DNA of 64,000 nt, from NCBI GenBank assembly GCA_977020255.1, contig CDROCS010002266.1:1-64000 (forward strand), given 5' to 3'. This document shows positions 1 to 64,000 of this stretch, one piece after another (the first letter of the stretch is position 1; each line of letters begins with the position of its first letter). The translations under genes were made by a program, and so were the position numbers. The notes beneath the pieces are model-generated. The model saw only the letters and a program-made list of their open reading frames with translations. It searched no databases and was not told the DNA's origin. The stretch is from Obrimoposthia wandeli (lineage: Eukaryota).

Positions 1-508
1 AAATTGCGAAGCAAATTGTCATACTATAAGACACAATTCAATTAGAGATACTTAAGATAGTGTAATACCGTATCCGATTCACAAATACGAAGGAAATCAA
101 TCAATTATTCTAACACCTTCATTAATTTCAGTCAGACAGACATACCAGAATACCCTTCGAGGCGAGTCTGGTAGAAGACAGCGAACCGAGTAACGATACA
201 GAATCAACAGAATCGAAGATAACATAATAGAGCGATTCGGAAGAACCATGGAGATTGAATTCGCTAAAGAAGGCAGAAAAAGACAAAACATAGAATTCGT
301 GAAACAGAATATACAAGAAAGACGAATTAAATCTGCAGAAGGAGCCGAGTCAGGAAGACCTCAACAAAGGAACAGACATCAGAGACAAAAATGAATACCT
401 CCATAGATACGAGAGGAAAGAAACTTCAGCAAAACTAACTAACATCGACGAACAGATAGAGATTAGAAAGACTAAAACTTGAAGAGTCAGAATTAATGCC
501 ACAAATAG

Positions 509-998
509 GTAGAGATCATTCCAGGTAAGTTATACCTCCGGAAATGTGGAGATGCAACAGATGAAAAAACTGTTGGAACAAGGGATAACATACGTGATCA
601 ACGTTACGGCTGAATCACAAATCTATAATATATCAGACAGTCAGAGCTATGACATTAAGAGTAAAAGACTCAATGGACGCTAATCTTCTCCAGATAGTTT
701 GAGAAACAAACGAAATACTTCACAGAGAACTCGGAACCAAGGAAAAGTGTTGGTACATTGTCAGAAAGGAATTTCTCGATCAGCAACTCTAGTATTAGCA
801 TACCTAATAAAGACTAGACGAATGCAGGTACTGAAAGCGCTAAAATACCTACAGGGAGAAGAAGTATTGCAAGCCAATCTTAATTTTTTTGCGGATAGAT
901 TCAACCCAAATTACCAACTTCTGTTGCAAGAACAAAGACGGATGGACGACATTCCTGAGGATCCAAAGGAAAAGATTTCCTCAAAGCATTATCACTGA
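509..998 (+). pseudogene. Dual-specificity protein phosphatase (DUSP), frameshifted
   Basis: The N-terminal part reads VEIIPGKLYL/GNVE...EQGITYVINVTAE (509-620, one frameshift). ORF 699-998 carries the catalytic loop KVLVHCQKGISRSATLVLAYLI (HCxxGxSRS) and a downstream NPNY resembling the conserved PN motif. Confidence 0.88.
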
Positions 999-1016
999 CT
1001 GGGGTTATTCTTGGCC

Positions 1017-1370
1017 GAGGTCGATAAAATTACACAGATAATGCCAAAAGTATTTTTATGTCATCCAGGAGAAAATATAGATACTGCTGGATTAGTTCAC
1101 AGTATCAACCAGTAATACTTATTTAACAAATCATTCGTCTAGTAGCCTCATTCTGATCGAGATAGAAGCGATGCACCAAACAACATCTGACGAAATTGAG
1201 CTCAAACCATCAAGCTGAAGTCTAGAAGAAACGGCGTTCTGATATATCAGAAAAGGTACGATGTTGGCGCCTACCATAGGTGTATCTTGTTGATGCCATA
1301 CACGCCAGAAGAAGCGATGGTCTACATCAAACAGAATAGACCGAATGAATTTCAACTGTTCCTGACTTAA
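1017..1370 (+). pseudogene. Possible second, degenerate DSP-like domain
   Basis: ITQIMPKVFL resembles the DSP N-terminal strand, GVLIY sits where KVLVHC would be, and TPEEAMVYIKQNRP resembles the DSP C-terminal helix. There is no catalytic Cys and there are several stops. Confidence 0.4.
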
Positions 1371-2139
1371 AAGCTAGCCGAAACAGCAACGAAACAAATG
1401 AAGCTGCAACAGCAGTACCCAGCACCGCTTTAAATTTACTTTCGCCAACTGACTTCCAGTTCTTATGCAGAACTAGCTAACCCATACGAAACTCAGTTCC
1501 GTTTCCTTGTCAGTACCATACACCGGCACTAATGATGCTATTAGTATTGTTAGGACTAATTGATGTGTGGATCATCGAAAATGTCTTCGATCTATGAGAA
1601 CCGACAGTAAAAGATTTCGGTTTGTAAAGATAGAAAGACCAAATGGACCAACAAAACAAAGTACTTGTGTATCTAGACGAAAGGATCGAGGATAACATAG
1701 TGAATGAAACTGATATTTTACCCACAAAACAGAATACTAACCAATTCCGAATGGATTACGAAGCTGACCGACAACCGCACACTTGACCGAATAATATCAA
1801 CAACATTCTGCCGGATGCAAGCGCGAAATAGAAATTGTAAAGGAAATACAAAAAGATGCTGATACAAAAGGACCAACGTATATATCTCGATGGCGATGTC
1901 ATCAAAACACGTGAGTATGGAAGTAAGAGAGTGATAATTGAAACAATGGAAGGACATAAAACATGCTTAAGTCCCGCCAAAAATGGATTCGGAAGTTGAC
2001 GATACAAGGTAAGAAGCCGGTACAGTTGATTATCAGGAAGAGATGGAATCGAGGAGATGTCAAACAACGACAGACAACAAAACGATACAATCAGAAACAG
2101 ATATCTCTCAAACGATTGATAATTAAAACCCTTTGTAAA

Positions 2140-2664
2140 AAGGTCGGTCAAGGCCCTGTGCCGCGTTGCACAAGGATTGATTTATGGAGTAGTAATTGGA
2201 TTGGTACTGCAAGCCATGCCAACCAGTAAAGCCGAATTGATGACACTATCCGAATATAATTTACATTTGAGAAATCTAGACAACACCCTAGAAATAATCA
2301 AGACATCCACAGTAGAGCCGTGATGATCATGTGTGTAAAAGGATGTCCAGGACGAATGTGTATAGTCCCAGCGACCGAAATGATAACATTAATGGCTGTG
2401 GAAGTTAGTGTTGTCACATGTGAAGACTACATATTTGGACAAACTAAAATAGTGCTTCTCAGTGACATGTCCAACCAAAGTGCACACAAATTTAAAATAT
2501 TAACCATCAAGAGTAAAGGAATACCAGCAGTACGTTACGGTATTCTAGAATTGGTCAATCCAATACTCGCACTGATCTATTGATTTATAATATTAATATT
2601 ACTCATCTTGTTTTGTTGTTCAAAGATAGAGTCGAGATCAAAAAAGAAACGTCATGATCTATAA
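2140..2664 (+). pseudogene. Small type I membrane glycoprotein-like ORF, disrupted
   Basis: Hydrophobic leader GLIYGVVIGLVLQAM, sequons NFT and NQS, Cys cluster CVKGCPGRMC, and C-terminal ILALIY*FIILILLILFCC followed by the basic tail SKIESRSKKKRHDL*. Contains a frameshift and an in-frame stop. Confidence 0.45.
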
Positions 2665-3879
2665 GACGAACAGGTCAAATGAACTAACAAAAATTCAACA
2701 CAATAATACCAAGACCACCATTTTTAGACGAACCAGCACCAGAGTACCAGCCAACGATATATGAACACATCGAGAAAAGACCGTACTATATGAGTAATTT
2801 GACTTGTTTCATTGAAGTTCCTGAGTTTAGGAATCGAACGATCATAGGAATCATGATCGCACAAATCACCACTACCAAGGCTGGTGTATGAGATTATGAT
2901 CAGTAAATGGAGACAAGACGTAATACGGGCAATATAAATAGAACTTCCCATACTAAACACAAACCACGTAGTAGACCTCCATCTACAGACGTCAGCAACT
3001 GACAATATCGATCAGAAATTGTATGTCATCCGACAGGTCAGAATAAAAATCGACCAAAATACACCCGTTTACAATTTAATATTATTGCATCATGAAAGAG
3101 TGTTATACCTACGGATAACTATATCAAAGAGGAAGCGGATTATCCAAAGTATCCGAACAAAGTCATTAATATTGCCTAGAGATGAGCGCATCTGGAAAAT
3201 TGTCGACAGGATTATGATCACAGGTAGACGACGTAAAGCCGTATGGAATTCCGTTAGAGATATTTTTCAGATTGCTAGAAACTGACAGCGTGACAGTAAA
3301 TGTGTCCCAGCCCAGATGGCGTAATCAGATTCGAAATCCAAAGCCAAATGTTAGTACCACATTTTAACACAGAATGTCTGTGTAATCGAATTGCCAGTAA
3401 TTCTACAGAGAACCTCGACCATAATCATGATAATAACAGGTGAAATATTCTACATAACTCTAAGATACCAGAACCGTCGATTTCGTAGATACGGTATAAG
3501 TATCAAACCCAGGAAAATCATTCCCAGAAGGCCAATCTAGTCAAAAGAAGGCAAAAGTAAACGAAAGTAAACGACATTCCAAGAAACCGACAGTGATCAA
3601 AACAAAGACAAAGTGAAAGAAAAGAGTCCAATTCCAGAAACCAAAGTCCAATTATTAAGAGGACAAGAGTGAGGGAACGATCACTAGATCCCAAACATCA
3701 TTTTCAATCCAAAATAATAATACCTGTTCCACCAGAAACAAAACACCCAAATCCCCGAATTTTTAGAAAATCGGACATAATACATGGAAACCGATCAAAA
3801 CCCATGGAAATATCATTCGAACCAACCAACAACAAAATGAAGTATGATTATAAATCATCAGACAGCGGAATAACAGGCG

Positions 3880-4083
3880 GTCAATGCCCTAATTGGAATG
3901 GCCGTAGTATCAACAACAGTGGTTTTATTGACAATCGTGTGCGTAAAAGGCGTCAAGTATGCCCAGGAATACGACGAAAATGCGAAGGATTGCGATGCTG
4001 TGACACACCATCATGGAGGAAGTGGAATTGCGACCCTTACCTCCGCCTCCCATCAAGATATGATGAGTCAGAGTTGTAGATAA
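3880..4083 (+). CDS. Small ORF with one predicted transmembrane segment
   Basis: ALIGMAVVSTTVVLLTIVCVKGVK is a hydrophobic stretch followed by a polar tail. No family recognised. Confidence 0.3.
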   Translation, partial: VNALIGMAVVSTTVVLLTIVCVKGVKYAQEYDENAKDCDAVTHHHGGSGIATLTSASHQDMMSQSCR

Positions 4084-4182
4084 ATTAGTGTGTGAAATAT
4101 GTAGAAATATCTAGAAGCGATTGTACAAATAGTAGAAGTATATAAAACTCATGTAGAAATTAATCATCATCATGTATTTAGA

Positions 4183-4484
4183 ATGGCGAAGAATGCCCAA
4201 TATGTTTGGAAGATCTAACCGAGACGAAGAACAAGACCCGAAACCTGCAACCATTTACACCACGAGGAATGTTTATCGACATGGATCAGAACTTATGGAC
4301 AGTTCGGACACCTCCAACATACCCTCGTTGCCCTGTATGCAGAAGACAATTCGCAAGATTCGTCATGTTAGAACCCAACCAAGAGGATGTATATGTACAG
4401 GTGGTATTCTGTTGGAAGAATTTCGGAGAGTGTTGGTGTTATTACTGTTTGTCAGATCGACAAAATCAGACCACTTTTGTGTAA
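4183..4484 (+). pseudogene. RING-H2 E3 ligase-like gene 1 (two frameshifts)
   Basis: EECPICLEDL (4188-4215), then in another frame CNHLHHEECLSTWIR, then PTYPRCPVCRRQF and CWKNFGECWCYYC. A TATA-like GTATATAAAA lies at about 4138. Confidence 0.8.
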
Positions 4485-4544
4485 ACATCACACAACCACC
4501 AGTCCTCAATCGAGCCCAAATTCAGCATCAACCCTCCCACAGTA

Positions 4545-4849
4545 ATGTCTGGAGAATGTTCCATCTGCTACGAGGCATCGTGGACTTCTACACCAAGCCC
4601 AACAACTGCGACCACCTCTTCCACGTCGAATGCCTCGAGACGTGGATCCCCATTGCCAACAGCAACAACCCCCTCGACTTCCCAACCTGCCCGATGTGCA
4701 GAGCGACCTTCTCAGTACACTACGTGTACAACCAAGACAGCCTCCAAGCAGTGGTACCCATCGTGCACTGCTGGAAAACCATCTGCGATTGCTGGTGCTC
4801 GTTCTGCGTGGAGGAGCGAAGCACAGGCCAGCCCAATCCCCAACAATAA
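4545..4849 (+). pseudogene. RING-H2 E3 ligase-like gene 2 (one frameshift)
   Basis: MSGECSICYE joins, with one base missing, to GIVDFYTKPNNCDHLFHVECLETW...PTCPMCR, giving a complete C3H2C3 pattern. It is followed by CWKTICDCWCSFC. Confidence 0.88.
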
Positions 4850-5183
4850 TCGAAGGTAACTTTCTGACTTGAACGTGACATCATGAACTACCCTGTGTAT
4901 CGCATACCGCGATAAACTAGCTACCATAATTGTAATCATAATTATATAATCTTGTGAACTGTAAATTGACCATTACCATTTTTATGTATGATGTTTAACT
5001 GAAATTGTAATTATTATACTGAATTTCTAAAAAAGACAATTTTTATGCTTAGTGTGAATGCGTAAACATGCCTAAAATTGAAACAAAACTCGGTAGGATT
5101 AGATAACTAAGGATTCATTTTGAAATAAAATTTAAATTAACGATGAGAACGGTGAACCCCAAATTGAAAGGAGTCATTTTCTC

Positions 5184-5715
5184 ATGCAGATGAAGTGCTC
5201 CGTATGCATGGAGAAGATTTGGGCGGTATCAGCATCCCCTGTCGGCTGCCGTCACAAATTTCACGAGGAGTGCCTCTATTTGTGGACCAAGGTTCGACCC
5301 CGGACAAATCACCTGTCCACTGTGCCGGACACCCTTCAAATGGACACTCCAGAGCCGCGGAAGACACAAAGGCACCCGATCGCCCGCAAGCTGCATTGGT
5401 GGCATACATTGCCAATGCTACGTGTGTCTCGCACGCCGGCGCGACACACAACTGGGCGTCCGCGAGAGATGGCGGTCTAGTCGAGACTGCCACTCGTGGT
5501 TCCAGGCCAGACGGCACTGGATCGAAAGCCATGCCATGAACGGGCAGGAATTCGACCTATTCATCGACAGCCCACATTTAACCCGGAGCCAACAACTCCA
5601 CTTGTACAACGGGGACAGTCCGTCCTTTCCCGACCTTCCCCTGGAGCAGGTTCTACGCTACCTGACCAGTCGGAACCAGCCGACAATAACAATTGACCTG
5701 ACATACGAAAACTGA
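5184..5715 (+). pseudogene. RING-H2 E3 ligase-like gene 3 with C-terminal SIM-like motif (one frameshift)
   Basis: MKCSVCMEK...GCRHKFHEECLYLW; after a frameshift near 5305 an open frame reads ITCPLCRTPF...CIGGIHCQCYVC...QPTITIDLTYEN*. Confidence 0.82.
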
Positions 5716-6554
5716 CACTTTCCTCCCTTCTTTCCTTCCTAATCAATAATTTTGTGTGTAAATTTTTAGTTGTGTATAAATAATAATGTATGGTTTGAGA
5801 CTTGCTCCAAATTATATATTATGTTTCCCACTGGAAAACCGGGATTTTGGAAAATTTTTTTTTGGGCATGTTTGTTGAATGATTGATTTTGTAGGGATGA
5901 ACCTAAAATCAACAGCCAGAGGCTTATTTAAGTAAAATCGATACGTTCCGGGGACGTAACTTTTTTGGAACCCCCGAGGTATGTTAAGGTTGAGAATTAA
6001 GAAAATTAAATATTTTAGTCGATTAAATACTAAAATAAAAATCCTTGAAAGCAAGGTCGAAAATTAAATTAAAATATTAATTTAAGTTTTAGAAGTAAAA
6101 TTAGTGAAATTTAGGGTAAAATTAGGAGGACCACGAAGGTCGTGTACAATATGAGATGTATATAAGTTAAATTAATTAACCCAAAAGTCGCAAAATATTA
6201 GAGTTAATTAAAAAGAAAACGGTTAATTAAAACAGTCAATCAAACTGTTTAGAATTTTGATTGACACTGTTCAAGGAATTTCCAAGGAGTTGATTGACAA
6301 GAACGTCAATTAGGGTAAGTTTTTTGTGTAACAGGCTGAATTAAGTCATTTTCAGCTGTCGACTGACTGACAGAATTTTTCTCTATAAAAAAGAGATCGA
6401 CAAGACAGAAATAACACACACACGACAGGATCAACAGAAGAAAAAAGCAAGAGGCTCTGGAAATCCATACTCTCGACCGGATCGGTAAGTAGCGATTGGG
6501 AATTCGATAAAATTAAACTTATTTAGATCAATTATTGCTGATAAGACATTGATC

Positions 6555-6910
6555 AAAAAGTAACCAAGTATCCGAAAGTATCCAAAAAAGTAACCAAGTA
6601 TCCGAAAGTATCCAAAAAAGTAACCAAGTATCCGAAAGTATCCAAAAAGTAACCAAGTATCGAAAGTATCCAAAAAGTAACCAAGTATCCGAAAGTATCC
6701 AAAAAATAACCATATCCGAAAAGTATCCAAAAATAACCAAGTATCCGAAAGTATCCAAAAAGTATCCGAAAAGTATCCAAAGTAAAGTATCCAAAAAGTA
6801 ACCAAGTATCCGAAAGTATCCAAAAAGTAACCAAGTATCCGAAAGTATCCAAAAAGTAACCAAGTATCCGAAAGTATCCAAAAAGTAACCAAGTATCCGA
6901 CAGTATCCAA
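6555..6910. repeat. ~29-bp tandem repeat (AAGTAACCAAGTATCCGAAAGTATCCAAA), about 12 copies, inside LTR copy 1
   Basis: Directly visible tandem array with internal rearrangements. Confidence 0.95.
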
Positions 6911-7077
6911 AGGACTAAGGTTGAGCGAGAAGAGTTCAGTATCCAACATATTAAGAGAAGACGATATCCGAAACCGAAAAGAAGACGATCTCACGAGCGC
7001 TCCATACGGAAACTGCGTGTCAGACATCTCACTCGTACCGAAGCAGCGAGTAACTGGTAAGATCACCGACTAGAGTA

Positions 7078-7510
7078 TTCATTGCCCCTAGTTGGCAATT
7101 AGGTTACCTTCATTACCCCTAGTTGGTAATTCTACATTTAAAATAATACATAAATTCATTGCCCCTAGCTGGTAATTAGGATCGTTGTCTCTTTAACACA
7201 ATCATTGCCCTAGTTGGTAATTAGGGATCGGACATTTATTCATTGTCCCCAGCGACAATTAGGAAACCTACCAGACGTTTTTTCCCGTAAGATTCATTGT
7301 CCCTAGCTGACAATTAGGTTCATTCATTGCCCCTAGTTGGCAATTCGGATAAATATTCATTGTCCCTAGTAGACAATTCGGTAAGACTCATTGTCCCTAG
7401 CTGACAATTCGGTTCGTTCATTGTCCGTAGTTGACAATTAGGAGTAAGTTTTCATTGTCATCTTGACAATTAGTTTTTTAGGAGATCCATTGTCACAGTA
7501 GACAATTCGG
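7078..7510 (+). repeat. Array of 12 palindromic hairpin motifs, TTC-ATTGYC-loop-GRCAAT-TMGG, with variable spacers
   Basis: Left arms start at 7081, 7112, 7158, 7204, 7242, 7296, 7326, 7359, 7390, 7420, 7454 and 7489. The 6-bp stem can pair in all 12. Confidence 0.92.
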
Positions 7511-7993
7511 GTCAAGCACACCCAGATAGAGTTAAGGAACAAAGAAACATTTAGCTAGAGATAAGAAGTAGGAGCGAAGAAATTTAAGAGAGTTGCGTTA
7601 TAGATTAACCAACCTGAGTAAGAAGACTAAACCTAAGAAACTTAATCACCTGAACGTAAAATCGATACGTGGTTCATCCCCACTTCTTGTAGAGACTTAC
7701 AGAAGTCCTTTAGGAATTTTATCATACTTTTTAGAAATACGTACATAAACGTATTGTGGTGTTAGTTACGTGAATTTTGAATAAACAATTTCCTACATTA
7801 GAACAAGTTGTTTTTACACCCTTCAGACTAAGAGACATCAAATCAAATACCTTCAGATAGTACAAGAGATTAGGCAACCATAACACTAAGTAGGCCACGA
7901 CCAACTTTAAGACCTGCTTCTAATCGAACTCACGTTGGGGCCCTCCGCACAGTCAAGAGGCTCTATACCAAGTTTCGTATAGAAACCCCAACA

Positions 7994-8545
7994 CTACTAT
8001 CTTTCCGACATTATTGACAATATACAAGATTCCTTCTTTTATCGAGTATTTTTTCGTCATTTCATCGTTTAGGTCTCCTTTCACCAACAATTCTTTGATT
8101 AGACTCAGTTCTTCATCTTCTTTCTGTTCTTTGATGATCTCTTTGTCTATTTTACCCGTCTTTAGCAAAATCTTCAGTAGATTTGCTTCTCCTTTTTGGT
8201 CATTGGTTTCATCTTCTTCTGGAATTATGTTTCCTTTCTCATCTACATTTGTCAATCTCGACAAACAATCTGCGTTGCCGTTCGACTTTCCGGTTCTATA
8301 ACGGATTTCTAGATCGAATTCGGCCAATTTTAGAAACCATCTGTTTAATCTACTCATCTCATCTCTATGTTTATATAAGAACTGTAGTGGTTTGTGATCT
8401 GTATACAGGAATACTTTTTGTCCTAGCAAGTAGTGTCTGTACTGTCTACATGAATACACTATGGCTAGACATTCCTTTTCGATAACAGAGTATCCTCTTT
8501 CGGCTCTGTTTAATCCTCTACTCGCATACGCGATGACGTGTTCTC
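7994..8545 (-). mobile_element. Ty3/Gypsy pol fragment (RT-associated RNase H and linker)
   Basis: EHVIAYASRGLNRAERGYSVIEKECLAIV...LYTDHKPL...RWFLKLAEFDLEIRYRTGKSNGNADCLSRL. The frame is cut at GKIVV by the LTR-like element. Confidence 0.93.
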
Positions 8546-8571
8546 TTCCTTCGTCATCCTCAACATGATGA

Positions 8572-9120
8572 AAAATCTATTTTAATTTACTTATAGTCTA
8601 AATTACACTCGCATTCAATCAAACTCTCGATATCTTATTATTATTTTTTTTTAAATAACATTCACTTGCTAAGACTTACTAGTATTTGCATTCACTTGCA
8701 TTCATACTTGTATTCATTTACATTCAATCTAACTATAATTTATTCAACGAAAACTCTATTTTAATTTACTTATAGTCTAAATTACACTTGCATTAAATCA
8801 AACTATCGACACTCTTATTTTTTAAATTACATTCACTTGTTAAGACACTTACTTGTATTGACATTCATACTAGCATTCATACTTGTTTTCATACTTGCAT
8901 TCATTTGCATTCAATCTAACTATAATTTATTCAACGAAAACTCTATTTTAATTTACTTATAGTCTAAATTATACTTGTATTCAATCAAACTATCGACACT
9001 CTTATTTTAAAATTACATTCACTTGCTAAGACTCTTACTTGTAAATTACATTCATACTTGTATGCATAATTTTATTCATTTACATTCATTCTAACTCTCA
9101 TTTATTCAAACTCTCATTCA
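8572..9120. repeat. ~180-187-bp tandem repeat, 3 copies
   Basis: CTATTTTAATTTACTTATAGTCTAAATTA recurs at about 8577, 8756 and 8943 with homologous continuations. Confidence 0.9.
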
Positions 9121-9159
9121 AATATTCAAATAAATTAATATTTTTACTAATTTTCATTC

Positions 9160-9294
9160 ATAGCGTATGGTGTGACATTTCTATGGTGAGGCAACATATA
9201 CCCTTATGGTGTGGCAAGACATCCTTATGGTGTGACACCCTTTAGGGGGGGTCAAGTGGTCTAGACTCCATCCTTCTACCTACTACTTACTACT
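9160..9294 (+). mobile_element. Polinton/Maverick-type right terminus
   Basis: Ends CTACCTACTACTTACTACT (reverse complement AGTAGTAAGTAGTAGG, the AGT-type Polinton terminus), with four subterminal TATGGTG(T/A)G repeats and a G-run. Confidence 0.6.
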
Positions 9295-9599
9295 AAAAGT
9301 AGCCAACTATCTACTGGTAAGAAATTCATTTATAATTTCATCTAAAAACTCATCAAAATAAGTATTATATAATTTACCAAACTTTATCAAAATAAGTATA
9401 AATATCAAGAGTTTATGTGAGGCATATGTTGATTAGCAACATCGATTATAACAATCCAATTGAAGGGTTAGCACTATCTATGATATTACTAATAAAAGTT
9501 TGAAAAGGAATTCTTACATGATATTGTAAGAAACATGATTTAATTAAAACAAAAATTGAGAGATAGTAAAGAATAAAACAACTATTATTATTCAATATA

Positions 9600-10060
9600 T
9601 CTTCATTATCCTTCATCTTCGTCATAATTTATCATCTCTTCATAATATCATCATCTTCATCGTAATATCATCCTTTTTATCATACTTCGTCATAATATCA
9701 TCCTTTTCATCATCCTTCATCTCATCATCTTCATTATCGTATTCCTTCATCTTCATAATCATAATGTATTTAAAATATCATCATCAGAATCCTTCATCAT
9801 CATCTTTTCCTCCTCATAATCCATCATATAATTTTCATTATCTTTCATCTTCATCATAATATCATCCTTTTCATGATCCCTCATAATAATATCCTCCTTT
9901 TCATCATCCCTCATCTCATCATCATCAGAATCCATCATAATATCACCATCTTCATCATAAAATCATCCTTCATGATCATTATCCTTTATAATCATAATGT
10001 ATTTATAATATCATCATCAGAATCCTTCATCATCATCTGGTCCTCATTATTATCTTAACT
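9600..10060 (-). pseudogene. Decayed Asp/Glu-rich low-complexity coding-like block
   Basis: The minus strand is dominated by GAT/GAA codons. The composition resembles 11790-12260 and 40790-41470. Confidence 0.45.
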
Positions 10061-10329
10061 GAAATAAGACTGGCAATATTTATTCAAGGCACAGTCTTAT
10101 ATATAAAACATAGACCAATCAATTTGTTTCTAACTAATTCCATTGTTGCAAAGGTGAGGCAAGAATTTCGGTCATGCAGGTGTAAAATAATGGCTTAACT
10201 AACTGCAAAACTGAAACAATACAAGACTAAAATATATTCATTAACACGATCCAACTAAAGTGAACTCTAAACTCTCTTATATAGTATTGGGCGATTACGC
10301 AATACAGCTGCTGCACAGATGACATCCTG

Positions 10330-10720
10330 TGTACACCAGCATAAGTCATACAGTCTCAACACTCAAGCTGCAACTCTGACCCAAATCATTTCCAGATTCT
10401 TTAGAATCCTTAAATCGACTACAGATGTCGCTAATGTATCTAGGTGACTCCTTTCCATTTACTTCGATTAGATACTTTCTTTCTGTTAAATATGACTTGA
10501 TAATCGAAAGATTCCACAGCAAATAGCATCTCTGATTCTGATTAGGTTATACCCAGACTAGATCATCTGGTTTCCATTGATGATTTTTCGATTAAGCATT
10601 GTCGTCATCCATTTCTTTTGCTTTTGTGAATCTCATTCTGGAATCATATTTGTATACCAACTTTGAAGGAACTTTATCACTTGGATTGATAGTATGTTTG
10701 TAATTAATGGTTTTCAAGCA
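10330..10720 (-). mobile_element. Gypsy integrase C-terminal remnant
   Basis: NPSDKVPSKLVYKY...QWKPDDLVWV*PNQNQRCYLLW...IEVNGKESPRYISD resembles the post-core GD-x-VWVK...W...V-NG-x-RH pattern of Gypsy integrase. Confidence 0.5.
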
Positions 10721-10845
10721 AGAATTTTAAGTGTGTAATTTTAAGTACACTGAATGTCTTATTCACTTAAACTTTCTAATATTCAAATGTGTAACTATTT
10801 CTAAATTTTGGGAGTCTTACATTCTCTTTTTCAGGTTCTCACGAT

Positions 10846-11110
10846 AGTAGTGGGAAGTGATGACTTCGACTCAATGCTATAGGTCCTCCCCAAGAGGAAA
10901 GATTCTTCCAAGTACGTATGCCGTTGCCACGGAAACTTCGTGTGCGTTACCATTATTACCAATAAATACACGGTTGCCATGGTGTGTGTATGTGCGTCAC
11001 CACAGGAACCATTTTCCCGATTACGTTATGATCATTCGAAGGTCATTTCAAGGGCACTCTTTCGTATAAACGTATCAGTAGGGAGAAGTGATGACTTCGA
11101 CTCAAGGTTA
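10846..11110 (+). mobile_element. Two tandem Polinton-like left termini (10846 and 11077)
   Basis: AGTAGTGGGAAGTGATGACTTCGACTCAA at 10846 and AGTAGGGAGAAGTGATGACTTCGACTCAAGG at 11077. The same motif starts element B at 37357. Confidence 0.65.
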
Positions 11111-11789
11111 AAGTTTCCCCCTCCCCCTAGCGAAAACTCGGTTTTTATTTTAAAATTTGCGCAAAACGTTTTGCTTAAAATTTAAAAAAAAAATTTATTT
11201 ATGGCAGATGTAGGTCAAAGTCAAATTTTTCCTGAGTACACATGATATTTTAAGGTCAAGGTCATTTAAAGGTCATTATGTACTATAAGCTACTTTAAGC
11301 TAATTTTTGTTTGAATGCATCAATTTTGTTTGACACGTATTCAAATTTCGGTTGATTTAGGGTGTCTTCAGTCAATTTCTGAAGGTCATTCTCAATTAAG
11401 GTTATAATTTTTTAAATGACATATGATTTTAAAGTCAAGGTCATGACCTAGTATTTAAAAAGTTCTTTTGTTTTAATACATCAATTTTGATGCACGCAAA
11501 AAACATATTTTCTGAAAAATATTTTAGAAACTTATTTAAATAAATTTCAACTACTTTTATTTGAGAGTAAAAAAAGTTTTATAAATGTTAAACTGAATTT
11601 TTTATTTTGTATAATTGAATCTTCTTTATTTGTGAGTAGAAAAAGTTTTGTAATCTTAAGCTATTTATTACACATAACTTGCAAAAGTACATTTTTAAAC
11701 CTATGAGTTAATTAAAACAAGTAAATAGAGATAAAGAGAGATAGTAAAGAATAATTTTTATTAAAGATACATACATTGTCATCATACAC

Positions 11790-12260
11790 CTTCATATCTT
11801 CACAATATCATAATCTTCATTACTTCGATCCATCATCATTACCGCAATCCTTCTTCTCATCAATACAATTCTTCGTCATAATCCAGCATCTTCATTTCAT
11901 CAATCCATCATCGTAATCATCTATCTTGTCTTCATCTTAATCCTCCATCTAATTCAACATCTAAAAATATTTATTTACAAAATAATTATCACAATCTTAT
12001 CTGGAAATCTGACATCAATTCATCTCATCATCTTCATTATCGCAATTTCTCATCTCATCATCTTCATTTCCGCAATCCATCATCTTTCATCGCAATCATT
12101 CATCTTGTCTTCATCATAATCTTCATCTCATCATTGCATTCCTTTATTGTCTTCATCTTGTCTTCATCAGCATATAATCTTCATCTTCTTCATCTTCATC
12201 ATCTAAAAATAATTATTTACTAGATAATTAAGAAAAACTTACCTACAATTAGAAATCAAT
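11790..12260 (-). pseudogene. Acidic D/E-rich gene with two 40-nt introns (copy A)
   Basis: Minus-strand intron 12203-12242 (GTAAGT...TTTTTAG) and a paralogous intron at 11961-12000 with its donor mutated to AT. The flanking exons are GAT/GAA-rich. Confidence 0.55.
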
Positions 12261-15207
12261 TCATTATTAATCGCTATATTGTATTTTCAATTTTATTGTT
12301 GATTATTTTCAAAATTAATTAGTTAAAACAAAATCAATTATGTTTTAAATTACTAATATAAATAATTGAAAATATTTATTAAGTTAAAATAGTTAATATA
12401 TTTTATTTGTTACTTAAATTACTAATAATATAATTTGAAATATTTATTAATTATAATAATCAATACATTTTAAAATATACATTTTAAATATACATTTTAA
12501 AATAAACATTTTAAAATATGCAGAGAAATATATATATTATGTATTGATTCATACATGTTCATAGAGGGAAATTAACAAGGTGTTTACAGAGGAGAATTCC
12601 CCGAGAAGGATTATTTAATGATACTATTCAATTGTTTATCCGTTGAAGCTCGATTCTAATTGATTGATAATGTTGTTTATGTAAATCTCTTCGTATTAGT
12701 CATATCCTTGAAGGCTTACATTCCTCGCTTACACACGTAGTCCTTGTTATTGTTTCACTTACTGGATTAATATTTTCTCTATGATTATTTCTATTATAAT
12801 TCATATTAGCATATAAATTACTACCAGAACCAATATATGATAAGCATAAGACCATCTTAGAAGAAATTTACGAAATGTTCAAAAAAATTGTGCTATTTTA
12901 CGAGGAGTTCAGGAAATTTATGATATTTCAAAGATTAAACAGGGTGATGGTTTCAGAAGAGAAATTAGAGGGTTTTACAAGCAAATTCAAGCATACATAT
13001 TAATAACTTAGAAGGACTTTAAAAGAGATAATATTATAGAAAACAAAGTGTTGGTTCAGAGATGATACTAGCCAGATGGTTCTGGAAGATAAATTTAAGA
13101 TATTTTGCTGGTTACGAAGTAATTTTAGGAAATGTGTAATGTTTAGAGGATATGGGAAACGGAAATTTGTGATATTTAGAAGATTTAACGAGAGTATTAC
13201 TTTCAGAAGAGAAAAATATGGGTTTACAGAGAGATTTATCAGAGGTGATGGTTTCAGAATAGAAATATATCATGTAAAGGGGTGCAGAGAGTGATTTAAG
13301 ATGTTTCAGAAGAGGAAATGATATAGAAAACAAATTCACCGTCCGAAGGAGATATTACCTAGTTGCTTCTAGAAGAAAAAATTGATGATACGTTTGCAGT
13401 TAAGAAGTAAATTCAGGAAATGTATGATATTCCGAAGATATGGGTAATATAAATTAACAAGGTGTTCAGGAAATTTATGATATTCGGGTTTAAGCATAGA
13501 TGATTAGCTAATTTTCTTCTACTTAATCCCTCAACCTTCGTGAAATTATCTACTTAACCTCCATACTATTATTCTCTTCTTAGAGGAGATATTACAAGAT
13601 TTGTATTATTCTAAGAGGACATTACCCAAATACATATCTTTATCGATATTTCTATCATAAAGATGGGATACATGATTCGAATCAATAATTTAGCTGTAAT
13701 ACCCTCTGATATAATTCCTATATTAAGTCGCAGTAATTTAGGTAAAGATAATCAGAGTATGTCTCGGTTAGAGTATTAGCAGTCAACCTGTCAGGGTAAT
13801 TCGAGATATAATTTCCGCATACTTGATAATTGATTTATAGTATAACTCTTAAATTAATCCAAGGCCGTTGAAGAATCAGTTATATCTAAATAACCTATCT
13901 TTATTTGATAATTTTTATATAAATGCATTCCCACTGAAGCCGATAAGTTATATCTAATGTCTGTTAAATAACGAGTCTCTGAAATTGAGGAGTTAGAAAT
14001 TATTATGAATTATAGGAAAATGGCTAAACCGATGCTAAAGTGAATTATTAATAGACTTGTATCGATATTTTATGGAAAGTTGTGATATTTAGATAGCTCT
14101 AGAAGAGACATTAATGATATGATCAGGAAATTTATGATATCTAATCCGACCCTAAAGTGATTTATTGACATGCTTATATCAATATATTCAGGAAATTAAT
14201 GATTTCCCTAGGAAATCCACCGTATTAAGGTGCTTCTAGAGGAGATATTTAGGGAACAGCATACATTGATGGAGTGTGTATTTGATTCAGTTTAGTAGTT
14301 TTAACGGAATTTACTCCATATGATGATATCAGTGACTATTCTCCAATCAATAACTTCCAGCAAAATTTGATCAATATGATGGTGAAAGTATGAATATCTT
14401 AGATTTATTTATCGGATGTATGTGCAGATGAGTTTACATCAAGAATACCTCCGATGATAGAATGTCTCCAAGTAAGATATTATCATAGGTTTGCGTAGGT
14501 TTTCATATCCTTACAGTTAAAATACCGAAAGCTACTATGGAATTGATCCCTGTGTGCTGCTTGAAGAAGGTATTTACGGTGGAAGGACATTTATCGACCA
14601 ACATTACTAACTCTGAAGGTGAATATATTTTGATAACCCACAATTTTCACCAGACGGAGATTTACCCATATCAATTAGATGGAAGTATATGTAAGTAACC
14701 CGAATGAATTACATGATATACTTGAAAATCTTAGAAAATAATATTGGAAGACTTTATTATACAAAGAAGACTGCTCTGATCATTTTGCTTGCAAGAAGCT
14801 CTAGAAGAGAAATTAGGGATATTTAAGAATTTTTTAGGAGAAATATTAATGATATATCTAGGAAATTCATGATATTTAAGTGATTCTATAATAGAAATAT
14901 ATGTTATCTTCATGAAATCTTTGGTATATAAGTGATTCTAGAAGAGAAATGTATAATATTCTAGGGAAATCATCGATATTTAAGTGCTTCTAAAGGAGAA
15001 ATTAATGATATGTTTATCTAATTTGATATATTTAGAAGCTTCCAGTGTGATTCCATTGGCCTTTTAACTCATCATTCAAAGAAGTATCCCTCGGATTGCC
15101 GCAGATGTAGGCTAGATTTCATACATAGAAGATACCACTGTATAAGGGCGAACTAAGGAATTTGATTATTATAAGTCATTTAAGATGATTAGAGCTTAAT
15201 TTCGTGG

Positions 15208-15412
15208 ATGTTAGGAAAATCTCATGGAAGTTAGGGTAATCCCATGGTAGTTGAGAGGAAAATCTAATACTAGTTAGGGAAATCTCATGCTAGTTAGGAA
15301 ATCTTGCAGTAGTTAGGGAATTCTCATGGAAGTTGAGAGGTTTAAGGAGGAAAATAACGTGGTAGTTAGGATAATCTCATGGATACTAGGAAAATCTCAT
15401 GGATGTTAAGTG
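15208..15412. repeat. Degenerate ~20-bp minisatellite, GTTAGGGAAATCTCATGGWA
   Basis: About 9 imperfect copies; related units occur at about 44070-44150. Confidence 0.75.
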
Positions 15413-16159
15413 GTTTAAGAGAAAAAATATAACAATTATTAGGGTTTAAGGACAGAATAGCATATAATCAGACCAATATAAAACCTACCTCTTTCATTAA
15501 AGCAGTCATAGATGGATGTTTTTTAAATAACAGACATAATTTGACATTACTTATACATCAATGTTGATTGATTGAAATATTCTACATTACAGTTGTTTAA
15601 CTTTAAACATTTTGTTGTAAAAACTAAGATATTAAGACTTTTGAGTTAGATAATCAGGTTAGGGTGTAAAAGAAAACATTGGAAATTTTGTAAGAATGAA
15701 TCTAATAATCAATAAATCGAAATATATCTATCCATATCTTCTAACATCTCTATCATGAATCTTCTTTCAAAAACTTTCATCCCTAACTTTCAGAGAAATT
15801 AACAAATACCATAAATTCATATATTTCCATACATATTGATTATTGAAAAACTGAAATTATCAATATTATCAACATCTAATCTCACTATCATCAACCATCA
15901 TACAATTTTTTATTTACATATAACAAATATTTAAAAGTTTTTAAGGCTTTTAAGGCTTTTAAGTTTTTTGAAAATTTTGAAAATTTAAAGAAAAATAATT
16001 TTTCAAATTTTGACTTTGAAAATTTGAATTTTCGCGGATAAATATTGATGCATTTAAACAAAAATGACGCATTTTAACAAAATAATGGAATGACCTTGGA
16101 ATGACGTTAGAATGAGCGTGATGTACTCGGGAGAATTGGTTGCCGGGGAATGGTTAGTG

Positions 16160-16365
16160 TTAGGGATATGGCTTAGGGTTAGGCTTAGGGTTAAGCTTGG
16201 TTAGATTTAGGGTTAGGAATATGGCTTAGGGTTAGGCTTAGGGTTAAGCTTAGGGTTAGATTTAGGGTTAGGGATATGGCTTAGGGTTAGGCTTAGGGTT
16301 AAGCTTAGGGTTAGATTTAGGGTTAGGGATATGGCTTAGGGTTAGGCTTAGGGTTAGGCTTAGGC
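16160..16365 (+). repeat. Telomere-variant array with a 55-bp higher-order period
   Basis: Unit TTAGGG TTAGGG ATATGGC TTAGGG TTAGGC TTAGGG TTAAGC TTAGGG TTAGAT; GGGATATGGC recurs at 16271 and 16326. Confidence 0.95.
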
Positions 16366-16419
16366 TTAAAGTTTTTGAATTTTTATTGATTTACGAATCA
16401 CCACCAATATAGACGTAGG

Positions 16420-16837
16420 CACCTCTAACCTATAGGTCCCCCGAGGGACAACCACGTGACGGTGTTTCAAGCACTGGGATATTTGAGGATTGTTGTGTCC
16501 CAATATTACCGGAGGAACATCGTTATCGTCGTTTGGTACCGGCTCTTTGCCATCCATTTGGTCTAGGTTTCAAACCAAACTTTCTCTAAAATAAAATTTA
16601 CACTATTCTGACCTATACCATACTAAATTAGTTTTAGGGACTTTCCAGTTATATTGAACATAACTCTCTACACATCACATCAACTACAAAACATTAAAAG
16701 AAACCTTCAGATTTGAGACTAGAATTAGGTAAGATAATAATATGTAGGCCACAAACATCTGTAAGCCCTATCGCTACAGAACTCACGTTGAGGGCCTCTA
16801 TGCGATGATCTATGAGTTTCAATTAGAAAACCCAATA
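16420..16837 (+). mobile_element. LTR-family 3' fragment
   Basis: Homologous to 50634-51040 (AACCTATAGGTC..., TAGGCCACA..CATCTGTAA.CCCTATCGCTACAGA.CTCACGTTG) and to the right ends of LTR copies 1 and 2. Confidence 0.75.
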
Positions 16838-17044
16838 TATGTGTACTTCGCAGACCTAAGTCGGTTGGTAAAGTTGGTAAATAACTATTAAGTAAACGAT
16901 GTTTTGATGATGTATGCTTTAATTGCTGGCTTGCTCGTGAAGATCAAGTCACAAATACGGACAACGTGTTCAGTGGAAAATTTGAAGTTGAGTGAGGTGG
17001 TATGCCGCGCAAGATATCTTGTTAAAACCGATGCGGAAGTGTGA

Positions 17045-18390
17045 TTGGTGTTGATAAATCGCAATAAATTCGCAAATAACACGTCTGCAAAGTGTCCAGT
17101 AACAAGAAAACAAATGAAATTTTATCGGTGTGGTGAAGAAGGTCATGGTAGTCGAGAATGCACAGTAGCTGAATGTCGAAAGTGCTATATTTGCGATGAA
17201 GTTGATAATTTGTCACTGGAATGCCCAAAGAAAATTAACATCGATGACAAGTTTGAAATAAAACTGAAATGTGGTGTAATTTTCGCTAGTGACACCTCAG
17301 AGAATTTAGTGCATCTTCCAGTAGTTATTGTAGAAGTAGACGGTCGTTTGTGTAAAGCATTGGTGGACACTGGATGTTCACGAACTGTTGTTTCGTTGGA
17401 AATATTTTCCAACAAGAAGGAAGGTGGAGGTCAACTGAGAGTAACAAAATGAACAGCGATAGTATAGTGTGTGGCTTAGAGATTTGATGTTGAAAGTCGA
17501 AAGTTTAAGTGTGAAATTGGACTTTTTGAAGTCACCGATTTTGAGTGGATTTGATGTGCTCCTGGGCATGGATGTGATTGTCAAGTGTGGTGGTATAGAA
17601 GTTGGTGTCGAACAAAACGTCAAATTTGGGATGAGTGATATGGAGTGTGTTGTAACAGAAGAGAAGGACATGTCGATTGTAGATAAAGACTTTACTATTG
17701 ATTTTCGAGATGAAAGATGGGTTGCGAAGCGGAATTGGAAAGATAGCGTCCAAGATCCACAGTTGAGAAATATGGTGTCACAATGCCGTATACAGGATGA
17801 GGGAGTAGTTGGAAAGTTCGAAGCAGAAGTTGAGGAATGGATTGCAGCTGGTTGGTTAAAACTGTATGGTGGTTAGTACTATGGCCTTATTCCTTTGATG
17901 GCCGTGGTGCAGCATAATAAAGGTGGGAAAGTTCGACCTGTGCTGGACTTCCGTCCACTCAATGATTTTGTATCCAGTCGTACGATCCAGGGTGAGGTGT
18001 GTGGAGGAAAACTGTGGTCGTAGAGGAGAATGGGTGTAAAGCTTAGCATAGTTGACTTGAGAAAGGCTTATATACAAAGGAGTCCAATATTGCCTGACAC
18101 GGTTAGGGTTTGGTTTGAATATAGCACCCAAAATCATGTCTGCGGTGGTGAATAAGTTGTTGTCGATGAACGAAAATGTTGCACGAGGTACAGACTCCTA
18201 TGTTGACGATGTCATTCTGAACGAGGCGGTGGTGACAAGTAATAGTGTGCGAATTTTATTGCAAGATTTAAACTGGAGTCAAAGGAAGCGGAACCGTTGT
18301 CTGGAGATCGGATACTTGGGTTAAGAGTATTCAATGAATCTGGTCACATGCATTGGAAGCGGGATACTGTATTGATGAAAAATGACAGCA
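17045..18390 (+). mobile_element. Gypsy-like gag-protease-RT remnant
   Basis: Zinc knuckles YRCGEEGHGSREC and CYICDEVDNLSLECP, protease ALVDTGCSRTVV, and RT motifs KVRPVLDFRPLND, LRKAYIQ, IAPKIM and YVDDVIL. Multiple frameshifts and stops. Confidence 0.9.
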
Positions 18391-18639
18391 CGATGAGCCG
18401 CGGAGCCATGGAGCACTGTTTTATTTTTTACAAATTTTTTATAGTTTAAAAATAAAATTTTACACAGAACTTTTATATTTTAAAAATAAAATTTACACAG
18501 AATTTTTTATTCTTTAGAAAAGACAAAAGACAAAGACAAATTGGATACAAATATTTATTAAGCAAAAGAGAAAAAATTAGGTACAATAAATTTGTGACAT
18601 AAATTCAAACATACAAAAACAATCATTCAAGTGAAAAAA

Positions 18640-21130
18640 CATCTGGATATCGGTGATGTCCGTAGGCAACTAACCGGTTTTTCTCTAACTCATTTTATCT
18701 TATCGTCATTGCTACTCAATGCGATCTTACTCATATTTACGGTATAGAGCTGATGATTAATTGAACTAATGCGTTGTTGTTGCACTCGTTCACTAAACCA
18801 CTTCTCATTTGCAGCTAAATAATTCGCATGGCGTAGTGCAGTCTGCTTAAGGCTAATTCCCTTTGCTCTCATCTGGGACTTTCCGTCTATAGTTTCTAAG
18901 CTATATGATTTGGGGCGTAAAAATACCCATTGCTTATATCTAGAGACACCCTTACTCTCATCATCAAACTTGCCTATCGCAGTATTGGCTAAAGTAAATA
19001 AAGGATGGTTTATAGGAAATTTCGATGTGTCTAATAACCCATCCTAAATCATTGCTGGCAACAGTGTAGCTTGCACATCTACATTATCACGCTTTAGAAA
19101 AGAGCTATCAGTGTCACCAGCAATTATTCGAATGTCGCAATTAAACTGACATCTATATTTCTCTAATTGAACATATTGAAGCTCATACATCCTTAACTTA
19201 CTTAAATCCAGAACTGCCTGGCCAATATAACTAGGACGATCTAAAACGACAGTTTGCATATTTAGTAAAACAGTTATTCGTTAGTCGATTTCCATCGTAC
19301 TACGGAATTGGGCCTTACTACAATATGTAACAAGCTTTTGTGGTGTATTACAATTACGGATGTAAATTCTCTTCATTAAATTCTCTATTTTCTACTTACC
19401 AAACAGAGAAATAACCTTTAATTTATAATATTCACGCTCGAAATCATTTGCAGCACTTGCTCTTTTCGCGGAATTATCCTCAATATACTTTGAAAAAACA
19501 TTAGTTTGTGCAAACTGTATTTCTCTATGTACATAATCTACTTTCGCACCAAGTCTTATGTACATTTGAAGCAATCTGGAATGTACAATATAATGCTTTT
19601 TAGGGTATTGAGTCAGAAGTAATTTTGGTTGTTTACTACCAATAGAGCATTCCTTTCGCGGAGCTAAGGGGAGATCGTCTAGTTTATCGTGCAGCTCTTT
19701 AGGAATGGATAAGTCCACCTCCATCAAATGAGCAAATCTACTACAACTTAAATCCTTAAATGAGAGCTCGGAAATTATACCCCTAACTCTAACTGATCAG
19801 TTACCCACTTAAAATCCCCACAAGGTAAAAATATTGACATGGCCCATCCATAAAGATTATTTACATCGATGTATAATAGCTCACAACCATTCACTGTATC
19901 AACCTTGTGCTCGTTGACAAATATCATTCCTCCTCTGATGCCTTCACGAAATAGGGAGTACATCTCTCGATCTTGAACGAATTCCACTTTGATCTCATGA
20001 GGTGATGAAGTAGAAAGAAGCAAAGACTTGAAAGCGCTCGCGAAAGATAATCCTGGGAAGAAAAATAAATTAAAGATTTTTAAAAGAATTGTTACTAAAT
20101 ATTACAGAAAATCGATTACTGAAAATGATTACTAAAATTTACTAAAAAAATTTACCAGGAATCGAGAAGAAGTTGAGCGGTCATAGCCTGAAATATCTCA
20201 GTTGATTGGGGTATTATTGATATATCCCAATGCGAAAACTGAGTTATCGCATGCTTAAGGATATGATTCAAATCGTATCCTCTCAAGTTATGAAAAATAA
20301 CAGGAAAAGAACGATTTATTCTACGTGATAAATTACACTTTGAATGTGATACTCCAAGGTATTTCCCAGTCATATGATCGTGATCCCGGACCTTGTTAAC
20401 GCAGCGCTTATTACACAGGTAACAAGTAGTAGCTGCATGGAAACTAGCTACTTGCTCCGGTGTTAGCGCGCACATTACTGCAACAGCATGATCTCGATAC
20501 CATGGAAGAACAACATCCCTAGCCAACTCCTCCAATTTTTAAGGAAAGACACCACACAAGATTCTCCTGTGAAAAAAGAGTAGTCCTGTGTAAATTCATT
20601 TGAAGCAGATGTGATTGGAGAAATCAGCATACCGGTCGCAATGGGCAGATGCATCTGATGATGAATACCATGCGGCGGCAAAACTGTCTCGAAGTCGGCG
20701 TAAACGGAAAACAGAGGTGATACCGTTTTTCTACAATCAGTAAAAGCGATATATTTATTCGAAGGCATCTGATAGAGAGTCGTATGCTCCTTGTTCATTG
20801 TGCATGTGCATGAGCCTCGTGCTTGGCATAACTAACTGGATTCATAAAGCCATGAAGACACTTATGGCACCAAGTACACCTAATTCGAGTAGCAGGTCCC
20901 TTATTCCGAAAATTTAGTAATTTGCTTAGTTTAGGAACCGCCACATTATGAAAACCAGAATTATTTTCTAAAAGAAGAAGATTTACTGGTGAGCTGCTGG
21001 GATTTGTGGTTCGGTATATTACATCAATGAATGGATTTTTGAAAATTTCTTCATTGGGAGGAATACAACCGAAATTATTTTAAAAAAATACGTACATTGA
21101 GAGTTTAGGATTCTCCCTCTCAAATCGAGG
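18640..21130 (-). pseudogene. Protein-primed family B DNA polymerase (Polinton pPolB), decayed, with an internal deletion and one intron
   Basis: In order on the minus strand: FERENPKLS, WCHKCLHGF, VYADFET, KVRDHDHMTGKYLG, FHNLRGYD, PGLSF, GIRGG, LYIDVNNLYGWAMS, ENLMKR, LDRPSYIGQAVLDLSK, GDTDSSF, AKGIS and KIALSSNDDK. GT-AG intron at 20053-20155. Confidence 0.93.
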
Positions 21131-21159
21131 TGGCATGTCAGCCTCATCATAAAAGAGCT

Positions 21160-21228
21160 CTGAGAGCTCTCACATTGGGGGCCTCCTTACGAAGATATAA
21201 TAGAAGAGTTTCAATTATAAACCCCAAA
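21160..21228 (+). mobile_element. Short LTR-family right-end remnant
   Basis: CTCACATTGGGGGCCTCC...AGTTTCAATTATAAACCCCAA matches the conserved LTR end. Confidence 0.6.
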
Positions 21229-21794
21229 AAAATATACAGATAAATAAGAAAAAAAATTAAACTTCTGAACGTGACTTCTGGGACTTTTAATCTGGAGGTA
21301 AGAGTATGTGGCATTGTCATATCGAATGTTTCTGAACTTTCGTAATTGTTGGAATTCTGTTTCGTTTTACATTAATATTTATTACGATTTTTTCTGGAAA
21401 AGGTTGCATTGCTGTTGACTGATGTAAATTCAATAATAATTCAATTTTTAATTCACGTATCACTTTGTCTTATTTGCGAAGGCCAACATAACTGTACAAA
21501 TAATATTGAAAAATTAAAACATGAATAAATTGCCATATAAATTTCCAGACTTAATGCCAGACATGAGACAAAATATGTGCAGAAAATATGTGTCATGCCG
21601 GATTTATAAAATACTAAACGTGAGTGTTAATTTTTGCGTCTGTATTTGTTGGAAGAGCCTTTTTTATATCTTAAATTCAGTGCCTGATACTAAAGCAATG
21701 TACTGTAATGGTTTACAGAGCATATCGTACAAGTAGAAAGTGGAATCAGAGTTTACGTGTCATTTGTGAAAATTAGGAAGTAGACTTTTCACTT

Positions 21795-22466
21795 AACGTT
21801 TAAATTGAAATTGATTTCGATCAAAATGATTAATAATATTATAGCTGTGTAATCTATGTATTAAGAGTATTGGGGATCATATGCCGGCTAGAGGAGGTAC
21901 TGATGCGGGACAGTACTTTTATGCATAGGGGCACATATAAATGTAGTGCCCTTGAAACGGAATGGCACAGGAAAGGACGCAATGGAGGAGATTCAGGAGT
22001 GATATGGGTTAAAGGAGGAGAGTTTCTGGTTACAACGACAGGGAAGGAGAGTGGAGATGGGGAGAGCATTGGTGATGGCAGCAATATTGTCGTGATGATG
22101 AGGTTGAAAGGGGGAATGTAGGAGGAAAACAACGTTTAAATTGAAATTGATTTCGATCAAAATGATTAATAATATTATAGCTGTGTAATCTATGTATTAA
22201 GAGTATTGGGGATCATATGCCGGCTAGAGGAGGTACTGATGCGGGACAGTACTTTTATGCATAGGGGCACATATAAATGTAGTGCCCTTGAAACGGAATG
22301 GCACAGGAAAGGACGCAATGGAGGAGATTCAGGAGTGATATGGGTTAAAGGAGGAGAGTTTCTGGTTACAACGACAGGGAAGGAGAGTGGAGATGGGGAG
22401 AGCATTGGTGATGGCAGCAATATTGTCGTGATGATGAGGTTGAAAGGGGGAATGTAGGAGGAAAAC
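21795..22466. repeat. 336-bp tandem duplication, apparently identical copies
   Basis: 21795-22130 repeats at 22131-22466; the ORF track shows identical 83-aa ORFs at 21870 and 22206. Confidence 0.95.
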
Positions 22467-25400
22467 AATGAGAGAGCGGAGAGGGTTACGAAGTTGGATA
22501 TAATATTGACTTGGGATGAATGGACGGAAGCACGGAATACGGAAGAGGATTCAGACAAGAGAAAGAGGTATAGGGATATCGTACGAAGATTCAGTGACCA
22601 GAAGAACAGAGAGTTAGAGCAGGCGGTGGAAAACAAAGACCAATTCAAGATAAAGGAGAAAAAGAGTGAAATAACAAAAGCAGAAAAGGAATTTGAGGTT
22701 AGAACCACAAAAGAGTCAAGAGAAAATAAAAATCAAGAATCAAGAGAAAATAAGTCAGGCCAAAATGTGTGGAAGGTACTAAAAAAGATTAGTATCCCGT
22801 ATTTCTTTGATTGAAAGTTGGAGGGCAATATTTGGTACTGTGATCGCTCAGACCAATGCGCCAAAGCAAGAAAAGATGCTGCAGCTGATGGACTATGTGA
22901 GGCGGGAACCTTACAGGTTAATTCAAAACCTTGGGTTCAAGGATGCAAGTTACGATGAAGCTTTAAGATTGCTAGAAGAAAGGTACGGAGGAAGGGAAAG
23001 AAATTATAGAGGTTTGATGGACGAAGTTGAAAAGTTTAGAGTGATAAGATGGAGAGAAGACCAAGATCTGGAAGCCTTATACAATTAATAAACAAGATAG
23101 TAATCAGAGCAAGAGAAGAAGACAACAAGGGTGATCTTGGAAATGGGATTATGTTCAACAAGCTGTTGAGGAAGTTGCCAATTTTAGGAGTGATGGATTG
23201 GACGAAGTGGATCCAACAAAACGGGGAGAAAGAGAATGTATGTACGTTAAAGATATGGGCCCAGCAAGAAAGTGAGAATCCAAGAAGAGCCAATGAGGTT
23301 AATGGAAGTCGTGAGAATCAAAGAAGGCGAGCCAGTGACGTTGAAAAACCCAGGAGATGGAACAATGACACACGTCATTACACTCCACATTATTTGTGAA
23401 TAGTAAAGGAAATGGAAAACGGTTATAAACCAGTCCACAAAAGTCGAAAGAAAGGCATAATGTGCAAAATGTAAAGCCAACCACTATACTGATCAATGTG
23501 AGCAGATTAAACAGTTGACAGTGGCAGCGAGGCAGAAGTGGGTCAAGAGAGAGAAAATATGCAAGAATTGCTTACGCAGTAATCACACGGTGGAGAAGTG
23601 TAGATTTAATCAGTTATGTCGGACATATGGATGCCACGAAAAGAATCACTAGTTCTGCATGATAAAGGGGGGCAAAGAATAGTAGGTCAAACAATGGTAA
23701 TAAAAGACCGACAACAGAAGGCACGCGCATTCAAAGCGTTAAGGACAGTGCCAGTGATATTAAGAAGAAAAGGCATTGAAACATGTGCGAACGCACTTTT
23801 AGATGACGCTAGTACCCTATCATATATAAGTAAGGAATTAGCTTGCACTTTGAGAGCACGAGGTACAAAAATAGAACTACCTGTGGGAGTTATTGGTGGT
23901 GAGGTGTGTAAGTTAGACTGCGAAGAGATAGAAATTAGCAGCAGATATGGGAAAATTAAACGAGTAGTAAAGATGTTGACGCTAGAGGAAATTGCTGATA
24001 GTTTAGAAGTGATAAACTGGTCTGAAGAATCATCTTACTGGCAACATTTAGCAGGTATTGAATTTTCGAATTCAGAGTCCCAGAAGAAGGTGGATATACT
24101 GATTGGAGCTGATAACCTCGACTTATACCGATGTATTAAAGAAGTAGTAGGTCCACATGATGCACCAATTGCGAGATTAACACCACTAGGGTGGACATGT
24201 GTTGGACGAGTAAAAAGACAAACGCAGTCAATCAATCGACATGTGCTATACACTATTCAGTAAGGAAGAAGTTGATATAGATTTAAGACGATTCTGGGAA
24301 GTTGAATCTGTTCCTGACGGAAATAGGAAGATAAATCACGATGAGTCTCAATTGCTACACTTATCAAGAGCAGAAGTGGTACATGAGAACAACTGCTATG
24401 AAGTCAAGTTGCCATGGAATGAGAAAAAAATCCGAAATGCCAATGAATAGCTCCATGGTCAAAAGAAGGTTAAATAGTCTCATCCGAAAGTTGGATAAGG
24501 ATCGTTTATTAAAAGACGACTATTCAACGGTAATAGAAAATTATATGACTAAAGGGTACATAAAAAGTTAACGTTAGATGAAGAGAAAGAAACTAAGTGG
24601 TTACTACTTCACTTCCCAGTGATAAAACGGGGGAAAATACAACAAAAGTTAGATTAGTCTTTGACGCAGCGGGAAAAAGTAATAATATGAGTCTAAATGA
24701 GGCAATCCATTGTGAACCCAAGTTCCAAGGAGACCTTATAGCAATTCTTCTGCGATTCCGAAGGAATGCAATAGCATTAGTATGTGACATTTCAGAGATG
24801 TACTTACAGATCAAGATATGTAAGGAAGACCGGCCATGGCTAAGGTTCTTATGGAGAAATAGAGAGAACCAGAGGAAAATGTATGAATTCCAGAGAGTAG
24901 TCTTTGGAATAAACGCCTCACCGTTCTTGGCTCAACTGGTAACCAGAGTAAACGCAGAAAATTTTAAAGTGAAGTATCCAAGAGCCAGTGAGACAATTTT
25001 GAAATCAACTTACATGGACGATAGTCTAGATTCAGTGTCTTCAGTAACCGAAGCAGATAAGCTAAAAGATAAGTTGGTGGAAATATGGGGGAATGCAGGG
25101 ATGATTGCAAGAAAGGGGATTAGCAATAGCCCAGAGGTTAATAAAAAATACCCCTTTCAGAAAGAGCAAATGTCTTACATATAGATGACAAAGAGTGTAA
25201 CTTAACAGTAAAGACATTAGGCGTACACTGGGATGCTAAATCCGACAAAATTTTCATAGTGACAAAATTTGAAGAAGTCGACGACATAACCAAACGATCT
25301 TTCTTAAGTCTTTTATCAAAAGTGTTTGATCCATTAGGTTTTGTTAGCCCGATAATCATCAGAGCCAAAATTATTATTCCGGAAGTCTGTCTTACAGGGT

Positions 25401-27560
25401 CGGATTGGGATCAAAAAGTAAATCAAGAATTAACTAAGAGAATAGTACAATAAATAGCGGATTGTAAGCGACTGAAAGATATCAAAATTCCGAGATGGAT
25501 GATAACGAGTGAAAAACTGCAAGAAATTCACGTATTCGTGGATGCCTCGACTACTGCGTATGGTGCCGTTGCATACATGCGTAATGAAGACACAGGCAGA
25601 GTGACGATGCGATTGATGGCAGTTAAGAGTATAGTTGCCCCAGTGAGAATAAAAAGTGTACCCATATTAGAGCTGATGGCTGCAGTGATTGGAGTGAAGT
25701 TAGCGCAAACGATATGGAAGGCCTTAAATTTAACGGAGGTAAAAACAACATTTTGGTCGGACAGCAAGAACGTATTATGGTGGATACGCCAGCCGGGAAG
25801 AGACTACAATCCCTTGTAGCCAACCGAGTGGGGATGATCCAAGAGAATACCGATATAAAGCTCTGGAGGTATGTGTCCACGAAGCTAAATCCAGCAGATA
25901 TACTATCGCGGGGAGTCGATGTACGGCTATTGATTGATGAGACAATTTGGTGGGAAGGACCGGAGTACCTAAAGGAACAGAAAGAAAATTGGCCAGTTAA
26001 TTTAGACGTAGAAGAAATACAGTCAGATAAAGAGTGAAAAAGAGACGGTACAAGGAGGTAAAGATGTTCATACAGGAAGGAAACTGTTTCCAGATAGAGA
26101 CTTATTCCGACTTGACGAGGTTGAAGAGAGTCTTAGTTTGGATACTACGATTTGCACGAAATATAAAGTTACCTCAAAATCGCAGACTTGTAGGCGAGCT
26201 GAAGATGGATGAGGTGGAAGAAGGGATGCAGTGGTTGATAAAGCATGAACAGATTCAGTACTTCTGCAAGTAATACCAAAGGTTGATAAAGAGGAAAGAG
26301 ATTGAGAGAACAAGCTCCTTGCTCAGGTTGAAGACGTGGGTGGATGAAAAAGGGATAATCAGAGCCAATACCCGAATTATTAATGCGGAGTTTTTAGATA
26401 ATGACACAAAATATCCCATAGTGTTATCGAAAAAAAGAGTTGACTGACTAGATTAATCATAAAGGATACACACAAGAAGTTACGACATTACGCCGGGGTA
26501 AAGCATATACTGAATGTAAGCCAAAATAAATATTGGATTCCTAAAGTACGAAGAGTAATCAAAGAAATAGAGCAAGAATGCTTAGACGGCAATAAAAGTA
26601 AAGCCACAGGGATGGTCGAAGAGATGGTCCCATTGCCGGGATTCAGATTCGAACAACCGTTAAGGGCCTTTGCAAACGTCGGAGTGGACTTTGCAGGACC
26701 ATTCATCACAAAACAAAGACGGGGAGAGTGAGGACTAAGAGATACCTTTGCCTTTTTACATGCCTGCAAGAGCGGGACATTCAATTAAAGGTGGCTTATG
26801 GTTTGGATTTCGATGGGTTTATTAGGACATTAAAAAGATTTATAGGAAGAAGAGAAAGACCACAAATGAAAATATTGGATAATGGCACAAATATTGTGGG
26901 GGTGGTGAATGAAGTGAGCGAATTGGTACGGGATGGTTATCGGATTCAAAAAGAGTTAGTAAAGGAGGAGATACGTTGGGTCTTCAACCCACCACATGTA
27001 CCACATTTTGGAGGGGTCTTTGAGATCATGATAAAATGTGCAAAAAGGGCTATATACCGGATACTAAGAGGAGCCGAAGTGGCAGACGAAGAATTACAAT
27101 CAGTGTTCATCGAAGCTGAAAGCCTTGTAAATTTTAGGCCCATTGGAGTTAAGAGCATGGATGCGAAAGAGAATGAGGCGCTTACACCCAACCATTTTTT
27201 AATAAATCAGGCGTATGCTGAGACGAAGTTTGGGAGCGATGAAATAAAGTCGAAGCACAGATGGAAGTTTGTCCAAAGGTTAACCAGTATGCTATGGAAG
27301 CGATGGATGGAGGAGATTGTACCCATGTGGGCAACGAGACAGAAGTGGCATGACGCACGCACACCGTTACTGATCGATGACATCGTGTGGATAATAGAGA
27401 AGCAAGAGGAGAGAGGTAAATGGAAATTAGGAAGAGTGGGAAAATTAGAGACAGGAGAGGATGCAAGGTGAGAGTAGCAAAGATTAGGGTGGGAAGTAAG
27501 CTTATAGTTAGAGTGCTACATAGCGTGTGTAGATTAGATTGGGTATTTTGAGCTGGTTTA
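21795..27560 (+). mobile_element. Bel/Pao LTR retrotransposon gag-pol, decayed
   Basis: Gag (EKMLQLMDYV...LLEERYG), Cys/His knuckles (CAKCKANHYTDQC, CKNCLRSNHTVEKC), protease ALLDDASTLSYIS, RT KVRLVFDAAGK, ILLRFRR and YMDDSL, Pao RNase H HVFVDASTTAYGAVAY, and integrase GVDFAGPF, DNGTN, PHFGGVFE and LTPNHFL. Confidence 0.95.
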
Positions 27561-29088
27561 TAATTTGCTCATTGTTATCATTCTGTCAATGCTGAATAAT
27601 GAAAGTAAGCATGTGATTGGGCGATAATGATGAGTAAAGAGGTTATAGAACGTTAAATAGAATACCAGCCGTAGATTGATCATGTCTGATCAAATGGGAA
27701 AGAATGTTGAAGAACCTCCGAAAGAATTAAATATATTAAAATATTTTTAAAAATATAAATTCAATAGTGGGCAGTGAGATGACGATGATGGATGGGTAAT
27801 AGATCTGGTAATGGAGGTCATCTTTTTATAGGAGTATCAATGTATATTAGAGTATTTTTTTTATGTGTTTTACCAAGTTAATAATAAAAAATCCTTGGTT
27901 ATTATTATTTAAAAATGTTATCGATTTTATGGTATCTATGTTACTAGACCAATGTTGATGAAGAAGTTTAATAAAGAAGTTAAAGACGAAGTTATTATTG
28001 ATACCTTCCGAAACAATAGTTATAATGTACTCACCGATATTGTACTTTCAAATATAACGTACTTATAAGACATTTTTATAATGTTTAAAACATATTTTCG
28101 ATTGTAACTACCACATTCCACGGTTTTAAAGTGTTCTAAAGTTGAGTTTTATTGAAAATTAATATATAATTCAATTTAAAATCTAATGAACTATTGAAAC
28201 TTTTTACTTTAATGCTATAAAAAATAAATAGAAAATAAAAATACTGTATTTTTATTTTTAATCGAGAAATCGAGAAAAAAAATCAACAAAAAGGCAGAAG
28301 CTGATTTGTTGAGTCAACCGATACAGAAATGCTGTTAGAGTTCTTGAATCTCTTGGAAAAAACATTATAAACTTTATATTTTGAATTGGAGTGAATATTG
28401 TTTTCATTACAATCTTAAATATTTTACATGTTAAATTTATTTACTAATCAAATAACGTAAACGATGTATATAGAACTCTATTATAACGTACTAACATTAT
28501 GTTATATCGGGTTATAATGTATTAAAAATATAAATGTGTCGTTATTAAAATGGCATTATATTATGTTCATTAAAAATGTATATATATTTATATTCCTCGT
28601 TTCATTTTTATAAAGCTTTTATATTATTAGAATTAAATATTTCTTCCGGTTGAATTCTTTTGATTTTTTCATTAGTACTACTAAAGCCTATTTTCGTTTG
28701 TGAAAATTATTTATTTAAATTTAATTGAACATAAGTGCTTAGAAAAAGTTTTAAATTGAAATTAAAAATGAACAACATTCTTTGAATTATTGTTACGTTG
28801 TTTTTTGTTGAGAACTTTCTTTATATAACACAGATATATAAAAATTAGCTCAGACAAAATCACACGATTAGTTTTCTAAGCAAAATCTAAGTCTTCATTT
28901 TATATAGCTGCTTCTATGTCTTTTATCCAATCGTTCTAGCTCAAATTTGCTGATTTTTCTCTCCTCTGTTATCTACAAATCAGACATTTTCGCCCACTGC
29001 TTCTGCATAAATTCATAACCAATCACATAATTCGTTCTAGCAAACTTAAAACGCAGTGAAAATTACAACTGCAGTCAAAGATCGAACA

Positions 29089-30617
29089 ATGAACTTCAAA
29101 TTCAGCGTAGACGCATTACTTAGCAACAGCTACCATATCGAAAATAGGCAGGACAAACGTAAGTAAAATTAAGTTTCATCATAATGGTAAATTTCGAAGG
29201 ATTATTAATTAATAATTTTCTGGACTTCATCTTGATTTATATAATTTTTTTTACGACAGTAAAACAATAATTATGCAGCAATTAGCTATCACTTATATTG
29301 TGTTAAAATAAATGTATCATGTACATTTCAGTTATTGTAACCGTAATCTTAATATTTAAAAAGAGCATATTTTATGAAATGCACGGGAAAATTCCTTAAA
29401 GTTAAATAAAGAAATCGTGTTTAACAATAATTTGTTTTATATTTGATAAAAATAAATATATAATTTTTATTTCATAAGTTTATTATTGGGTTTATTTAAA
29501 ACATATTTTTGTCATATATATAGAAAATGAAAAAATATGATTGTATAAATATATTGTATAAAGGCAATGCAAATTTATTTTTAACATATTTTAAAAATTT
29601 TAAATATTTTACAATCTCATCAAAATAGAACTCTAAAAATATGTAAAATTATAGTTAAATTTAATATCATGTTATCTTTAAATTAATTTTATTTTGGATG
29701 AAATAATTTCAAAAGCTCTAACCAAAAGGCCCAGTAAAAATTGAAATAATATGAACCCTAATTATTGAGTAAATAGCATATAATTTAATATAAACAAAAC
29801 AAAAACTTACATTATTTATATGTACACTTAATATACAAATTTAAAAAATAGAACGATAACAATATACAAAAATATATTTTCCTTTCATTTATAATTTACC
29901 ACAATATACTCTTTATAAGTAAAATTTATTTTTATTTTGTAATCGGAATGTAAAACTATTTCTAATATTTTATTTTCCTAGCAGGGAAAATTATTATGCT
30001 GCGCTGTGTAATTTACCTAAATAAGCAGCTACAATAATCCCAAAACACTTACAGTTACAACAAACTGAAAAAAATGAAATTTATTATGAATTGGTATGTT
30101 AATTTAATTGATTTTTTGAATTCGATTCTTTTTCTAACATCTGTGAGTTGCTGTTAATTGGGAATGTCGCGCAGTGAGCATATCTAGCGAAGATGAGGAA
30201 CATGCACTGACGTCGTCATCGGTAACAACAGCGCTTCGAGTCCCACCACAGACGCCAACCTGTTTGACAGATGGCCTAGGCAGCTACTGCTCAACGAAGA
30301 AGAAGCAGCGGAACCTCTTCACCAAGAGCCAGACCTCGATTCTAAGACAGTACTTCAATAAGAAGAACTACATTTCTGCCGCAGAGCGAGAGGCTCTCTC
30401 CATCACGACCAATCTCAGTCCGGAACAGATCAAGATCTGGTTCCAGAACAACCGCTACAAGATGAAGAACAGCTTTAGTTTCCGGGCGCAACGACACGGA
30501 CTTTTAGTGGCCGGGGCAGCCGGCCTGCGGTACCATAACCATAACCATCACCATCACCACCACCAGCAGCAGCATCAACCTATGCAGCATCAGGTGGGTA
30601 CGGGCCTCACTCTTTAG
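29089..30617 (+). CDS. NK2-class homeobox transcription factor, join(29089..29158, 30175..30617); the 3' end may splice at 30593
   Basis: Exon 1 reads MNFKFSVDALLSN (TN/eh1-like) and ends C|GTAAGT. The acceptor GCAG|TG at 30174 restores the phase. The homeodomain at 30297-30476, KKKQRNLF...IKIWFQNNRYKMK, has the NK2-diagnostic Tyr54. His/Gln-rich tail. Confidence 0.88.
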
Positions 30618-32369
30618 CGTTGACATATATATTTTTCTGTATTAGAATTAGAAAAAATGCAAATCTTTCATGTGCAGTTATCGAGTTTTGAAAAATCAAA
30701 CCATAAACATTTTCAGACAATCAAATTAATACATAATAATACATAGGGAGTTTCAAAATTGAAAACTCACTTCATATTTTTAATTATAAGTTTTCCAAAA
30801 AATTTATTTTTGTTAATTTTATTATAATGATCAAAAATTGCGTATGAGGGTAATATTAAAAAATATTATAATTATCTAGCCAAATTACTAAATTCTAAAA
30901 CATTTTGTAATGCATTAATTAATTGAATTAAAAATTTTAAACCCATCCTAAATTTCATGTAAAGATCAAATGAAAAAAAACAACTAAAATAAAAATTACT
31001 TTACACAATCTCTTAAGTGGTGAATTTAAATTTAAAATTTAGATTCTTTCAAATAGTACTGTATTTTGTAAAAACTTTTTTATCTCCAAGATGTTCTGAT
31101 ATTGTAGTTTTTTAATATATTCTTTTGGTTAAAATCCTGTAAACATTTTCAAATATGTTTCGATCTAAAAAATGAACTGACCCATGTAAAATTTAAAATA
31201 AAAACTCCTACCCAAACCTGAATATCTCTAGACGTGGGGAATATTATCTTGCTTAAAGTAACTTACTTCCTGTTTGAATATTGTTTATAATGCTTCTGCT
31301 AACATATTCACATCAAAGTTTGGATTAATTCCGCCACCAACAAACCCTAAAGCGCATAATCTGGAGTATGAAATGAACCCCACGTCATTTTCCCATGCAG
31401 TATATGCCAAGAGTAGTGACAACCAGATAGATCATCAAGGTTGAAGCGGTTCTCATCAATGAACATTTTAGATTCGATTTTTAATTCTCCACTTACTAAT
31501 TTCTATTCTGTTTTCTTTGGCTGCTTTTTCATATTCAATTATTTGAATATAGTTGATTTTTTTACATTACAGTTGAGTGACGAGGAATTGTTGACAGTCC
31601 AGCAGTTTCACACAATGAAATGTATATAAAGAAAGATTTATAAATTTAGTAAATTGGCAAGATTTTAAATTATTTTATTAATTCCTTTTTTTAAGTAAAC
31701 GCTATTTTTGATAATGATCAGCTAATTTACCTTTGTAAATAATGAGCTGCATATATATTTAAAGTTGTTATTTTTTATTCATAATATAAATAAATCTGAT
31801 GACAAATTTATATATATAATAAAACTCATATTAAATCGATTTAATAGTCTTTTAATTGGAAATAACTAATTTATAAGTTGAATCAAACATTTGACGTATT
31901 CTGTAATTTTGATATATTGTTCTATAAATACAAAATATTTAAATTCTTCATGTCTCACATTTTGAATGTTGAAAAACAAATTGAAAAAAGCAAAAAAAGA
32001 ATAATAATAAAATGAAACAAATTTGAAATAAAAACTGATTAAAAGATAATTTATTTGAATTGATGAATGAGTTATGAAAGAGGAATTTGATCTTCTGAAA
32101 GAGGGTTTGAGTTTTTATATCCTTTTATTTCATGATTCTTCGACACCCTTAAAATAGCTTAGGTGGATTATTGAAATAATCTAACTCAGGATTTCTCAAA
32201 CTTTTCTAACCTTAGTTAAAATTGCTGTGTTCCTATAGCGGTGGGAAGATAGTAAAAGAGAAAATTTTGAATCAATAATTTGTTAAAAATGCAAATTTTA
32301 TTTGAACAAGTAAAGTAACACAAAAGTAAAAAAAAAACGAACTTTCTAACCTTCAACTAACCTTCATGC

Positions 32370-33290
32370 TATGTCGCAGCTGATTTCTGCATTGTCGTCC
32401 AAATTCATATTTATGCACGGTTTGCTGTAGGAATATAAAACCACAGAGAAGTCCCTTTCAGCCACGGTGAAAGTAGGGAGGTTTGTGATAGAAGTTTCTA
32501 CTGCTTTGAAAATGTGGGAAATTTTGTGAAGCTACACAGGTTGATAAATAACATCTACTATTTTCGTATTATGAAGATTGTCAGTATTGTAAACTCAGTT
32601 AGATCTTCAAATCGGCGTTCAAAGTTAGTGGACAGAAGCTGCAAGTGCTACAGGCACTCATAATACTTTTACCGGTTTTGAGATAAAATTAAAAAATTTT
32701 GTTCGTTAAAATTATTTTTATCTAATTTACATTTAAGCAATAGTTTAATAAAATATTTTTAATAAATTACACAAAGTACTATTTCATTTTAAATATTTTT
32801 GTTATATATTTTAAATTATTTTATATAATTTTTTGTATTTCTTTAAAAATAATATTATTATATATTTTGTAAATAAAATTTATTTTAAGTTTGTATAATA
32901 ATTATAAGTCATTTAAAATTTTAATTGTCTATCAAAACAATACTAAACAGTTTTTACATTTTTTAAAAAATGTGTAAAACTTTTATATCTGCCATGCTGC
33001 AAAATGGTGCTTTGTTAATCCACAATTTTGCACATATTACAGTGGGGGAAATGGTAATAACTACCAGCACTAACACGTGCTCTCCACAAGAATACATTCT
33101 TTATAAATTATTTAATTTGTCGCTTAGCATCTGGTTTTGAAGTATTTTTCTGCATTGTCATACTTAGTTCATTTAGTTTAGCAAAATTTGCCTCCAGCTA
33201 CAAGATTTTGTTTTCATTTTAAGCTGTTTCTCCATGAGAAGTCATCAATTTTTCATAGATTCTAAGTCTTTCTTTGATCATACAGGGTGA
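32370..33290 (-). mobile_element. hAT transposase remnants
   Basis: ANFAKLNELSMTMQ...FIKNVFLW...YYHFP (33040-33290), plus LLSTNFERRFEDL and LPTFTVAERDFSVV, which resembles the dimerisation domain (32370-32680). Confidence 0.6.
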
Positions 33291-33308
33291 CAACTCTAAA
33301 GTAGAGAT

Positions 33309-33853
33309 TTAAAAATGTAATAAATCAAAAAATAAATAACGAATTTTGAAAACCATTTTATTTTTGTCAAATTTAACAATTAACATTGGCTTTTTTATTT
33401 TATAGAGTTCAATATGTTTTCTATGTTCTTCAATTACACGATGAAGACGACCGTGATAATTCTCAAAAAACAATAGAAGCCTTATCCGCTTCACTTAGTG
33501 ACTGTACAGTTTGTATTTTATATGGATGATATTCATGGTATTCATACAGTTTCACACAGTTTCATCTGATTCAATATCATCTAATGATTCACCTGAACTC
33601 TTTAGTGTTTTTTTCGTTTTCTTTTTGCATCTAAAACCCTTTTTGTTGCCATAAGCGTTTTATACCACTTCTTAATACATCTTTCATGAGGAGATTGCAC
33701 ATTTTTACGATACACATATCTATATTTTCTTCGAACTGAAACAACACTTCCACAAATTTCATACCAAGCTGCACTTTTGGCTCTTTGTTCAGTTGCACAG
33801 AATTTGCCATAAATATCGCACTTCGTTTTAAATATTACGTTTTTAGTTTTCAC
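33309..33853 (-). mobile_element. Internally deleted mariner-like transposase
   Basis: The N-terminal HTH TEQRAKSAAWYEICGSVVSVRRKYR...IKKWYKTLMAT is joined almost directly to the C-terminal FFENYHGRLHRVIEEHRKHIE. Confidence 0.65.
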
Positions 33854-34329
33854 ATAAAATATGAAGCATAAAATACCAGAAGAAGTGAAGAAATAATTAA
33901 TATAAGACTTAATTTATACTTTTATAAACAATTTCAATATATTTATGCAATAGTTAAAGAGAAATATTTTAATTGATAGATAAAGCTAATTTTGGTTGGA
34001 CAAAATTATTGCACTTGTTTGTTTTGCCAATTTTTTCAGAGTATTATGACATTTCTTAATAATGTTAATTTATATATTTATTTAACAGACAATTTATTTT
34101 ATTATATTTTTTCTTTTAAATAAAATAAAATAAAAATGAAGAAAAATATAAGATGGACAGCCATATTTATGTTTGAGCAGAGAAAAAGTCCCACATACAT
34201 TTCAAAATGTCTCAAAATTCATCAAACTATCGCAAGATGGAAATTAACTAAAAATGAATACAGGAAACATTGTTGATCCTCTAAGAATCTATAGAAGATG
34301 CAAAACAACAATAAAAGAAAGAAGAATTA

Positions 34330-35120
34330 TTTGTATAGTTTCAGTTAAAGATCGTTTTTAGATTACTTTAGAGATAAATGAGAAGGTTACTTTGGAAAAT
34401 AATAATTCGTTAAGAACTAATAGAAATATTTTATTTGAAAGGGTTTCATTTTCACGAAAAAGTGCTGTGAAGACAGAGATATCGTTAAAAAATAAAAGAA
34501 TGAGAATATCGTTTGCGATTAACTGTGTGCAAAATTCAGTTGAAAACTGGAAAACATCATTTTTAACAGATGAATCCTGGATAACAAAGAACTTATACGT
34601 TAGTAAATTAGTCAGATGACATACTAACTAAAGATTTGTTTACCGATATGATTTAAAATCGGGATATATGCCACTTACTCTATTTTGTTATAGGTGCTAT
34701 CAAAGGAGACGGATAATGAACCTTAGTGAAATGTCCGATTGGGTTAGATTCAACGAAATACATATGTGTTTTAGAACGTGGACTTAATAACTTTTACGAT
34801 GTAAATAACGTCTTTATGCAAGATAGCAGTAGTTGACATACATTCGCTATAACTATGGATTACTTTGAAAATTCGCAAGTTATGTTAATGTTGGATTAGC
34901 TCACAGAATCACCAGACATTAACATAATTGAAAATTTGTGTGCAAGCTTGAAAAAGAATCTATCGACATAAAAAACCTTTTCTAAAATTGATTCAAGATG
35001 TCTTATATTCCCGGAATGGACCGAAATGGCGAATAATACAATAAATACACTTTATGCATCTCTACCCCGATATGTTAGTGCCATAAGAGCTTTAAACGGT
35101 TACCAAACAAAGTATTAATG
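34330..35120 (+). mobile_element. Tc1-like transposase remnant
   Basis: KNKRMRISFA...WKTSFLTDESW and FMQDSSS*HT...ESPDINIIENLCASLKK (DD34E-type catalytic region). Confidence 0.8.
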
Positions 35121-35590
35121 CTGTATCTTAAATAAATGTTTCCATTATATTTCTATGATTTTCTTTTGCATGAAGATTTATAAAAACGTGCAATAATTAT
35201 GACCACGAACAATTTGAGGTCTTTTCTTCAAATGGATTTTTTATACAAAATTATGAATTTATATTAAACTTAGTATTTTATCACATTTTTAATTATTTAT
35301 TGAATATAGTTTTAATAAACATTTTATCAATTAGGTATTTTTAAGAAACTTATATATCATTTCATAACTATGGATTACTTTGAAAATTCGCAAGTTATGT
35401 TAATGTTGGATTAGCTCACAGAATCACCAGACATTAACATAATTGAAAATTTGTGTGCAAGCTTGAAAAAGAATCTATCGACATAAAAAACCTTTTCTAA
35501 AATTGATTCAATATGTCTTATATTCCCGGAATGGACCGAAATGGCGAATAATACAATAAATACACTTTATGCATCTCTACCCCGATATGT
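34849..35590. repeat. 227-bp direct duplication (34849-35075 and 35364-35590)
   Basis: Near-identical copies offset by 515 bp; one difference seen (TCAAGATG vs TCAATATG). Confidence 0.92.
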
Positions 35591-37703
35591 GAAAGACATT
35601 TTCTAAAAAACTCGAATTAAATGTTAATCCTAATACTTACTGAAAAACAAAATAATTTGACCTTCAATAAATACTTTTTAGTTTAAATAAATATCTACCT
35701 TTAGAATTGTTATTGTTACCCTGTATTTATCTCTTGTTTGTTCTTAATAGTGACTGGAATTATTGAATTTTTGAGTTGACGTTCCTCACTCCCACGCCTG
35801 TGCTGCTGTTTGATGAGGGTATTGATAGTTCACCAATGTTCTTAAAGGACGCTTTGACGGCGAACAAGGTCAACTATCATCTGGCGACCTTGGGGCTGTT
35901 GGGAGTTCAAGGTCACAGTCAAGCGGATTCAGTATGTGGAGCTGTGACTGCTGGGTGGCGGGAAAGACTCAGCGACTGCTTCTCAAAGATGCAGCAACAC
36001 CAAGACGGGCCCAGTAACGCCAGGCAGCAGTGGTGTGACCTTCTAAGTGGGCCTCAGAACCCTCTCGAGCAGCCCGGCATCGGCAAGATATACCCCCTTT
36101 CCAGTTGGATGTGACTCAGCCGAGACTTGAGACAGATTTGTGATCAAGATTTGTATTATACCACGCTTTATTTTACCTCACGATTTACTCCATCGCGACA
36201 TTCTGTGAGTTTTTGGGCCCTTTTAGAATAGAAACATCTAATCAATTGTCCTCAACGTTTGTGTGAATATTTTTAAATAAAAAAATCTCTCAATAATATC
36301 ACTAAATTATTGTTATGAAAGTAAATCAATTGCATATTTAACTGTCTTTAGTATTCAATAATCAACATATTTTAGGTTTGCAATATTTAAAGACTTTTTC
36401 TTCCGAAAAATGATATATTTTCACATTTATCAAAATTAGAAGTAATAAAATTATGAAATACAACCTAGCAGTTTGGTGGTGGCATTTTAATTATTTGCAA
36501 TTGAACGAATAAAGTGCTAAGAATATTATTTGTTGTCGTTTCGGGTTAGAAAATGTACGAAAGTTAAGCTTTTGTTACACAATTGTGTATATACAAAATA
36601 ATTGATTTTTATTAATTAAAATTAAAATTTATTGAAGTCAAAATCAGGAATCAAGATAGAGTAATTTTAAAAAAAGTGTATTAAAATATTATTAATTATA
36701 TTTACAATTTTCAATAATTTTAAAATGCAAAGTCTAATTAAAATAATTACTTAATTAAGTTGCATCTAAATATATAATTTTGTAAAATACTTTACAAAAA
36801 AAAAGTTAGGAAATATTTTGTTACTGCTAAACAAAATACGAAAAAGGCAAATATAAACAAGAATTAAAATTAAATGACTGATATTTATAGTCTGAGTCAA
36901 GGACGGGTAAATTAAATAATTTCAAAGTAAAATAGAAATAATCTACACGAAAATTAATTTAAAACTAATTAACCTTAGGTGACATCTGCAACAGAATAAA
37001 ATTTAGTCACCTGAGGCTGACTGAGCGATAGAGTTAATCGACCGATTGTCCCAGAGACTTTTGAAAATTGTGTCCATTGATTGTCGGACCAATGAAACAG
37101 GAAGCAGAAAGATGTCTTAAATGCTGAATGATGCGATTTGTAAAGGATGAACCAATTCCAGACAGAATTTCAAAAATTGAGACGATAAGCTAGACAGCAA
37201 CAATCCCGGACAATCTATGTCATTTTCCCTTCTAAACTCTTGCCAAATTGTTAATATACATGCTTCTAAAACCCACTAATTCCTTCTTCTGAAAAATCTT
37301 AAATCCCCATCTGAAGCTGTTTACCGGTTATATTTCTCTTCTGAAACAAACCCATCAGTAGGGAGATATGATGACTTCGACACAAAGGAAAAGGTATCCC
37401 CCGGAGGAGGGAGAGGGGGAAATTATCCCGAGTACGTCAGCGTTCCCATGGCAACCAACACGCACACCTTTGCCATATGTGTGTCTTCCCATGACAACCA
37501 ATTCTCCCGAGTACGTCAAAGTTATTTGAAGATCATTCTTTTGTTTAAACGCGTCAAAATCATTTTTGTTTAAACGCATCAATATTTGCGCGCGCCAAAT
37601 TCAAATTTTCAAGATCAAAAATTCAACAACAAAAGAATTTCCAAATCTTATTTAAAGAAATTTCAACTACTTTTATTTGAGAGTAGAAAAAGATTTATAA
37701 ATT

Positions 37704-40591
37704 TGTTAGGTTTAGGTTCTGAAATAAATTAAATAATTAATTGATTTTATAGGGAAATAGAAATCCTTGAAAGCAAAGTTAGAATTAAATAAATTTAATA
37801 TCAAAATTAAAATTGATGAGATTTAAAATTGTAATCAAATATTTAAGGACCACGAAGGTCGTGTGTGATGCGTAAGTATTTATAAAAGTTAATGTTAACC
37901 AAAAGGGCCCCAAAAAAGAAAAGATTAAACACAAAAACGAAGAGAAATCAATTAGAGGCAGCAATACAGAGAATTAGAAGCAACAATTTAGAAGAAGAGA
38001 GAATCAAACCCATTATCGCGAACATTATTGCTAACTGAATCCATTAGCGCCACTTAGCGCTAGACAAGTCATACCGTCGAAGAAACGTTGAGGACAAGCA
38101 AAATCGCGAACTGAATCCATTAGCGCCACTTAGCGCTAGACAAGTCATACCGTCGAAGAAACGTTGAGGACAAGCAAAACGCCAACCGGATCACAGACTG
38201 CTCCGGAGATAGAAAATAGTAAGTGCACTTAGCTAAGTGCCATTAATTGATTTTCCTTGAGAAGAATTTAGTAGAATCCTATAAAAGCAAGATTTGGACT
38301 TGCAGGCAACACAACGGAATCGCACAACTGAATCGAGACACAAATCGAAATCGACTGGGAATAAGGAGTCCAGATAGTAAAAGAAGATATCGTTAGCTCG
38401 TGAAAACAGGAATCGAAAAGGCAAAGCGGATCGACAGACAAGCAGGATCGACAGAGAAATTTCGGCTCTGGATTGCGCCCTGAGTTTACGTTCGGAATCG
38501 GCGTTTCTAAAGTCAACTACAAAGTAAATAATATTGGTGAGATAGAAATCTTAAAGTAAAGTTTTTATATCAATTTTCAAATCTTAAAGTGTGAATCATT
38601 ATATCAATTTTCAAATCGTAAAGTGTGAATCAAAGTAAAGAATATTGGTGAGATAGAAATCTTAAAGTAAAGTTTTTATATCAATTTTCAAATCTTAAAG
38701 TGTGAATCATTATATCAATTTTCAAATCGTAAAGTGTGAATCAAAGTAAAGAATATTGGTGAGATAGAAATCTTAAAAAGTAAAGTTTTTATATCAATTT
38801 TCAAATCTTAAAGTGTGAATCATTATATCAATTTTCAAATCGTAAAGTGTGAATCAAAGTAAAGAATATTGGTGAGATAGAAATCTTAAAGTAAAGTTCT
38901 TATATCAATTTTCAAATCTTAAAGTGTTAATTATTATATTAATTTTCAAATTGTAAAGTGTGAATCAAAGTAAAGAATATTGGTGAGATAGAAATCTTAA
39001 AGTAAAGTTTTTATATTAATTTTGAAATCTTAAAGTGTGAATCATTATATCAATTTTCAAATCGTAAAGTGTGAATCAAAGTAAAGAATATTGGTGAGAT
39101 AGAAATCTCAAAGTAAAGTTTTAATATCAATTTTCAAATCTTAAAGTGTGAATCATTATATCAATTTTCAAAATCGTAAAGTGTGAATCAAAGTAAAGAA
39201 TATTGGTGAGATAGAAATCTCAAAGTAAAGTTTTTATATCAATTTTCAAATCTTAAAGTGTGAATCATTATATCAATTTTCAAATCGTAAAGTGTGAATC
39301 AAAGTAAAGAATATTGGTGAGATAGAAATCTTAAAGTAAAGTTTTTATATCAATTTTCAAATCTTAAAGTGTGAATCATTATATCAATTTTCAAATCGTA
39401 AAGTGTGAATCAAAGTAAAGAATATTGGTGAGATAGAAATCTCAAAGTAAAGTTTTGATATCAATTTTCAGATCGTAAAGTGTGAATCAAAGTAAATTTT
39501 CGAATCTTAAAGTGTGAATCAAAGTAAAGTTTTGATATCAATTTTCAAATCGTAAAGTGTGAATCAAAGTAAAGTTTTTATATCAATTTTCAGATCGTAA
39601 AGTGTGAATCAAAGTAAAGTTTTTATATCAATTTTCGAATCTTAAAGTGTGAATCAAAGTAAAGTTTTGATATCAATTTTCAAATCGTAAAGTGTGAATC
39701 AAAGTAAAGTTTTTATATCAATTTTCGAATCTTAAAGTGTGAATCAAAGTAAAGTTTTGATATCAATTTTCAAATCGTAAAGTGTGAATCAAAGTAAAGT
39801 TTTTATATCAATTTTCGAATCTTAAAGTGTGAATCAAAGTAAAGTTTTGATATCAATTTTCAAATCTTAAAGTGTGAATCGAAGTAAAGTTTTGATATCA
39901 ATTTTCAAATATTAAAGTGTGAATCAAAGTAAAGTTTTGATATCAATTTTCAAATCTTAAAGTGTGAACCAAAGTAAAGTTTTTATATCAATTTTCAAAT
40001 CTTGAGGTGTGAATTGGAGTTTCTGTATTGTATCAAGAGTACAGAAGGTGTCCAGATTTAAAGTGAAGTTTCTATATCAAAATTAAAGAAAGTTTTTTAT
40101 TTTTAACTAGAGAGTTGATAATCTCATTTCGAACAAAGAACTAAGAATACATTAAAATAAGGGTATACTGCCCCAAAATTGTCTTTAAAATCTAGAGCAC
40201 CCGCTCTCTAAAATCAATCCCTATCTTTAGAGTAAAGACTCTAGTGAAGAAAAAGCATAACCTTAAAATCGATACGTGGTTCATCCCCACTTGTGTAGAG
40301 ACTTACAGAAGTCTTAGGAATTACTGTAACTTTTTAGAAATACGTACGTAAACGTATTGTTTTTTTTTAGTCTAGTGTTAACAATAACCGATTTCCTACA
40401 TTAGAAAGCATTGTTCTAAACCCTTCAGATTAAGAGACATCGGAAAACAAACACCTTCAGATAAGCATTGAGACAGGCAACTATAACATTAAGTAGGCCA
40501 CAACCATCCTTAAGACCTGCTTCTATAAGAACTCACGTTGGGGCCCTCCACATTCAAGAGGATCTATAAGTTTCATATAGAAACCCCAACA
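37704..40591 (+). mobile_element. Solo LTR-like element, copy 2 (2888 bp), with AATT target-site duplication
   Basis: TGTTAGG...CCCCAACA is flanked by AATT (37700-37703 and 40592-40595). The uninterrupted site is visible in element A at about 11581-11595. Confidence 0.88.
38521..40005. repeat. Compound tandem array: ~111-bp unit x9, then ~45-bp unit x11
   Basis: TGGTGAGATAGAAATC recurs at 38535, 38646, 38757, 38870 and onward. After about 39480 only the AAAGTAAAGTTTT(T/G)ATATCAATTTTC..ATC.TAAAGTGTGAATC subunit repeats. Confidence 0.95.
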
Positions 40592-40789
40592 AATTGTTAA
40601 ACTGAATTTTTTTTTTAAACTTATTTTGTATAATTGAATCTACTTTTATTTGTGAGTAGAAAAGGTTTTTGTAATCTTAAGGTATTTATTACACATAACT
40701 TGCAAAAGTACATTTTTAAACCTATGAGTTAATTAAAACAAGTAAATAGAGATAAAGAGAGATAGTAAAAAATAATTTTTATTAAAGAT

Positions 40790-41470
40790 ACGTACATTGT
40801 TATAATACACCATCATCTCTTCACAATATCATAATCTTCATTATCACAATCCTTCTTTTCATCAATGCAATCCTTCAGCTCCATGTTGTCTTCGTCATAA
40901 TCCAGCATCTAATCTTCATTTCATCAATCCTTCATCGCAATCACCCATCTTGTCTTCATATTAATCAGGCATCTAATCTGCATTATTACAATCCTCCATC
41001 GTCTTCAACATCCTCATCTAAAAATAATTATTAACAAAATAATTGGTACAAACTTACCAGGAATCTGAAATCAATTTATTATTTCGTCTTACCATCTTCA
41101 TCTCATCAATGTAATCCCTCATTGCAATCACTCATCTTATCTTCATCCTTCATTATCACAATCTCTAATCCTTCATATCAGCATCCTTCATTATTGCAAT
41201 CTCTCGTCATTCATCATCATTATCGCAATCATTCATCCTTCATCTCATCATCTTCATTATCGCAATTCACCATCCTTCATCTCATCATCTTCATTATCCC
41301 AATCCGTCATCTTTCATCTTATCTTCATCTCATCATTGCAATCCTTTATTATAATCCCTCATATTGTCTTCATCACAATCCAGCATATAATCTTCATCTT
41401 CTTTATCATCCTCATCTAAAAATAATTATTCACAAGATAATTAATAAAAACTTACCTGCAATCTGAAATC
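40790..41470 (-). pseudogene. Acidic D/E-rich gene with two 40-nt introns (copy B)
   Basis: Intact minus-strand GTAAGT...TTTTTAG introns at 41018-41057 and 41416-41455, each followed by G|AT GAG GAT acidic exon sequence. Confidence 0.6.
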
Positions 41471-44263
41471 AATTCATTATTAATAAAATTAATCGCCATA
41501 TTGAATTTTCAAATTTATTTTTGATTATTTTCAAAATTAATTATTTAAAACAAAATCAATTATTTTTAAAATTAATTATATATTTTTAGTAGTTACTTAA
41601 ATTACTAATAATATAATTGGAATATTTATTAAATTATAATAGTCAATACATTTTATTAGTTACTTAAATTACTTATATAAATAATATAATTTTAAAATAT
41701 ACAGAGAAATATATATATTATGTATTGATTCATATATGTTCAGAGAGGGAAATTAACAAGGTGTTTATAGAAGAGAATTCCCTGAGATGGATTATTTATT
41801 GATATTAAGATGGTTTAGAGAAAATATTAATGATTATTACGAAAGTTTAAGAGGAAATTAATAAGTATGTATGATGTTTATCATATTAGATGATTTAGAA
41901 TAAGGAAATGTATAGAGAAGGAATAAATATAATGTATATGGGATTTGTAATATTAGATTGTTTGGAAGACAAATTAACTAGATGTCCATACCATTTATGA
42001 TATTTAAAGGATTCTAAAGAATAAGCATAAGACCATCTTAGAAGAAATTTACGAGGTGTTCAGGAAACTTATTATAATTCAAAGATTTAACAGGGTGTTG
42101 GTTTCAGAAGATAAATTAGAGGAGTTTAGAAGCAAATTCAAGCCTAAATATTAATAACTTAGAAGGACTTTAGAAGGACTTTAGAAGGGAAATATAGAAG
42201 AATTTGAAATATCATTTTCACATACTTGATAATTTATTTATAGTATAAATCTGAAATTTATCCAAGACCGATGAAGTATCAGTATATCTAAATATTCTGT
42301 ATTTATTTGATATTTTTTATATAAATGCATTCCCACTGAAGCCAATAAGTTATATCTAATGTCTGCTAAATAACGAGTCTCTGAAATTGATGAGTTAGAA
42401 ATTATTATGAATTATAGGAAAATGGCTAAACCGGTGCTAAAGTTATTTATTGATAGGCTTATATTTTGGCAAGTATTTGATCGATTCTTTAGTAATATCA
42501 GAAATTTTCCCATCAATATATGATAGGTTTATATCGATATTTGATTGAAAGTTGTAATATTTGGATGCTTCTAGAGGATAAATAAATGATATATTCAGGA
42601 AATTAATTACATTTAGCTCGTTCCAGAGGAGACAATATGGTCAGGGAATTTACGATATTTAGGATGTTCTAAAGGTTAAATTAATGACATGTCTATGAAA
42701 TCTATGATATTTAGGACGTTCTAAAGGAGACATTATGTGATATTTAGTAATATTTATGAGCATTGATTGGAATTCTTCAATTGATTAAAGAAATTTAAAG
42801 ATAAGCATTCATTGATGGAGTGTGTATTTGATTTAGTTTAGTAGTCTTAATGAAATTTAGTCCATATGATGATATTAGCGACTGTTCTCCAATCAATAAC
42901 TTTTAGCAAAATGTAATAAATATGGTGGATAAAGTATGAGTCTCTTTTGAGTTAGATGATCAGGTTAGGGTGTAAAAGGAAAACATGGGAAATGTTATAA
43001 GAATGAATCTAATAATCAATAAATCGAGATATATCTATCCATATCTTCTAACATCTCTATCATGAATCTTCTTTCAAAAACTTTCATCCCTAACTTTCAG
43101 AGAAATTACCAAATATCATAAATTCATATATTTCCATACATATTGATTATTGAAAAACTGAAATTATCAATATTATCAACATCTAATCTCACTATCATCA
43201 ACCATCATAAATTGGCTGATAATAGGAATAATGATTTTTCTAATGTGTCATTGAGATTTAGAGTATAAAATGGGCTAATATAGTTAACTATGGAGATGTT
43301 TTGAAAGTTAAATTGATTATCATACAAGCTCGCATACAAAGAATCTTATACCAAAATTATCGATAATACATATATTTCATCTATATCACAACACATGTTG
43401 TAAATCCTAATAAAACCTTAACAATAATTCATCATAAGTCTTATATTGATTAATCTATTCTATCAAGTAGCTAGTGATTATTGAATCTAGGGGTTAGGGT
43501 TAATATTTCTAAAGATAGCATAGTTTCTCACAATTTTATTAAGATATTACTATTTATTATAACGTTTCATAAATCATCTAATTCAATAAATATCAATATT
43601 CCCATCAATATAGCCTTAACTTTCGAACTTCTTATAAAATATTAATAAATATAAAGGAGAAAATACGTACCTTTATTTGTTAATTCCATAGAGTCCAAAC
43701 AGGAGTCACTTATCCACAGGGTCCGATCTTGTATATTACATTGTATTCCAGTTGGACAGACATTGATCCATTGATATTCCGGAAAATGACATCATATTAT
43801 TGGATTTTGCTTCTTGTAGGTGATAAAATTGATTTTGGCAAGTATTTGATCGATTCTTTAGTAATATCAGAAATTTTCCCGTCAATATATGAAATTGAAA
43901 GGCTTCTTGAGAAAATGTTTATACATGAAAAGTACGGCGACGTTGCTATAAATCAGCTTGCATGTTTATTTAAATATATCTTTGTTTATATTAAACTGAG
44001 ACTCACATTAATCAATAAGAATAGATGATACAATGTTACTAAAAATATATTATTTTTATAGGGTTGAGAAGAGGGAAATCTCATGGTGGTTAAGATGTTT
44101 GAGAAGTATAGAGTTGGGCTTAAAGCAGAGAGACATCTCGTGGTGGTTAAGATGTTTAAGAAGAGAAAAATAGAGAAATTAATGATATTTTCAGGAAATT
44201 ATGATATTCAAGAGGATAGTACATAAATTAGTAAGATAAAACATCAATATTTATTAATAATTT

Positions 44264-44690
44264 CTATAATATTATACATCCTTCGGTAATATTCCATATA
44301 GGTTTTAAACTTCCATCATATTTGGTCATAAATTCTTGAATCATGAGGAATAGGGTCCATTTTCCATTTTTCATATCCTTTTCATAATTCCAATAATTTG
44401 CAAAAAATACGTTCATCAGCTCTAACCAAATTAGAATTTCTATGGATTTTATATCCAATATCCAATTGTTGCATGAGTTCATTCAATTGTATAACATATT
44501 CTTCATGGATATATCTGATGACATAATCAAACTTGATTTTCTTTACATTGACATGATTGGAGAAGTGGAATGTTATAGGATTTTTGAGTAAATACATATC
44601 CCATCCGAATTTATTATAAGGATCTTGAAAGTTTGGTTTCTTCAATTTGATGACATCATTGGAGATATCTAATTGTTGAATAAAATCCAT
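44264..44690 (-). pseudogene. Unknown ORF with two in-frame TGA codons
   Basis: The frame from MDFIQQLDIS continues past TGA at 44382 through KGYEKWKMDP...YYRRMYNY. No family recognised. Confidence 0.35.
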
Positions 44691-44952
44691 AGATTGTTTC
44701 TTGCTTCTTCAATGCAATGGAATTGCTCCTCTTCTCTGATATTGCTGTCTTTTTCTCGATGTTTGTCAACATTGTGATCAGAAATAATGTCTGAATTGTT
44801 TATATTCTATCTAACCTCATCTGATTGGTTGATGATTTGTTTGGTTGTATTCATGAATGTATGTTATTATTACTCATTTTGTTTATATCTCGCGAGAGAT
44901 CTATATAAAGATATATGAATAAGACATAATGAAACTCTCAAAATATAAAGCA

Positions 44953-45033
44953 CCCTAACCCTAACCCCGCCATAGCCCTAACCCTAACCATAACCCTAAC
45001 CCTAACCCTAAGCCATACCTCTAACCCTAGCCC
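44953..45033 (-). repeat. Telomere-variant (CCCTAA)n array
   Basis: CCCTAA units interrupted by GCCATA, the same interruption seen in the reverse complement of 16160-16365. Directly followed by the subterminal block. Confidence 0.93.
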
Positions 45034-45163
45034 TCATTCCAAGGTCATTCCAATATTTTGTTTAAATCTGTCATTTTTGTTTAAATGCATCAATATTTGT
45101 GCGCGCTAAATTCAAATTTTCAAGGTCAAAATTTCAAAAATTATTTTTGCCAGATTTTCAAAA

Positions 45164-45688
45164 TTATTGTTTAGCAGCATCATGAAATGAATCAACTAGA
45201 AAGTTCTTTTTTGGGGGAAATGCCTGTTTGGCCACGAAATCTACAACTGTTTGATCTCTAGGATTTTTAAATAAAACTAAGTAATGTACATTAAGATTTC
45301 TTGTTCTATGGTGACCTCCTTGGTGAAAAAGGTTTTGAGTGATAAATATAAATGTTACTTCACGATGTCTTGCAATCATTGTAAATAAATTATTAAAGTC
45401 CGATTCCTTGTTAGCTTCATGATACAAATCATCAATTATTATTACATCTTCTTTTTTCAATCTTCCACACCAATTTGCATCAAATCCTTCAATAAATTTT
45501 ATTCCCTTCAACTTGTAAACTTCTGTTTTGGTTAATCCGCTTTCCCCTCCTCCACCATGATACCAATAAATATTTTTGAAACTAGATTTGAAAAGAGATT
45601 CATTTTGCAACAATTTACATACGAAATGTGTCTTTCCACTTCTACTGGGACTAACTATTTGAAATACAGCATTATTATTTAGCTCCAT
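45164..45688 (-). pseudogene. Polinton FtsK/A32-like DNA packaging ATPase, 3' truncated
   Basis: Walker A VSPSRSGKT (degenerate), Walker B IIIDDL, and LFTMIARHR, ITQNLF and LVLFKNPRD. The frame stops at the junction with the subterminal block. Confidence 0.9.
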
Positions 45689-46026
45689 TACATATACTCT
45701 TTCATTTTAATATTGTTTATATTATCATTGAAGTTTCCTTATTGAAATGTACAATGTCAGAGCTATTGTAGATGAAATACAAAAATTAATTAATGAATAT
45801 TTGGCTATAATTTTATTTATTTGTGTTCGATTTCTAAATTCTCGAATAACGTGTGATCTAACCAATATTTCAATGTTATCTCTTGTTATATCATTATTTT
45901 TTAATTCTGATAAAATTTGTTTACCCTTAATTTTTCCAGAAAATATTTCGACGACAATAACGATCCACTTCATTGTCTGTATTTATAGTATTATTAATTT
46001 GAAATAATAGGTTTAAAGGGGTTTGT

Positions 46027-46593
46027 TCATAGAATAGATAACAAGATGTAATAAGATATATTATCTAAAATCGAATCAACAATGTCTGGATAATCAAAAT
46101 TTTTCAATCCCAATATCATAACTTTACCACTGGAAAATATATTTACACATAGCGGTTTAAACTTCAAATAACTGAGAACAGGAAAAATTTCTGGTTCAAA
46201 CATGCATTCTTCTTTCATTTTCTCTGCAGTTTTAAAAAGATTTACTTGTTTCTCGAGATTAGCTGAAATTGTGAATGATTGTATTGCGCTGATTCGTATT
46301 CAAAATGGTAATTCGAACTCAAGCAAAGGTATTTTACATCCCATAACACGACAACTTCCTAAAAGAATTCAATATGAAAATAAAATAAAAAAGTAACCTG
46401 AACGAAAAATAACAACTGTGAAATTGTCAAATCTTTTCACATATTGTCTCGGCTTCCATTCATTGAATGGTAAGTACAAAACACCATCTTCTATTCTACC
46501 TTTATAATTTATATTTACGAATTTCATTAGACTAAAATTGTATTCTATAAATTCTTCTTTATATATGTCTGAACCTGCTTTTTTATTGCACAT
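46027..46593 (-). pseudogene. Divergent TATA-binding-protein-like gene with a 39-nt intron and one nonsense codon
   Basis: Repeat 1 reads TVVIFRSG|SCRVMGCK after removing GT-AG intron 46359-46397. Repeat 2 reads MFEPEIFPVLSY...VNIFSSGKVMILGLK, compared with TBP YEPELFPGLIY...LLIFVSGKVVLTGAK. One TGA lies in PF*IRI. Confidence 0.75.
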
Positions 46594-46776
46594 TTCTTGT
46601 AATTATCTTGCAAACCTATTATAATTGGATGATATATTTCTTCCAATCAATTTTGATTTTTAATATAGATTTAGTCCAATTAAATTCTATGCTTTAGTTA
46701 TGTTAACCAATGAGATTCATGTCTTTGTTAGAAATTAGTATAAAAGAATGCGCCATTGGAGGACAAATCACAGTAA

Positions 46777-47163
46777 ATGCATTCATATCAAAGACAATTA
46801 TCAACGATGGACGATAGCCAACGGTTATTAAGCGGTGACGAAGATTTAGAAATGTTTGAAGAATCGGATAAGGATATGTATGAAGAAGTGAAACAATATT
46901 TCAAATACAAAGTCAGATCTTTGAAGAAGGCTCAACTGATTGCTTTAGTAAATCCTGTGACAATTGAAATAAGAAAGTTCAGCTATTATCTATCAAATAT
47001 TCAAAATCCAGATTTTCAATATCTTAAACAGAAAGTTGAAAAGGCAGTTCCAAATTTTACTTTCAATAAGAACGAATTTTATATCTGTGAAGCCGATGCA
47101 GCATATCTAGATGATTATGGAAGAGAAACAGAAGTTGATGCGTTTCCGAAAAAGAAGCAATGA
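46777..47163 (+). CDS. Hypothetical 128-aa protein, divergent from the TBP-like gene
   Basis: Intact ATG-to-stop ORF with TATAAAAG at about 46740. No family recognised. Confidence 0.5.
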   Translation: MHSYQRQLSTMDDSQRLLSGDEDLEMFEESDKDMYEEVKQYFKYKVRSLKKAQLIALVNPVTIEIRKFSYYLSNIQNPDFQYLKQKVEKAVPNFTFNKNEFYICEADAAYLDDYGRETEVDAFPKKKQ

Positions 47164-47423
47164 CTGTAACAATTCGACTTTATGGTTACAATAAGGATGA
47201 AATTAGAACAAGATTAACTATGTGGAAAATTGATCGTACTCATATTCATATGTTTTAACTTTTTTCTTTCATTTTGCATGTAATAAATTGTAATCGGTTT
47301 TATTCATTTTTACTTTGTTTCTTTTATTAGGCAATTAATAATCAGTTTTATTTTTCATAATATTTGTATCTTATATGTATTTTTTTATAAACATTGTTTT
47401 TTAATCAGTTTCCTTATTTTATA

Positions 47424-47705
47424 ATGGATCCTCTTCTCATCGAAATTTTAACAACATCTGATATTGATCAATTGAAAAATATTTTGGGATTTTACATTAC
47501 TGATTATTTATATGAAGGAAATTATTTCCAGCTTGAAACTGATCCCAGTCTGGCTTTTAGAGATGATCTAGGATATTTGATTGCTCCAATTTTTGATGAA
47601 GAACTATGGAATATCTCAATACGTCTCAATGGATATTTTACTGATGATGGGAAAATGCAGCCTCTTTGGACTTTGAGTGAAGCCAATATGGTGTTTTATG
47701 TTTGA
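47424..47705 (+). CDS. Hypothetical acidic 93-aa protein
   Basis: ATG at 47424 (MDPLLIEIL...), followed by AATAAA just after the stop. Confidence 0.45.
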   Translation: MDPLLIEILTTSDIDQLKNILGFYITDYLYEGNYFQLETDPSLAFRDDLGYLIAPIFDEELWNISIRLNGYFTDDGKMQPLWTLSEANMVFYV

Positions 47706-48019
47706 TTTAATAAATGTTTAGAAATTAATTTTGACTCGTATTTTGTTTTTCTTCTCTAAATTATATAGATCTGACCTATTTTTTCTACTATAAATCTGAC
47801 CTAGATATTTATAAAACCATGTATTAATTTATTAATCTAAAATCTTTCTTAAAAATAGTAGTAATATATTAACATGAACATATTATTTGAAATCTCGTCT
47901 GTGATAAGCCGCCAGGGCCAATATGGATTCCCGTGGTCTTCTCTAATCACCTTTGAAATTAGTGGTAAATTTCAAAGTAAAATAAAAAATTAAGGGGGGA
48001 ACATCCCTTTCTTCGGGTG

Positions 48020-48155
48020 GAATCGACACACACATGCACGAAATTTCACTCCACACACATACACGAAATTTCACTCCACACACATGCACGGTTTTAAAGG
48101 ACAGTGGTAGCCCCCCGGGGGAGGGGATGGATTAGACCGGACACATCCACCTACT
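48020..48155 (+). mobile_element. Probable Polinton-type right terminus of element C (about 44953-48155)
   Basis: Subterminal ~25-bp repeats (CACGAAATTTCACTCCACACACAT), a G-run, and an end at CCACCTACT, loosely resembling the terminus at 9250-9294. Confidence 0.4.
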
Positions 48156-48969
48156 CACGCAACAACCAACCGGTTAGACGTACTAGATAGAATCTCTCGT
48201 CAAGAACATTCCCTTGTTGGAGATCCACATCCGGCCACAGTAAGTACATCAAGGTAGATTTTTTTATTTATCAATATTGATTTATCGACGATACACAGAG
48301 TTATTAAAATGGGCTAAGGAAGAATATGAGGAACAGAGAAAAAAGAGAATCGCACGCTAGGAGAAAATAACGCATCACCTCAGCATCTTGTTTTACAACA
48401 TTTCTGTCGTTGATAATGTATTGCTATTCAAACGAAGCATCTTGTTCATCGCACAAAGAAGTTGCAAGACACTGCAGACGAGCAGTAAAGCGAGAAGACG
48501 CGAGGACGCATCAACAACAGAATCAAACAAGCTAAAGAAATACAGAGTTACACTAATTGGAATTATCGCGTAGAAATTGCATTCGCGAAGAAGTTGTTTT
48601 AAACAAGAAGAACCAAGAACACAACAGGATTGAAGAAGGTGAGAGCTACAGAGACGGAATTGCGCTACAAGGATATTACTTTGAAAACGAGTTGGTAGAA
48701 CAGTTTGAAATAAAATTTTGAATCATATTGATTTAAGTAATTCATAGTTTGAAAGAAAATTGTGAAAAATAATTGATTTAATTAATTCATAATTGTTTTA
48801 AGCGATCATATTAAACGTATAAAGTGTCACCCTACGTCGTGAAGTGTAGTACATATTTTGTTGCGGATATATTCCAGTTTTAGCTAGGATTCTTAGAAAA
48901 AACAATTAAACACCAAGAGTTCGATTTTTGGATAAACCACTCCTCGACTAGCATACAGAGTAACTAACA

Positions 48970-50633
48970 TTTTGGGGTTTCTATTTGGAACTAGATCCTC
49001 TTATGGAGGCCCCCAACGTGAGTTCTGTATTAATAGGGCTTACAGATGTATACCTATTTAGTTTTATTATACTTGATTTAATCTCAAGTCTGAAGGTTTT
49101 TGTGCTAATGTAGTGTGAGGTGTGTACAGAGTTGTGTGCACGAGGTACTGAAAGGGTTCCCTTATTGTAATGTGGTGTGTAGAGGGATTGGTATCGTACT
49201 AATCCTAGGTGGATTGTTCAAGGTAACGCTACTTGTTTGTAAGAAAGATCTATTCTTTATTTCACACTAAATATGTTTTCTAAAAATGACAGACAACTAA
49301 TCTTATGACACTTTATGCAAAACACATACTAAATAAGGATGTCCTTAGCCTAACGTATCGATTTTAATTTTCTGTCTAGTAGTTTAGAGATCGGATTTTA
49401 TGTTCTACGTAACAATTTAAAAATTAGATTTTACGTCCATTAATTTCTGGCTTCCTAAATAACTCTAATTTATCTTGGCTCTTTGTTTTAATTCGAAAAG
49501 TTTGCTTTAGTTCAAAACTTTGTTTTAATTCAAAATCTTTGCTTCAATTCAAAAACTTTACTTTAATTCCCCAACTTTACTTTAATTCTAGAACTTTATT
49601 TAATTCAAAAAATTTAATTTACTGGACTACTTTTCACCTCTTCCTAAGATAGCGATAAGTCCACAGGATCCGGATTCGAGTCTCCCGTCTTGGCTCCTCA
49701 CGTTTGTCCGATCCGATTTGTTTCCAGTTACTGTCCAGTCTTGGTGGTTCCTTCCGTTGATTCGAGTGAACCTGGGACTCGATTCTCCTCTACGGCTCTT
49801 CTGGTTTGAGGTGACTTCTCGTTGCTCGACGTCTTCTGCTTTCTTTTTCTTCTAACTCTGTTACGAAGATGACTTTCTGCTTTCCAGCGAGAAGATTTTA
49901 TCAATCCTCAATGTCTCCGAATTCGCTTAAATGCTTATTTTATTTCTGTTAATTGACGATATTACAATTGTACACAGATGACTTTATGCTTTCCAATGAG
50001 GAGATTTTATCAATCCTCAATGTCTCAGAATTCGCTTAAATACTTTGTCTCTTTTCCAATTCACTTTTAATTAAATATCGTTAAAAAATTGTGCGCGGCC
50101 ACTGAATAGTCGTTTCTTATATAGTGGATTCTGTTCTCAGAAATCTGCTCTGAAAAGGGAAAAAACTCTCAATTACTCAAACCACTTAAATTAAGTGCAC
50201 TTACCTCGATACGAGTCTGGCAGCGGTTGGTTCCCAGCGAGAGTTGTTTATAAGCACATCCGATAAGTGCTTTCTCTAGAGTCGAGTCTGGCTCGCAGAT
50301 GCCGGATTCTCGCGACTGGGAACAGATGCCGTTTCCCACAATAATTGTTTAATTAAGTTTCCCTCAATTCCTTTTCTTCTGAGATAATATCAACTTTTTT
50401 TTTCTTTTTTGGGGATCTCTTAATTTTTTTGGCTTTCTATTAAAATCAACCTTACATATATCGGTACCTCTTCAAGGTCCTAAATTATTTTGATTTTTTA
50501 ATTTTTAATTAATTTTTTACCATGCAATTATTCTTAATCTTATCTAAATTTTATTTTATTTTTAATTTAAGGTGTACTTTTTCAATAATTAATTAATTTC
50601 CTATTTCAATCTTATAAACTCCTAATCTTAACA
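48970..50633 (-). mobile_element. Solo LTR-like element, copy 3 (inverted)
   Basis: TTTTGGGGTTTCTA...GGCCCCCAACGTGAGTTC is the reverse complement of the family end, and the element closes at CTTAACA. The flanks AACA / AACC are a 3-of-4 match, consistent with a decayed target-site duplication. Confidence 0.75.
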
Positions 50634-51040
50634 AACCTATAGGTCAGCCGAGAGCTAACCCTCGTGACGATGATTCAAGTCCTGGTTTACTCAGAGAATT
50701 TTTAATCCCTGGTATATTCAATGGAGCATCGTCAGCATAGATTGGTTCCGGCTTAGTTTTGCTGATTTGAGGTTGAATATAACATCTAAATTGGTCTAAC
50801 CGGCTTAATACATCAAACACACACGAAACAACATTAGTTTTAGGAACCCGCTAGTTATCTTAAACACAATCTATGTACACAACACAAGTAGAACAAATAC
50901 AAAACCTCCAGATAGTGAGACAAACCTTCAGAGAATAGAGAATAGATAGGCCACATCCATCTGTAAACCCTATCGCTACAGATCTCACGTTGGAGACCAT
51001 ACGAAGATTCTAATCAGACAATTATTAGAAAACAACAACA
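50634..51040 (+). mobile_element. 3' part of an older LTR-family copy into which copy 3 inserted
   Basis: Homologous to 16420-16837; ends TAGAAAACAACAACA. Confidence 0.65.
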
Positions 51041-52238
51041 AAATTATCTAAAAAACAACTTTTAAAACAACTTTTTCTATTTTGGTTAAGATAACTTGAT
51101 ACTTTTAAATTGAAGGTTACTTTTGAAAAGACAATTTGTTATAACACCTTTACTTTTTTGGACATTACTTAAGACTGGCCTCGAATTTTTCGGATGATAG
51201 TTGAAATAAATTAATTACAAAAATTGTGATTTAGTTTTGTCCAAAATTTTTACAAACCTCCTAAAGGAATATTAACTTGTAATGAACTGGATTAAAACAA
51301 TCAATTTATTTGACAATAGTTAAAGATACATTTTAACATGTTTTTTCTAAAATACAAAATAAATATATAATAAGAATTGCATCATTATTAAAAAAATAGT
51401 TCAATAATTAGATGAATTTTAATTAGATAAGTTTTAATAGTTATTATATATCTAGAATATACATATTATTTTTCTATTTTTAATATTTGAATTAGATAAA
51501 TTGATATTTTTATATTGTAGATAATTTGGGATAAGACAATTTGTATTTAACACACTTATTTTTTTATTTTGAACATTGCTTAAAACTGAGGTCGATTTTT
51601 CAGGATCTAATTACAAAAATTTCGGTTTAGTTGATTTATTTCATTTAAACGAAAATCTTATGTTTTGTTGATCATTTTACAACAGTTCTAATTAAAGTGC
51701 AAGAACAAAAAATTAAAGCTGAAAATATAAAAGAGTTCAATTTAGTACCATGAACTTATACCAAATACTGTATTCACAAGATGGGAATAAATATATATAT
51801 CGGTGAAGAAATTCCTTTTTATCATTTATACTCATTGTAAAAAATCTAAATTTGATTTTCTATTTATTGAAAATTAATAAGATCACATCGTTACATTATT
51901 ACTAATTTATTGTTATGTTTTTAATACAATTCTCTTTAGCTTGTTCTAGTTTTTTATTGTGTTTTTATAACAATATTATTTATTGTTAAATTTCAAAATC
52001 TTTATTTACCGAAGTTTATTTAATTTTTATGGAACAATTAGTAAACAAAGGATTTAAAAATATAATTGTAAAATAATTTTATTAAGTTAAGTTCGAAACA
52101 GTAATGAAAATCTAAAGAACACATGATTAATATTATTATAATTTTCTATGACCTCATCTGCAGTTTTTTGTTGTTGTAATTAACCTTAACTGCACAAAGA
52201 ACGAATTCTGACTTAAACTTTTATCATTTTTAAACAAA

Positions 52239-55200
52239 ATGCTGAAATTCGATTTCTTGAAAGTTCCTGTGAAGGAAATAAAGAAAGTTCAATTCGGAGT
52301 GGTTTCTGCAGAAGAATTGGTATGAAATAATTTGTATATAAAAATTCTAGAGAACTACTTTTGTTTATAAATTAACAATGTAAGATAACCCTTTGAAAGT
52401 CTTAAGATTATTAATTTAAATGTCATAAAAATAAAATAATAAGAAAATATCTTTTAAAAACTATAAGTAGTCTGATTATTACATATGATAAGTTTTTAAT
52501 AACAACTCAAAACATATGGAAGGCCATGATTTTTTCTATTCCTTTTAAAAAATAATTTATGTTACTTACATCATTAAGTAATGCATTTAATTATTAATAT
52601 ATATTTTGGAAATAAACTTCGAAAATTTCAAATTACAGTAAAAAAAATTTGTTCTGAACTATACTTTTATATTAATTAATTGGAAAATATAATAATTTAT
52701 TTGTTTGGGGTTCTATATGTATGATTAACAAAATCTAAATTAAAGTAGGTGCGATATAAATAAAACAGGTAAAATGATTTAATTTGGACTTTCTTTTCGA
52801 CGTGTTTTTACATCGCTTTGTCATTTATTTGCTTGGAGTCTGGAAACATTAATTCAAGCTATCTCTAAATTTGATACACTTGTAGAAAGCAATGCATTAA
52901 AGTATTTGCCTTTTTAAATATTTAGATGTTGATCTCGTTGATATTTCGACATTTTTCAAACTTCATCAAACAAATAACGATAGTATACAACTATTTAATT
53001 ATATGTTTCCTCGAAACCACGGATACGTTTTAAACTATATAAAAATGGAGTATTGCTCCACTGAGGTATATTATTCTGAATTAATTAAAGACTTAAAAGG
53101 TCATTAATACTTGCTATGATTAATTTAGGATAAAGAAAATGTACCGATTTAAATTTTGCAGCTAATATAACAACTATAACAATTAATCTATTCCAATGTA
53201 TTAATGATGATTTTGACTAACAAATCCAAAGTCTAAATGAAAATAAAAATCATACATAACATATAATAATCAAACTTTACGTAGAATCTAATGAAATTAA
53301 AATGTCTAAAAGAGAAAGTTCTAAATCTAATAGCAACTATTTGAAATAAATGTCGCTTACAGTCTAAAATATTTGAACAAAACTTTTTTTTTGAAATAAC
53401 ATTGTAATTAATGCCATTATTAACATTATTACCCCCTTCAATTGACCCTCGTGTTATTGACCAATCTATTATTAGTTTATTTTCTAACGTAAGATAATTC
53501 TAGTTTAAATGTTTTTCTCATAAAGTACGTGTAACATAAATATTTGTACTACTTTATTAATTAGAGATATTATAATGTTAAGAAATAATCAGGAAGAGTA
53601 ATCGGTCATGGTGCATGGCCGTTCTTGGTTGGTGGAGTGATTTGTCTGGTCAATTCCGATAACGAACGAGTTTCTAACCTGCTAAATCAAGAATAACAAG
53701 ATTTTAAAATACATGGAACAATAATTATTTAAGACATACTCTGTCGAAATGGAAGTAAATAAATTTCTTATATGAGAGGGAAAGGTATTTATAATAATTC
53801 GGTCTAGGTGCTAACCATCATCAGAGAAAATCGTCTAAAGTTTGCAGAAGATCATTTGATTCAATCAATTTTGACAAAATTCTATGATCCAATTAAAAAT
53901 GGGCCAAGATCTTATAACGGCATTTTTCAGACGATATTCTCAAGCGAGATTCTTAATTTGGGGAATGTCGATGGGCTTCGTAATTTACGTATACATGTTG
54001 CTGGAAATCAATTGAAATCTAAGGAATATGTCAAAATCCTGAATGAAAAAGTCAGAAAAAATACAGATTATTATATATTGCAGATATCGACATGATAATG
54101 CTTTAATATATACAGCGACAATTACAAAAGATGATCAGACAGAAAACGACATTCCTAATATGTAATGAGCAGCTATTAGTCAGCATCTTAACCCCACCGA
54201 GAAGTTATAGGGAATTAAATGTTCCATTGTATATGGAAATACTCAGCAATATAAAGATGAAGCTGCTTTAACATCGATCATAACTGAAAACTGGCCAAAT
54301 ATACCTTTGTGGACCTTGAAAACACTGAGTAGTATGCCCATAGATTGCTCACTGTTATCAACAAAAAGTCGAATCTACAAAATATCAGTTTGTGTTGTAC
54401 TCTTAAGGGATTTTTTTGTCTAAGTAAATAAAAAGAGTTTAATATTTTAACTTTTGTTATTATTTTCCATTTAAGTAAATGAGTTATATTTTTAAGGTTA
54501 CCTTTAATTTCATTAATTTTAAAAATGACTTTAATGACTAATATAATTATGACTAGTTTCTTATACTAAAATAAAGTATCAGATCAAAATTAATAAATGT
54601 TTTAATACTAACTGTATTTCAAAAGTTATAAATAAAATGATATTTCAAAATAAGTATTTGTTCAAATATAACTGTTCAAACTGTAGATTTTGGTTATTTT
54701 AAAGAAAAGTAATCAAATATTTATAATATATATAATCAATTTCCTTTATTTTGTAAAAAATGTCAAATTTATATATTATTTTTTATTTCAGTCAAAACCA
54801 TACTCGTTAAACATTATTTTTAAATTAAAAGCAGATTCGAAACAAATTTAACTGCAATTTAAATATTAAAAAATTAATTGGACTATCTAATCCTTTCCAG
54901 TATTAATATATAACACGAAAAGTCAATATTTCTTGCATTAGCAGCGTTATTCCACATTTTGAAATGATAAACAATCATGCTGTACTATCAAAAGATGGAC
55001 AATGCAAGACATATTTCTAACACGTTAAAGCTAAATTGACCTATAATTACATGTCTTTTAAAAAATAGGTAGATATTGAAATGTAGGAGTGCAAAACGAA
55101 TATGTACATTGACCTTCGTCTGTATTTCATATGCAAATAATTAATGTAGCATCAATTTCTTAGTATTTGTAATAATTATTATTTACAGACAAATTCGAGT

Positions 55201-58200
55201 TAACTACAGTATTTTCCAACTACGAACGATTTGATGTATCTTCAGAATTTTCCAATATTGTTACTCTTTCTTCCCGTTAATGGCAAACTGTTGTAACCTA
55301 AACACATAAAAGTTTGGGCAAATGACAATTTCATGGCAACTATTTAGATCATTAAGGAAAATCTCTCACAACCGAGATTCGGTTGGTGATTGATGAAACT
55401 AATAAATATGCAATTAATTAACCAGTAACTTTCAAATAGTTCCATGATAAATCTGAAAATTTACGAAGCCAATTTTGAATAAATGTTATTGATCGACTAT
55501 CTATTGACGACTTACAATAAGATGCTGAATCGGCGTACAGAAACAAATGTCGGTAGTGGACGCAGAAGGGGTCATTTATCCCGAGAAAATGGAAAACGGC
55601 AGAACAAAGAAGAACGGTCTGATGGACCCACGCCAAGGTCCGGGAGATTGGTCAAATTTGTGCCATACATGCTTCGCTGACATCGGGAAATGTCCGGGCC
55701 ATTTTGGGCACATCGAGCTGGCTAAGCCGGTCTTTCACATGGGCTTCAAGGAGAAGACGGTGAAAATGCTGCGCTGTGTGTGCTTCAACTGCAAACGACT
55801 GCTCGCCAACCCCGACTCGGATGAGGTCAGGCACATCGTGAACAATTACAAAAACGGAGCACGATTCGACAAAATGTACATCATCACTCAGAAGATAAAG
55901 ACTTGCCTCACTTTCGGTGAAGCAGATGCCCAGGACGATGGACAGGTGAGGTTTGTGGTTCCTTGACCCCAGCGTGTAGTCGACGGAGATATATTGCTAT
56001 GTTGCTAATCTGCACCGTCATTCCATAATGCTCCCTATTTGTCGTCCAGGGAAAGCTGCAGCAACAGTTCCGCGAGGGCTGCAACAAGATCCAGCCGAAA
56101 ATCAGCCGGAATGGACTCGACCTGTTTGTGGAGGACAAGGCGGAGAATGAGGCCAAGAAGCCGTTGAGTGCAGAAGTGGTGCACGACATATTCAAGGGCA
56201 TCAGCGAGGAGGACATGGTGGTGTTGGGCTTCAACCCACAGTTCAGCCGGCCAGAGTCCCTGGTGCTGACAGTGTTGGCAGTACCGCCTATGACGGTGCG
56301 GCCCTGTGTCGTGATGGGAATCAGCGGCAACAGCCACGACGATCTGACGCACAAGCTCACCGAGATCGTCAAGGTCAACAACGACATCCGTGAGGCCGAG
56401 AAACAAGGTGTGTCGAGTGCCATCCTGAGCCAGAAGCAGATGCTGCTGCAGTACCACGTGGCCACCTACATGGACAATGACAGTCCAGCATTGCCCACCG
56501 CCACACAGAAGAGCGGCCGCCCTCTCCGCAGCCTCAAGGCGCGTCTCAAGGGCAAGCAAGGCCGCATCCGGAGCAACCTCATGGGCAAACGGGTTGACTA
56601 TTGTGCCAGAACTGTCATCACCGCAGACCCCAACCTCAACCTTGACCAGGTCGGGGTACCACAAATGATCGCCCAGAACCTCACCTTCGATGAGAAAGTT
56701 ACGCCCTTCAACCTGCGCTTCCTGCAGTCGCTGGTCAATAATGGGTCCACGTACCCTGGTGCCGACTTCGTCATCAAAGAGAACGGTGAGAGGATCGACC
56801 TGAAGCGCAGACCGGACACCAAGGACGTCCGAATCCAGTACGGCTGGACAGTATCCCGACACATGATCAACGACGACATAGTCGTCTTCAATCGACAACC
56901 CACCCTGCATAAGATGTCTATGATGGGGCATCGGGTGAAGGTGCTGCCGTTTTCCACGTTCAGACTGAACCTCAGCGTCACATCGCCCTACAATGCAGAT
57001 TTTGATGGTGACGAGATGAACCTGCACCTGCCGCAGTCGCAAGCAGTTCGAGCCGAGATCAAGCAACTGGCACTGGTCAAGAATCTCTTCATCACACCGC
57101 AGTCCAACAAACCGGTCATGAGCATCGTGCAGGACACCCTTACTGGCTGCTACAAGATGACAGCGCGGGACGTCTTCCTGACCAAGGAACAGATGATGCA
57201 CCTGTTGATGTTCCTGGACGGCTGGGACGGAAAAATGCCGCGGCCGGCCGTCTACAAGCCAGTGCAATACTGGACCGGCAAACAGCTGTTCAGCATGATC
57301 ATCCCCGGCAAGCTGAACTGCAGCACCCTGCAGATGCAGCACAGCGACAGCGAGAATAACACACCCAACCACTGGATGTCGCCTCGAGACACGCGCGTCA
57401 TCATCCAGAACAGTCAGCTGGTGTGCGGTATCCTGTGCAAGAAGACGCTCGGAACCGGCTCCAACTCCCTCATCCACGTCATGGCGCTGGAGAAAAAACC
57501 TGACGAGGTGGCCATGTTCTTCAACAACTGCCAGACCGTCGTGAACAACTGGCTGATGTACAGCGCACACTCTATTGGGATTTCCGACTGTCTGCACGAC
57601 TCAGAGACTCGGAGTAGAATCAAGACTATCATCAAGCATGCCAAAGAGGAAGTGTACCAGACCATTGACAAAGCGCACAACTACGAGCTGGAGTGCCTAC
57701 CTGGCAAGAAGATGCAGGAGACATTCCAAGCAACGATTAACAATACGCTAAACATGGCAGTCGGAAGTACGGGAAAAGAAGCGCAGAATTCTCTGAACAA
57801 ATACAACAATCTGCTAATAATGGCCAGTTCCGGAGCCAAGGGATCCAAGATCAACATCGCTCAGATCATTGCTTGTGTCGGTCAACAGAACGTGGAGGGA
57901 AAGCGTATTCCGCGTGGCTACTTTGATCGAACTTTGCCGCACTTCCTAAAGGACGATGAGGGGCCCGAGGCGCGAGGATTCGTGGAGAACTCGTACTTGA
58001 ATGGTCTGACGCCATCGGAGTTCTTCTTCCACGCGATGGGCGGTCGAGAAGGTCTGATCGATACGGCGGTGAAGACAGCCGAGACTGGCTACATCCAGCG
58101 GCGTCTGGTGAAGGCCATGGAGTCGGTGAAGGTAGAGCCCGACGGAACAGTGCGCAACCAGACCGGCCAGGTGCTTCAGTTTGTGTATGGCGGAGACGGC

Positions 58201-61200
58201 TTGGATGGTGCTCACGTTGAGCGACAGAAGCTGCCGACCTTCTGGCTGAATGACGAACAGATGAAGCAGAGCTTTCACTTCAATCTGATGCATATGTCTG
58301 CTGGACTGGAAGAACTGGTATCATTCATGGATGAAGACGCTGTTAGTGAGCTGAGAAAACGCCGCACTGAGGCCATGCTGAGTCTGGACGAGGAGTTTGA
58401 GCAGCTGATGCGGGACCGGGACGGACTTCGTCAGTTTCTGCGTACAGAGAGCGTGGTGTTGCCGTGCAATCTGGAGCGACTTGTGCTTAACACGCAGTAT
58501 ATCTACAAGATTGATCCTCTAGGGAAGACCACTCTGTCACCACTGGAGGTGGTGGACGAAGTGAAGCAGCTCTGTGGAGAGCTGATAGTGGTGAGAGCTC
58601 GCGATACACTTAGTCGTCAGACCAATCACAACGCCTCTGCGTTGTTATGCTGCCTCATCCGCAGCGTCCTGAGCTCGAAACGAGTGATTGAGAAGTACCG
58701 GCTGACCTCGGATGCTCTACACCACCTTGTTGGTGAGATCAAGACTCTCTTTCACAAGGCCATAGTCAATATCGGCGAAATGGTTGGTGCTCTGGCAGCT
58801 GAGAGTATCGGGGAGCCGGCGACACAGATGACACTGAACACCTTCCATTTGGCCGGTGTGAGCAAGAAAAATGTGACGCTGGGAGTGCCGCGATTGAAGG
58901 AGATTATCAATATCGCCAAGAACCCCAAAACTCCCAGCATGTCTGTCTACTTGACGGACCAATACGGTAAAGATGTAGCCAAGGCCAGGGAGATCGCTGC
59001 TCGTCTAGAGTACGCAAATGTGCGTAAACTCGTGGACTTCAGCGAAATCTATTTCGACCCGAACCCGGAAGAGACGATTGTAGAGAGAGATCGAGAATGG
59101 TTAGGCATATACTACGACTTCCCGGACTTTAATGAAGACAAAGTCATGAACTATGTGTTGCGGATCAAACTCAACGAGAAGAAGCTGGAGTCGCTGAAGA
59201 TGGACCTATACCAGATCGCGGAGGCCATCTGCCAGTACTTTGACAATGATATCAGCTGTCATGTTCCGGACGACAACATTTTGCCAGTAATGCGTATCCG
59301 GGTGTTGAAGAAGTCCACGGAGATGGAGGAGAGTACCAGCGCTGCTGATCATCGGCAGTTCCTGGAGCTGATCGAGAACACTATCCTCAACGACGTCAGC
59401 TTGCAGGGCGTGCCTCAGATCAGTAAGGTGTACCTGAGCAACACGAGGACGCAAGACGACAAGTACCTGGAGGTTAACCTGGCCAATGGCGCATTCAAAG
59501 ACAAGATCGAGTGGATGCTGGAGACGGACGGCACTTGTCTGCAGGAGGTACTGGCACAGCCAGGTGTGGACCAAGTGCGCACCATCACCAACCACATAGT
59601 GGAGATATTCGAGGTGTTCGGCATCGAGGCGGCCCGCCAGGCCATCGAGAACGAGCTTGTGAAGGTGCTCTCCTTCGATGGCGGCTATGTGAACCACCGG
59701 CACGTGACGCTGCTGTGTGATGTGATGTCGAGCCAGGGCTACTTGATGTCGATAGACAGGCATGGCATCAATCGACAGGAGACGGGAGCCCTCGCTCGCT
59801 GCTCATTCGAGGAGACGGTGGACATCCTGATGAAGGCGGGTATGCACGCTGAGGTGGACCCCGTTGCCGGTGTCTCTGAGTCACTCATGCTCGGTCAGCT
59901 GGCGAGGGTTGGCACCGGTTGCAGCGACATCCACATGGACTTCAGCCTGTGCCAGGAGGCCCAGAGTCTGCCTAACCTTGGTGGTGGTGACTGTGGAGGT
60001 AGCAGCATGTTCATGACGGGAGGGTCCACGCCACTACTTGGGATTGATTCACCCAACATATCCAGCTGGGCCTCATCCGATTCCCCCTATGACGGCAGCC
60101 TCGGCTCTGGTACAGGCTCCCCATTTAGGGCTGCATTCTCGCCATCTTTGTCTGAGATGGGAATGTCCCCCTGCAACGCCATGGGCTACTTACCTTTACC
60201 TGGTTATAGTAGTCCGCACACACCGGATATATACGGCCTTAACCTTACCGCTATGACGAGCCCCTCCAGCTCTTCGACTTTGAGTTCCAGCATATCTGAG
60301 GGTTGCGCTGCATCTTCACCTGGTTACTCACCCAGCACCACAGAAATGGTCAGCAACTCTAGACACTCGCAAGCATCCCCAGGATATTCTCCAGTGTCGC
60401 CCGGATATTCACCGGTATCGCCAGGATATTCACCGGTATCGCCAGGATATTCACCGGTATCGCCAGGATATTCACCGGTATCACCAGGATATTCACCGGT
60501 ATCGCCAGGATATTCACCGGTATCGCCAGGATATTCACCGGTATCGCCAGGATATTCACCGGCATCCCCAGGATATTCTCCAGTCTCGCCTGGATATTCT
60601 GCCATTTCTCCGCGATTGAGTCTTGTCAAAAATGCATACAATCATATGTCATCGACACATTCTCCAACCTCTCCTGACTATTGTCCCACTTCTCCACGAT
60701 TGAATATTACATTCAATGCTTACAGGCCCGCTTCTCCGAGCTTTTCTCCCGCCTCTCCTGACTACATCCCGTCTTCTCCGCGAATGAATGGTACCTCCAA
60801 TGCTTGCAGACCCGGTTCTCTGAGCCTTTCTACCATCTCTCCTAACCACAGTTCCACTTCTCCACAATTGTGTAGTACTTACAGTCCTGCCTCTCCGAGC
60901 TATTCTCCTACATCGCCCAACTACAATCCCAATTCACATAAATACAGCCTCATCTCCAATGTATACAGACCTCCTTCAATTGGGTACTCGCATACTTCTC
61001 CACGATTGAGCGCTGTCTCGAATACTTACAATCCTGTGTCTTCAACTCCTTGCCCCAACTCGACAGGATATTCTCCCACCTCTCAACCAATGAGTGGTGC
61101 CTCCACTACCTACAGTCCTGCCTCTCCGACATATTCTCCCACTTCTCCACAAATGAGTGCTGCCTCCACTACCTACAGTCCGGCCTCTCCGACGTATTCT

Positions 61201-61821
61201 CCCACTTCTTCACAAATGAGTAGTGCCTCCAATACCTACAGTCCTGCCTCTCCAACCCCTTTCTCCAACTCGACAGGATATTCTCCTGCTTCTGCAAAAT
61301 TGAGAGGAGTCTCCAATACACATAGTCCTGCATCTCCGAGCTATCCTCCCACCTCACCCAACTTCAATTCATCTTTGCAGAGATACAGCCTCATTTCCAA
61401 TGCTTACAGGTCTTCTTGCCTTGGCTACTCGCTCACTACTACACGGTTGAGTGGTCCCTCCAATACGTACAGTCCTGCTTCTCCAACCCCTTGTCCCAAC
61501 TCGACAGGATATTTCCCCGGTTTTTCACAATTAAATGGTGCTTCCAATACTTACAGTCCCGCTTCTCCGACATATTCTCCCACTTCTCCACAAATGAATG
61601 GAGCTTCCAATACTTATAGTCCCGCTTCTCCGACATATTCTCCACAAATGGATGGAGCCTCAAATACCTACAGTCCCGCTTCTCCGACATATTCTCCCAC
61701 TTCTCCACAAATGGATGGAGCCTCCAATACCTACAGTCCCGCTTCTCCGACATATTCTCCGACTTCTCCACAAATGAGCAGTACCTATAGTTCAGCATAT
61801 CCTGCAAAATCTACGGACTGA
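52239..61821 (+). CDS. POLR2A: RNA polymerase II largest subunit, join(52239..52319, 55541..55945, 56050..61821), 2085 aa
   Basis: Exon 1 MLKFDFLKVPVKEIKKVQFGVVSAEEL|GT. Exon 2 KQMSV...GLMDPRQG...CPGHFGHIEL. Exon 3 has GKRVD, the catalytic YNADFDGDEMNLH, TPSEFFFHAMGGREGL, TQMTLNTFH and a C-terminal YSPxSP-type CTD. Both introns are GT-AG and phase 0. Confidence 0.97.
53609..53687 (+). rRNA. 18S rRNA fragment (pseudogenic) in RPB1 intron 1
   Basis: TGGTGCATGGCCGTTCTTGGTTGGTGGAGTGATTTGTCTGGTCAATTCCGATAACGAACGAG...CCTGCTAAAT matches the conserved SSU segment before V7, with a few substitutions. Confidence 0.88.
53810..54350 (+). mobile_element. Tc1-like transposase remnant in RPB1 intron 1
   Basis: RENRLKFAEDHL, a WG...G...L-like segment, YVKIL, HDNA and LNPTEKL, spread over shifted frames. 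Confidence 0.6.
60383..60613 (+). repeat. 21-bp coding tandem repeat (11 heptads, mostly YSPVSPG) in the RPB1 CTD
   Basis: GGATATTCACCGGTATCGCCA repeats almost identically. Confidence 0.95.
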
Positions 61822-62739
61822 TATATGATGTATTCACTGTTATATTGTTTTTACATATAGCGTATTCAATCATTACTTACAAGACATTTTTAGTTAATTC
61901 ACTAAATTATTAATATGTTTAGTTTGTAAATTCATTAATGTAAATTTTAACTATAAACTTAATAAATGTCTAACAGTATAAACTGTTAATAATTGATGGA
62001 TTGATACAAATGTATCTTAATGTACATTTAACCATCTGGGCCATTGAGATTAAAGCTCAATTTGTTTGAAAACATAATTTGAATAAAATTAGCATTTCCT
62101 AATTTTTAATTATTAAGTGTGAATGTTGTTTCTTTTTGATCTGATGTAAACTTTATTAATTTTTCCTTGCAACATATATGCATCAAACACTAAATGGATA
62201 TGTTTAATTTACTTTTACCCATGAATAAATTTCTAACAAAACTCAGTGTCAACCTTGTACTACCTTTGCCTAATTTATCCATCTTTGTATGATATTTTCC
62301 ACATAATCGACAGAGTTATATTCAAATTTGAGATGAGAATGAATGTCCTTTCTGATATGAAATCATACTATCTTGAATAAGCCAACAAAAATTATATCAC
62401 TGGAAGCATTTTAATGTTCAAATAATGTAAAAAAATAAAAAGAATATTTTTAGTTAAAAAATAAGGTCGTTTTATTAATCAGAAATTTAAATCAGCTATA
62501 AAGATTTGTACTGTAGCCTTTTACCACTTTGTAGAGTTAAAAGACAATAAAAGCTATAACAATTTGAATTTGTGAAACTGTATTTATTTTGCATAATTTA
62601 ACAAAAGTTGTCTTTTTCTAGAATGTTGTTCCAAGGTTACCACAGAGCTCCTCTCCAGTGTAAAATTATATGTTAAAATGTAAAAGCCTTAGCCTTTGTT
62701 CGGTTACGTCAGATGAGGTATTTTCATAGTCTGACGACT

Positions 62740-63370
62740 TACCAATTGCACTTTCGAGGAAAGCCGGTTTGAGCCGATAAAGACGGTATTGGTTCTTTCG
62801 TTAAGTGTCTAGCACATAAAACTTTTGAGTTCTGCTAATGACTATATGGACCTTCATATGGCCATTGTAATGGAGTACGGTCACTATCGACTCGAATAAA
62901 CACATGGCTTGAGCTGGTCAATTCTTTAAGAATACTTACAGTAGTTCTGACATTGTGCCTGGACTTTGTAGCTCTCAAAATGTTTATGTGTTGCCTCAAT
63001 CTGCAGAAATGCTAATGAGTTATTCTGATCCAATTGATATGATGCTGCTTGAAATAATCCTCCTGGTAAATTCAATTTGGGGCCATACACTAACTCAGCA
63101 GAAGAACATTCCAGATCCGGTCTTGGTGCAGATTGAATACCCAACAACACTATCGATAATTCATATACCCAATTTTCATCCGAGAGTCTTTAATTGGCGA
63201 ATAAATTTTTCAACAATCCCGTTAGCTTGGGGATGATAAGAAGTAGTACGTGCTTTTGTTGACCCAAGCAGAATGTTGAATTTTGACCATAACTCGGATT
63301 CAAATTGTTGTCCATGATCACTGACGAATGACTTAGGAACACCCTAACGAAAAACCGAACCTGACATTTA
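62740..63370 (-). mobile_element. Gypsy integrase remnant
   Basis: LLGIQSAPRPDLECSSAELVYGPKLNLPG, and an upstream segment resembling TTSYHP.ANG.VE. Confidence 0.75.
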
Positions 63371-64000
63371 GTGCCCTTGCACATGTCACTGCTGTTACAG
63401 CCAAGTATTGGAGCCCCAGGCGCAAACGAGTCAATGGTGGCAGAATTGGACGAGGACGAGTGGCACCTGTTCACTGACGATTGGGATGGTCTAACTCCAA
63501 CTCCGATAGTCGACAATACGGTGCCTGAACCGTCAGAAGGCTGTAATTTCCGATACGTACTGTTAGGAGAATAAATGCGACGAGTGAGGTTAGACTAATA
63601 ATTTATTTAAAATGTTTTTTTAATTTCATTTTCAGAAACTTCAACTGGATTTGGCACCGTCAGTGAACACAGCGGAGCGGCTAATTGAACCGCAGTTCTT
63701 GGTGAGTCAATGCAGCCAGGAGGATCCAAGGAGTGAACAGCAATACCTACCGACTCCGGATAACATTGAAGTAAATTATTGTAAATTAGACAATAATTTT
63801 AATTATTCACAAAGAAACGGACAAAGCATGCAGAGGTGAAGAAGACGAAGCACTCGAGAAAATGTCGCACCACAATGCTCAATTCTTCTGAGGCGGTGAT
63901 TGAATGGCAGAAATTTTGAATATTATTTTTTCTTTTGACTTTATTGATTATTTTGTGTTAAATAATTGTCTAAATATTTACATAAGCATACAAAAAATAA

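Follow-up and report, generated by a model that had tools for sequence, protein, structure and literature searches.

The first 7,993 bases of the window, by which we mean the whole 64,000-nucleotide stretch of Obrimoposthia wandeli DNA analyzed here, are the 3′ third of a Ty3/gypsy element of about 23.5 kb that is truncated by the contig start. Taken together, it is probable that this is a young, high-copy, envelope-bearing, Burro-like element with this stretch as its 3′ accessory region, and that its cargo is under selection and likely acts on host signaling. An earlier note had read positions 509 to 5,715 as the cargo of a giant retroelement, and gag, env and pol do lie upstream of it between paired LTRs; the array is real, but the element reaches at least base 1. 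The features are:

1..4063, + strand: gag-env-pol tail, the last ~1,400 codons of a single polyprotein frame, stop at 4061-4063; many indels here, stretches of it open in other copies
1..116, + strand: final part of repeat 3 in a set of three, each beta-rich and ~115 residues long; IPT/TIG-like as a lead only (Atlas best PF01833, 0.88-0.90, weak)
160..367, + strand: acidic low-complexity linker, seen in the sequence (dN/dS 0.25-0.45, residues 1960-2100)
499..930, + strand: dual-specificity phosphatase domain, MKP-like, that keeps its general-acid Asp and HCQKGISR (open copies match Pfam DSPc at E = 3e-41)
1014..1372, + strand: second DSP domain, without catalytic Cys and Arg (YQKKGTML; DSPc E = 1.2e-6 for the matching stretch of another copy)
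1437..1574, + strand: predicted internal signal peptide (by eye), ~25-residue ectodomain, transmembrane helix 1 (hydropathy 2.27)
1576..2144, + strand: ~185-residue basic domain of no known family, predicted cytosolic (dN/dS 0.15-0.23, residues 2430-2840)
2144..2748, + strand: predicted type I membrane protein with signal, ~120-residue all-beta ectodomain, helix 2, and PAPEY + TIYEHI tail (hydropathy 2.13 and 3.49)
2751..4063, + strand: predicted last type I membrane protein with signal (by eye), ~360-residue ectodomain plus stalk, helix 3, and short Cys/Pro tail (hydropathy 2.68; dN/dS 0.26-0.35)
4183..4484, + strand: RING-H2 gene 1, ~99 aa; a single base separates an acceptor-like AG from its ATG (zf-RING_2 E = 5e-10; open in 25/30 copies, broken in the window)
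4545..4849, + strand: RING-H2 gene 2, ~101 aa; 2 bases separate an acceptor-like site from its ATG (zf-RING_2 E = 6e-9; open in 22/30, broken in the window)
5184..5715, + strand: RING-H2 gene 3, ~176-178 aa; its second ATG immediately follows an acceptor-like site (zf-RING_2 E = 2.5e-7; open in 26/30, broken in the window)
5957..5981, + strand: conserved non-purine stretch in polypurine-tract position, a T-run then a short purine end
5982..7993, + strand: 3′ LTR, TGTT...AACA, ~2 kb, matching both LTRs of 8 two-LTR copies; its signals by sequence are TATAAA at 6384, donor-like GGTAAGT at 6484, tandem repeats at 6546-6928 and AATAAA at 7780
7993..8561, − strand: inverted RNase H fragment of the same element, abutting the LTR end where the target duplication is expected (98% identity to internal pol of other copies; Pfam RT_RNaseH E = 1e-28)

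The upstream gag-pol and matching 5′ LTR that the earlier note proposed to look for are found in full-length copies elsewhere in the assembly. Eight of these copies have paired LTRs of ~2 kb with ends TG...CA and total lengths of 22,775-23,801 bp; the array sits between the LTRs in all 8, and a target duplication of 4 bp is found in 6. The primer site is 8 bases 3′ of the 5′ LTR and matches the genome's tRNA-Met(CAT) genes, making it a site of elongator type. Inside the single frame the order is gag, CCHC, env, protease, BIR-RING, protease, RT, RNase H, integrase and tail, with the three RING genes after the frame, and the protease-RT-RNase H-integrase order of Ty3/gypsy is present by Pfam domain scan. 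Env, between CCHC and the first protease, is a class III fusion-protein gene, matching PF24664 in two pieces (E = 2e-77 and 1e-9). The BIR domain (PF00653, E = 2e-10) is accompanied by a second, BIR-like segment (E = 0.015), and the BIR-RING module is IAP-like. Ubiquitin-like and BCL2-like segments before env are both weak (Pfam E = 0.0073 and 0.052), and a PDB sequence search of the BCL2-like part found no Bcl-2 match. A spacer of ~200 residues lies between protease and RT, where Burro has a dUTPase-like domain, and it has no Pfam or PDB match; MATH and ankyrin domains had no Pfam match in the 8 frames scanned. In a tree without triclads, the RPB1 encoded in the window sits on a long branch among neodermatan flatworms and is separated from Macrostomum (support 100).

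Both host genomes and large DNA viruses commonly encode DUSP and RING domains. Given the decayed look of the window copy, the array could be taken for passenger host genes, processed pseudogenes, or an endogenized large DNA virus beside an unrelated LTR, and one giant-virus contig has a RING of weak likeness (36% identity over 54 residues). We give this next to no credence, and it is already refuted by the array lying inside paired LTRs in frame with integrase and by its dN/dS far below 1. Only retroelement domains are found between the LTRs, with no viral core genes (DNA polymerase, capsid, packaging ATPase), and no viral contig matched the DUSP pair, so that the large DNA virus left as an alternative by the earlier note is excluded.

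Bases 1-4063 had been described as a run of separate genes. They are instead what follows integrase in a single gag-env-pol frame of ~5,400 codons, and in other copies this tail forms one open frame with integrase and RT. The frame has ~5,350-5,470 residues and spans 16.4 kb. That it is a single ORF was established by the overlap of natural open frames across copies and not from one copy, the whole unbroken frame being absent from all 9 long copies. Of 9 copies, 2 have RT through DUSP as one open frame and 4 are open at each of the steps integrase-TIG and TIG-DUSP; from DUSP onward to the end, 3 of 6 are open. The open frame crosses 18 of the 19 domain junctions in at least 4 of 5-9 copies each, and the 19th, within env, splits into steps each open in at least 3 of 5-9. 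A break just before the env transmembrane helix is shared by 4 of 7 copies and could be real. An alignment of 1,911 residues in copy L096, first taken for an open frame, holds 3 stops and was rejected.

That shared env break, and the lack of any copy with the entire frame open, would fit a tail made from its own spliced or internally started RNA, with the shared frame as a relic; Burro accessory ORFs, according to a review, can be separate or fused (PMC6431247). We find this quite improbable, as the breaks fall at differing places, and the integrase-TIG-DUSP junctions that are open in the above copies would not remain so if untranslated.

Measured against a natural copy, the window copy of this polyprotein has 149 indels, whereas 8 others have 3-12 apiece; the indels of the window copy grow denser toward the contig start and are likely assembly errors. 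Short-read contigs (two runs, one sample) span all 30 bins and differ from the window at 31 indel places, but cannot prove that the indels of the window copy are errors because the reads are drawn from the whole family. Indel-rich contig ends can disguise a polyprotein as a gene array. The sense strand is A-rich, as had been noticed (38.6% A and 22.8% T over 1-4080).

The phosphatase and the dead DSP domain that had been proposed are both there, at ~499-930 and ~1014-1372. On the window piece 684-995 the DSPc match is E = 3.9e-16, with HCQKGISR at 756-779. The best PDB match is DUSP10/MKP5 (E = 1e-24), the D-C-R triad aligns with that of MKP5, and the P-loop is unchanged across 12/12 long copies. 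The first domain is a predicted-active phosphatase, and the second, with its YQKKGTML motif identical in 12/12 copies, a predicted pseudophosphatase. A Pfam scan found no N-terminal rhodanese/KIM (MAPK-docking) domain, and the substrate is for that reason a guess from the likeness to MKP5. Among 1,347 candidate database proteins of 1,832-5,831 residues, none matched the DUSP region at E ≤ 1e-5, and a phosphatase within a retroelement polyprotein was absent from these long proteins and from the literature searched. A single-sequence fold of the 900-residue TIG-DUSP stretch had a pLDDT of 34.

For comparison we use eleven giant gag-env-pol polyproteins from metagenome assemblies (P0073, P0074, P0076, P0078, P0083, P0085, P0088, P0089, P0090, P0099 and P0112). 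The three TIG-like repeats align mutually (hhalign E = 1e-5 to 4e-3) and to the same repeat in P0078. The hydrophobic segments behind the membrane proteins of the earlier note are confirmed, but they make three predicted signal/transmembrane modules rather than two, and these are polyprotein domains rather than free genes. The model of the second ectodomain is all-beta at low confidence (pLDDT 43), with weak Ig/FN3 matches (Foldseek best E = 0.12), and the PAPEY and TIYEHI motifs are in 12/12 copies. The 932 post-phosphatase residues had 0 matches among 1.84 billion representatives; Atlas matches of this region to viral glycoproteins were all <0.9 and were set aside. The tails of close relatives end in a module of like layout, and profile comparison with their ectodomains detected no homology.

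The three RING-H2 genes noticed by the earlier note are confirmed, at 4183-4484, 4545-4849 and 5184-5715, and are paralogous. A YAG lies 0-2 bases before all three starts in both subfamilies versus 15 of 176 ATGs in the region, a pattern noticed post hoc. A 229-codon frame overlapping genes 1 and 2 was rejected as a shadow (dN/dS 1.18).

The dN/dS values were computed between natural copies of subfamilies A and B with a filter that admits only stretches of ≥50% local identity and so leans toward conservation, giving 0.06 for RT, 0.02-0.09 for IN, 0.07-0.10 for DUSP, 0.04-0.07 for dead DUSP, 0.15-0.35 for the tail, 0.14-0.42 for the RINGs overall, and 1.18 for the overlapping control frame. Per gene, they are 0.28-0.42 for RING1, 0.17-0.24 for RING2 and 0.14-0.21 for RING3, the last from three pairs with dS near saturation and excluding as saturated one RING3 pair (L096) with dS 2.96. 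These values indicate that phosphatase, pseudophosphatase, tail and RING cargo are kept by purifying selection, with the dead copy as conserved as RT.

The last stop of the array is 266 bp 5′ of 5982, agreeing with the ~270 bp given before. No purine tract precedes 5982, as the earlier note had seen, and the same holds for all 9 long copies, which have the conserved non-purine 25 bases instead. The 40 bases before the 3′ LTR are identical in 28 of 30 copies and near-identical in one subfamily B copy. The earlier doubt about linking array and LTR is resolved, because full-length copies with matching LTRs and target duplications carry the same 25 bases. For the donor-like site at 6484, the LTR of subfamily B has no clear counterpart in the corresponding position.

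A 20-mer from the phosphatase active site has at least 4,366 exact occurrences in the assembly, the subfamily A array-LTR junction 2,260 exact matches, and the LTR end 21,227, with 0 for the reversed controls. In 26 of the 45 junction matches listed (contigs C1-C89, hand count), the DUSP 20-mer is 5.2-5.4 kb upstream on the same strand. On the assumption that all are full length, 4,366 copies make ~100 Mb, 7% of the assembly. If this genome were annotated, the element family would swamp the tallies of phosphatase and E3 genes. DUSP and RING searches of the own genome filled with element copies.

We infer that the cargo consists of signaling and ubiquitin effectors. Genomic RNA would be translated into one polyprotein, cut by two aspartic proteases and host signal peptidase to free a cytosolic MKP-like phosphatase and a substrate-trapping or scaffolding dead copy. 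As many as three type I membrane proteins would be released as well, and these may work next to env in attachment or as decoys. Expression of the RING genes would likely go through spliced RNAs in which the leader from the LTR is joined to the AG ahead of the respective start codon. Together with the IAP-like BIR-RING module, the cargo would damp JNK/p38 stress and death signaling, and would also rid the cell that hosts replication of its restriction factors. It likely blunts host stress and cell-death signaling. More doubtful, though possible, is a larger picture in which the element would be an actively spreading infectious "complex" retrovirus-like agent of a flatworm, with accessory weapons that converge on those of lentiviruses and poxviruses. 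These would be a MAPK phosphatase released by protease together with its pseudophosphatase partner, TIG decoys of Rel-like type, additional surface glycoproteins, and three E3 ligases produced via alternative or spliced-leader trans-splicing; the >4,000 phosphatase copies would be able to reset host stress and regeneration signaling if silencing lapses.

The poxvirus VH1 phosphatase acts at maturation. Cargo serving the element's own cycle, with the phosphatase acting on Gag or capsid at maturation, the RINGs in budding or in turnover of element proteins, and the membrane modules as structural envelope parts, would suit a phosphatase made one-to-one with Gag and Pol and lacking a MAPK-docking domain. 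Signal-ectodomain-transmembrane modules likewise close the polyproteins of close relatives, and this part may therefore have a structural role across the clade. We nevertheless hold this unlikely for the cargo as a whole: DSPc, BIR and RING are absent from the 10 relatives scanned and from the precomputed domain list of the 11th, so the core cycle does not need them, and the IAP-like module points to host cell death.

The overall layout is that of the planarian Burro elements, the kin named by the earlier note; neither the 11 close relatives nor the literature searched yielded such phosphatase and RING cargo. We say Burro-like rather than Burro1-4, the assignment being by described layout. As described in the available text of the Burro review (PMC6431247), Burro1/GYPSM1 of Schmidtea mediterranea and a Burro-like element of Dugesia tigrina share with ours thousands of copies, a giant ORF of ~5,000 residues, and an in-frame env between gag and pol with matches to mononegavirus fusion proteins; BIR and accessory ORFs are also shared with Burro, and the candidate ubiquitin-like and BCL2-like segments, weak as they are, would follow the Burro order (SUMO/ubiquitin-like, then BCL2-like) ahead of env. 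Ours is shorter, at 22.8-23.8 kb versus >30 kb, with a longer frame (~5,350-5,470 residues versus 4,873 and 5,140) and one CCHC knuckle instead of two or three. MATH and ankyrin domains, which vary among Burro elements, were not found in ours, and the dUTPase-like domain of Burro was found with HHpred. Absent from that text are two proteases flanking a BIR-BIR-like-RING module, three RING-H2 genes, and a post-integrase tail of ~1,800 residues with phosphatase, pseudophosphatase, TIG-like repeats and three membrane modules.

The flatworm errantiviruses Smed_errantivirus_1-6 have the gag-env-pol order and gB-type env found here, and by eye our env tracks the printed Smed env rows motif by motif; their listed spans are 14.5-18 kb beside our 16.4-kb frame, and their table lists no primer tRNA, unlike the elongator-type tRNA-Met here (PMC13524379). 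The words phosphatase, accessory and polyprotein are absent from the available main text of that paper. The eleven relatives, 53-58% identical over RT-integrase and in one clade with our element (support 98/96), share the PF24664 env, extra proteases and hydrophobic helices in the post-integrase tail, but two have ankyrin repeats, and their tail ectodomains lack detectable homology to ours. The MAP kinase phosphatases DUSP10/MKP5, DUSP1, DUSP4 and DUSP16 align with the element's domain over ~138 residues including the general-acid Asp, HCX5R and the NPNLNF-GQL stretch; compared with these and with STYX-type pseudophosphatases, the element's domain is without rhodanese/KIM, is paired with a dead copy, and sits in a retroelement polyprotein. 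The Burro review, in its available text, leaves meddling with host apoptosis and ubiquitination as a question (PMC6431247), and the present element makes it testable with a predicted-active phosphatase, its dead copy, and three RING proteins of ~100-180 residues, all small and separable.

The window holds the 3' third of a Burro-like Ty3/gypsy element of about 23.5 kb, a young family with thousands of copies in which a polyprotein tail and three RING-H2 genes are conserved. Base 1 of the window is the start of its contig, which has no sequence 5' of it, and a six-frame translation of 1-6100 yields only short pieces in shifting frames. Pfam places a DSPc domain at 684-995 (E = 3.9 × 10−16) and RING domains at 4172-4846 and 5184-5477. 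The sense strand is A-rich over the first 4 kb, as first noticed by eye (38.6% A and 22.8% T in 1-4080), and the pol of another copy has a comparable 40.3% A. Against one natural copy, 149 indels were counted over 6 kb of the window copy, with 94 of them in its first 1.5 kb; the corresponding count for 8 other copies is 3-12 each; the gradient toward the contig end is compatible with low-coverage consensus error, but does not prove it. The LTR that closes the element is:

5982-7993, + strand, 3' LTR

It is followed by an inverted RNase H piece from the same element, so both ends of the window copy have been rearranged or misassembled.

The earlier note had read the first 4 kb as a run of separate genes. 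That reading does not hold, since other copies have a single reading frame there, while its suggestion to look upstream for gag-pol proved sound. Pfam finds in the long open frames of those copies, in order, a CCHC knuckle, the PF24664 fusion glycoprotein, a protease, BIR, RING, a second protease, RT, RNase H, integrase, and 2 DSPc stretches. One locus is open for 3,332 codons from 5' of BIR to the final stop; RT lies in frame with the phosphatase in 2 of 9 copies, and the frame is open from the phosphatase to its end in 3 of 6. Of the 19 junctions between marker motifs, an open frame crosses 18 in 4 or more copies. The remaining one, across env, is open as a whole in 0 of 5, yet each of its 9 steps is intact in 3 or more of 5-9 copies, and 4 of 7 copies break at one shared place 5' of the env helix. 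The frame covers about 16.4 kb, giving 5,350-5,470 residues according to which start is used, and is unbroken as a whole in no copy examined. Upstream of its first ATG, about 120 codons remain open and are conserved in each of the two subfamilies, the window's own (A) and a sister (B) (loci L043/L053), a hint that the start may be spliced or non-AUG.

The link between the array and the LTR had been left unproven for want of a polypurine tract. With 4500-6100 as query, 40 of 5,037 candidates were scored, and all 40 match over the full length at 95-100% identity; in 30 of 30 loci returned, the array continues into the same LTR start. Because that set was selected by the query, exact 20-mers were also counted, giving 4,366 in the assembly for the phosphatase active site, 2,260 for the subfamily A array-LTR junction, and 21,227 for the LTR end, with 0 for reversed controls; uncollapsed haplotypes may inflate these counts, and diverged copies may escape them. 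For 26 of 45 listed junction matches on contigs C1-C89, by hand count, the same strand has the phosphatase 20-mer 5.2-5.4 kb upstream. Other copies of the array adjoining the same LTR, which the earlier note had proposed to seek, do exist. No polypurine tract precedes the 3' LTR in any of 9 copies examined over long stretches (8 with two LTRs, one ending at its contig end); all have the same non-purine stretch, and the lack of a tract therefore characterizes the family and is no evidence against linkage. The two-LTR copies span 22,775-23,801 bp, and a 4-bp target duplication flanks 6 of these 8. LTR pairs in these 6 differ by 1-10 substitutions per roughly 2 kb, which makes them young; the 2 copies lacking the duplication have 18 and 39. 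Eight bases 3' of each 5' LTR is a primer site complementary to the 3' ends of tRNA-Met(CAT) genes in the same genome. The tRNA-Met genes occur in tandem arrays at G000:C2252:485-11858 and G000:C2837:586194-598329, contigs of this assembly, the former with a period of about 284 bp; exact matches total 53.

Downstream of integrase are three repeats of about 115 residues that align with each other and with the metagenomic relative P0078, and for which the Atlas weakly suggests IPT/TIG, taken as a lead only. An acidic linker and the phosphatase follow. The best solved relatives of the latter are DUSP10/MKP5, DUSP4, DUSP1, DUSP2, and DUSP16, and it keeps the general-acid Asp and HCQKGISR; a second DSP domain has YQKKGTML at the active-site position, and neither motif varies across 12 of 12 long copies. 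Within the last 932 residues are four segments of strong hydrophobicity plus two weaker, signal-like ones identified by eye, in a pattern compatible with three predicted signal-ectodomain-helix modules. No homologue of this part was found among 1.84 billion representatives. Proteolysis would release the tail domains from the polyprotein, and the cargo would act on host stress and death pathways.

The three RING-H2 genes (RING1, 4183-4484; RING2, 4545-4849; RING3, 5184-5715) are paralogues with 28-38% identity and a common C-terminal cysteine cluster. Of 30 copies, 25 have RING1 open, 22 RING2, and 26 RING3, and in 17 all three are open. A YAG stands 0-2 bases upstream of every RING start in both subfamilies, including RING3 with dS near 1, against a background of 15 of 176 ATGs, and a donor-like GGTAAGT lies 100 bases 3' of the LTR TATAAA. 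The simplest reading of these signals is that the RING genes would be expressed by cis-splicing from a leader. The alternative is trans-splicing of a spliced leader onto them, a process known in flatworms.

The sister subfamily was traced from a solo LTR in the window:

37704-40591, + strand, 2.9-kb solo LTR belonging to the sister subfamily, with an AATT target duplication and containing 111-bp and 45-bp tandem arrays

Of 11 sister LTR matches examined, one is a 5' LTR and four others have internal sequence upstream. One subfamily B copy (G000:C127, L086-L088) has a large internal deletion fusing RT to the last part of the tail, and retains gag, the RING genes, and the 3' LTR start. Pairwise Nei-Gojobori dN/dS between natural copies of the two subfamilies, from pairs that are not independent and with a filter biased toward conserved codons, is 0.06 for protease-RT-RNase H, 0.02-0.09 for integrase, 0.10 for the three repeats, 0.07-0.10 for the phosphatase, 0.04-0.07 for the dead domain, 0.15-0.35 for the tail, and 0.28-0.42, 0.17-0.24, and 0.14-0.21 for RING1, RING2, and RING3 (one saturated RING3 pair excluded), with 1.18 for an overlapping control frame. 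The earlier note had proposed this calculation, and the low ratios of the phosphatase and of the RINGs (0.14-0.42 taken together) favor its view of the array as cargo. Despite the non-independence and the filter bias, the ratios indicate that selection retains the cargo and that it is translated in these frames, with the dead phosphatase constrained as tightly as RT.

Elsewhere the window contains:

16134-16385 and 44969-45034, degenerate TTAGGG-like arrays that terminate an inverted-repeat element
17045-17876, + strand, fragments (gag knuckle, protease) from a different LTR element, which has an LTR end similar to that of the Burro-like family
19392-20538 and 45164-45706, − strand, Polinton/adintovirus-like fragments (DNA polymerase B, packaging-ATPase-like, by eye)
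23610-27471, + strand, broken BEL/Pao-type pol (protease, RT, RNase H, integrase), by eye
30147-30617, + strand, homeodomain exon (Pfam E = 5 × 10−18), NK-like by eye
55529-61821, + strand, nearly intronless gene for the RNA polymerase II largest subunit (RPB1)

Similar Polinton/adintovirus-like pieces also flank several other copies of the element. The RPB1 gene is 51-56% GC within a region of about 30% GC, its product has 59% identity to neodermatan flatworms and 55-57% to other animals, groups with the former on a long branch, and has degenerate C-terminal repeats; it may be a fast-evolving paralogue or a retrocopy. From this comparison the element's host is probably a flatworm with a free-living habit.

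Among the best 120 of 1,250 matches to RT-integrase, 11 giant metagenomic polyproteins (P0073-P0112) have 53-58% identity, the remainder being mostly at 30-50%, and with 9 conventional elements as outgroups these 11 form a clade with the element (support 98/96). Proteases in this clade number up to three or more, and the cargo varies, P0078 for example having TIG-like and ankyrin domains. In the 10 relatives scanned, env is found in 9, along with extra proteases and, in 2, ankyrin, and their tails likewise end in membrane modules; DSPc, BIR, and RING were found in none of the 10. According to the review PMC6431247, Burro/GYPSM1 exceeds 30 kb, has thousands of copies, and encodes a 4,873-residue ORF with AIR1, Smc, MATH, BIR, ankyrin, BCL2-like, SUMO-like, and dUTPase-like domains and an in-frame env, and tests of its effects on apoptosis and ubiquitination are called for. 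Six S. mediterranea gag-env-pol elements are catalogued in PMC13524379, and their printed env rows resemble the env of this element by eye; BURRO1 RNA rises on smedwi-2 knock-down in PMC8532177. Passages of PMC13238120 and PMC9289625 add nothing further on cargo, and literature searches found no relevant paper on a phosphatase inside an LTR element, although primary Burro/Repbase annotations may list accessory RING or phosphatase ORFs. Set beside these systems, the architecture is a known one and the cargo appears to be new.

Follow-up and report, generated by a model that had tools for sequence, protein, structure and literature searches.

HIV TAR is a structured, protein-bound RNA of the R region with a bulge, a stem and a small loop, and it is a single element with a virus-encoded ligand. 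The RxRE of HTLV-1 is likewise a structured, protein-bound RNA in the LTR R region, and RxRE-1, a stem-loop element in U3/R, serves the export of incompletely spliced RNA (PMC3504254). In foamy virus, experiments showed that U1 binding and RNA structure at the major splice donor of the R region control polyadenylation (PMC3694450), and conservation in long R regions has been linked to stem-loops (PMC3601003). The packaging sequences of Ty1 and Ty3 are described as not precisely defined (PMC4974528), and the gypsy insulator consists of 12 Su(Hw) sites, separated by AT-rich spacers and located in 5' non-coding sequence of the element (PMC2374998). Burro/GYPSM1 elements of planarians are giant gypsy-like elements of over 30 kb with env between gag and pol (PMC6431247). 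Retroviruses are known to carry structured RNA elements in the R region, each as a single structure; here we describe a multimeric array.

The array lies in a 64,000-nucleotide stretch of the Obrimoposthia wandeli genome, hereafter the window. The first-pass annotation of this DNA had placed it inside an LTR, and comparison of 30 genomic copies bore this out by fixing the ends of a 2,012-bp 3' LTR (TGTT..AACA, Table 1). Three full copies are flanked by 4-bp target-site duplications, and the 5' LTRs are followed by a PBS, which we take to be that for elongator tRNA-Met. LTR pairs lie about 22 kb apart, and the whole element measures about 24 kb. Pfam analysis of full copies found a Gag zinc knuckle, a Monjiviricetes-type fusion glycoprotein, two protease-like domains, BIR, RING, reverse transcriptase (RT), RNase H, integrase, a dual-specificity phosphatase and a further RING. 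The TG..CA LTRs, target-site duplication, PBS and order protease-RT-RNase H-integrase are those of Ty3/gypsy elements, and the env-like fusion domain between gag and pol (PF24664, E 1.6e-72) and the BIR and RING cargo (zf-C3HC4_3) are those of the Burro type. By domain content and the description of Burro, the host element is probably a Burro-like, env-bearing Ty3/gypsy element.

Table 1 Features of the LTR and its surroundings in the window
Feature	Position	Strand	Basis or remark
Decayed 3' internal region of element	1-5981	+	Dual-specificity phosphatase remnant 684-995, RING remnant 5136-5477
3' LTR of ~24-kb Burro-like Ty3/gypsy element (probable class)	5982-7993	+	30 copies, target-site duplications, PBS, domains
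TATA-like box, putative promoter	6384-6390	+	Sequence; similar boxes in part of sampled LTRs
First splice-donor-like site TCG/GTAAGT	6482-6490	+	Sequence; donor-like scoring across LTRs
29-bp minisatellite, 12 copies	6554-6911	+	Unit differs in almost every sub-lineage
Second splice-donor-like site CTG/GTAAGA	7054-7062	+	27 nt before unit 1
Array of 12 putative RNA hairpins: 6-bp stem, loop C-NNN-G-YY, predicted lower stem under 2-nt 3' bulge	7078-7510	+	
Purine-rich stretch, part of array-bearing cassette	7511-7657	+	Non-array LTRs match only from ~7633-7659 on
Block common to nearly all sampled LTRs	7658-7993	+	LTR comparison
AATAAA poly(A) signal, then GU/U-rich tract; putative R/U5 border	7780-7785	+	AATAAA here in 71/73 LTRs
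Two acceptor-like CCTTCAG motifs, AG at 7825-7826 and 7855-7856	7812-7856	+	Conserved; putative acceptors
Target-site duplication CTAC	7994-7997	+	Identical 4-mer before near-identical 5' LTR in L002

With Burro/GYPSM1, this element shares giant size, thousands of copies, the env-like fusion domain between gag and protease, and BIR with RING (PMC6431247); the RPB1 of its host is also closest to flatworms, which supply its six best named relatives. It differs from the Burro described there in its length of about 24 kb, in the phosphatase and RING region after integrase, and in giving no ankyrin, MATH or BCL2 match in the pieces scanned. The description of Burro consulted here mentions tandem repeats in a figure legend and no LTR hairpin array (PMC6431247). 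Relatives in the RNase H region numbered 593; the 120 listed include no named Burro sequence, and the best identity among the matches listed was 58%. Genome-wide we counted 5,314 LTR-PBS junctions (control 0), and the unit pattern matched 61,455 times (control 498), i.e. about 61,000 units. Assuming nearly full-length copies, the family would account for very roughly a tenth of the 1.35-Gb assembly (5,314 x ~24 kb), a figure that may include haplotig duplicates. The array-bearing lineage is young, since five LTR pairs, taken from the closest matches, differ by only 1-2 substitutions per ~1,040 bases. The element is inserted into a further member of its own family, within the RNase H/integrase region (window 7994-8576, minus strand), and this flank continues beside L002.

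Elsewhere in the window, a 1,930-codon stop-free frame at 56029-61821 encodes RNA polymerase II RPB1, with a GC content of about 0.55 in an AT-rich genome, a tail of degenerate 21/63-bp repeats and only 66-68% identity to its best matches. A remnant of another LTR element with DUF1758, RVT_1 and DUF5641 lies at 22190-27471 and is presumably of BEL/Pao type. Interstitial telomere-like TTAGGG-type repeats occur on opposite strands at 16152-16368 and 44952-45034, an older duplication or repeat pair (91-97% alike in pieces, ~28-kb spacing) at ~11600-15900 and 40600-43200, and 111-bp and 45-bp satellites at 38520-40014.

The array consists of exactly 12 units, whose left arms begin at 7081, 7112, 7158, 7204, 7242, 7296, 7326, 7359, 7390, 7420, 7454 and 7489. 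We recovered the same arms, loops of 5-7 nt and irregular spacing of 30-54 nt that had been annotated, and the two non-Watson-Crick pairs noted in units 3 and 4 are indeed G.U on the plus strand. The loop lengths hold for the window itself, but the 6-nt loops of units 4 and 12 proved to be private one-base losses, the extra base being present in 29/30 and 28/30 aligned copies. Perfect 6-bp hairpins numbered 10, whereas 300 dinucleotide shuffles yielded 0.3 on average and never more than 3; with G.U allowed, there were 14 against a mean of 3.5 (maximum 9). The conserved unit exceeds the palindrome and reads about TTC-ATTRYC-CNNNGYY-GRYAAT-TMGG, the flanks TTC before and TMGG after being kept too.

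For comparison among copies, we followed the 5,314 junctions in contig order and sampled the LTRs at the first 73, dropping L092 as a duplicate of L070. The array was present in 28 of them with 11-14 units each, 339 in total; three further arrays had 15 (two) and 13 units (one). In these 339 units we tallied 49 G.U/U.G against 3 A.C/C.A combinations. The AUU/AAU part of the stem is invariant and pairs 4-5 covary: pairs 2 and 3 were unchanged in 339/339 and 338/339 units, pair 4 was G-C in 275, A-U in 32, G.U in 30, A.C in 1 and U.U in 1, pair 5 was U-A in 224, C-G in 104, U.G in 9 and C.A in 2, and the closing pair 6 was C-G in 330 and U.G in 9. Pair 1 showed 14 non-pairs, every one in a terminal unit. 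Genome-wide, pair 4 was G.U in 3,343 matches against 19 of the mirror A.C (15/19 real units), and pair 5 showed 1,542 wobbles against 176 mirror C.A mismatches, counts that reflect amplified lineages rather than independent events. Among the matches listed, C.A at pair 5 fell in the terminal unit in 81/100, almost always together with a single loop variant able to re-pair in a shifted register.

With a palindromic stem, G.U and A.C mirror each other in duplex DNA, so neutral mutation or a dimeric DNA factor would treat both alike; a plus-strand hairpin would not. In units 2, 3, 4, 6 and 7, pair 4 or 5 occurs in two Watson-Crick states plus a G.U or U.G intermediate, and orthologous units move among G-C, G.U and A-U. 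The A.C combination was seen 0 times against 12.6 expected, and 2 times against 35, though each half-site is common at its own position. Wobble without A.C in orthologous units argues against a double-stranded DNA palindrome. We then placed the changes on a parsimony tree of 47 LTRs, combining the 22 sampled arrays that have twelve units with the 30 closest matches less five partner LTRs (25). Units 1-11 gave 13 wobble-making and 0 A.C-making events and unit 12 gave 3 and 2, so that 16/18 were wobble-making overall. Against the substitution spectrum of the spacers and downstream LTR, this excess has p ~0.003 for units 1-11 and 0.018 including unit 12, values that are approximate because recombination weakens the tree and a single midpoint-rooted reconstruction was used. 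The pairing is local and unit-specific, since A.C cells made up 3/678 within units against 37-49/622 when the arms of neighbouring units were paired.

The annotated plus-strand RNA hairpins with G.U-tolerant covariation thus drew much stronger support from comparison with other LTR copies than the window by itself could give. Judged by these substitution patterns, local plus-strand pairing is very probably under selection. Changes per column amounted to 0.35 in stems, 0.45 in the downstream LTR and 1.43 in spacers, the last figure possibly inflated by alignment gaps. Folding energy did not favour a strand: for the whole array, z was -3.84 on the plus and -3.56 on the minus strand, with units predicted to pair long-range with each other. 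Single units were marginally stable at a mean of -5.4 kcal/mol on the plus strand and -5.8 on the minus strand, the minus strand being slightly better in 124/179.

In many of the folds predicted for single units, a lower stem sits beneath a 2-nt 3' bulge. Loops were 7 nt long in 277/339 units, and 6-nt forms also occur. Of these 277, 261 have C at position 1 and 275 have G at position 5, with 12 forms of the three bases between them, which suggests a pseudotriloop-like C-G pair across the loop. The evidence for that pair is mostly invariance: the 100 listed of 143 non-C loops genome-wide show almost no compensation, and compensation is limited to one series in the terminal unit (C-G, U.G, U-A). 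In bulge, stem and small loop the unit resembles HIV TAR. A TAR-type element was rejected, the array beginning at least some 650 nt past the putative start and not at the very 5' end of the RNA, and coding DNA not tracking it. Loops of the Smaug, Roquin and histone stem-loop kinds did not fit either. We also discarded units as decoy 3' splice sites: YAG occurs in 287/339 loops, but the array is kept in L117, where 11/13 loops lack it. Pseudotriloops are described as having a hexaloop, a G-C closing pair and a C-G cross-loop pair with a 3' pyrimidine bulge (PMC3884659), and the iron-responsive element (IRE) has a CAGUGN hexaloop with an AGU triplet, a 5-bp upper helix and a bulged C (PMC8466369). 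The units share with pseudotriloops, including the IRE, a near-invariant loop C1 and G5, a free middle of three bases, 3' pyrimidines and the 6-nt forms. They differ in the usual 7-nt loop, the C-G instead of G-C closing pair (C-G in 330/339, as above), the C-NNN-G-YY loop without AGU and the 6-bp upper stem, so neither a classic pseudotriloop nor an IRE fits. In Rfam the array had no match, to the IRE or otherwise, and the two sub-threshold matches lie outside it.

Array presence is scattered across the family. The other 45 of the 73 sampled LTRs lack it, and on a tree of the LTR 3' end and PBS region (72 rows, L075 left out) its distribution takes at least 5-6 changes. The non-array elements L080, L113 and L137 are mostly 95-99% identical per 500-bp bin to the array element L053, and across 20 elements array and non-array copies were mostly 95-99% alike in the Gag region and the 3' coding region where aligned (the 3' regions of four, L051, L089, L109 and L124, did not align usefully). 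At the DNA level this gives no support to an array tracking an element-encoded protein variant, small protein differences between lineages being possible. The array cassettes have probably been swapped between copies by recombination. In non-array LTRs, the slot after the donor-like site is filled by unrelated AU-rich minisatellites that are unstructured (mean z 0.1, n=37); the idea that all of these are hairpin arrays failed, z lying below -1.65 in only 5/37 on the plus and 8/37 on the minus strand. Almost every sub-lineage has an LTR minisatellite unit of its own (periods from ~13 bp up to more than 100 bp), with coding DNA 95-99% alike, which points to very fast turnover that, speculatively, may be linked to escape from silencing.

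Two other hairpin families were observed in these elements. The small hairpin TAGAGY-loop-RCTCY occurs in 1-5 copies in 35/44 non-array against 1/28 array LTRs, 300-700 nt before the LTR end and nearer the conserved block (LTRs L080-L139); its core was fixed in the scan, so covariation was weakly tested. A second array, with TCGRG/CTCGA stems and a 49-bp period (L031:3715-4680; L160-L179), lies behind the PBS in 20/20 elements with 2-32 matches each. Its pair 4 is A-U or G.U (212:96, each site being counted twice in the scan) and never A.C.

A donor-like site lies 26-31 nt before unit 1 in 28/28 array LTRs, against 1/28 on the reverse strand, and a similar one precedes the three further, differently spaced arrays. 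With a generic scoring matrix and a threshold of at least 4 bits, a donor-like site precedes the main minisatellite in 27/55 LTRs, compared with 0/55 on the reverse strand and 7/55 in an upstream control. Counted from the putative start, the array lies about 650-1,100 nt in, and the poly(A) signal follows 270 nt downstream of it. Patterns for intron-less LTR copies, which fit only lineages with matching exon ends, gave 0 matches genome-wide for the first donor and 4 against 11 in the control for the second; this absence also fits an LTR that is never spliced. In four sequence runs of one sample, with contigs of unrecorded kind, LTR and leader were covered alike (L007:1395-3472, with the first donor outside), a coverage that bears on neither strand nor splicing. 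The arrangement resembles foamy virus in that a donor lies upstream of the poly(A) signal inside what is probably R, with RNA structure near the donor; it differs in being known from motifs only, and what is described at the foamy virus donor is an alternative structure rather than a series of repeated hairpins (PMC3694450).

We propose that the array acts in cis, as an RNA element within the long R region of its LTR. In the plus-strand transcript each unit would fold locally into a 6-bp stem and a 7-nt loop, likely with a C-G cross-loop pair over three free bases, above a bulged lower stem. A protein would read the fixed stem base and the shape above it, and 11-15 copies would give avidity. 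This protein is probably an RNA-binding protein of the host, since coding DNA is nearly the same in elements with and without the array. The likeliest job would be control of the donor 27 nt upstream, keeping genomic RNA unspliced, and/or holding U1 snRNP there so that the 5' LTR poly(A) signal is skipped, a parallel to the R-region donor of foamy virus suggested by position. We hold this account, a multivalent host-protein site controlling donor and poly(A) choice, as a tentative one with somewhat less than even confidence. Other sub-lineages fill the same slot with unrelated minisatellites, so the array would be one interchangeable solution and not a core replication signal. The array is comparable to RxRE, being structured and putatively protein-bound RNA in R (PMC3504254). 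It departs from RxRE and TAR, single elements with a virus-encoded ligand, in its 11-15 repeats, in its distance from the inferred start and in having no cognate protein variant that tracks it. It would work like known R-region RNA elements, and it belongs to none of those we tested.

The same hairpins could instead affect how the unspliced RNA is exported, localised, stabilised or translated, like RxRE or a transport element. All the structural evidence applies equally to such a role and RxRE-1 offers a precedent, but the fixed distance to the donor-like site would go unexplained and the Gag zinc knuckle is the only element-encoded RNA-binding domain found in the pieces scanned; we regard this as unlikely, if worth serious attention. 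The annotation had offered a multivalent protein-binding, packaging or processing array, of which the multivalent RNA hairpins stand, protein binding is putative and packaging has become less likely. If the element's own Gag/NC read the array as a signal for packaging, dimerisation or strand transfer, this would agree with a position inside the probable R region and with an array kept in reverse-transcribed RNA, no intron-less copies appearing among thousands. Such a signal seems improbable, given an array at both RNA ends (in both LTRs) rather than in all copies and at the 5' end only, its absence from 45/73 LTRs of elements with near-identical coding DNA where compared, and a different hairpin array behind the PBS in 20/20 elements. 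That leader array fits better and may be the better packaging-signal candidate.

Tandem duplication of a chance palindrome, with pairing kept by template switching or biased mutation including ADAR editing, would make the array a functionless by-product. Some repeat array fills the slot in every LTR, the others being unstructured, and stems change not much more slowly than the downstream LTR. Template switching, however, would yield perfect palindromes and not stable G.U states, 10/13 wobble-making events are C>T, impossible for ADAR (a polarity set by the choice of root), the rate of change in spacers is four times that in stems, subject to the gap inflation mentioned, and the pairing is unit-specific; a by-product is distinctly improbable. 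C-GNA-G, the loop of some units, is a stable DNA triloop, and the arms presumably resemble Sox or RFX half-sites, as palindromic duplex sites for a dimeric enhancer or insulator factor, or a single-stranded DNA hairpin, might have it. A dozen or so short motifs separated by AT-rich spacers, within an element of gypsy type, also mirror the gypsy insulator, whose Su(Hw) sites are non-palindromic DNA, whereas the constraint here is single-strand pairing (PMC2374998). The duplex alternative, which the first-pass annotation had kept in view, is disfavoured by the near absence of the mirror A.C alongside common G.U, a distinction that a duplex-binding dimer cannot make. Plus-strand single-stranded DNA is short-lived, and we see only a slight chance for DNA sites of either form. 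A CRISPR-like locus or small-RNA precursor, suggested by the superficial look of repeats with unlike spacers, is scarcely credible: the spacers are not uniform (4-39 nt, mostly 4-29) and are inherited at orthologous positions or homogenised, with no sign of acquisition, and stems of 6-10 bp are too short for Drosha/Dicer, the array having no Rfam match.

The open-access literature, to which the search was confined, and Rfam yielded no account of an LTR array of several covarying hairpins in a gypsy element, and the unit motif had 0 matches in metagenome contigs and 0 in viral contigs. The array appears, from the comparison of copies, to be a real, selected, multimeric RNA element with a putative binding ligand. 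It is conceivable, though doubtful, that swappable LTR cassettes tune RNA processing in this family, each lineage having a multivalent array behind its R-region donor and the largest lineage a structured one, a natural MS2-like 12-mer recruiting a host RNA-binding protein. The roughly 61,000 genomic units could also titrate such a protein when the element is expressed. In this family one small RNA motif exists in tens of thousands of natural variants, with array-less recombinants as natural controls and the array as a direct bait for the putative host protein. The family makes testable in an invertebrate how LTR elements with a long R region avoid splicing or stopping in their 5' LTR.

What the first reader, a model, noticed from the sequence alone, without database searches (positions are those of the whole stretch)
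15990..16365. Telomere-variant arrays built into the ends of Polinton-like elements
Seen: the same subterminal block (GTCATTCCAAGGTCATTCC...CATTTTTGTTTAAATGCATCAATATTT...AAATTCAAATTTTCAA) occurs, with variation, inverted at about 16000-16110 and direct at 45034-45150 and 37545-37625. In the first two it is flanked outward by TTAGGG-type arrays (16160-16365; 44953-45033). Both arrays have chromosome-end polarity relative to the element (G-strand 3' pointing outward) and share the GCCATA interruption, so they look inherited with the element rather than added by independent healing. The third copy has an AGTAG terminus instead. Established: telomeric repeats at mobile-DNA ends are known for HHV-6/MDV and ciliate TBE elements. 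Inference: a telomere-bearing Polinton subfamily whose linear ends may bind telomere proteins or favour telomeric integration.
Basis: partly seen in the sequence, partly recalled or inferred. Interest (0 to 1): 0.76.

Follow-up and report, generated by a model that had tools for sequence, protein, structure and literature searches.

The report
Telomere-like minisatellite in broken transposon ends
Two broken copies of a virus-like transposon end in an animal genome carry an inherited, degenerate stretch resembling chromosome-end repeats, which looks like a repeat that grew inside the transposon end rather than a true telomere cap.

Summary
The block and both TTAGGG-like arrays are real, with the stated outward polarity. 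So 2 of 4 loci carry arrays and 2 of 4 carry AGTAG ends. The arrays look inherited: both repeat a TATGGC-containing unit (55 and 43 bp). That motif also sits at the matching place in the AGTAG copy, so it is a family motif. They are not telomerase-like tracts (at most 2-3 perfect repeats in a row). Neither array is shown to be a native end: no TSD, no matching partner end, ragged edges, and array A stops where another repeat begins. At B the block cuts the packaging-ATPase gene at residue 173 of about 210. Contigs from four runs (one sample) mostly continue into the rest of that gene instead. Best reading: a telomere-like minisatellite variant of a Polinton-type end family, preserved as fossil fragments at breakpoints. 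A telomere-capped Polinton subfamily is not excluded (about 13%), since no genome was available and the read tool skipped the array.

The parts
16152..16368 (+). Array A: TTAGGG-like minisatellite, 55-bp unit x3.9, G-strand pointing outward (right)
16105..16151 (-). Spacer between block A and array A; holds a 20-nt stretch identical to AGTAG-ended copy C
   Evidence: (I18)
15973..16104 (-). Block A (inverted copy)
15908..15972 (-). Probable inner extension of end A; joins family interior at 15907, where a 97% match to 42944-43213 stops
   Evidence: weak match to C inner flank, 70 of 3000 window-null and 52 of 2000 shuffles
16372..16831 (+). Unrelated repeat starting at the outer edge of array A (65% to 50578-51033; further copies elsewhere), upstream of zinc-knuckle and RT-like fragments
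44952..45034 (-). Array B: TTAGGG-like, two TATGGC motifs 43 bp apart, G-strand pointing outward (left)
45034..45166 (+). Block B (direct copy); its inner edge is the break in the ATPase gene
45167..45688 (-). A32-like packaging ATPase gene, cut at residue 173 of about 210
46027..46299 (-). TBP-like ORF beside the ATPase
   Evidence: Pfam PF00352 E 1.4e-10
47900..48155 (-). Candidate AGTAGG end of the ATPase segment; not similar to C or D
37357..37705 (+). End C: AGTAG start, CA-rich spacer with the family ATATGGC/GCCATA motif at 37472, then block C (37515-37630)
10846..11590 (+). End D: two AGTAG starts (10846, 11077) and two weaker blocks
11590..15907 (.). Gene-poor interior of the D copy, collinear with 40592-43213 of the C copy; no Pfam family found

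Best explanation
The block belongs to a family of mobile-element ends that normally start with AGTAG, a Polinton/Maverick-type motif (copies C and D). In one lineage of this family the simple-sequence spacer around a conserved motif (ATATGGC in C, CCATGGC in D) became TTAGGG-like instead of CA-like. Slippage or unequal exchange then amplified it as 43-55-bp units that include the motif. A and B descend from that variant. Both are now fossils: deletions and nested insertions fused the end fragment to unrelated interior points (A at 15907, B inside the ATPase gene) and removed whatever lay outward of the array, a break-prone tandem tract. The arrays ride along passively and are not working telomere caps. 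Shown: homology, motif position, higher-order structure, breakpoints. Inferred: Polinton identity of the end family, the slippage origin, the loss of an outer AGTAG terminus.
For: ATATGGC lies 23 nt outward of the shared anchor in A and 16 nt outward in C; chance for a 30-nt stretch is about 0.001. C and D1 termini are homologous (0 of 2000 shuffles) with CA-rich spacers around the motif. Array A is a 55-bp higher-order repeat; only 45% (A) and 51% (B) of bases are in perfect hexamers, longest runs 2 and 3. TATGGC twice in 83 nt arose in 0.004-0.05% of 50,000 simulated arrays per setting (motif chosen after the fact). The ATPase stops at residue 173, at the block edge, and the rest is not in the window. 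Loose ends at 45167 occur in 4 of 4 runs (110, 124, 81, 62 contigs) and match the missing part of the gene; summed depth drops about 19- to 114-fold from ATPase to block. A's outer edge coincides with the start of another repeat, and B's outer flank partly resembles the family interior. Vertebrate Mavericks end in (AGT)2 or (AG)3 with 6-bp TSDs (PMC8097293 section 7 and passages); D1 starts AGTAGT.
Against: Both array-bearing copies (2 of 2) lose homology right at the outer edge of the array (outward flanks unrelated: 1000 of 3000 and 1284 of 2000 null scores as high), as expected if the array were the true end. The whole-array A-to-B score is only borderline against independently mutated arrays (93 of 1500). 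No Polinton core gene was found inside C or D (one weak pPolB-like 34-residue match picked by eye, E 3e-4 pairwise). C and D2 start AGTAGG, not (AGT)2. The four runs are one sample, summed contig depth is not a copy number, and the tool skipped 44952-45023, so what lies outward of arrays in other copies is unseen.
Confidence: 0.5

Rival explanations
1. One broken AGTAG-family end was healed by telomerase once, probably at a chromosome end, just outward of the ATATGGC motif. The proximal repeats then degenerated and amplified, and this end-plus-telomere piece was copied to internal breaks by double-strand-break repair or ectopic recombination.
For: G-strand polarity is outward in 2 of 2 copies. 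Both copies sit at breakpoints in other DNA. The hexamer matches TTAGGG exactly 16 and 7 times. Polinton-like viruses and virophages were often near telomeric repeats in a protist (bioRxiv 10.64898/2026.07.28.741278, passages).
Against: Telomere-like letters lie on the inner side of the first TATGGC in both A and B, which needs an extra duplication and deletion. Polarity is a one-in-two chance for a single origin. The host's telomere repeat was not determined.
Confidence: 0.2
2. A Polinton subfamily really ends in telomere-like repeats. These cap its linear DNA, bind host telomere proteins or guide integration into telomeres.
For: Homology between A and B ends at the array in both copies. D to A has the geometry of a left end and an inverted right end around 5.5 kb. 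Precedents exist in other classes: TBE TIRs (PMC4724952 passages) and HHV-6 terminal repeats (PMC10175614 passages).
Against: No TSD at D/A, B/48155 or C/48155. No element has arrays at both ends. D blocks match A at only 66-75%, against 93-96% for TBE end pairs. The edges differ in register. The ATPase family mostly lacks the block at that point. Both copies lie amid nested mobile DNA, with a homeobox ORF and an RPB1 gene in the same window. Protein-primed replication and integrase need a fixed terminal motif (own knowledge), which these ends lack.
Confidence: 0.13
3. The end family is not Polinton at all but another non-autonomous DNA element (a cut-and-paste type or a host subtelomeric repeat) that merely lies among Polinton debris.
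For: No core gene inside C or D. The ATPase link is a break. No block lies beside the pPolB fragments. The 48155 end is unlike C and D (609, 347 and 324 of 800 null scores as high). C and D2 share three letters before AGTAG, so the true start could be offset.
Against: Three copies align from the same AGTAG start without gaps, and D1 has the (AGT)2 motif reported for Mavericks. Tests for short inverted ends around A or B alone were not significant.
Confidence: 0.14
4. The junctions or array lengths are assembly artefacts.
For: No listed contig piece spans the whole B region.
Against: Two distinct copies have diverged but related arrays, and A's four units differ from one another.
Confidence: 0.03

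Closest known systems
Polinton/Maverick terminal inverted repeats (vertebrate set, PMC8097293; passages and section 7 read)
   Same: AGTAG(T) start in C and D; a few hundred bp of end sequence; A32-like ATPase and pPolB fragments in the same window; mostly eroded copies.
   Different: No matched TIR pair, no 6-bp TSD, no core genes between ends. A and B carry TTAGGG-like arrays where the AGTAG part should be; the word 'telomer' does not occur in that paper's main text.
Oxytricha TBE (telomere-bearing) Tc1/mariner transposons (PMC4724952; passages read)
   Same: Telomere-type repeats at the outer part of an element end.
   Different: TBEs have a short fixed telomeric motif at the very tip of both TIRs, a TSD and 93-96% matched ends. 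Here the arrays are 83-217 bp, degenerate, ragged and unpaired.
HHV-6 and tarsier endogenous herpesvirus telomeric repeats (PMC10175614; passages read; MDV recalled only)
   Same: TTAGGG-type arrays, including imperfect ones (imperfect arrays recalled), next to viral-type end sequence.
   Different: Those viruses integrate into telomeres through the repeats. These copies are internal, with at most three perfect repeats in a row and no sign of telomeric integration.
Terminon/Athena retroelements truncated by telomeric repeats (PMC6431247; passages read)
   Same: Short telomeric tracts at truncation points of mobile elements in nested arrays.
   Different: Those are reverse-transcriptase elements with hammerheads. 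No ribozyme family reached threshold in 10500-17000, and the tracts here share a family motif.

Membership tests
Polinton/Maverick element | 5' (AGT)2 or (AG)3 terminal motif | tested here: inconclusive
   D1 starts AGTAGT; C, D2 and the 48155 end start AGTAGG; A and B have none
Polinton/Maverick element | Matched terminal inverted repeats at both ends | tested here: not met
   D blocks vs A only 66-75%; 48155 end unlike C and D; B lies in the same direction as C
Polinton/Maverick element | 6-bp target-site duplication | tested here: not met
   No match for D1/A, D2/A, B/48155 or C/48155
Polinton/Maverick element | pPolB, integrase, ATPase, protease and capsid genes between the ends | tested here: not met
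   No such Pfam family in 11600-15950 or 43200-45000. ATPase touches B only at a break. pPolB fragments at about 18.7-21.1 kb have no block beside them. 37700-43200 was scanned only for tandem repeats, ORFs and DNA similarity.
Telomere-bearing element (TBE or HHV-6 type) | Telomeric repeats at both termini of one element | tested here: not met
   Each array is single and unpaired; A and B point away from different interiors
Telomere-bearing element (TBE or HHV-6 type) | Fixed terminal register shared by copies | tested here: inconclusive
   Only two copies; outer edges differ, and A's edge is the start of another repeat; array skipped
Telomere-bearing element (TBE or HHV-6 type) | Repeat equals the host telomere repeat; binding of telomere proteins or telomeric integration | not testable with these tools
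   No genome held; host repeat not determined
Independent telomerase healing or interstitial telomeric insertion | Near-perfect hexamer runs with unrelated variants at each site | tested here: not met
   Longest perfect runs 2 and 3; shared TATGGC unit; whole-array test borderline, 93 of 1500

The most novel reading that the evidence does not exclude
An animal Polinton-type lineage replaced its AGTAG terminus with a telomere-like array. It caps or targets its linear DNA with host telomere machinery, and A and B are decayed ends of that lineage.
Probability: 0.13. Interest if true: 0.72.

Novelty: new variant of a known kind. Interest (0 to 1): 0.3.

Why it matters
On the best reading it is a modest point: a mobile-element end can grow and spread telomere-like repeats, one route to interstitial telomeric sequence that does not need chromosome fusion or fresh telomerase action at each site. 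If a telomere-capped Polinton lineage existed, it would change how these protein-primed elements are thought to protect, prime and integrate their ends. I saw no such report in nine full-text searches (listings only, open-licence library).

Tried and rejected
No whole genome is held, so copies could not be counted or mapped to chromosome ends. Viral contigs: block pattern 0 hits, AGTAG pattern 0 hits, ATPase queries found no confirmed relative. The array pattern gave 2 isolated matches without arrays, taken as chance. Metagenome scan: 1 match, lacking the rest of the block, taken as chance. MITE reading: an apparent 30-bp inverted repeat around B was not significant (281 of 3000), nor around A (2305 of 3000). 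A short direct likeness on both sides of A (39 of 3000) is one of ten tests on AT-rich DNA and was set aside. Homology beyond the arrays: not significant. Missing ATPase part elsewhere in the window: not found. D-to-A as a palindromic element: no long internal inverted match. Ribozyme or RNA family in 10500-17000: 3 weak snoRNA matches, all below gathering score. Identity of B's left-flank ORFs: no homologue by word search; 2 weak phmmer hits, one repetitive and uninformative; direct comparison with the 46777 ORF not significant (E 0.21). ORF 45725-45982 as TFIIB: no support. No solved-structure match for the ATPase by sequence. Earlier-finding look-ups by place, sequence and strict words were empty. 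PMC3014272 (passages) gave nothing on AGTAG in Polintons. Supplements were not read for any paper.

Full report
Observation. A and B are 88.7% alike over 133 nt; C matches B at 92.5% over 67 nt. TTAGGG-like arrays lie outward of A (16152-16368) and B (44952-45034), with the G-strand 3' end pointing outward. They hold 16 and 7 perfect hexamers; none of 6343 windows of 83 nt elsewhere holds more than 2. C starts with AGTAG at 37357. So 2 of 4 loci have arrays and 2 of 4 have AGTAG starts.

Setting. The window is animal DNA by inference: a homeodomain ORF, an RPB1 gene, LTR-type and other retroelement fragments. D's interior (11590-15907) is collinear with 40592-43213 behind C. The D interior and 43200-45000 yielded no relevant Pfam family in six-frame read-through. 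pPolB fragments lie at about 18.7-21.1 kb and an A32-like ATPase with a TBP-like ORF at 45.2-46.3 kb. The host species and its telomere repeat were not determined.

The arrays are not plain telomere tracts. A is a 55-bp unit repeated 3.9 times with 95% matches. The longest perfect runs are 2 (A) and 3 (B) hexamers, and only about half the bases lie in perfect hexamers. Telomerase makes perfect repeats (own knowledge), so a higher-order unit points to slippage or unequal exchange.

They look inherited. Both repeat TATGGC followed by hexamers, every 55 bp in A and 43 bp in B. Two such motifs in 83 nt arose in 0.004-0.05% of 50,000 simulated arrays per setting, though the motif was chosen after the fact. 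A test that used the whole arrays was only borderline: 93 of 1500 independently mutated arrays scored as well against A as B does. The motif is not special to the arrays. In A it lies 23 nt outward of a stretch shared with C, and C has the same heptamer 16 nt outward; chance is about 0.001. D1 has a related motif at the matching place. In C and D the spacer around it is CA-rich, in A and B TTAGGG-like. The arrays thus occupy the place of the outer part of the AGTAG-type end and keep one of its motifs.

Neither array is shown to be a native end. The flanks outward of A and B are unrelated (1000 of 3000 and 1284 of 2000 null scores as high), which would fit true termini. But A's edge at 16369-16372 is where another repeat begins (65% to 50578-51033), and B's outer flank partly resembles the family interior. 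No 6-bp TSD flanks D/A, B/48155 or C/48155. D and A face each other like two ends of a 5.5-kb element, yet their blocks match at only 66-75%, A being closer to B and C.

The tie to Polinton genes is a break. The ATPase aligns to its homologues up to residue 173 of about 210 and stops at the inner edge of block B; the rest is not in the window. Contigs of four runs, all one sample, were laid on 44300-46400 at 80% likeness. In 4 of 4 runs many contigs (110, 124, 81, 62) leave the window sequence at 45167 and go on into the missing part of the gene. Summed depth falls about 19-, 59-, 114- and 112-fold from the ATPase bin (45223-45293) to the block bin (45081-45151). The candidate far end of the ATPase segment (AGTAGG at 48155, minus strand) does not resemble C or D. 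No block core lies near the pPolB fragments. The Polinton label for the end family therefore rests on the AGTAG(T) start, which matches the (AGT)2 motif of vertebrate Mavericks (PMC8097293, section 7), and on its neighbours. One weak pPolB-like stretch in D's interior (34 residues, E 3e-4 pairwise, picked by eye) was not confirmed by Pfam.

Mechanism. Most likely (0.5): a lineage of the AGTAG end family turned its simple-sequence spacer into TTAGGG-like units, amplified them with the family motif, was copied, and was later cut by deletions and nested insertions. Rivals: a single telomerase healing of a broken end, later copied to internal breaks (0.2); a non-Polinton end family (0.14); a truly telomere-capped Polinton subfamily (0.13); assembly error (0.03).

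Comparison with known systems. It resembles Maverick ends in the start motif but fails matched TIRs, TSD and core genes, so these copies cannot be filed as Polinton elements, only as Polinton-like ends. TBEs carry a short fixed telomeric motif in both TIRs, which match at 93-96% (PMC4724952, passages). HHV-6 integrates through terminal telomeric repeats (PMC10175614, passages). Terminons are truncated by telomeric stretches (PMC6431247, passages). Virophages and Polinton-like viruses lie near telomeric repeats in Halocafeteria (bioRxiv 10.64898/2026.07.28.741278, passages). Nine searches (listings only) showed no report of telomeric arrays within Polinton ends; the library lacks most subscription papers, and no supplements were read. 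Earlier scan notes on gene-poor Polinton satellites and on a Polinton with TBP are leads only; D-to-A is not palindromic and no TFIIB was found.

Verdict. Observation confirmed; inheritance supported with one borderline test; the telomere-capped Polinton reading is unsupported but not excluded. New variant of a known kind, interest 0.3.

Noticed in passing
window 45167-46299 (-): A32-like ATPase next to a TBP-like ORF (PF00352, E 1.4e-10). Summed contig depth is very high across both in all four runs, suggesting a heavily amplified Polinton-like family with its own TBP-like gene; no TFIIB recognised.
   Followed up: partly
window 18690-21080 (-): Broken protein-primed DNA polymerase B with an endonuclease VII domain, directly after retroelement fragments and without recognisable ends.
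   Followed up: partly
window 37279-37356: The DNA just outward of end C is an inverted piece of the family's own interior (77% to 13242-13319): these elements seem to nest into each other.
   Followed up: no
window 10920-10990, 37440-37500, 11255-11450, 45034-45050: The end family repeats motifs resembling RFX X-boxes and AGGTCA nuclear-receptor half-sites (names recalled, not tested).
   Followed up: no
window 44382-44708 (-) and 46777-47163 (+): Both ORFs match one unnamed protein, P0122 (E 1e-9 and 0.003 within the window), hinting at distant paralogues on either side of B; direct comparison was not significant.
   Followed up: partly
window 55547-61821 (+): RNA polymerase II largest subunit, mostly one 1868-aa ORF at about 55% GC in AT-rich DNA, with a degenerate C-terminal repeat region in 21-, 63- and 84-bp units.
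   Followed up: no
window 30147-30617 (+): Homeodomain ORF (PF00046, E 5e-18), NK2-like by eye, followed by a His/Gln run.
   Followed up: no
window 21795-22468: Perfect 336-bp tandem duplication (100% identical); very recent or an assembly duplication.
   Followed up: no
window 38520-40014: 111-bp (x9.1) and 45-bp (x11.6) tandem arrays sharing a motif, inside an insertion that interrupts the C copy.
   Followed up: no
window 23000-27500 (+) and 17045-18324 (+): BEL/Pao-type retroelement remains (RT, DUF5641) and a zinc-knuckle/RT fragment set; the repeat at 16372-16840 recurs at about 7800, 21170, 40450, 48970 and 50580.
   Followed up: partly
window 15638-15907 vs 42944-43213: 97% identical while the rest of the D and C interiors match at about 79-90%: recent conversion or a younger insert, ending exactly where end A begins.
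   Followed up: no
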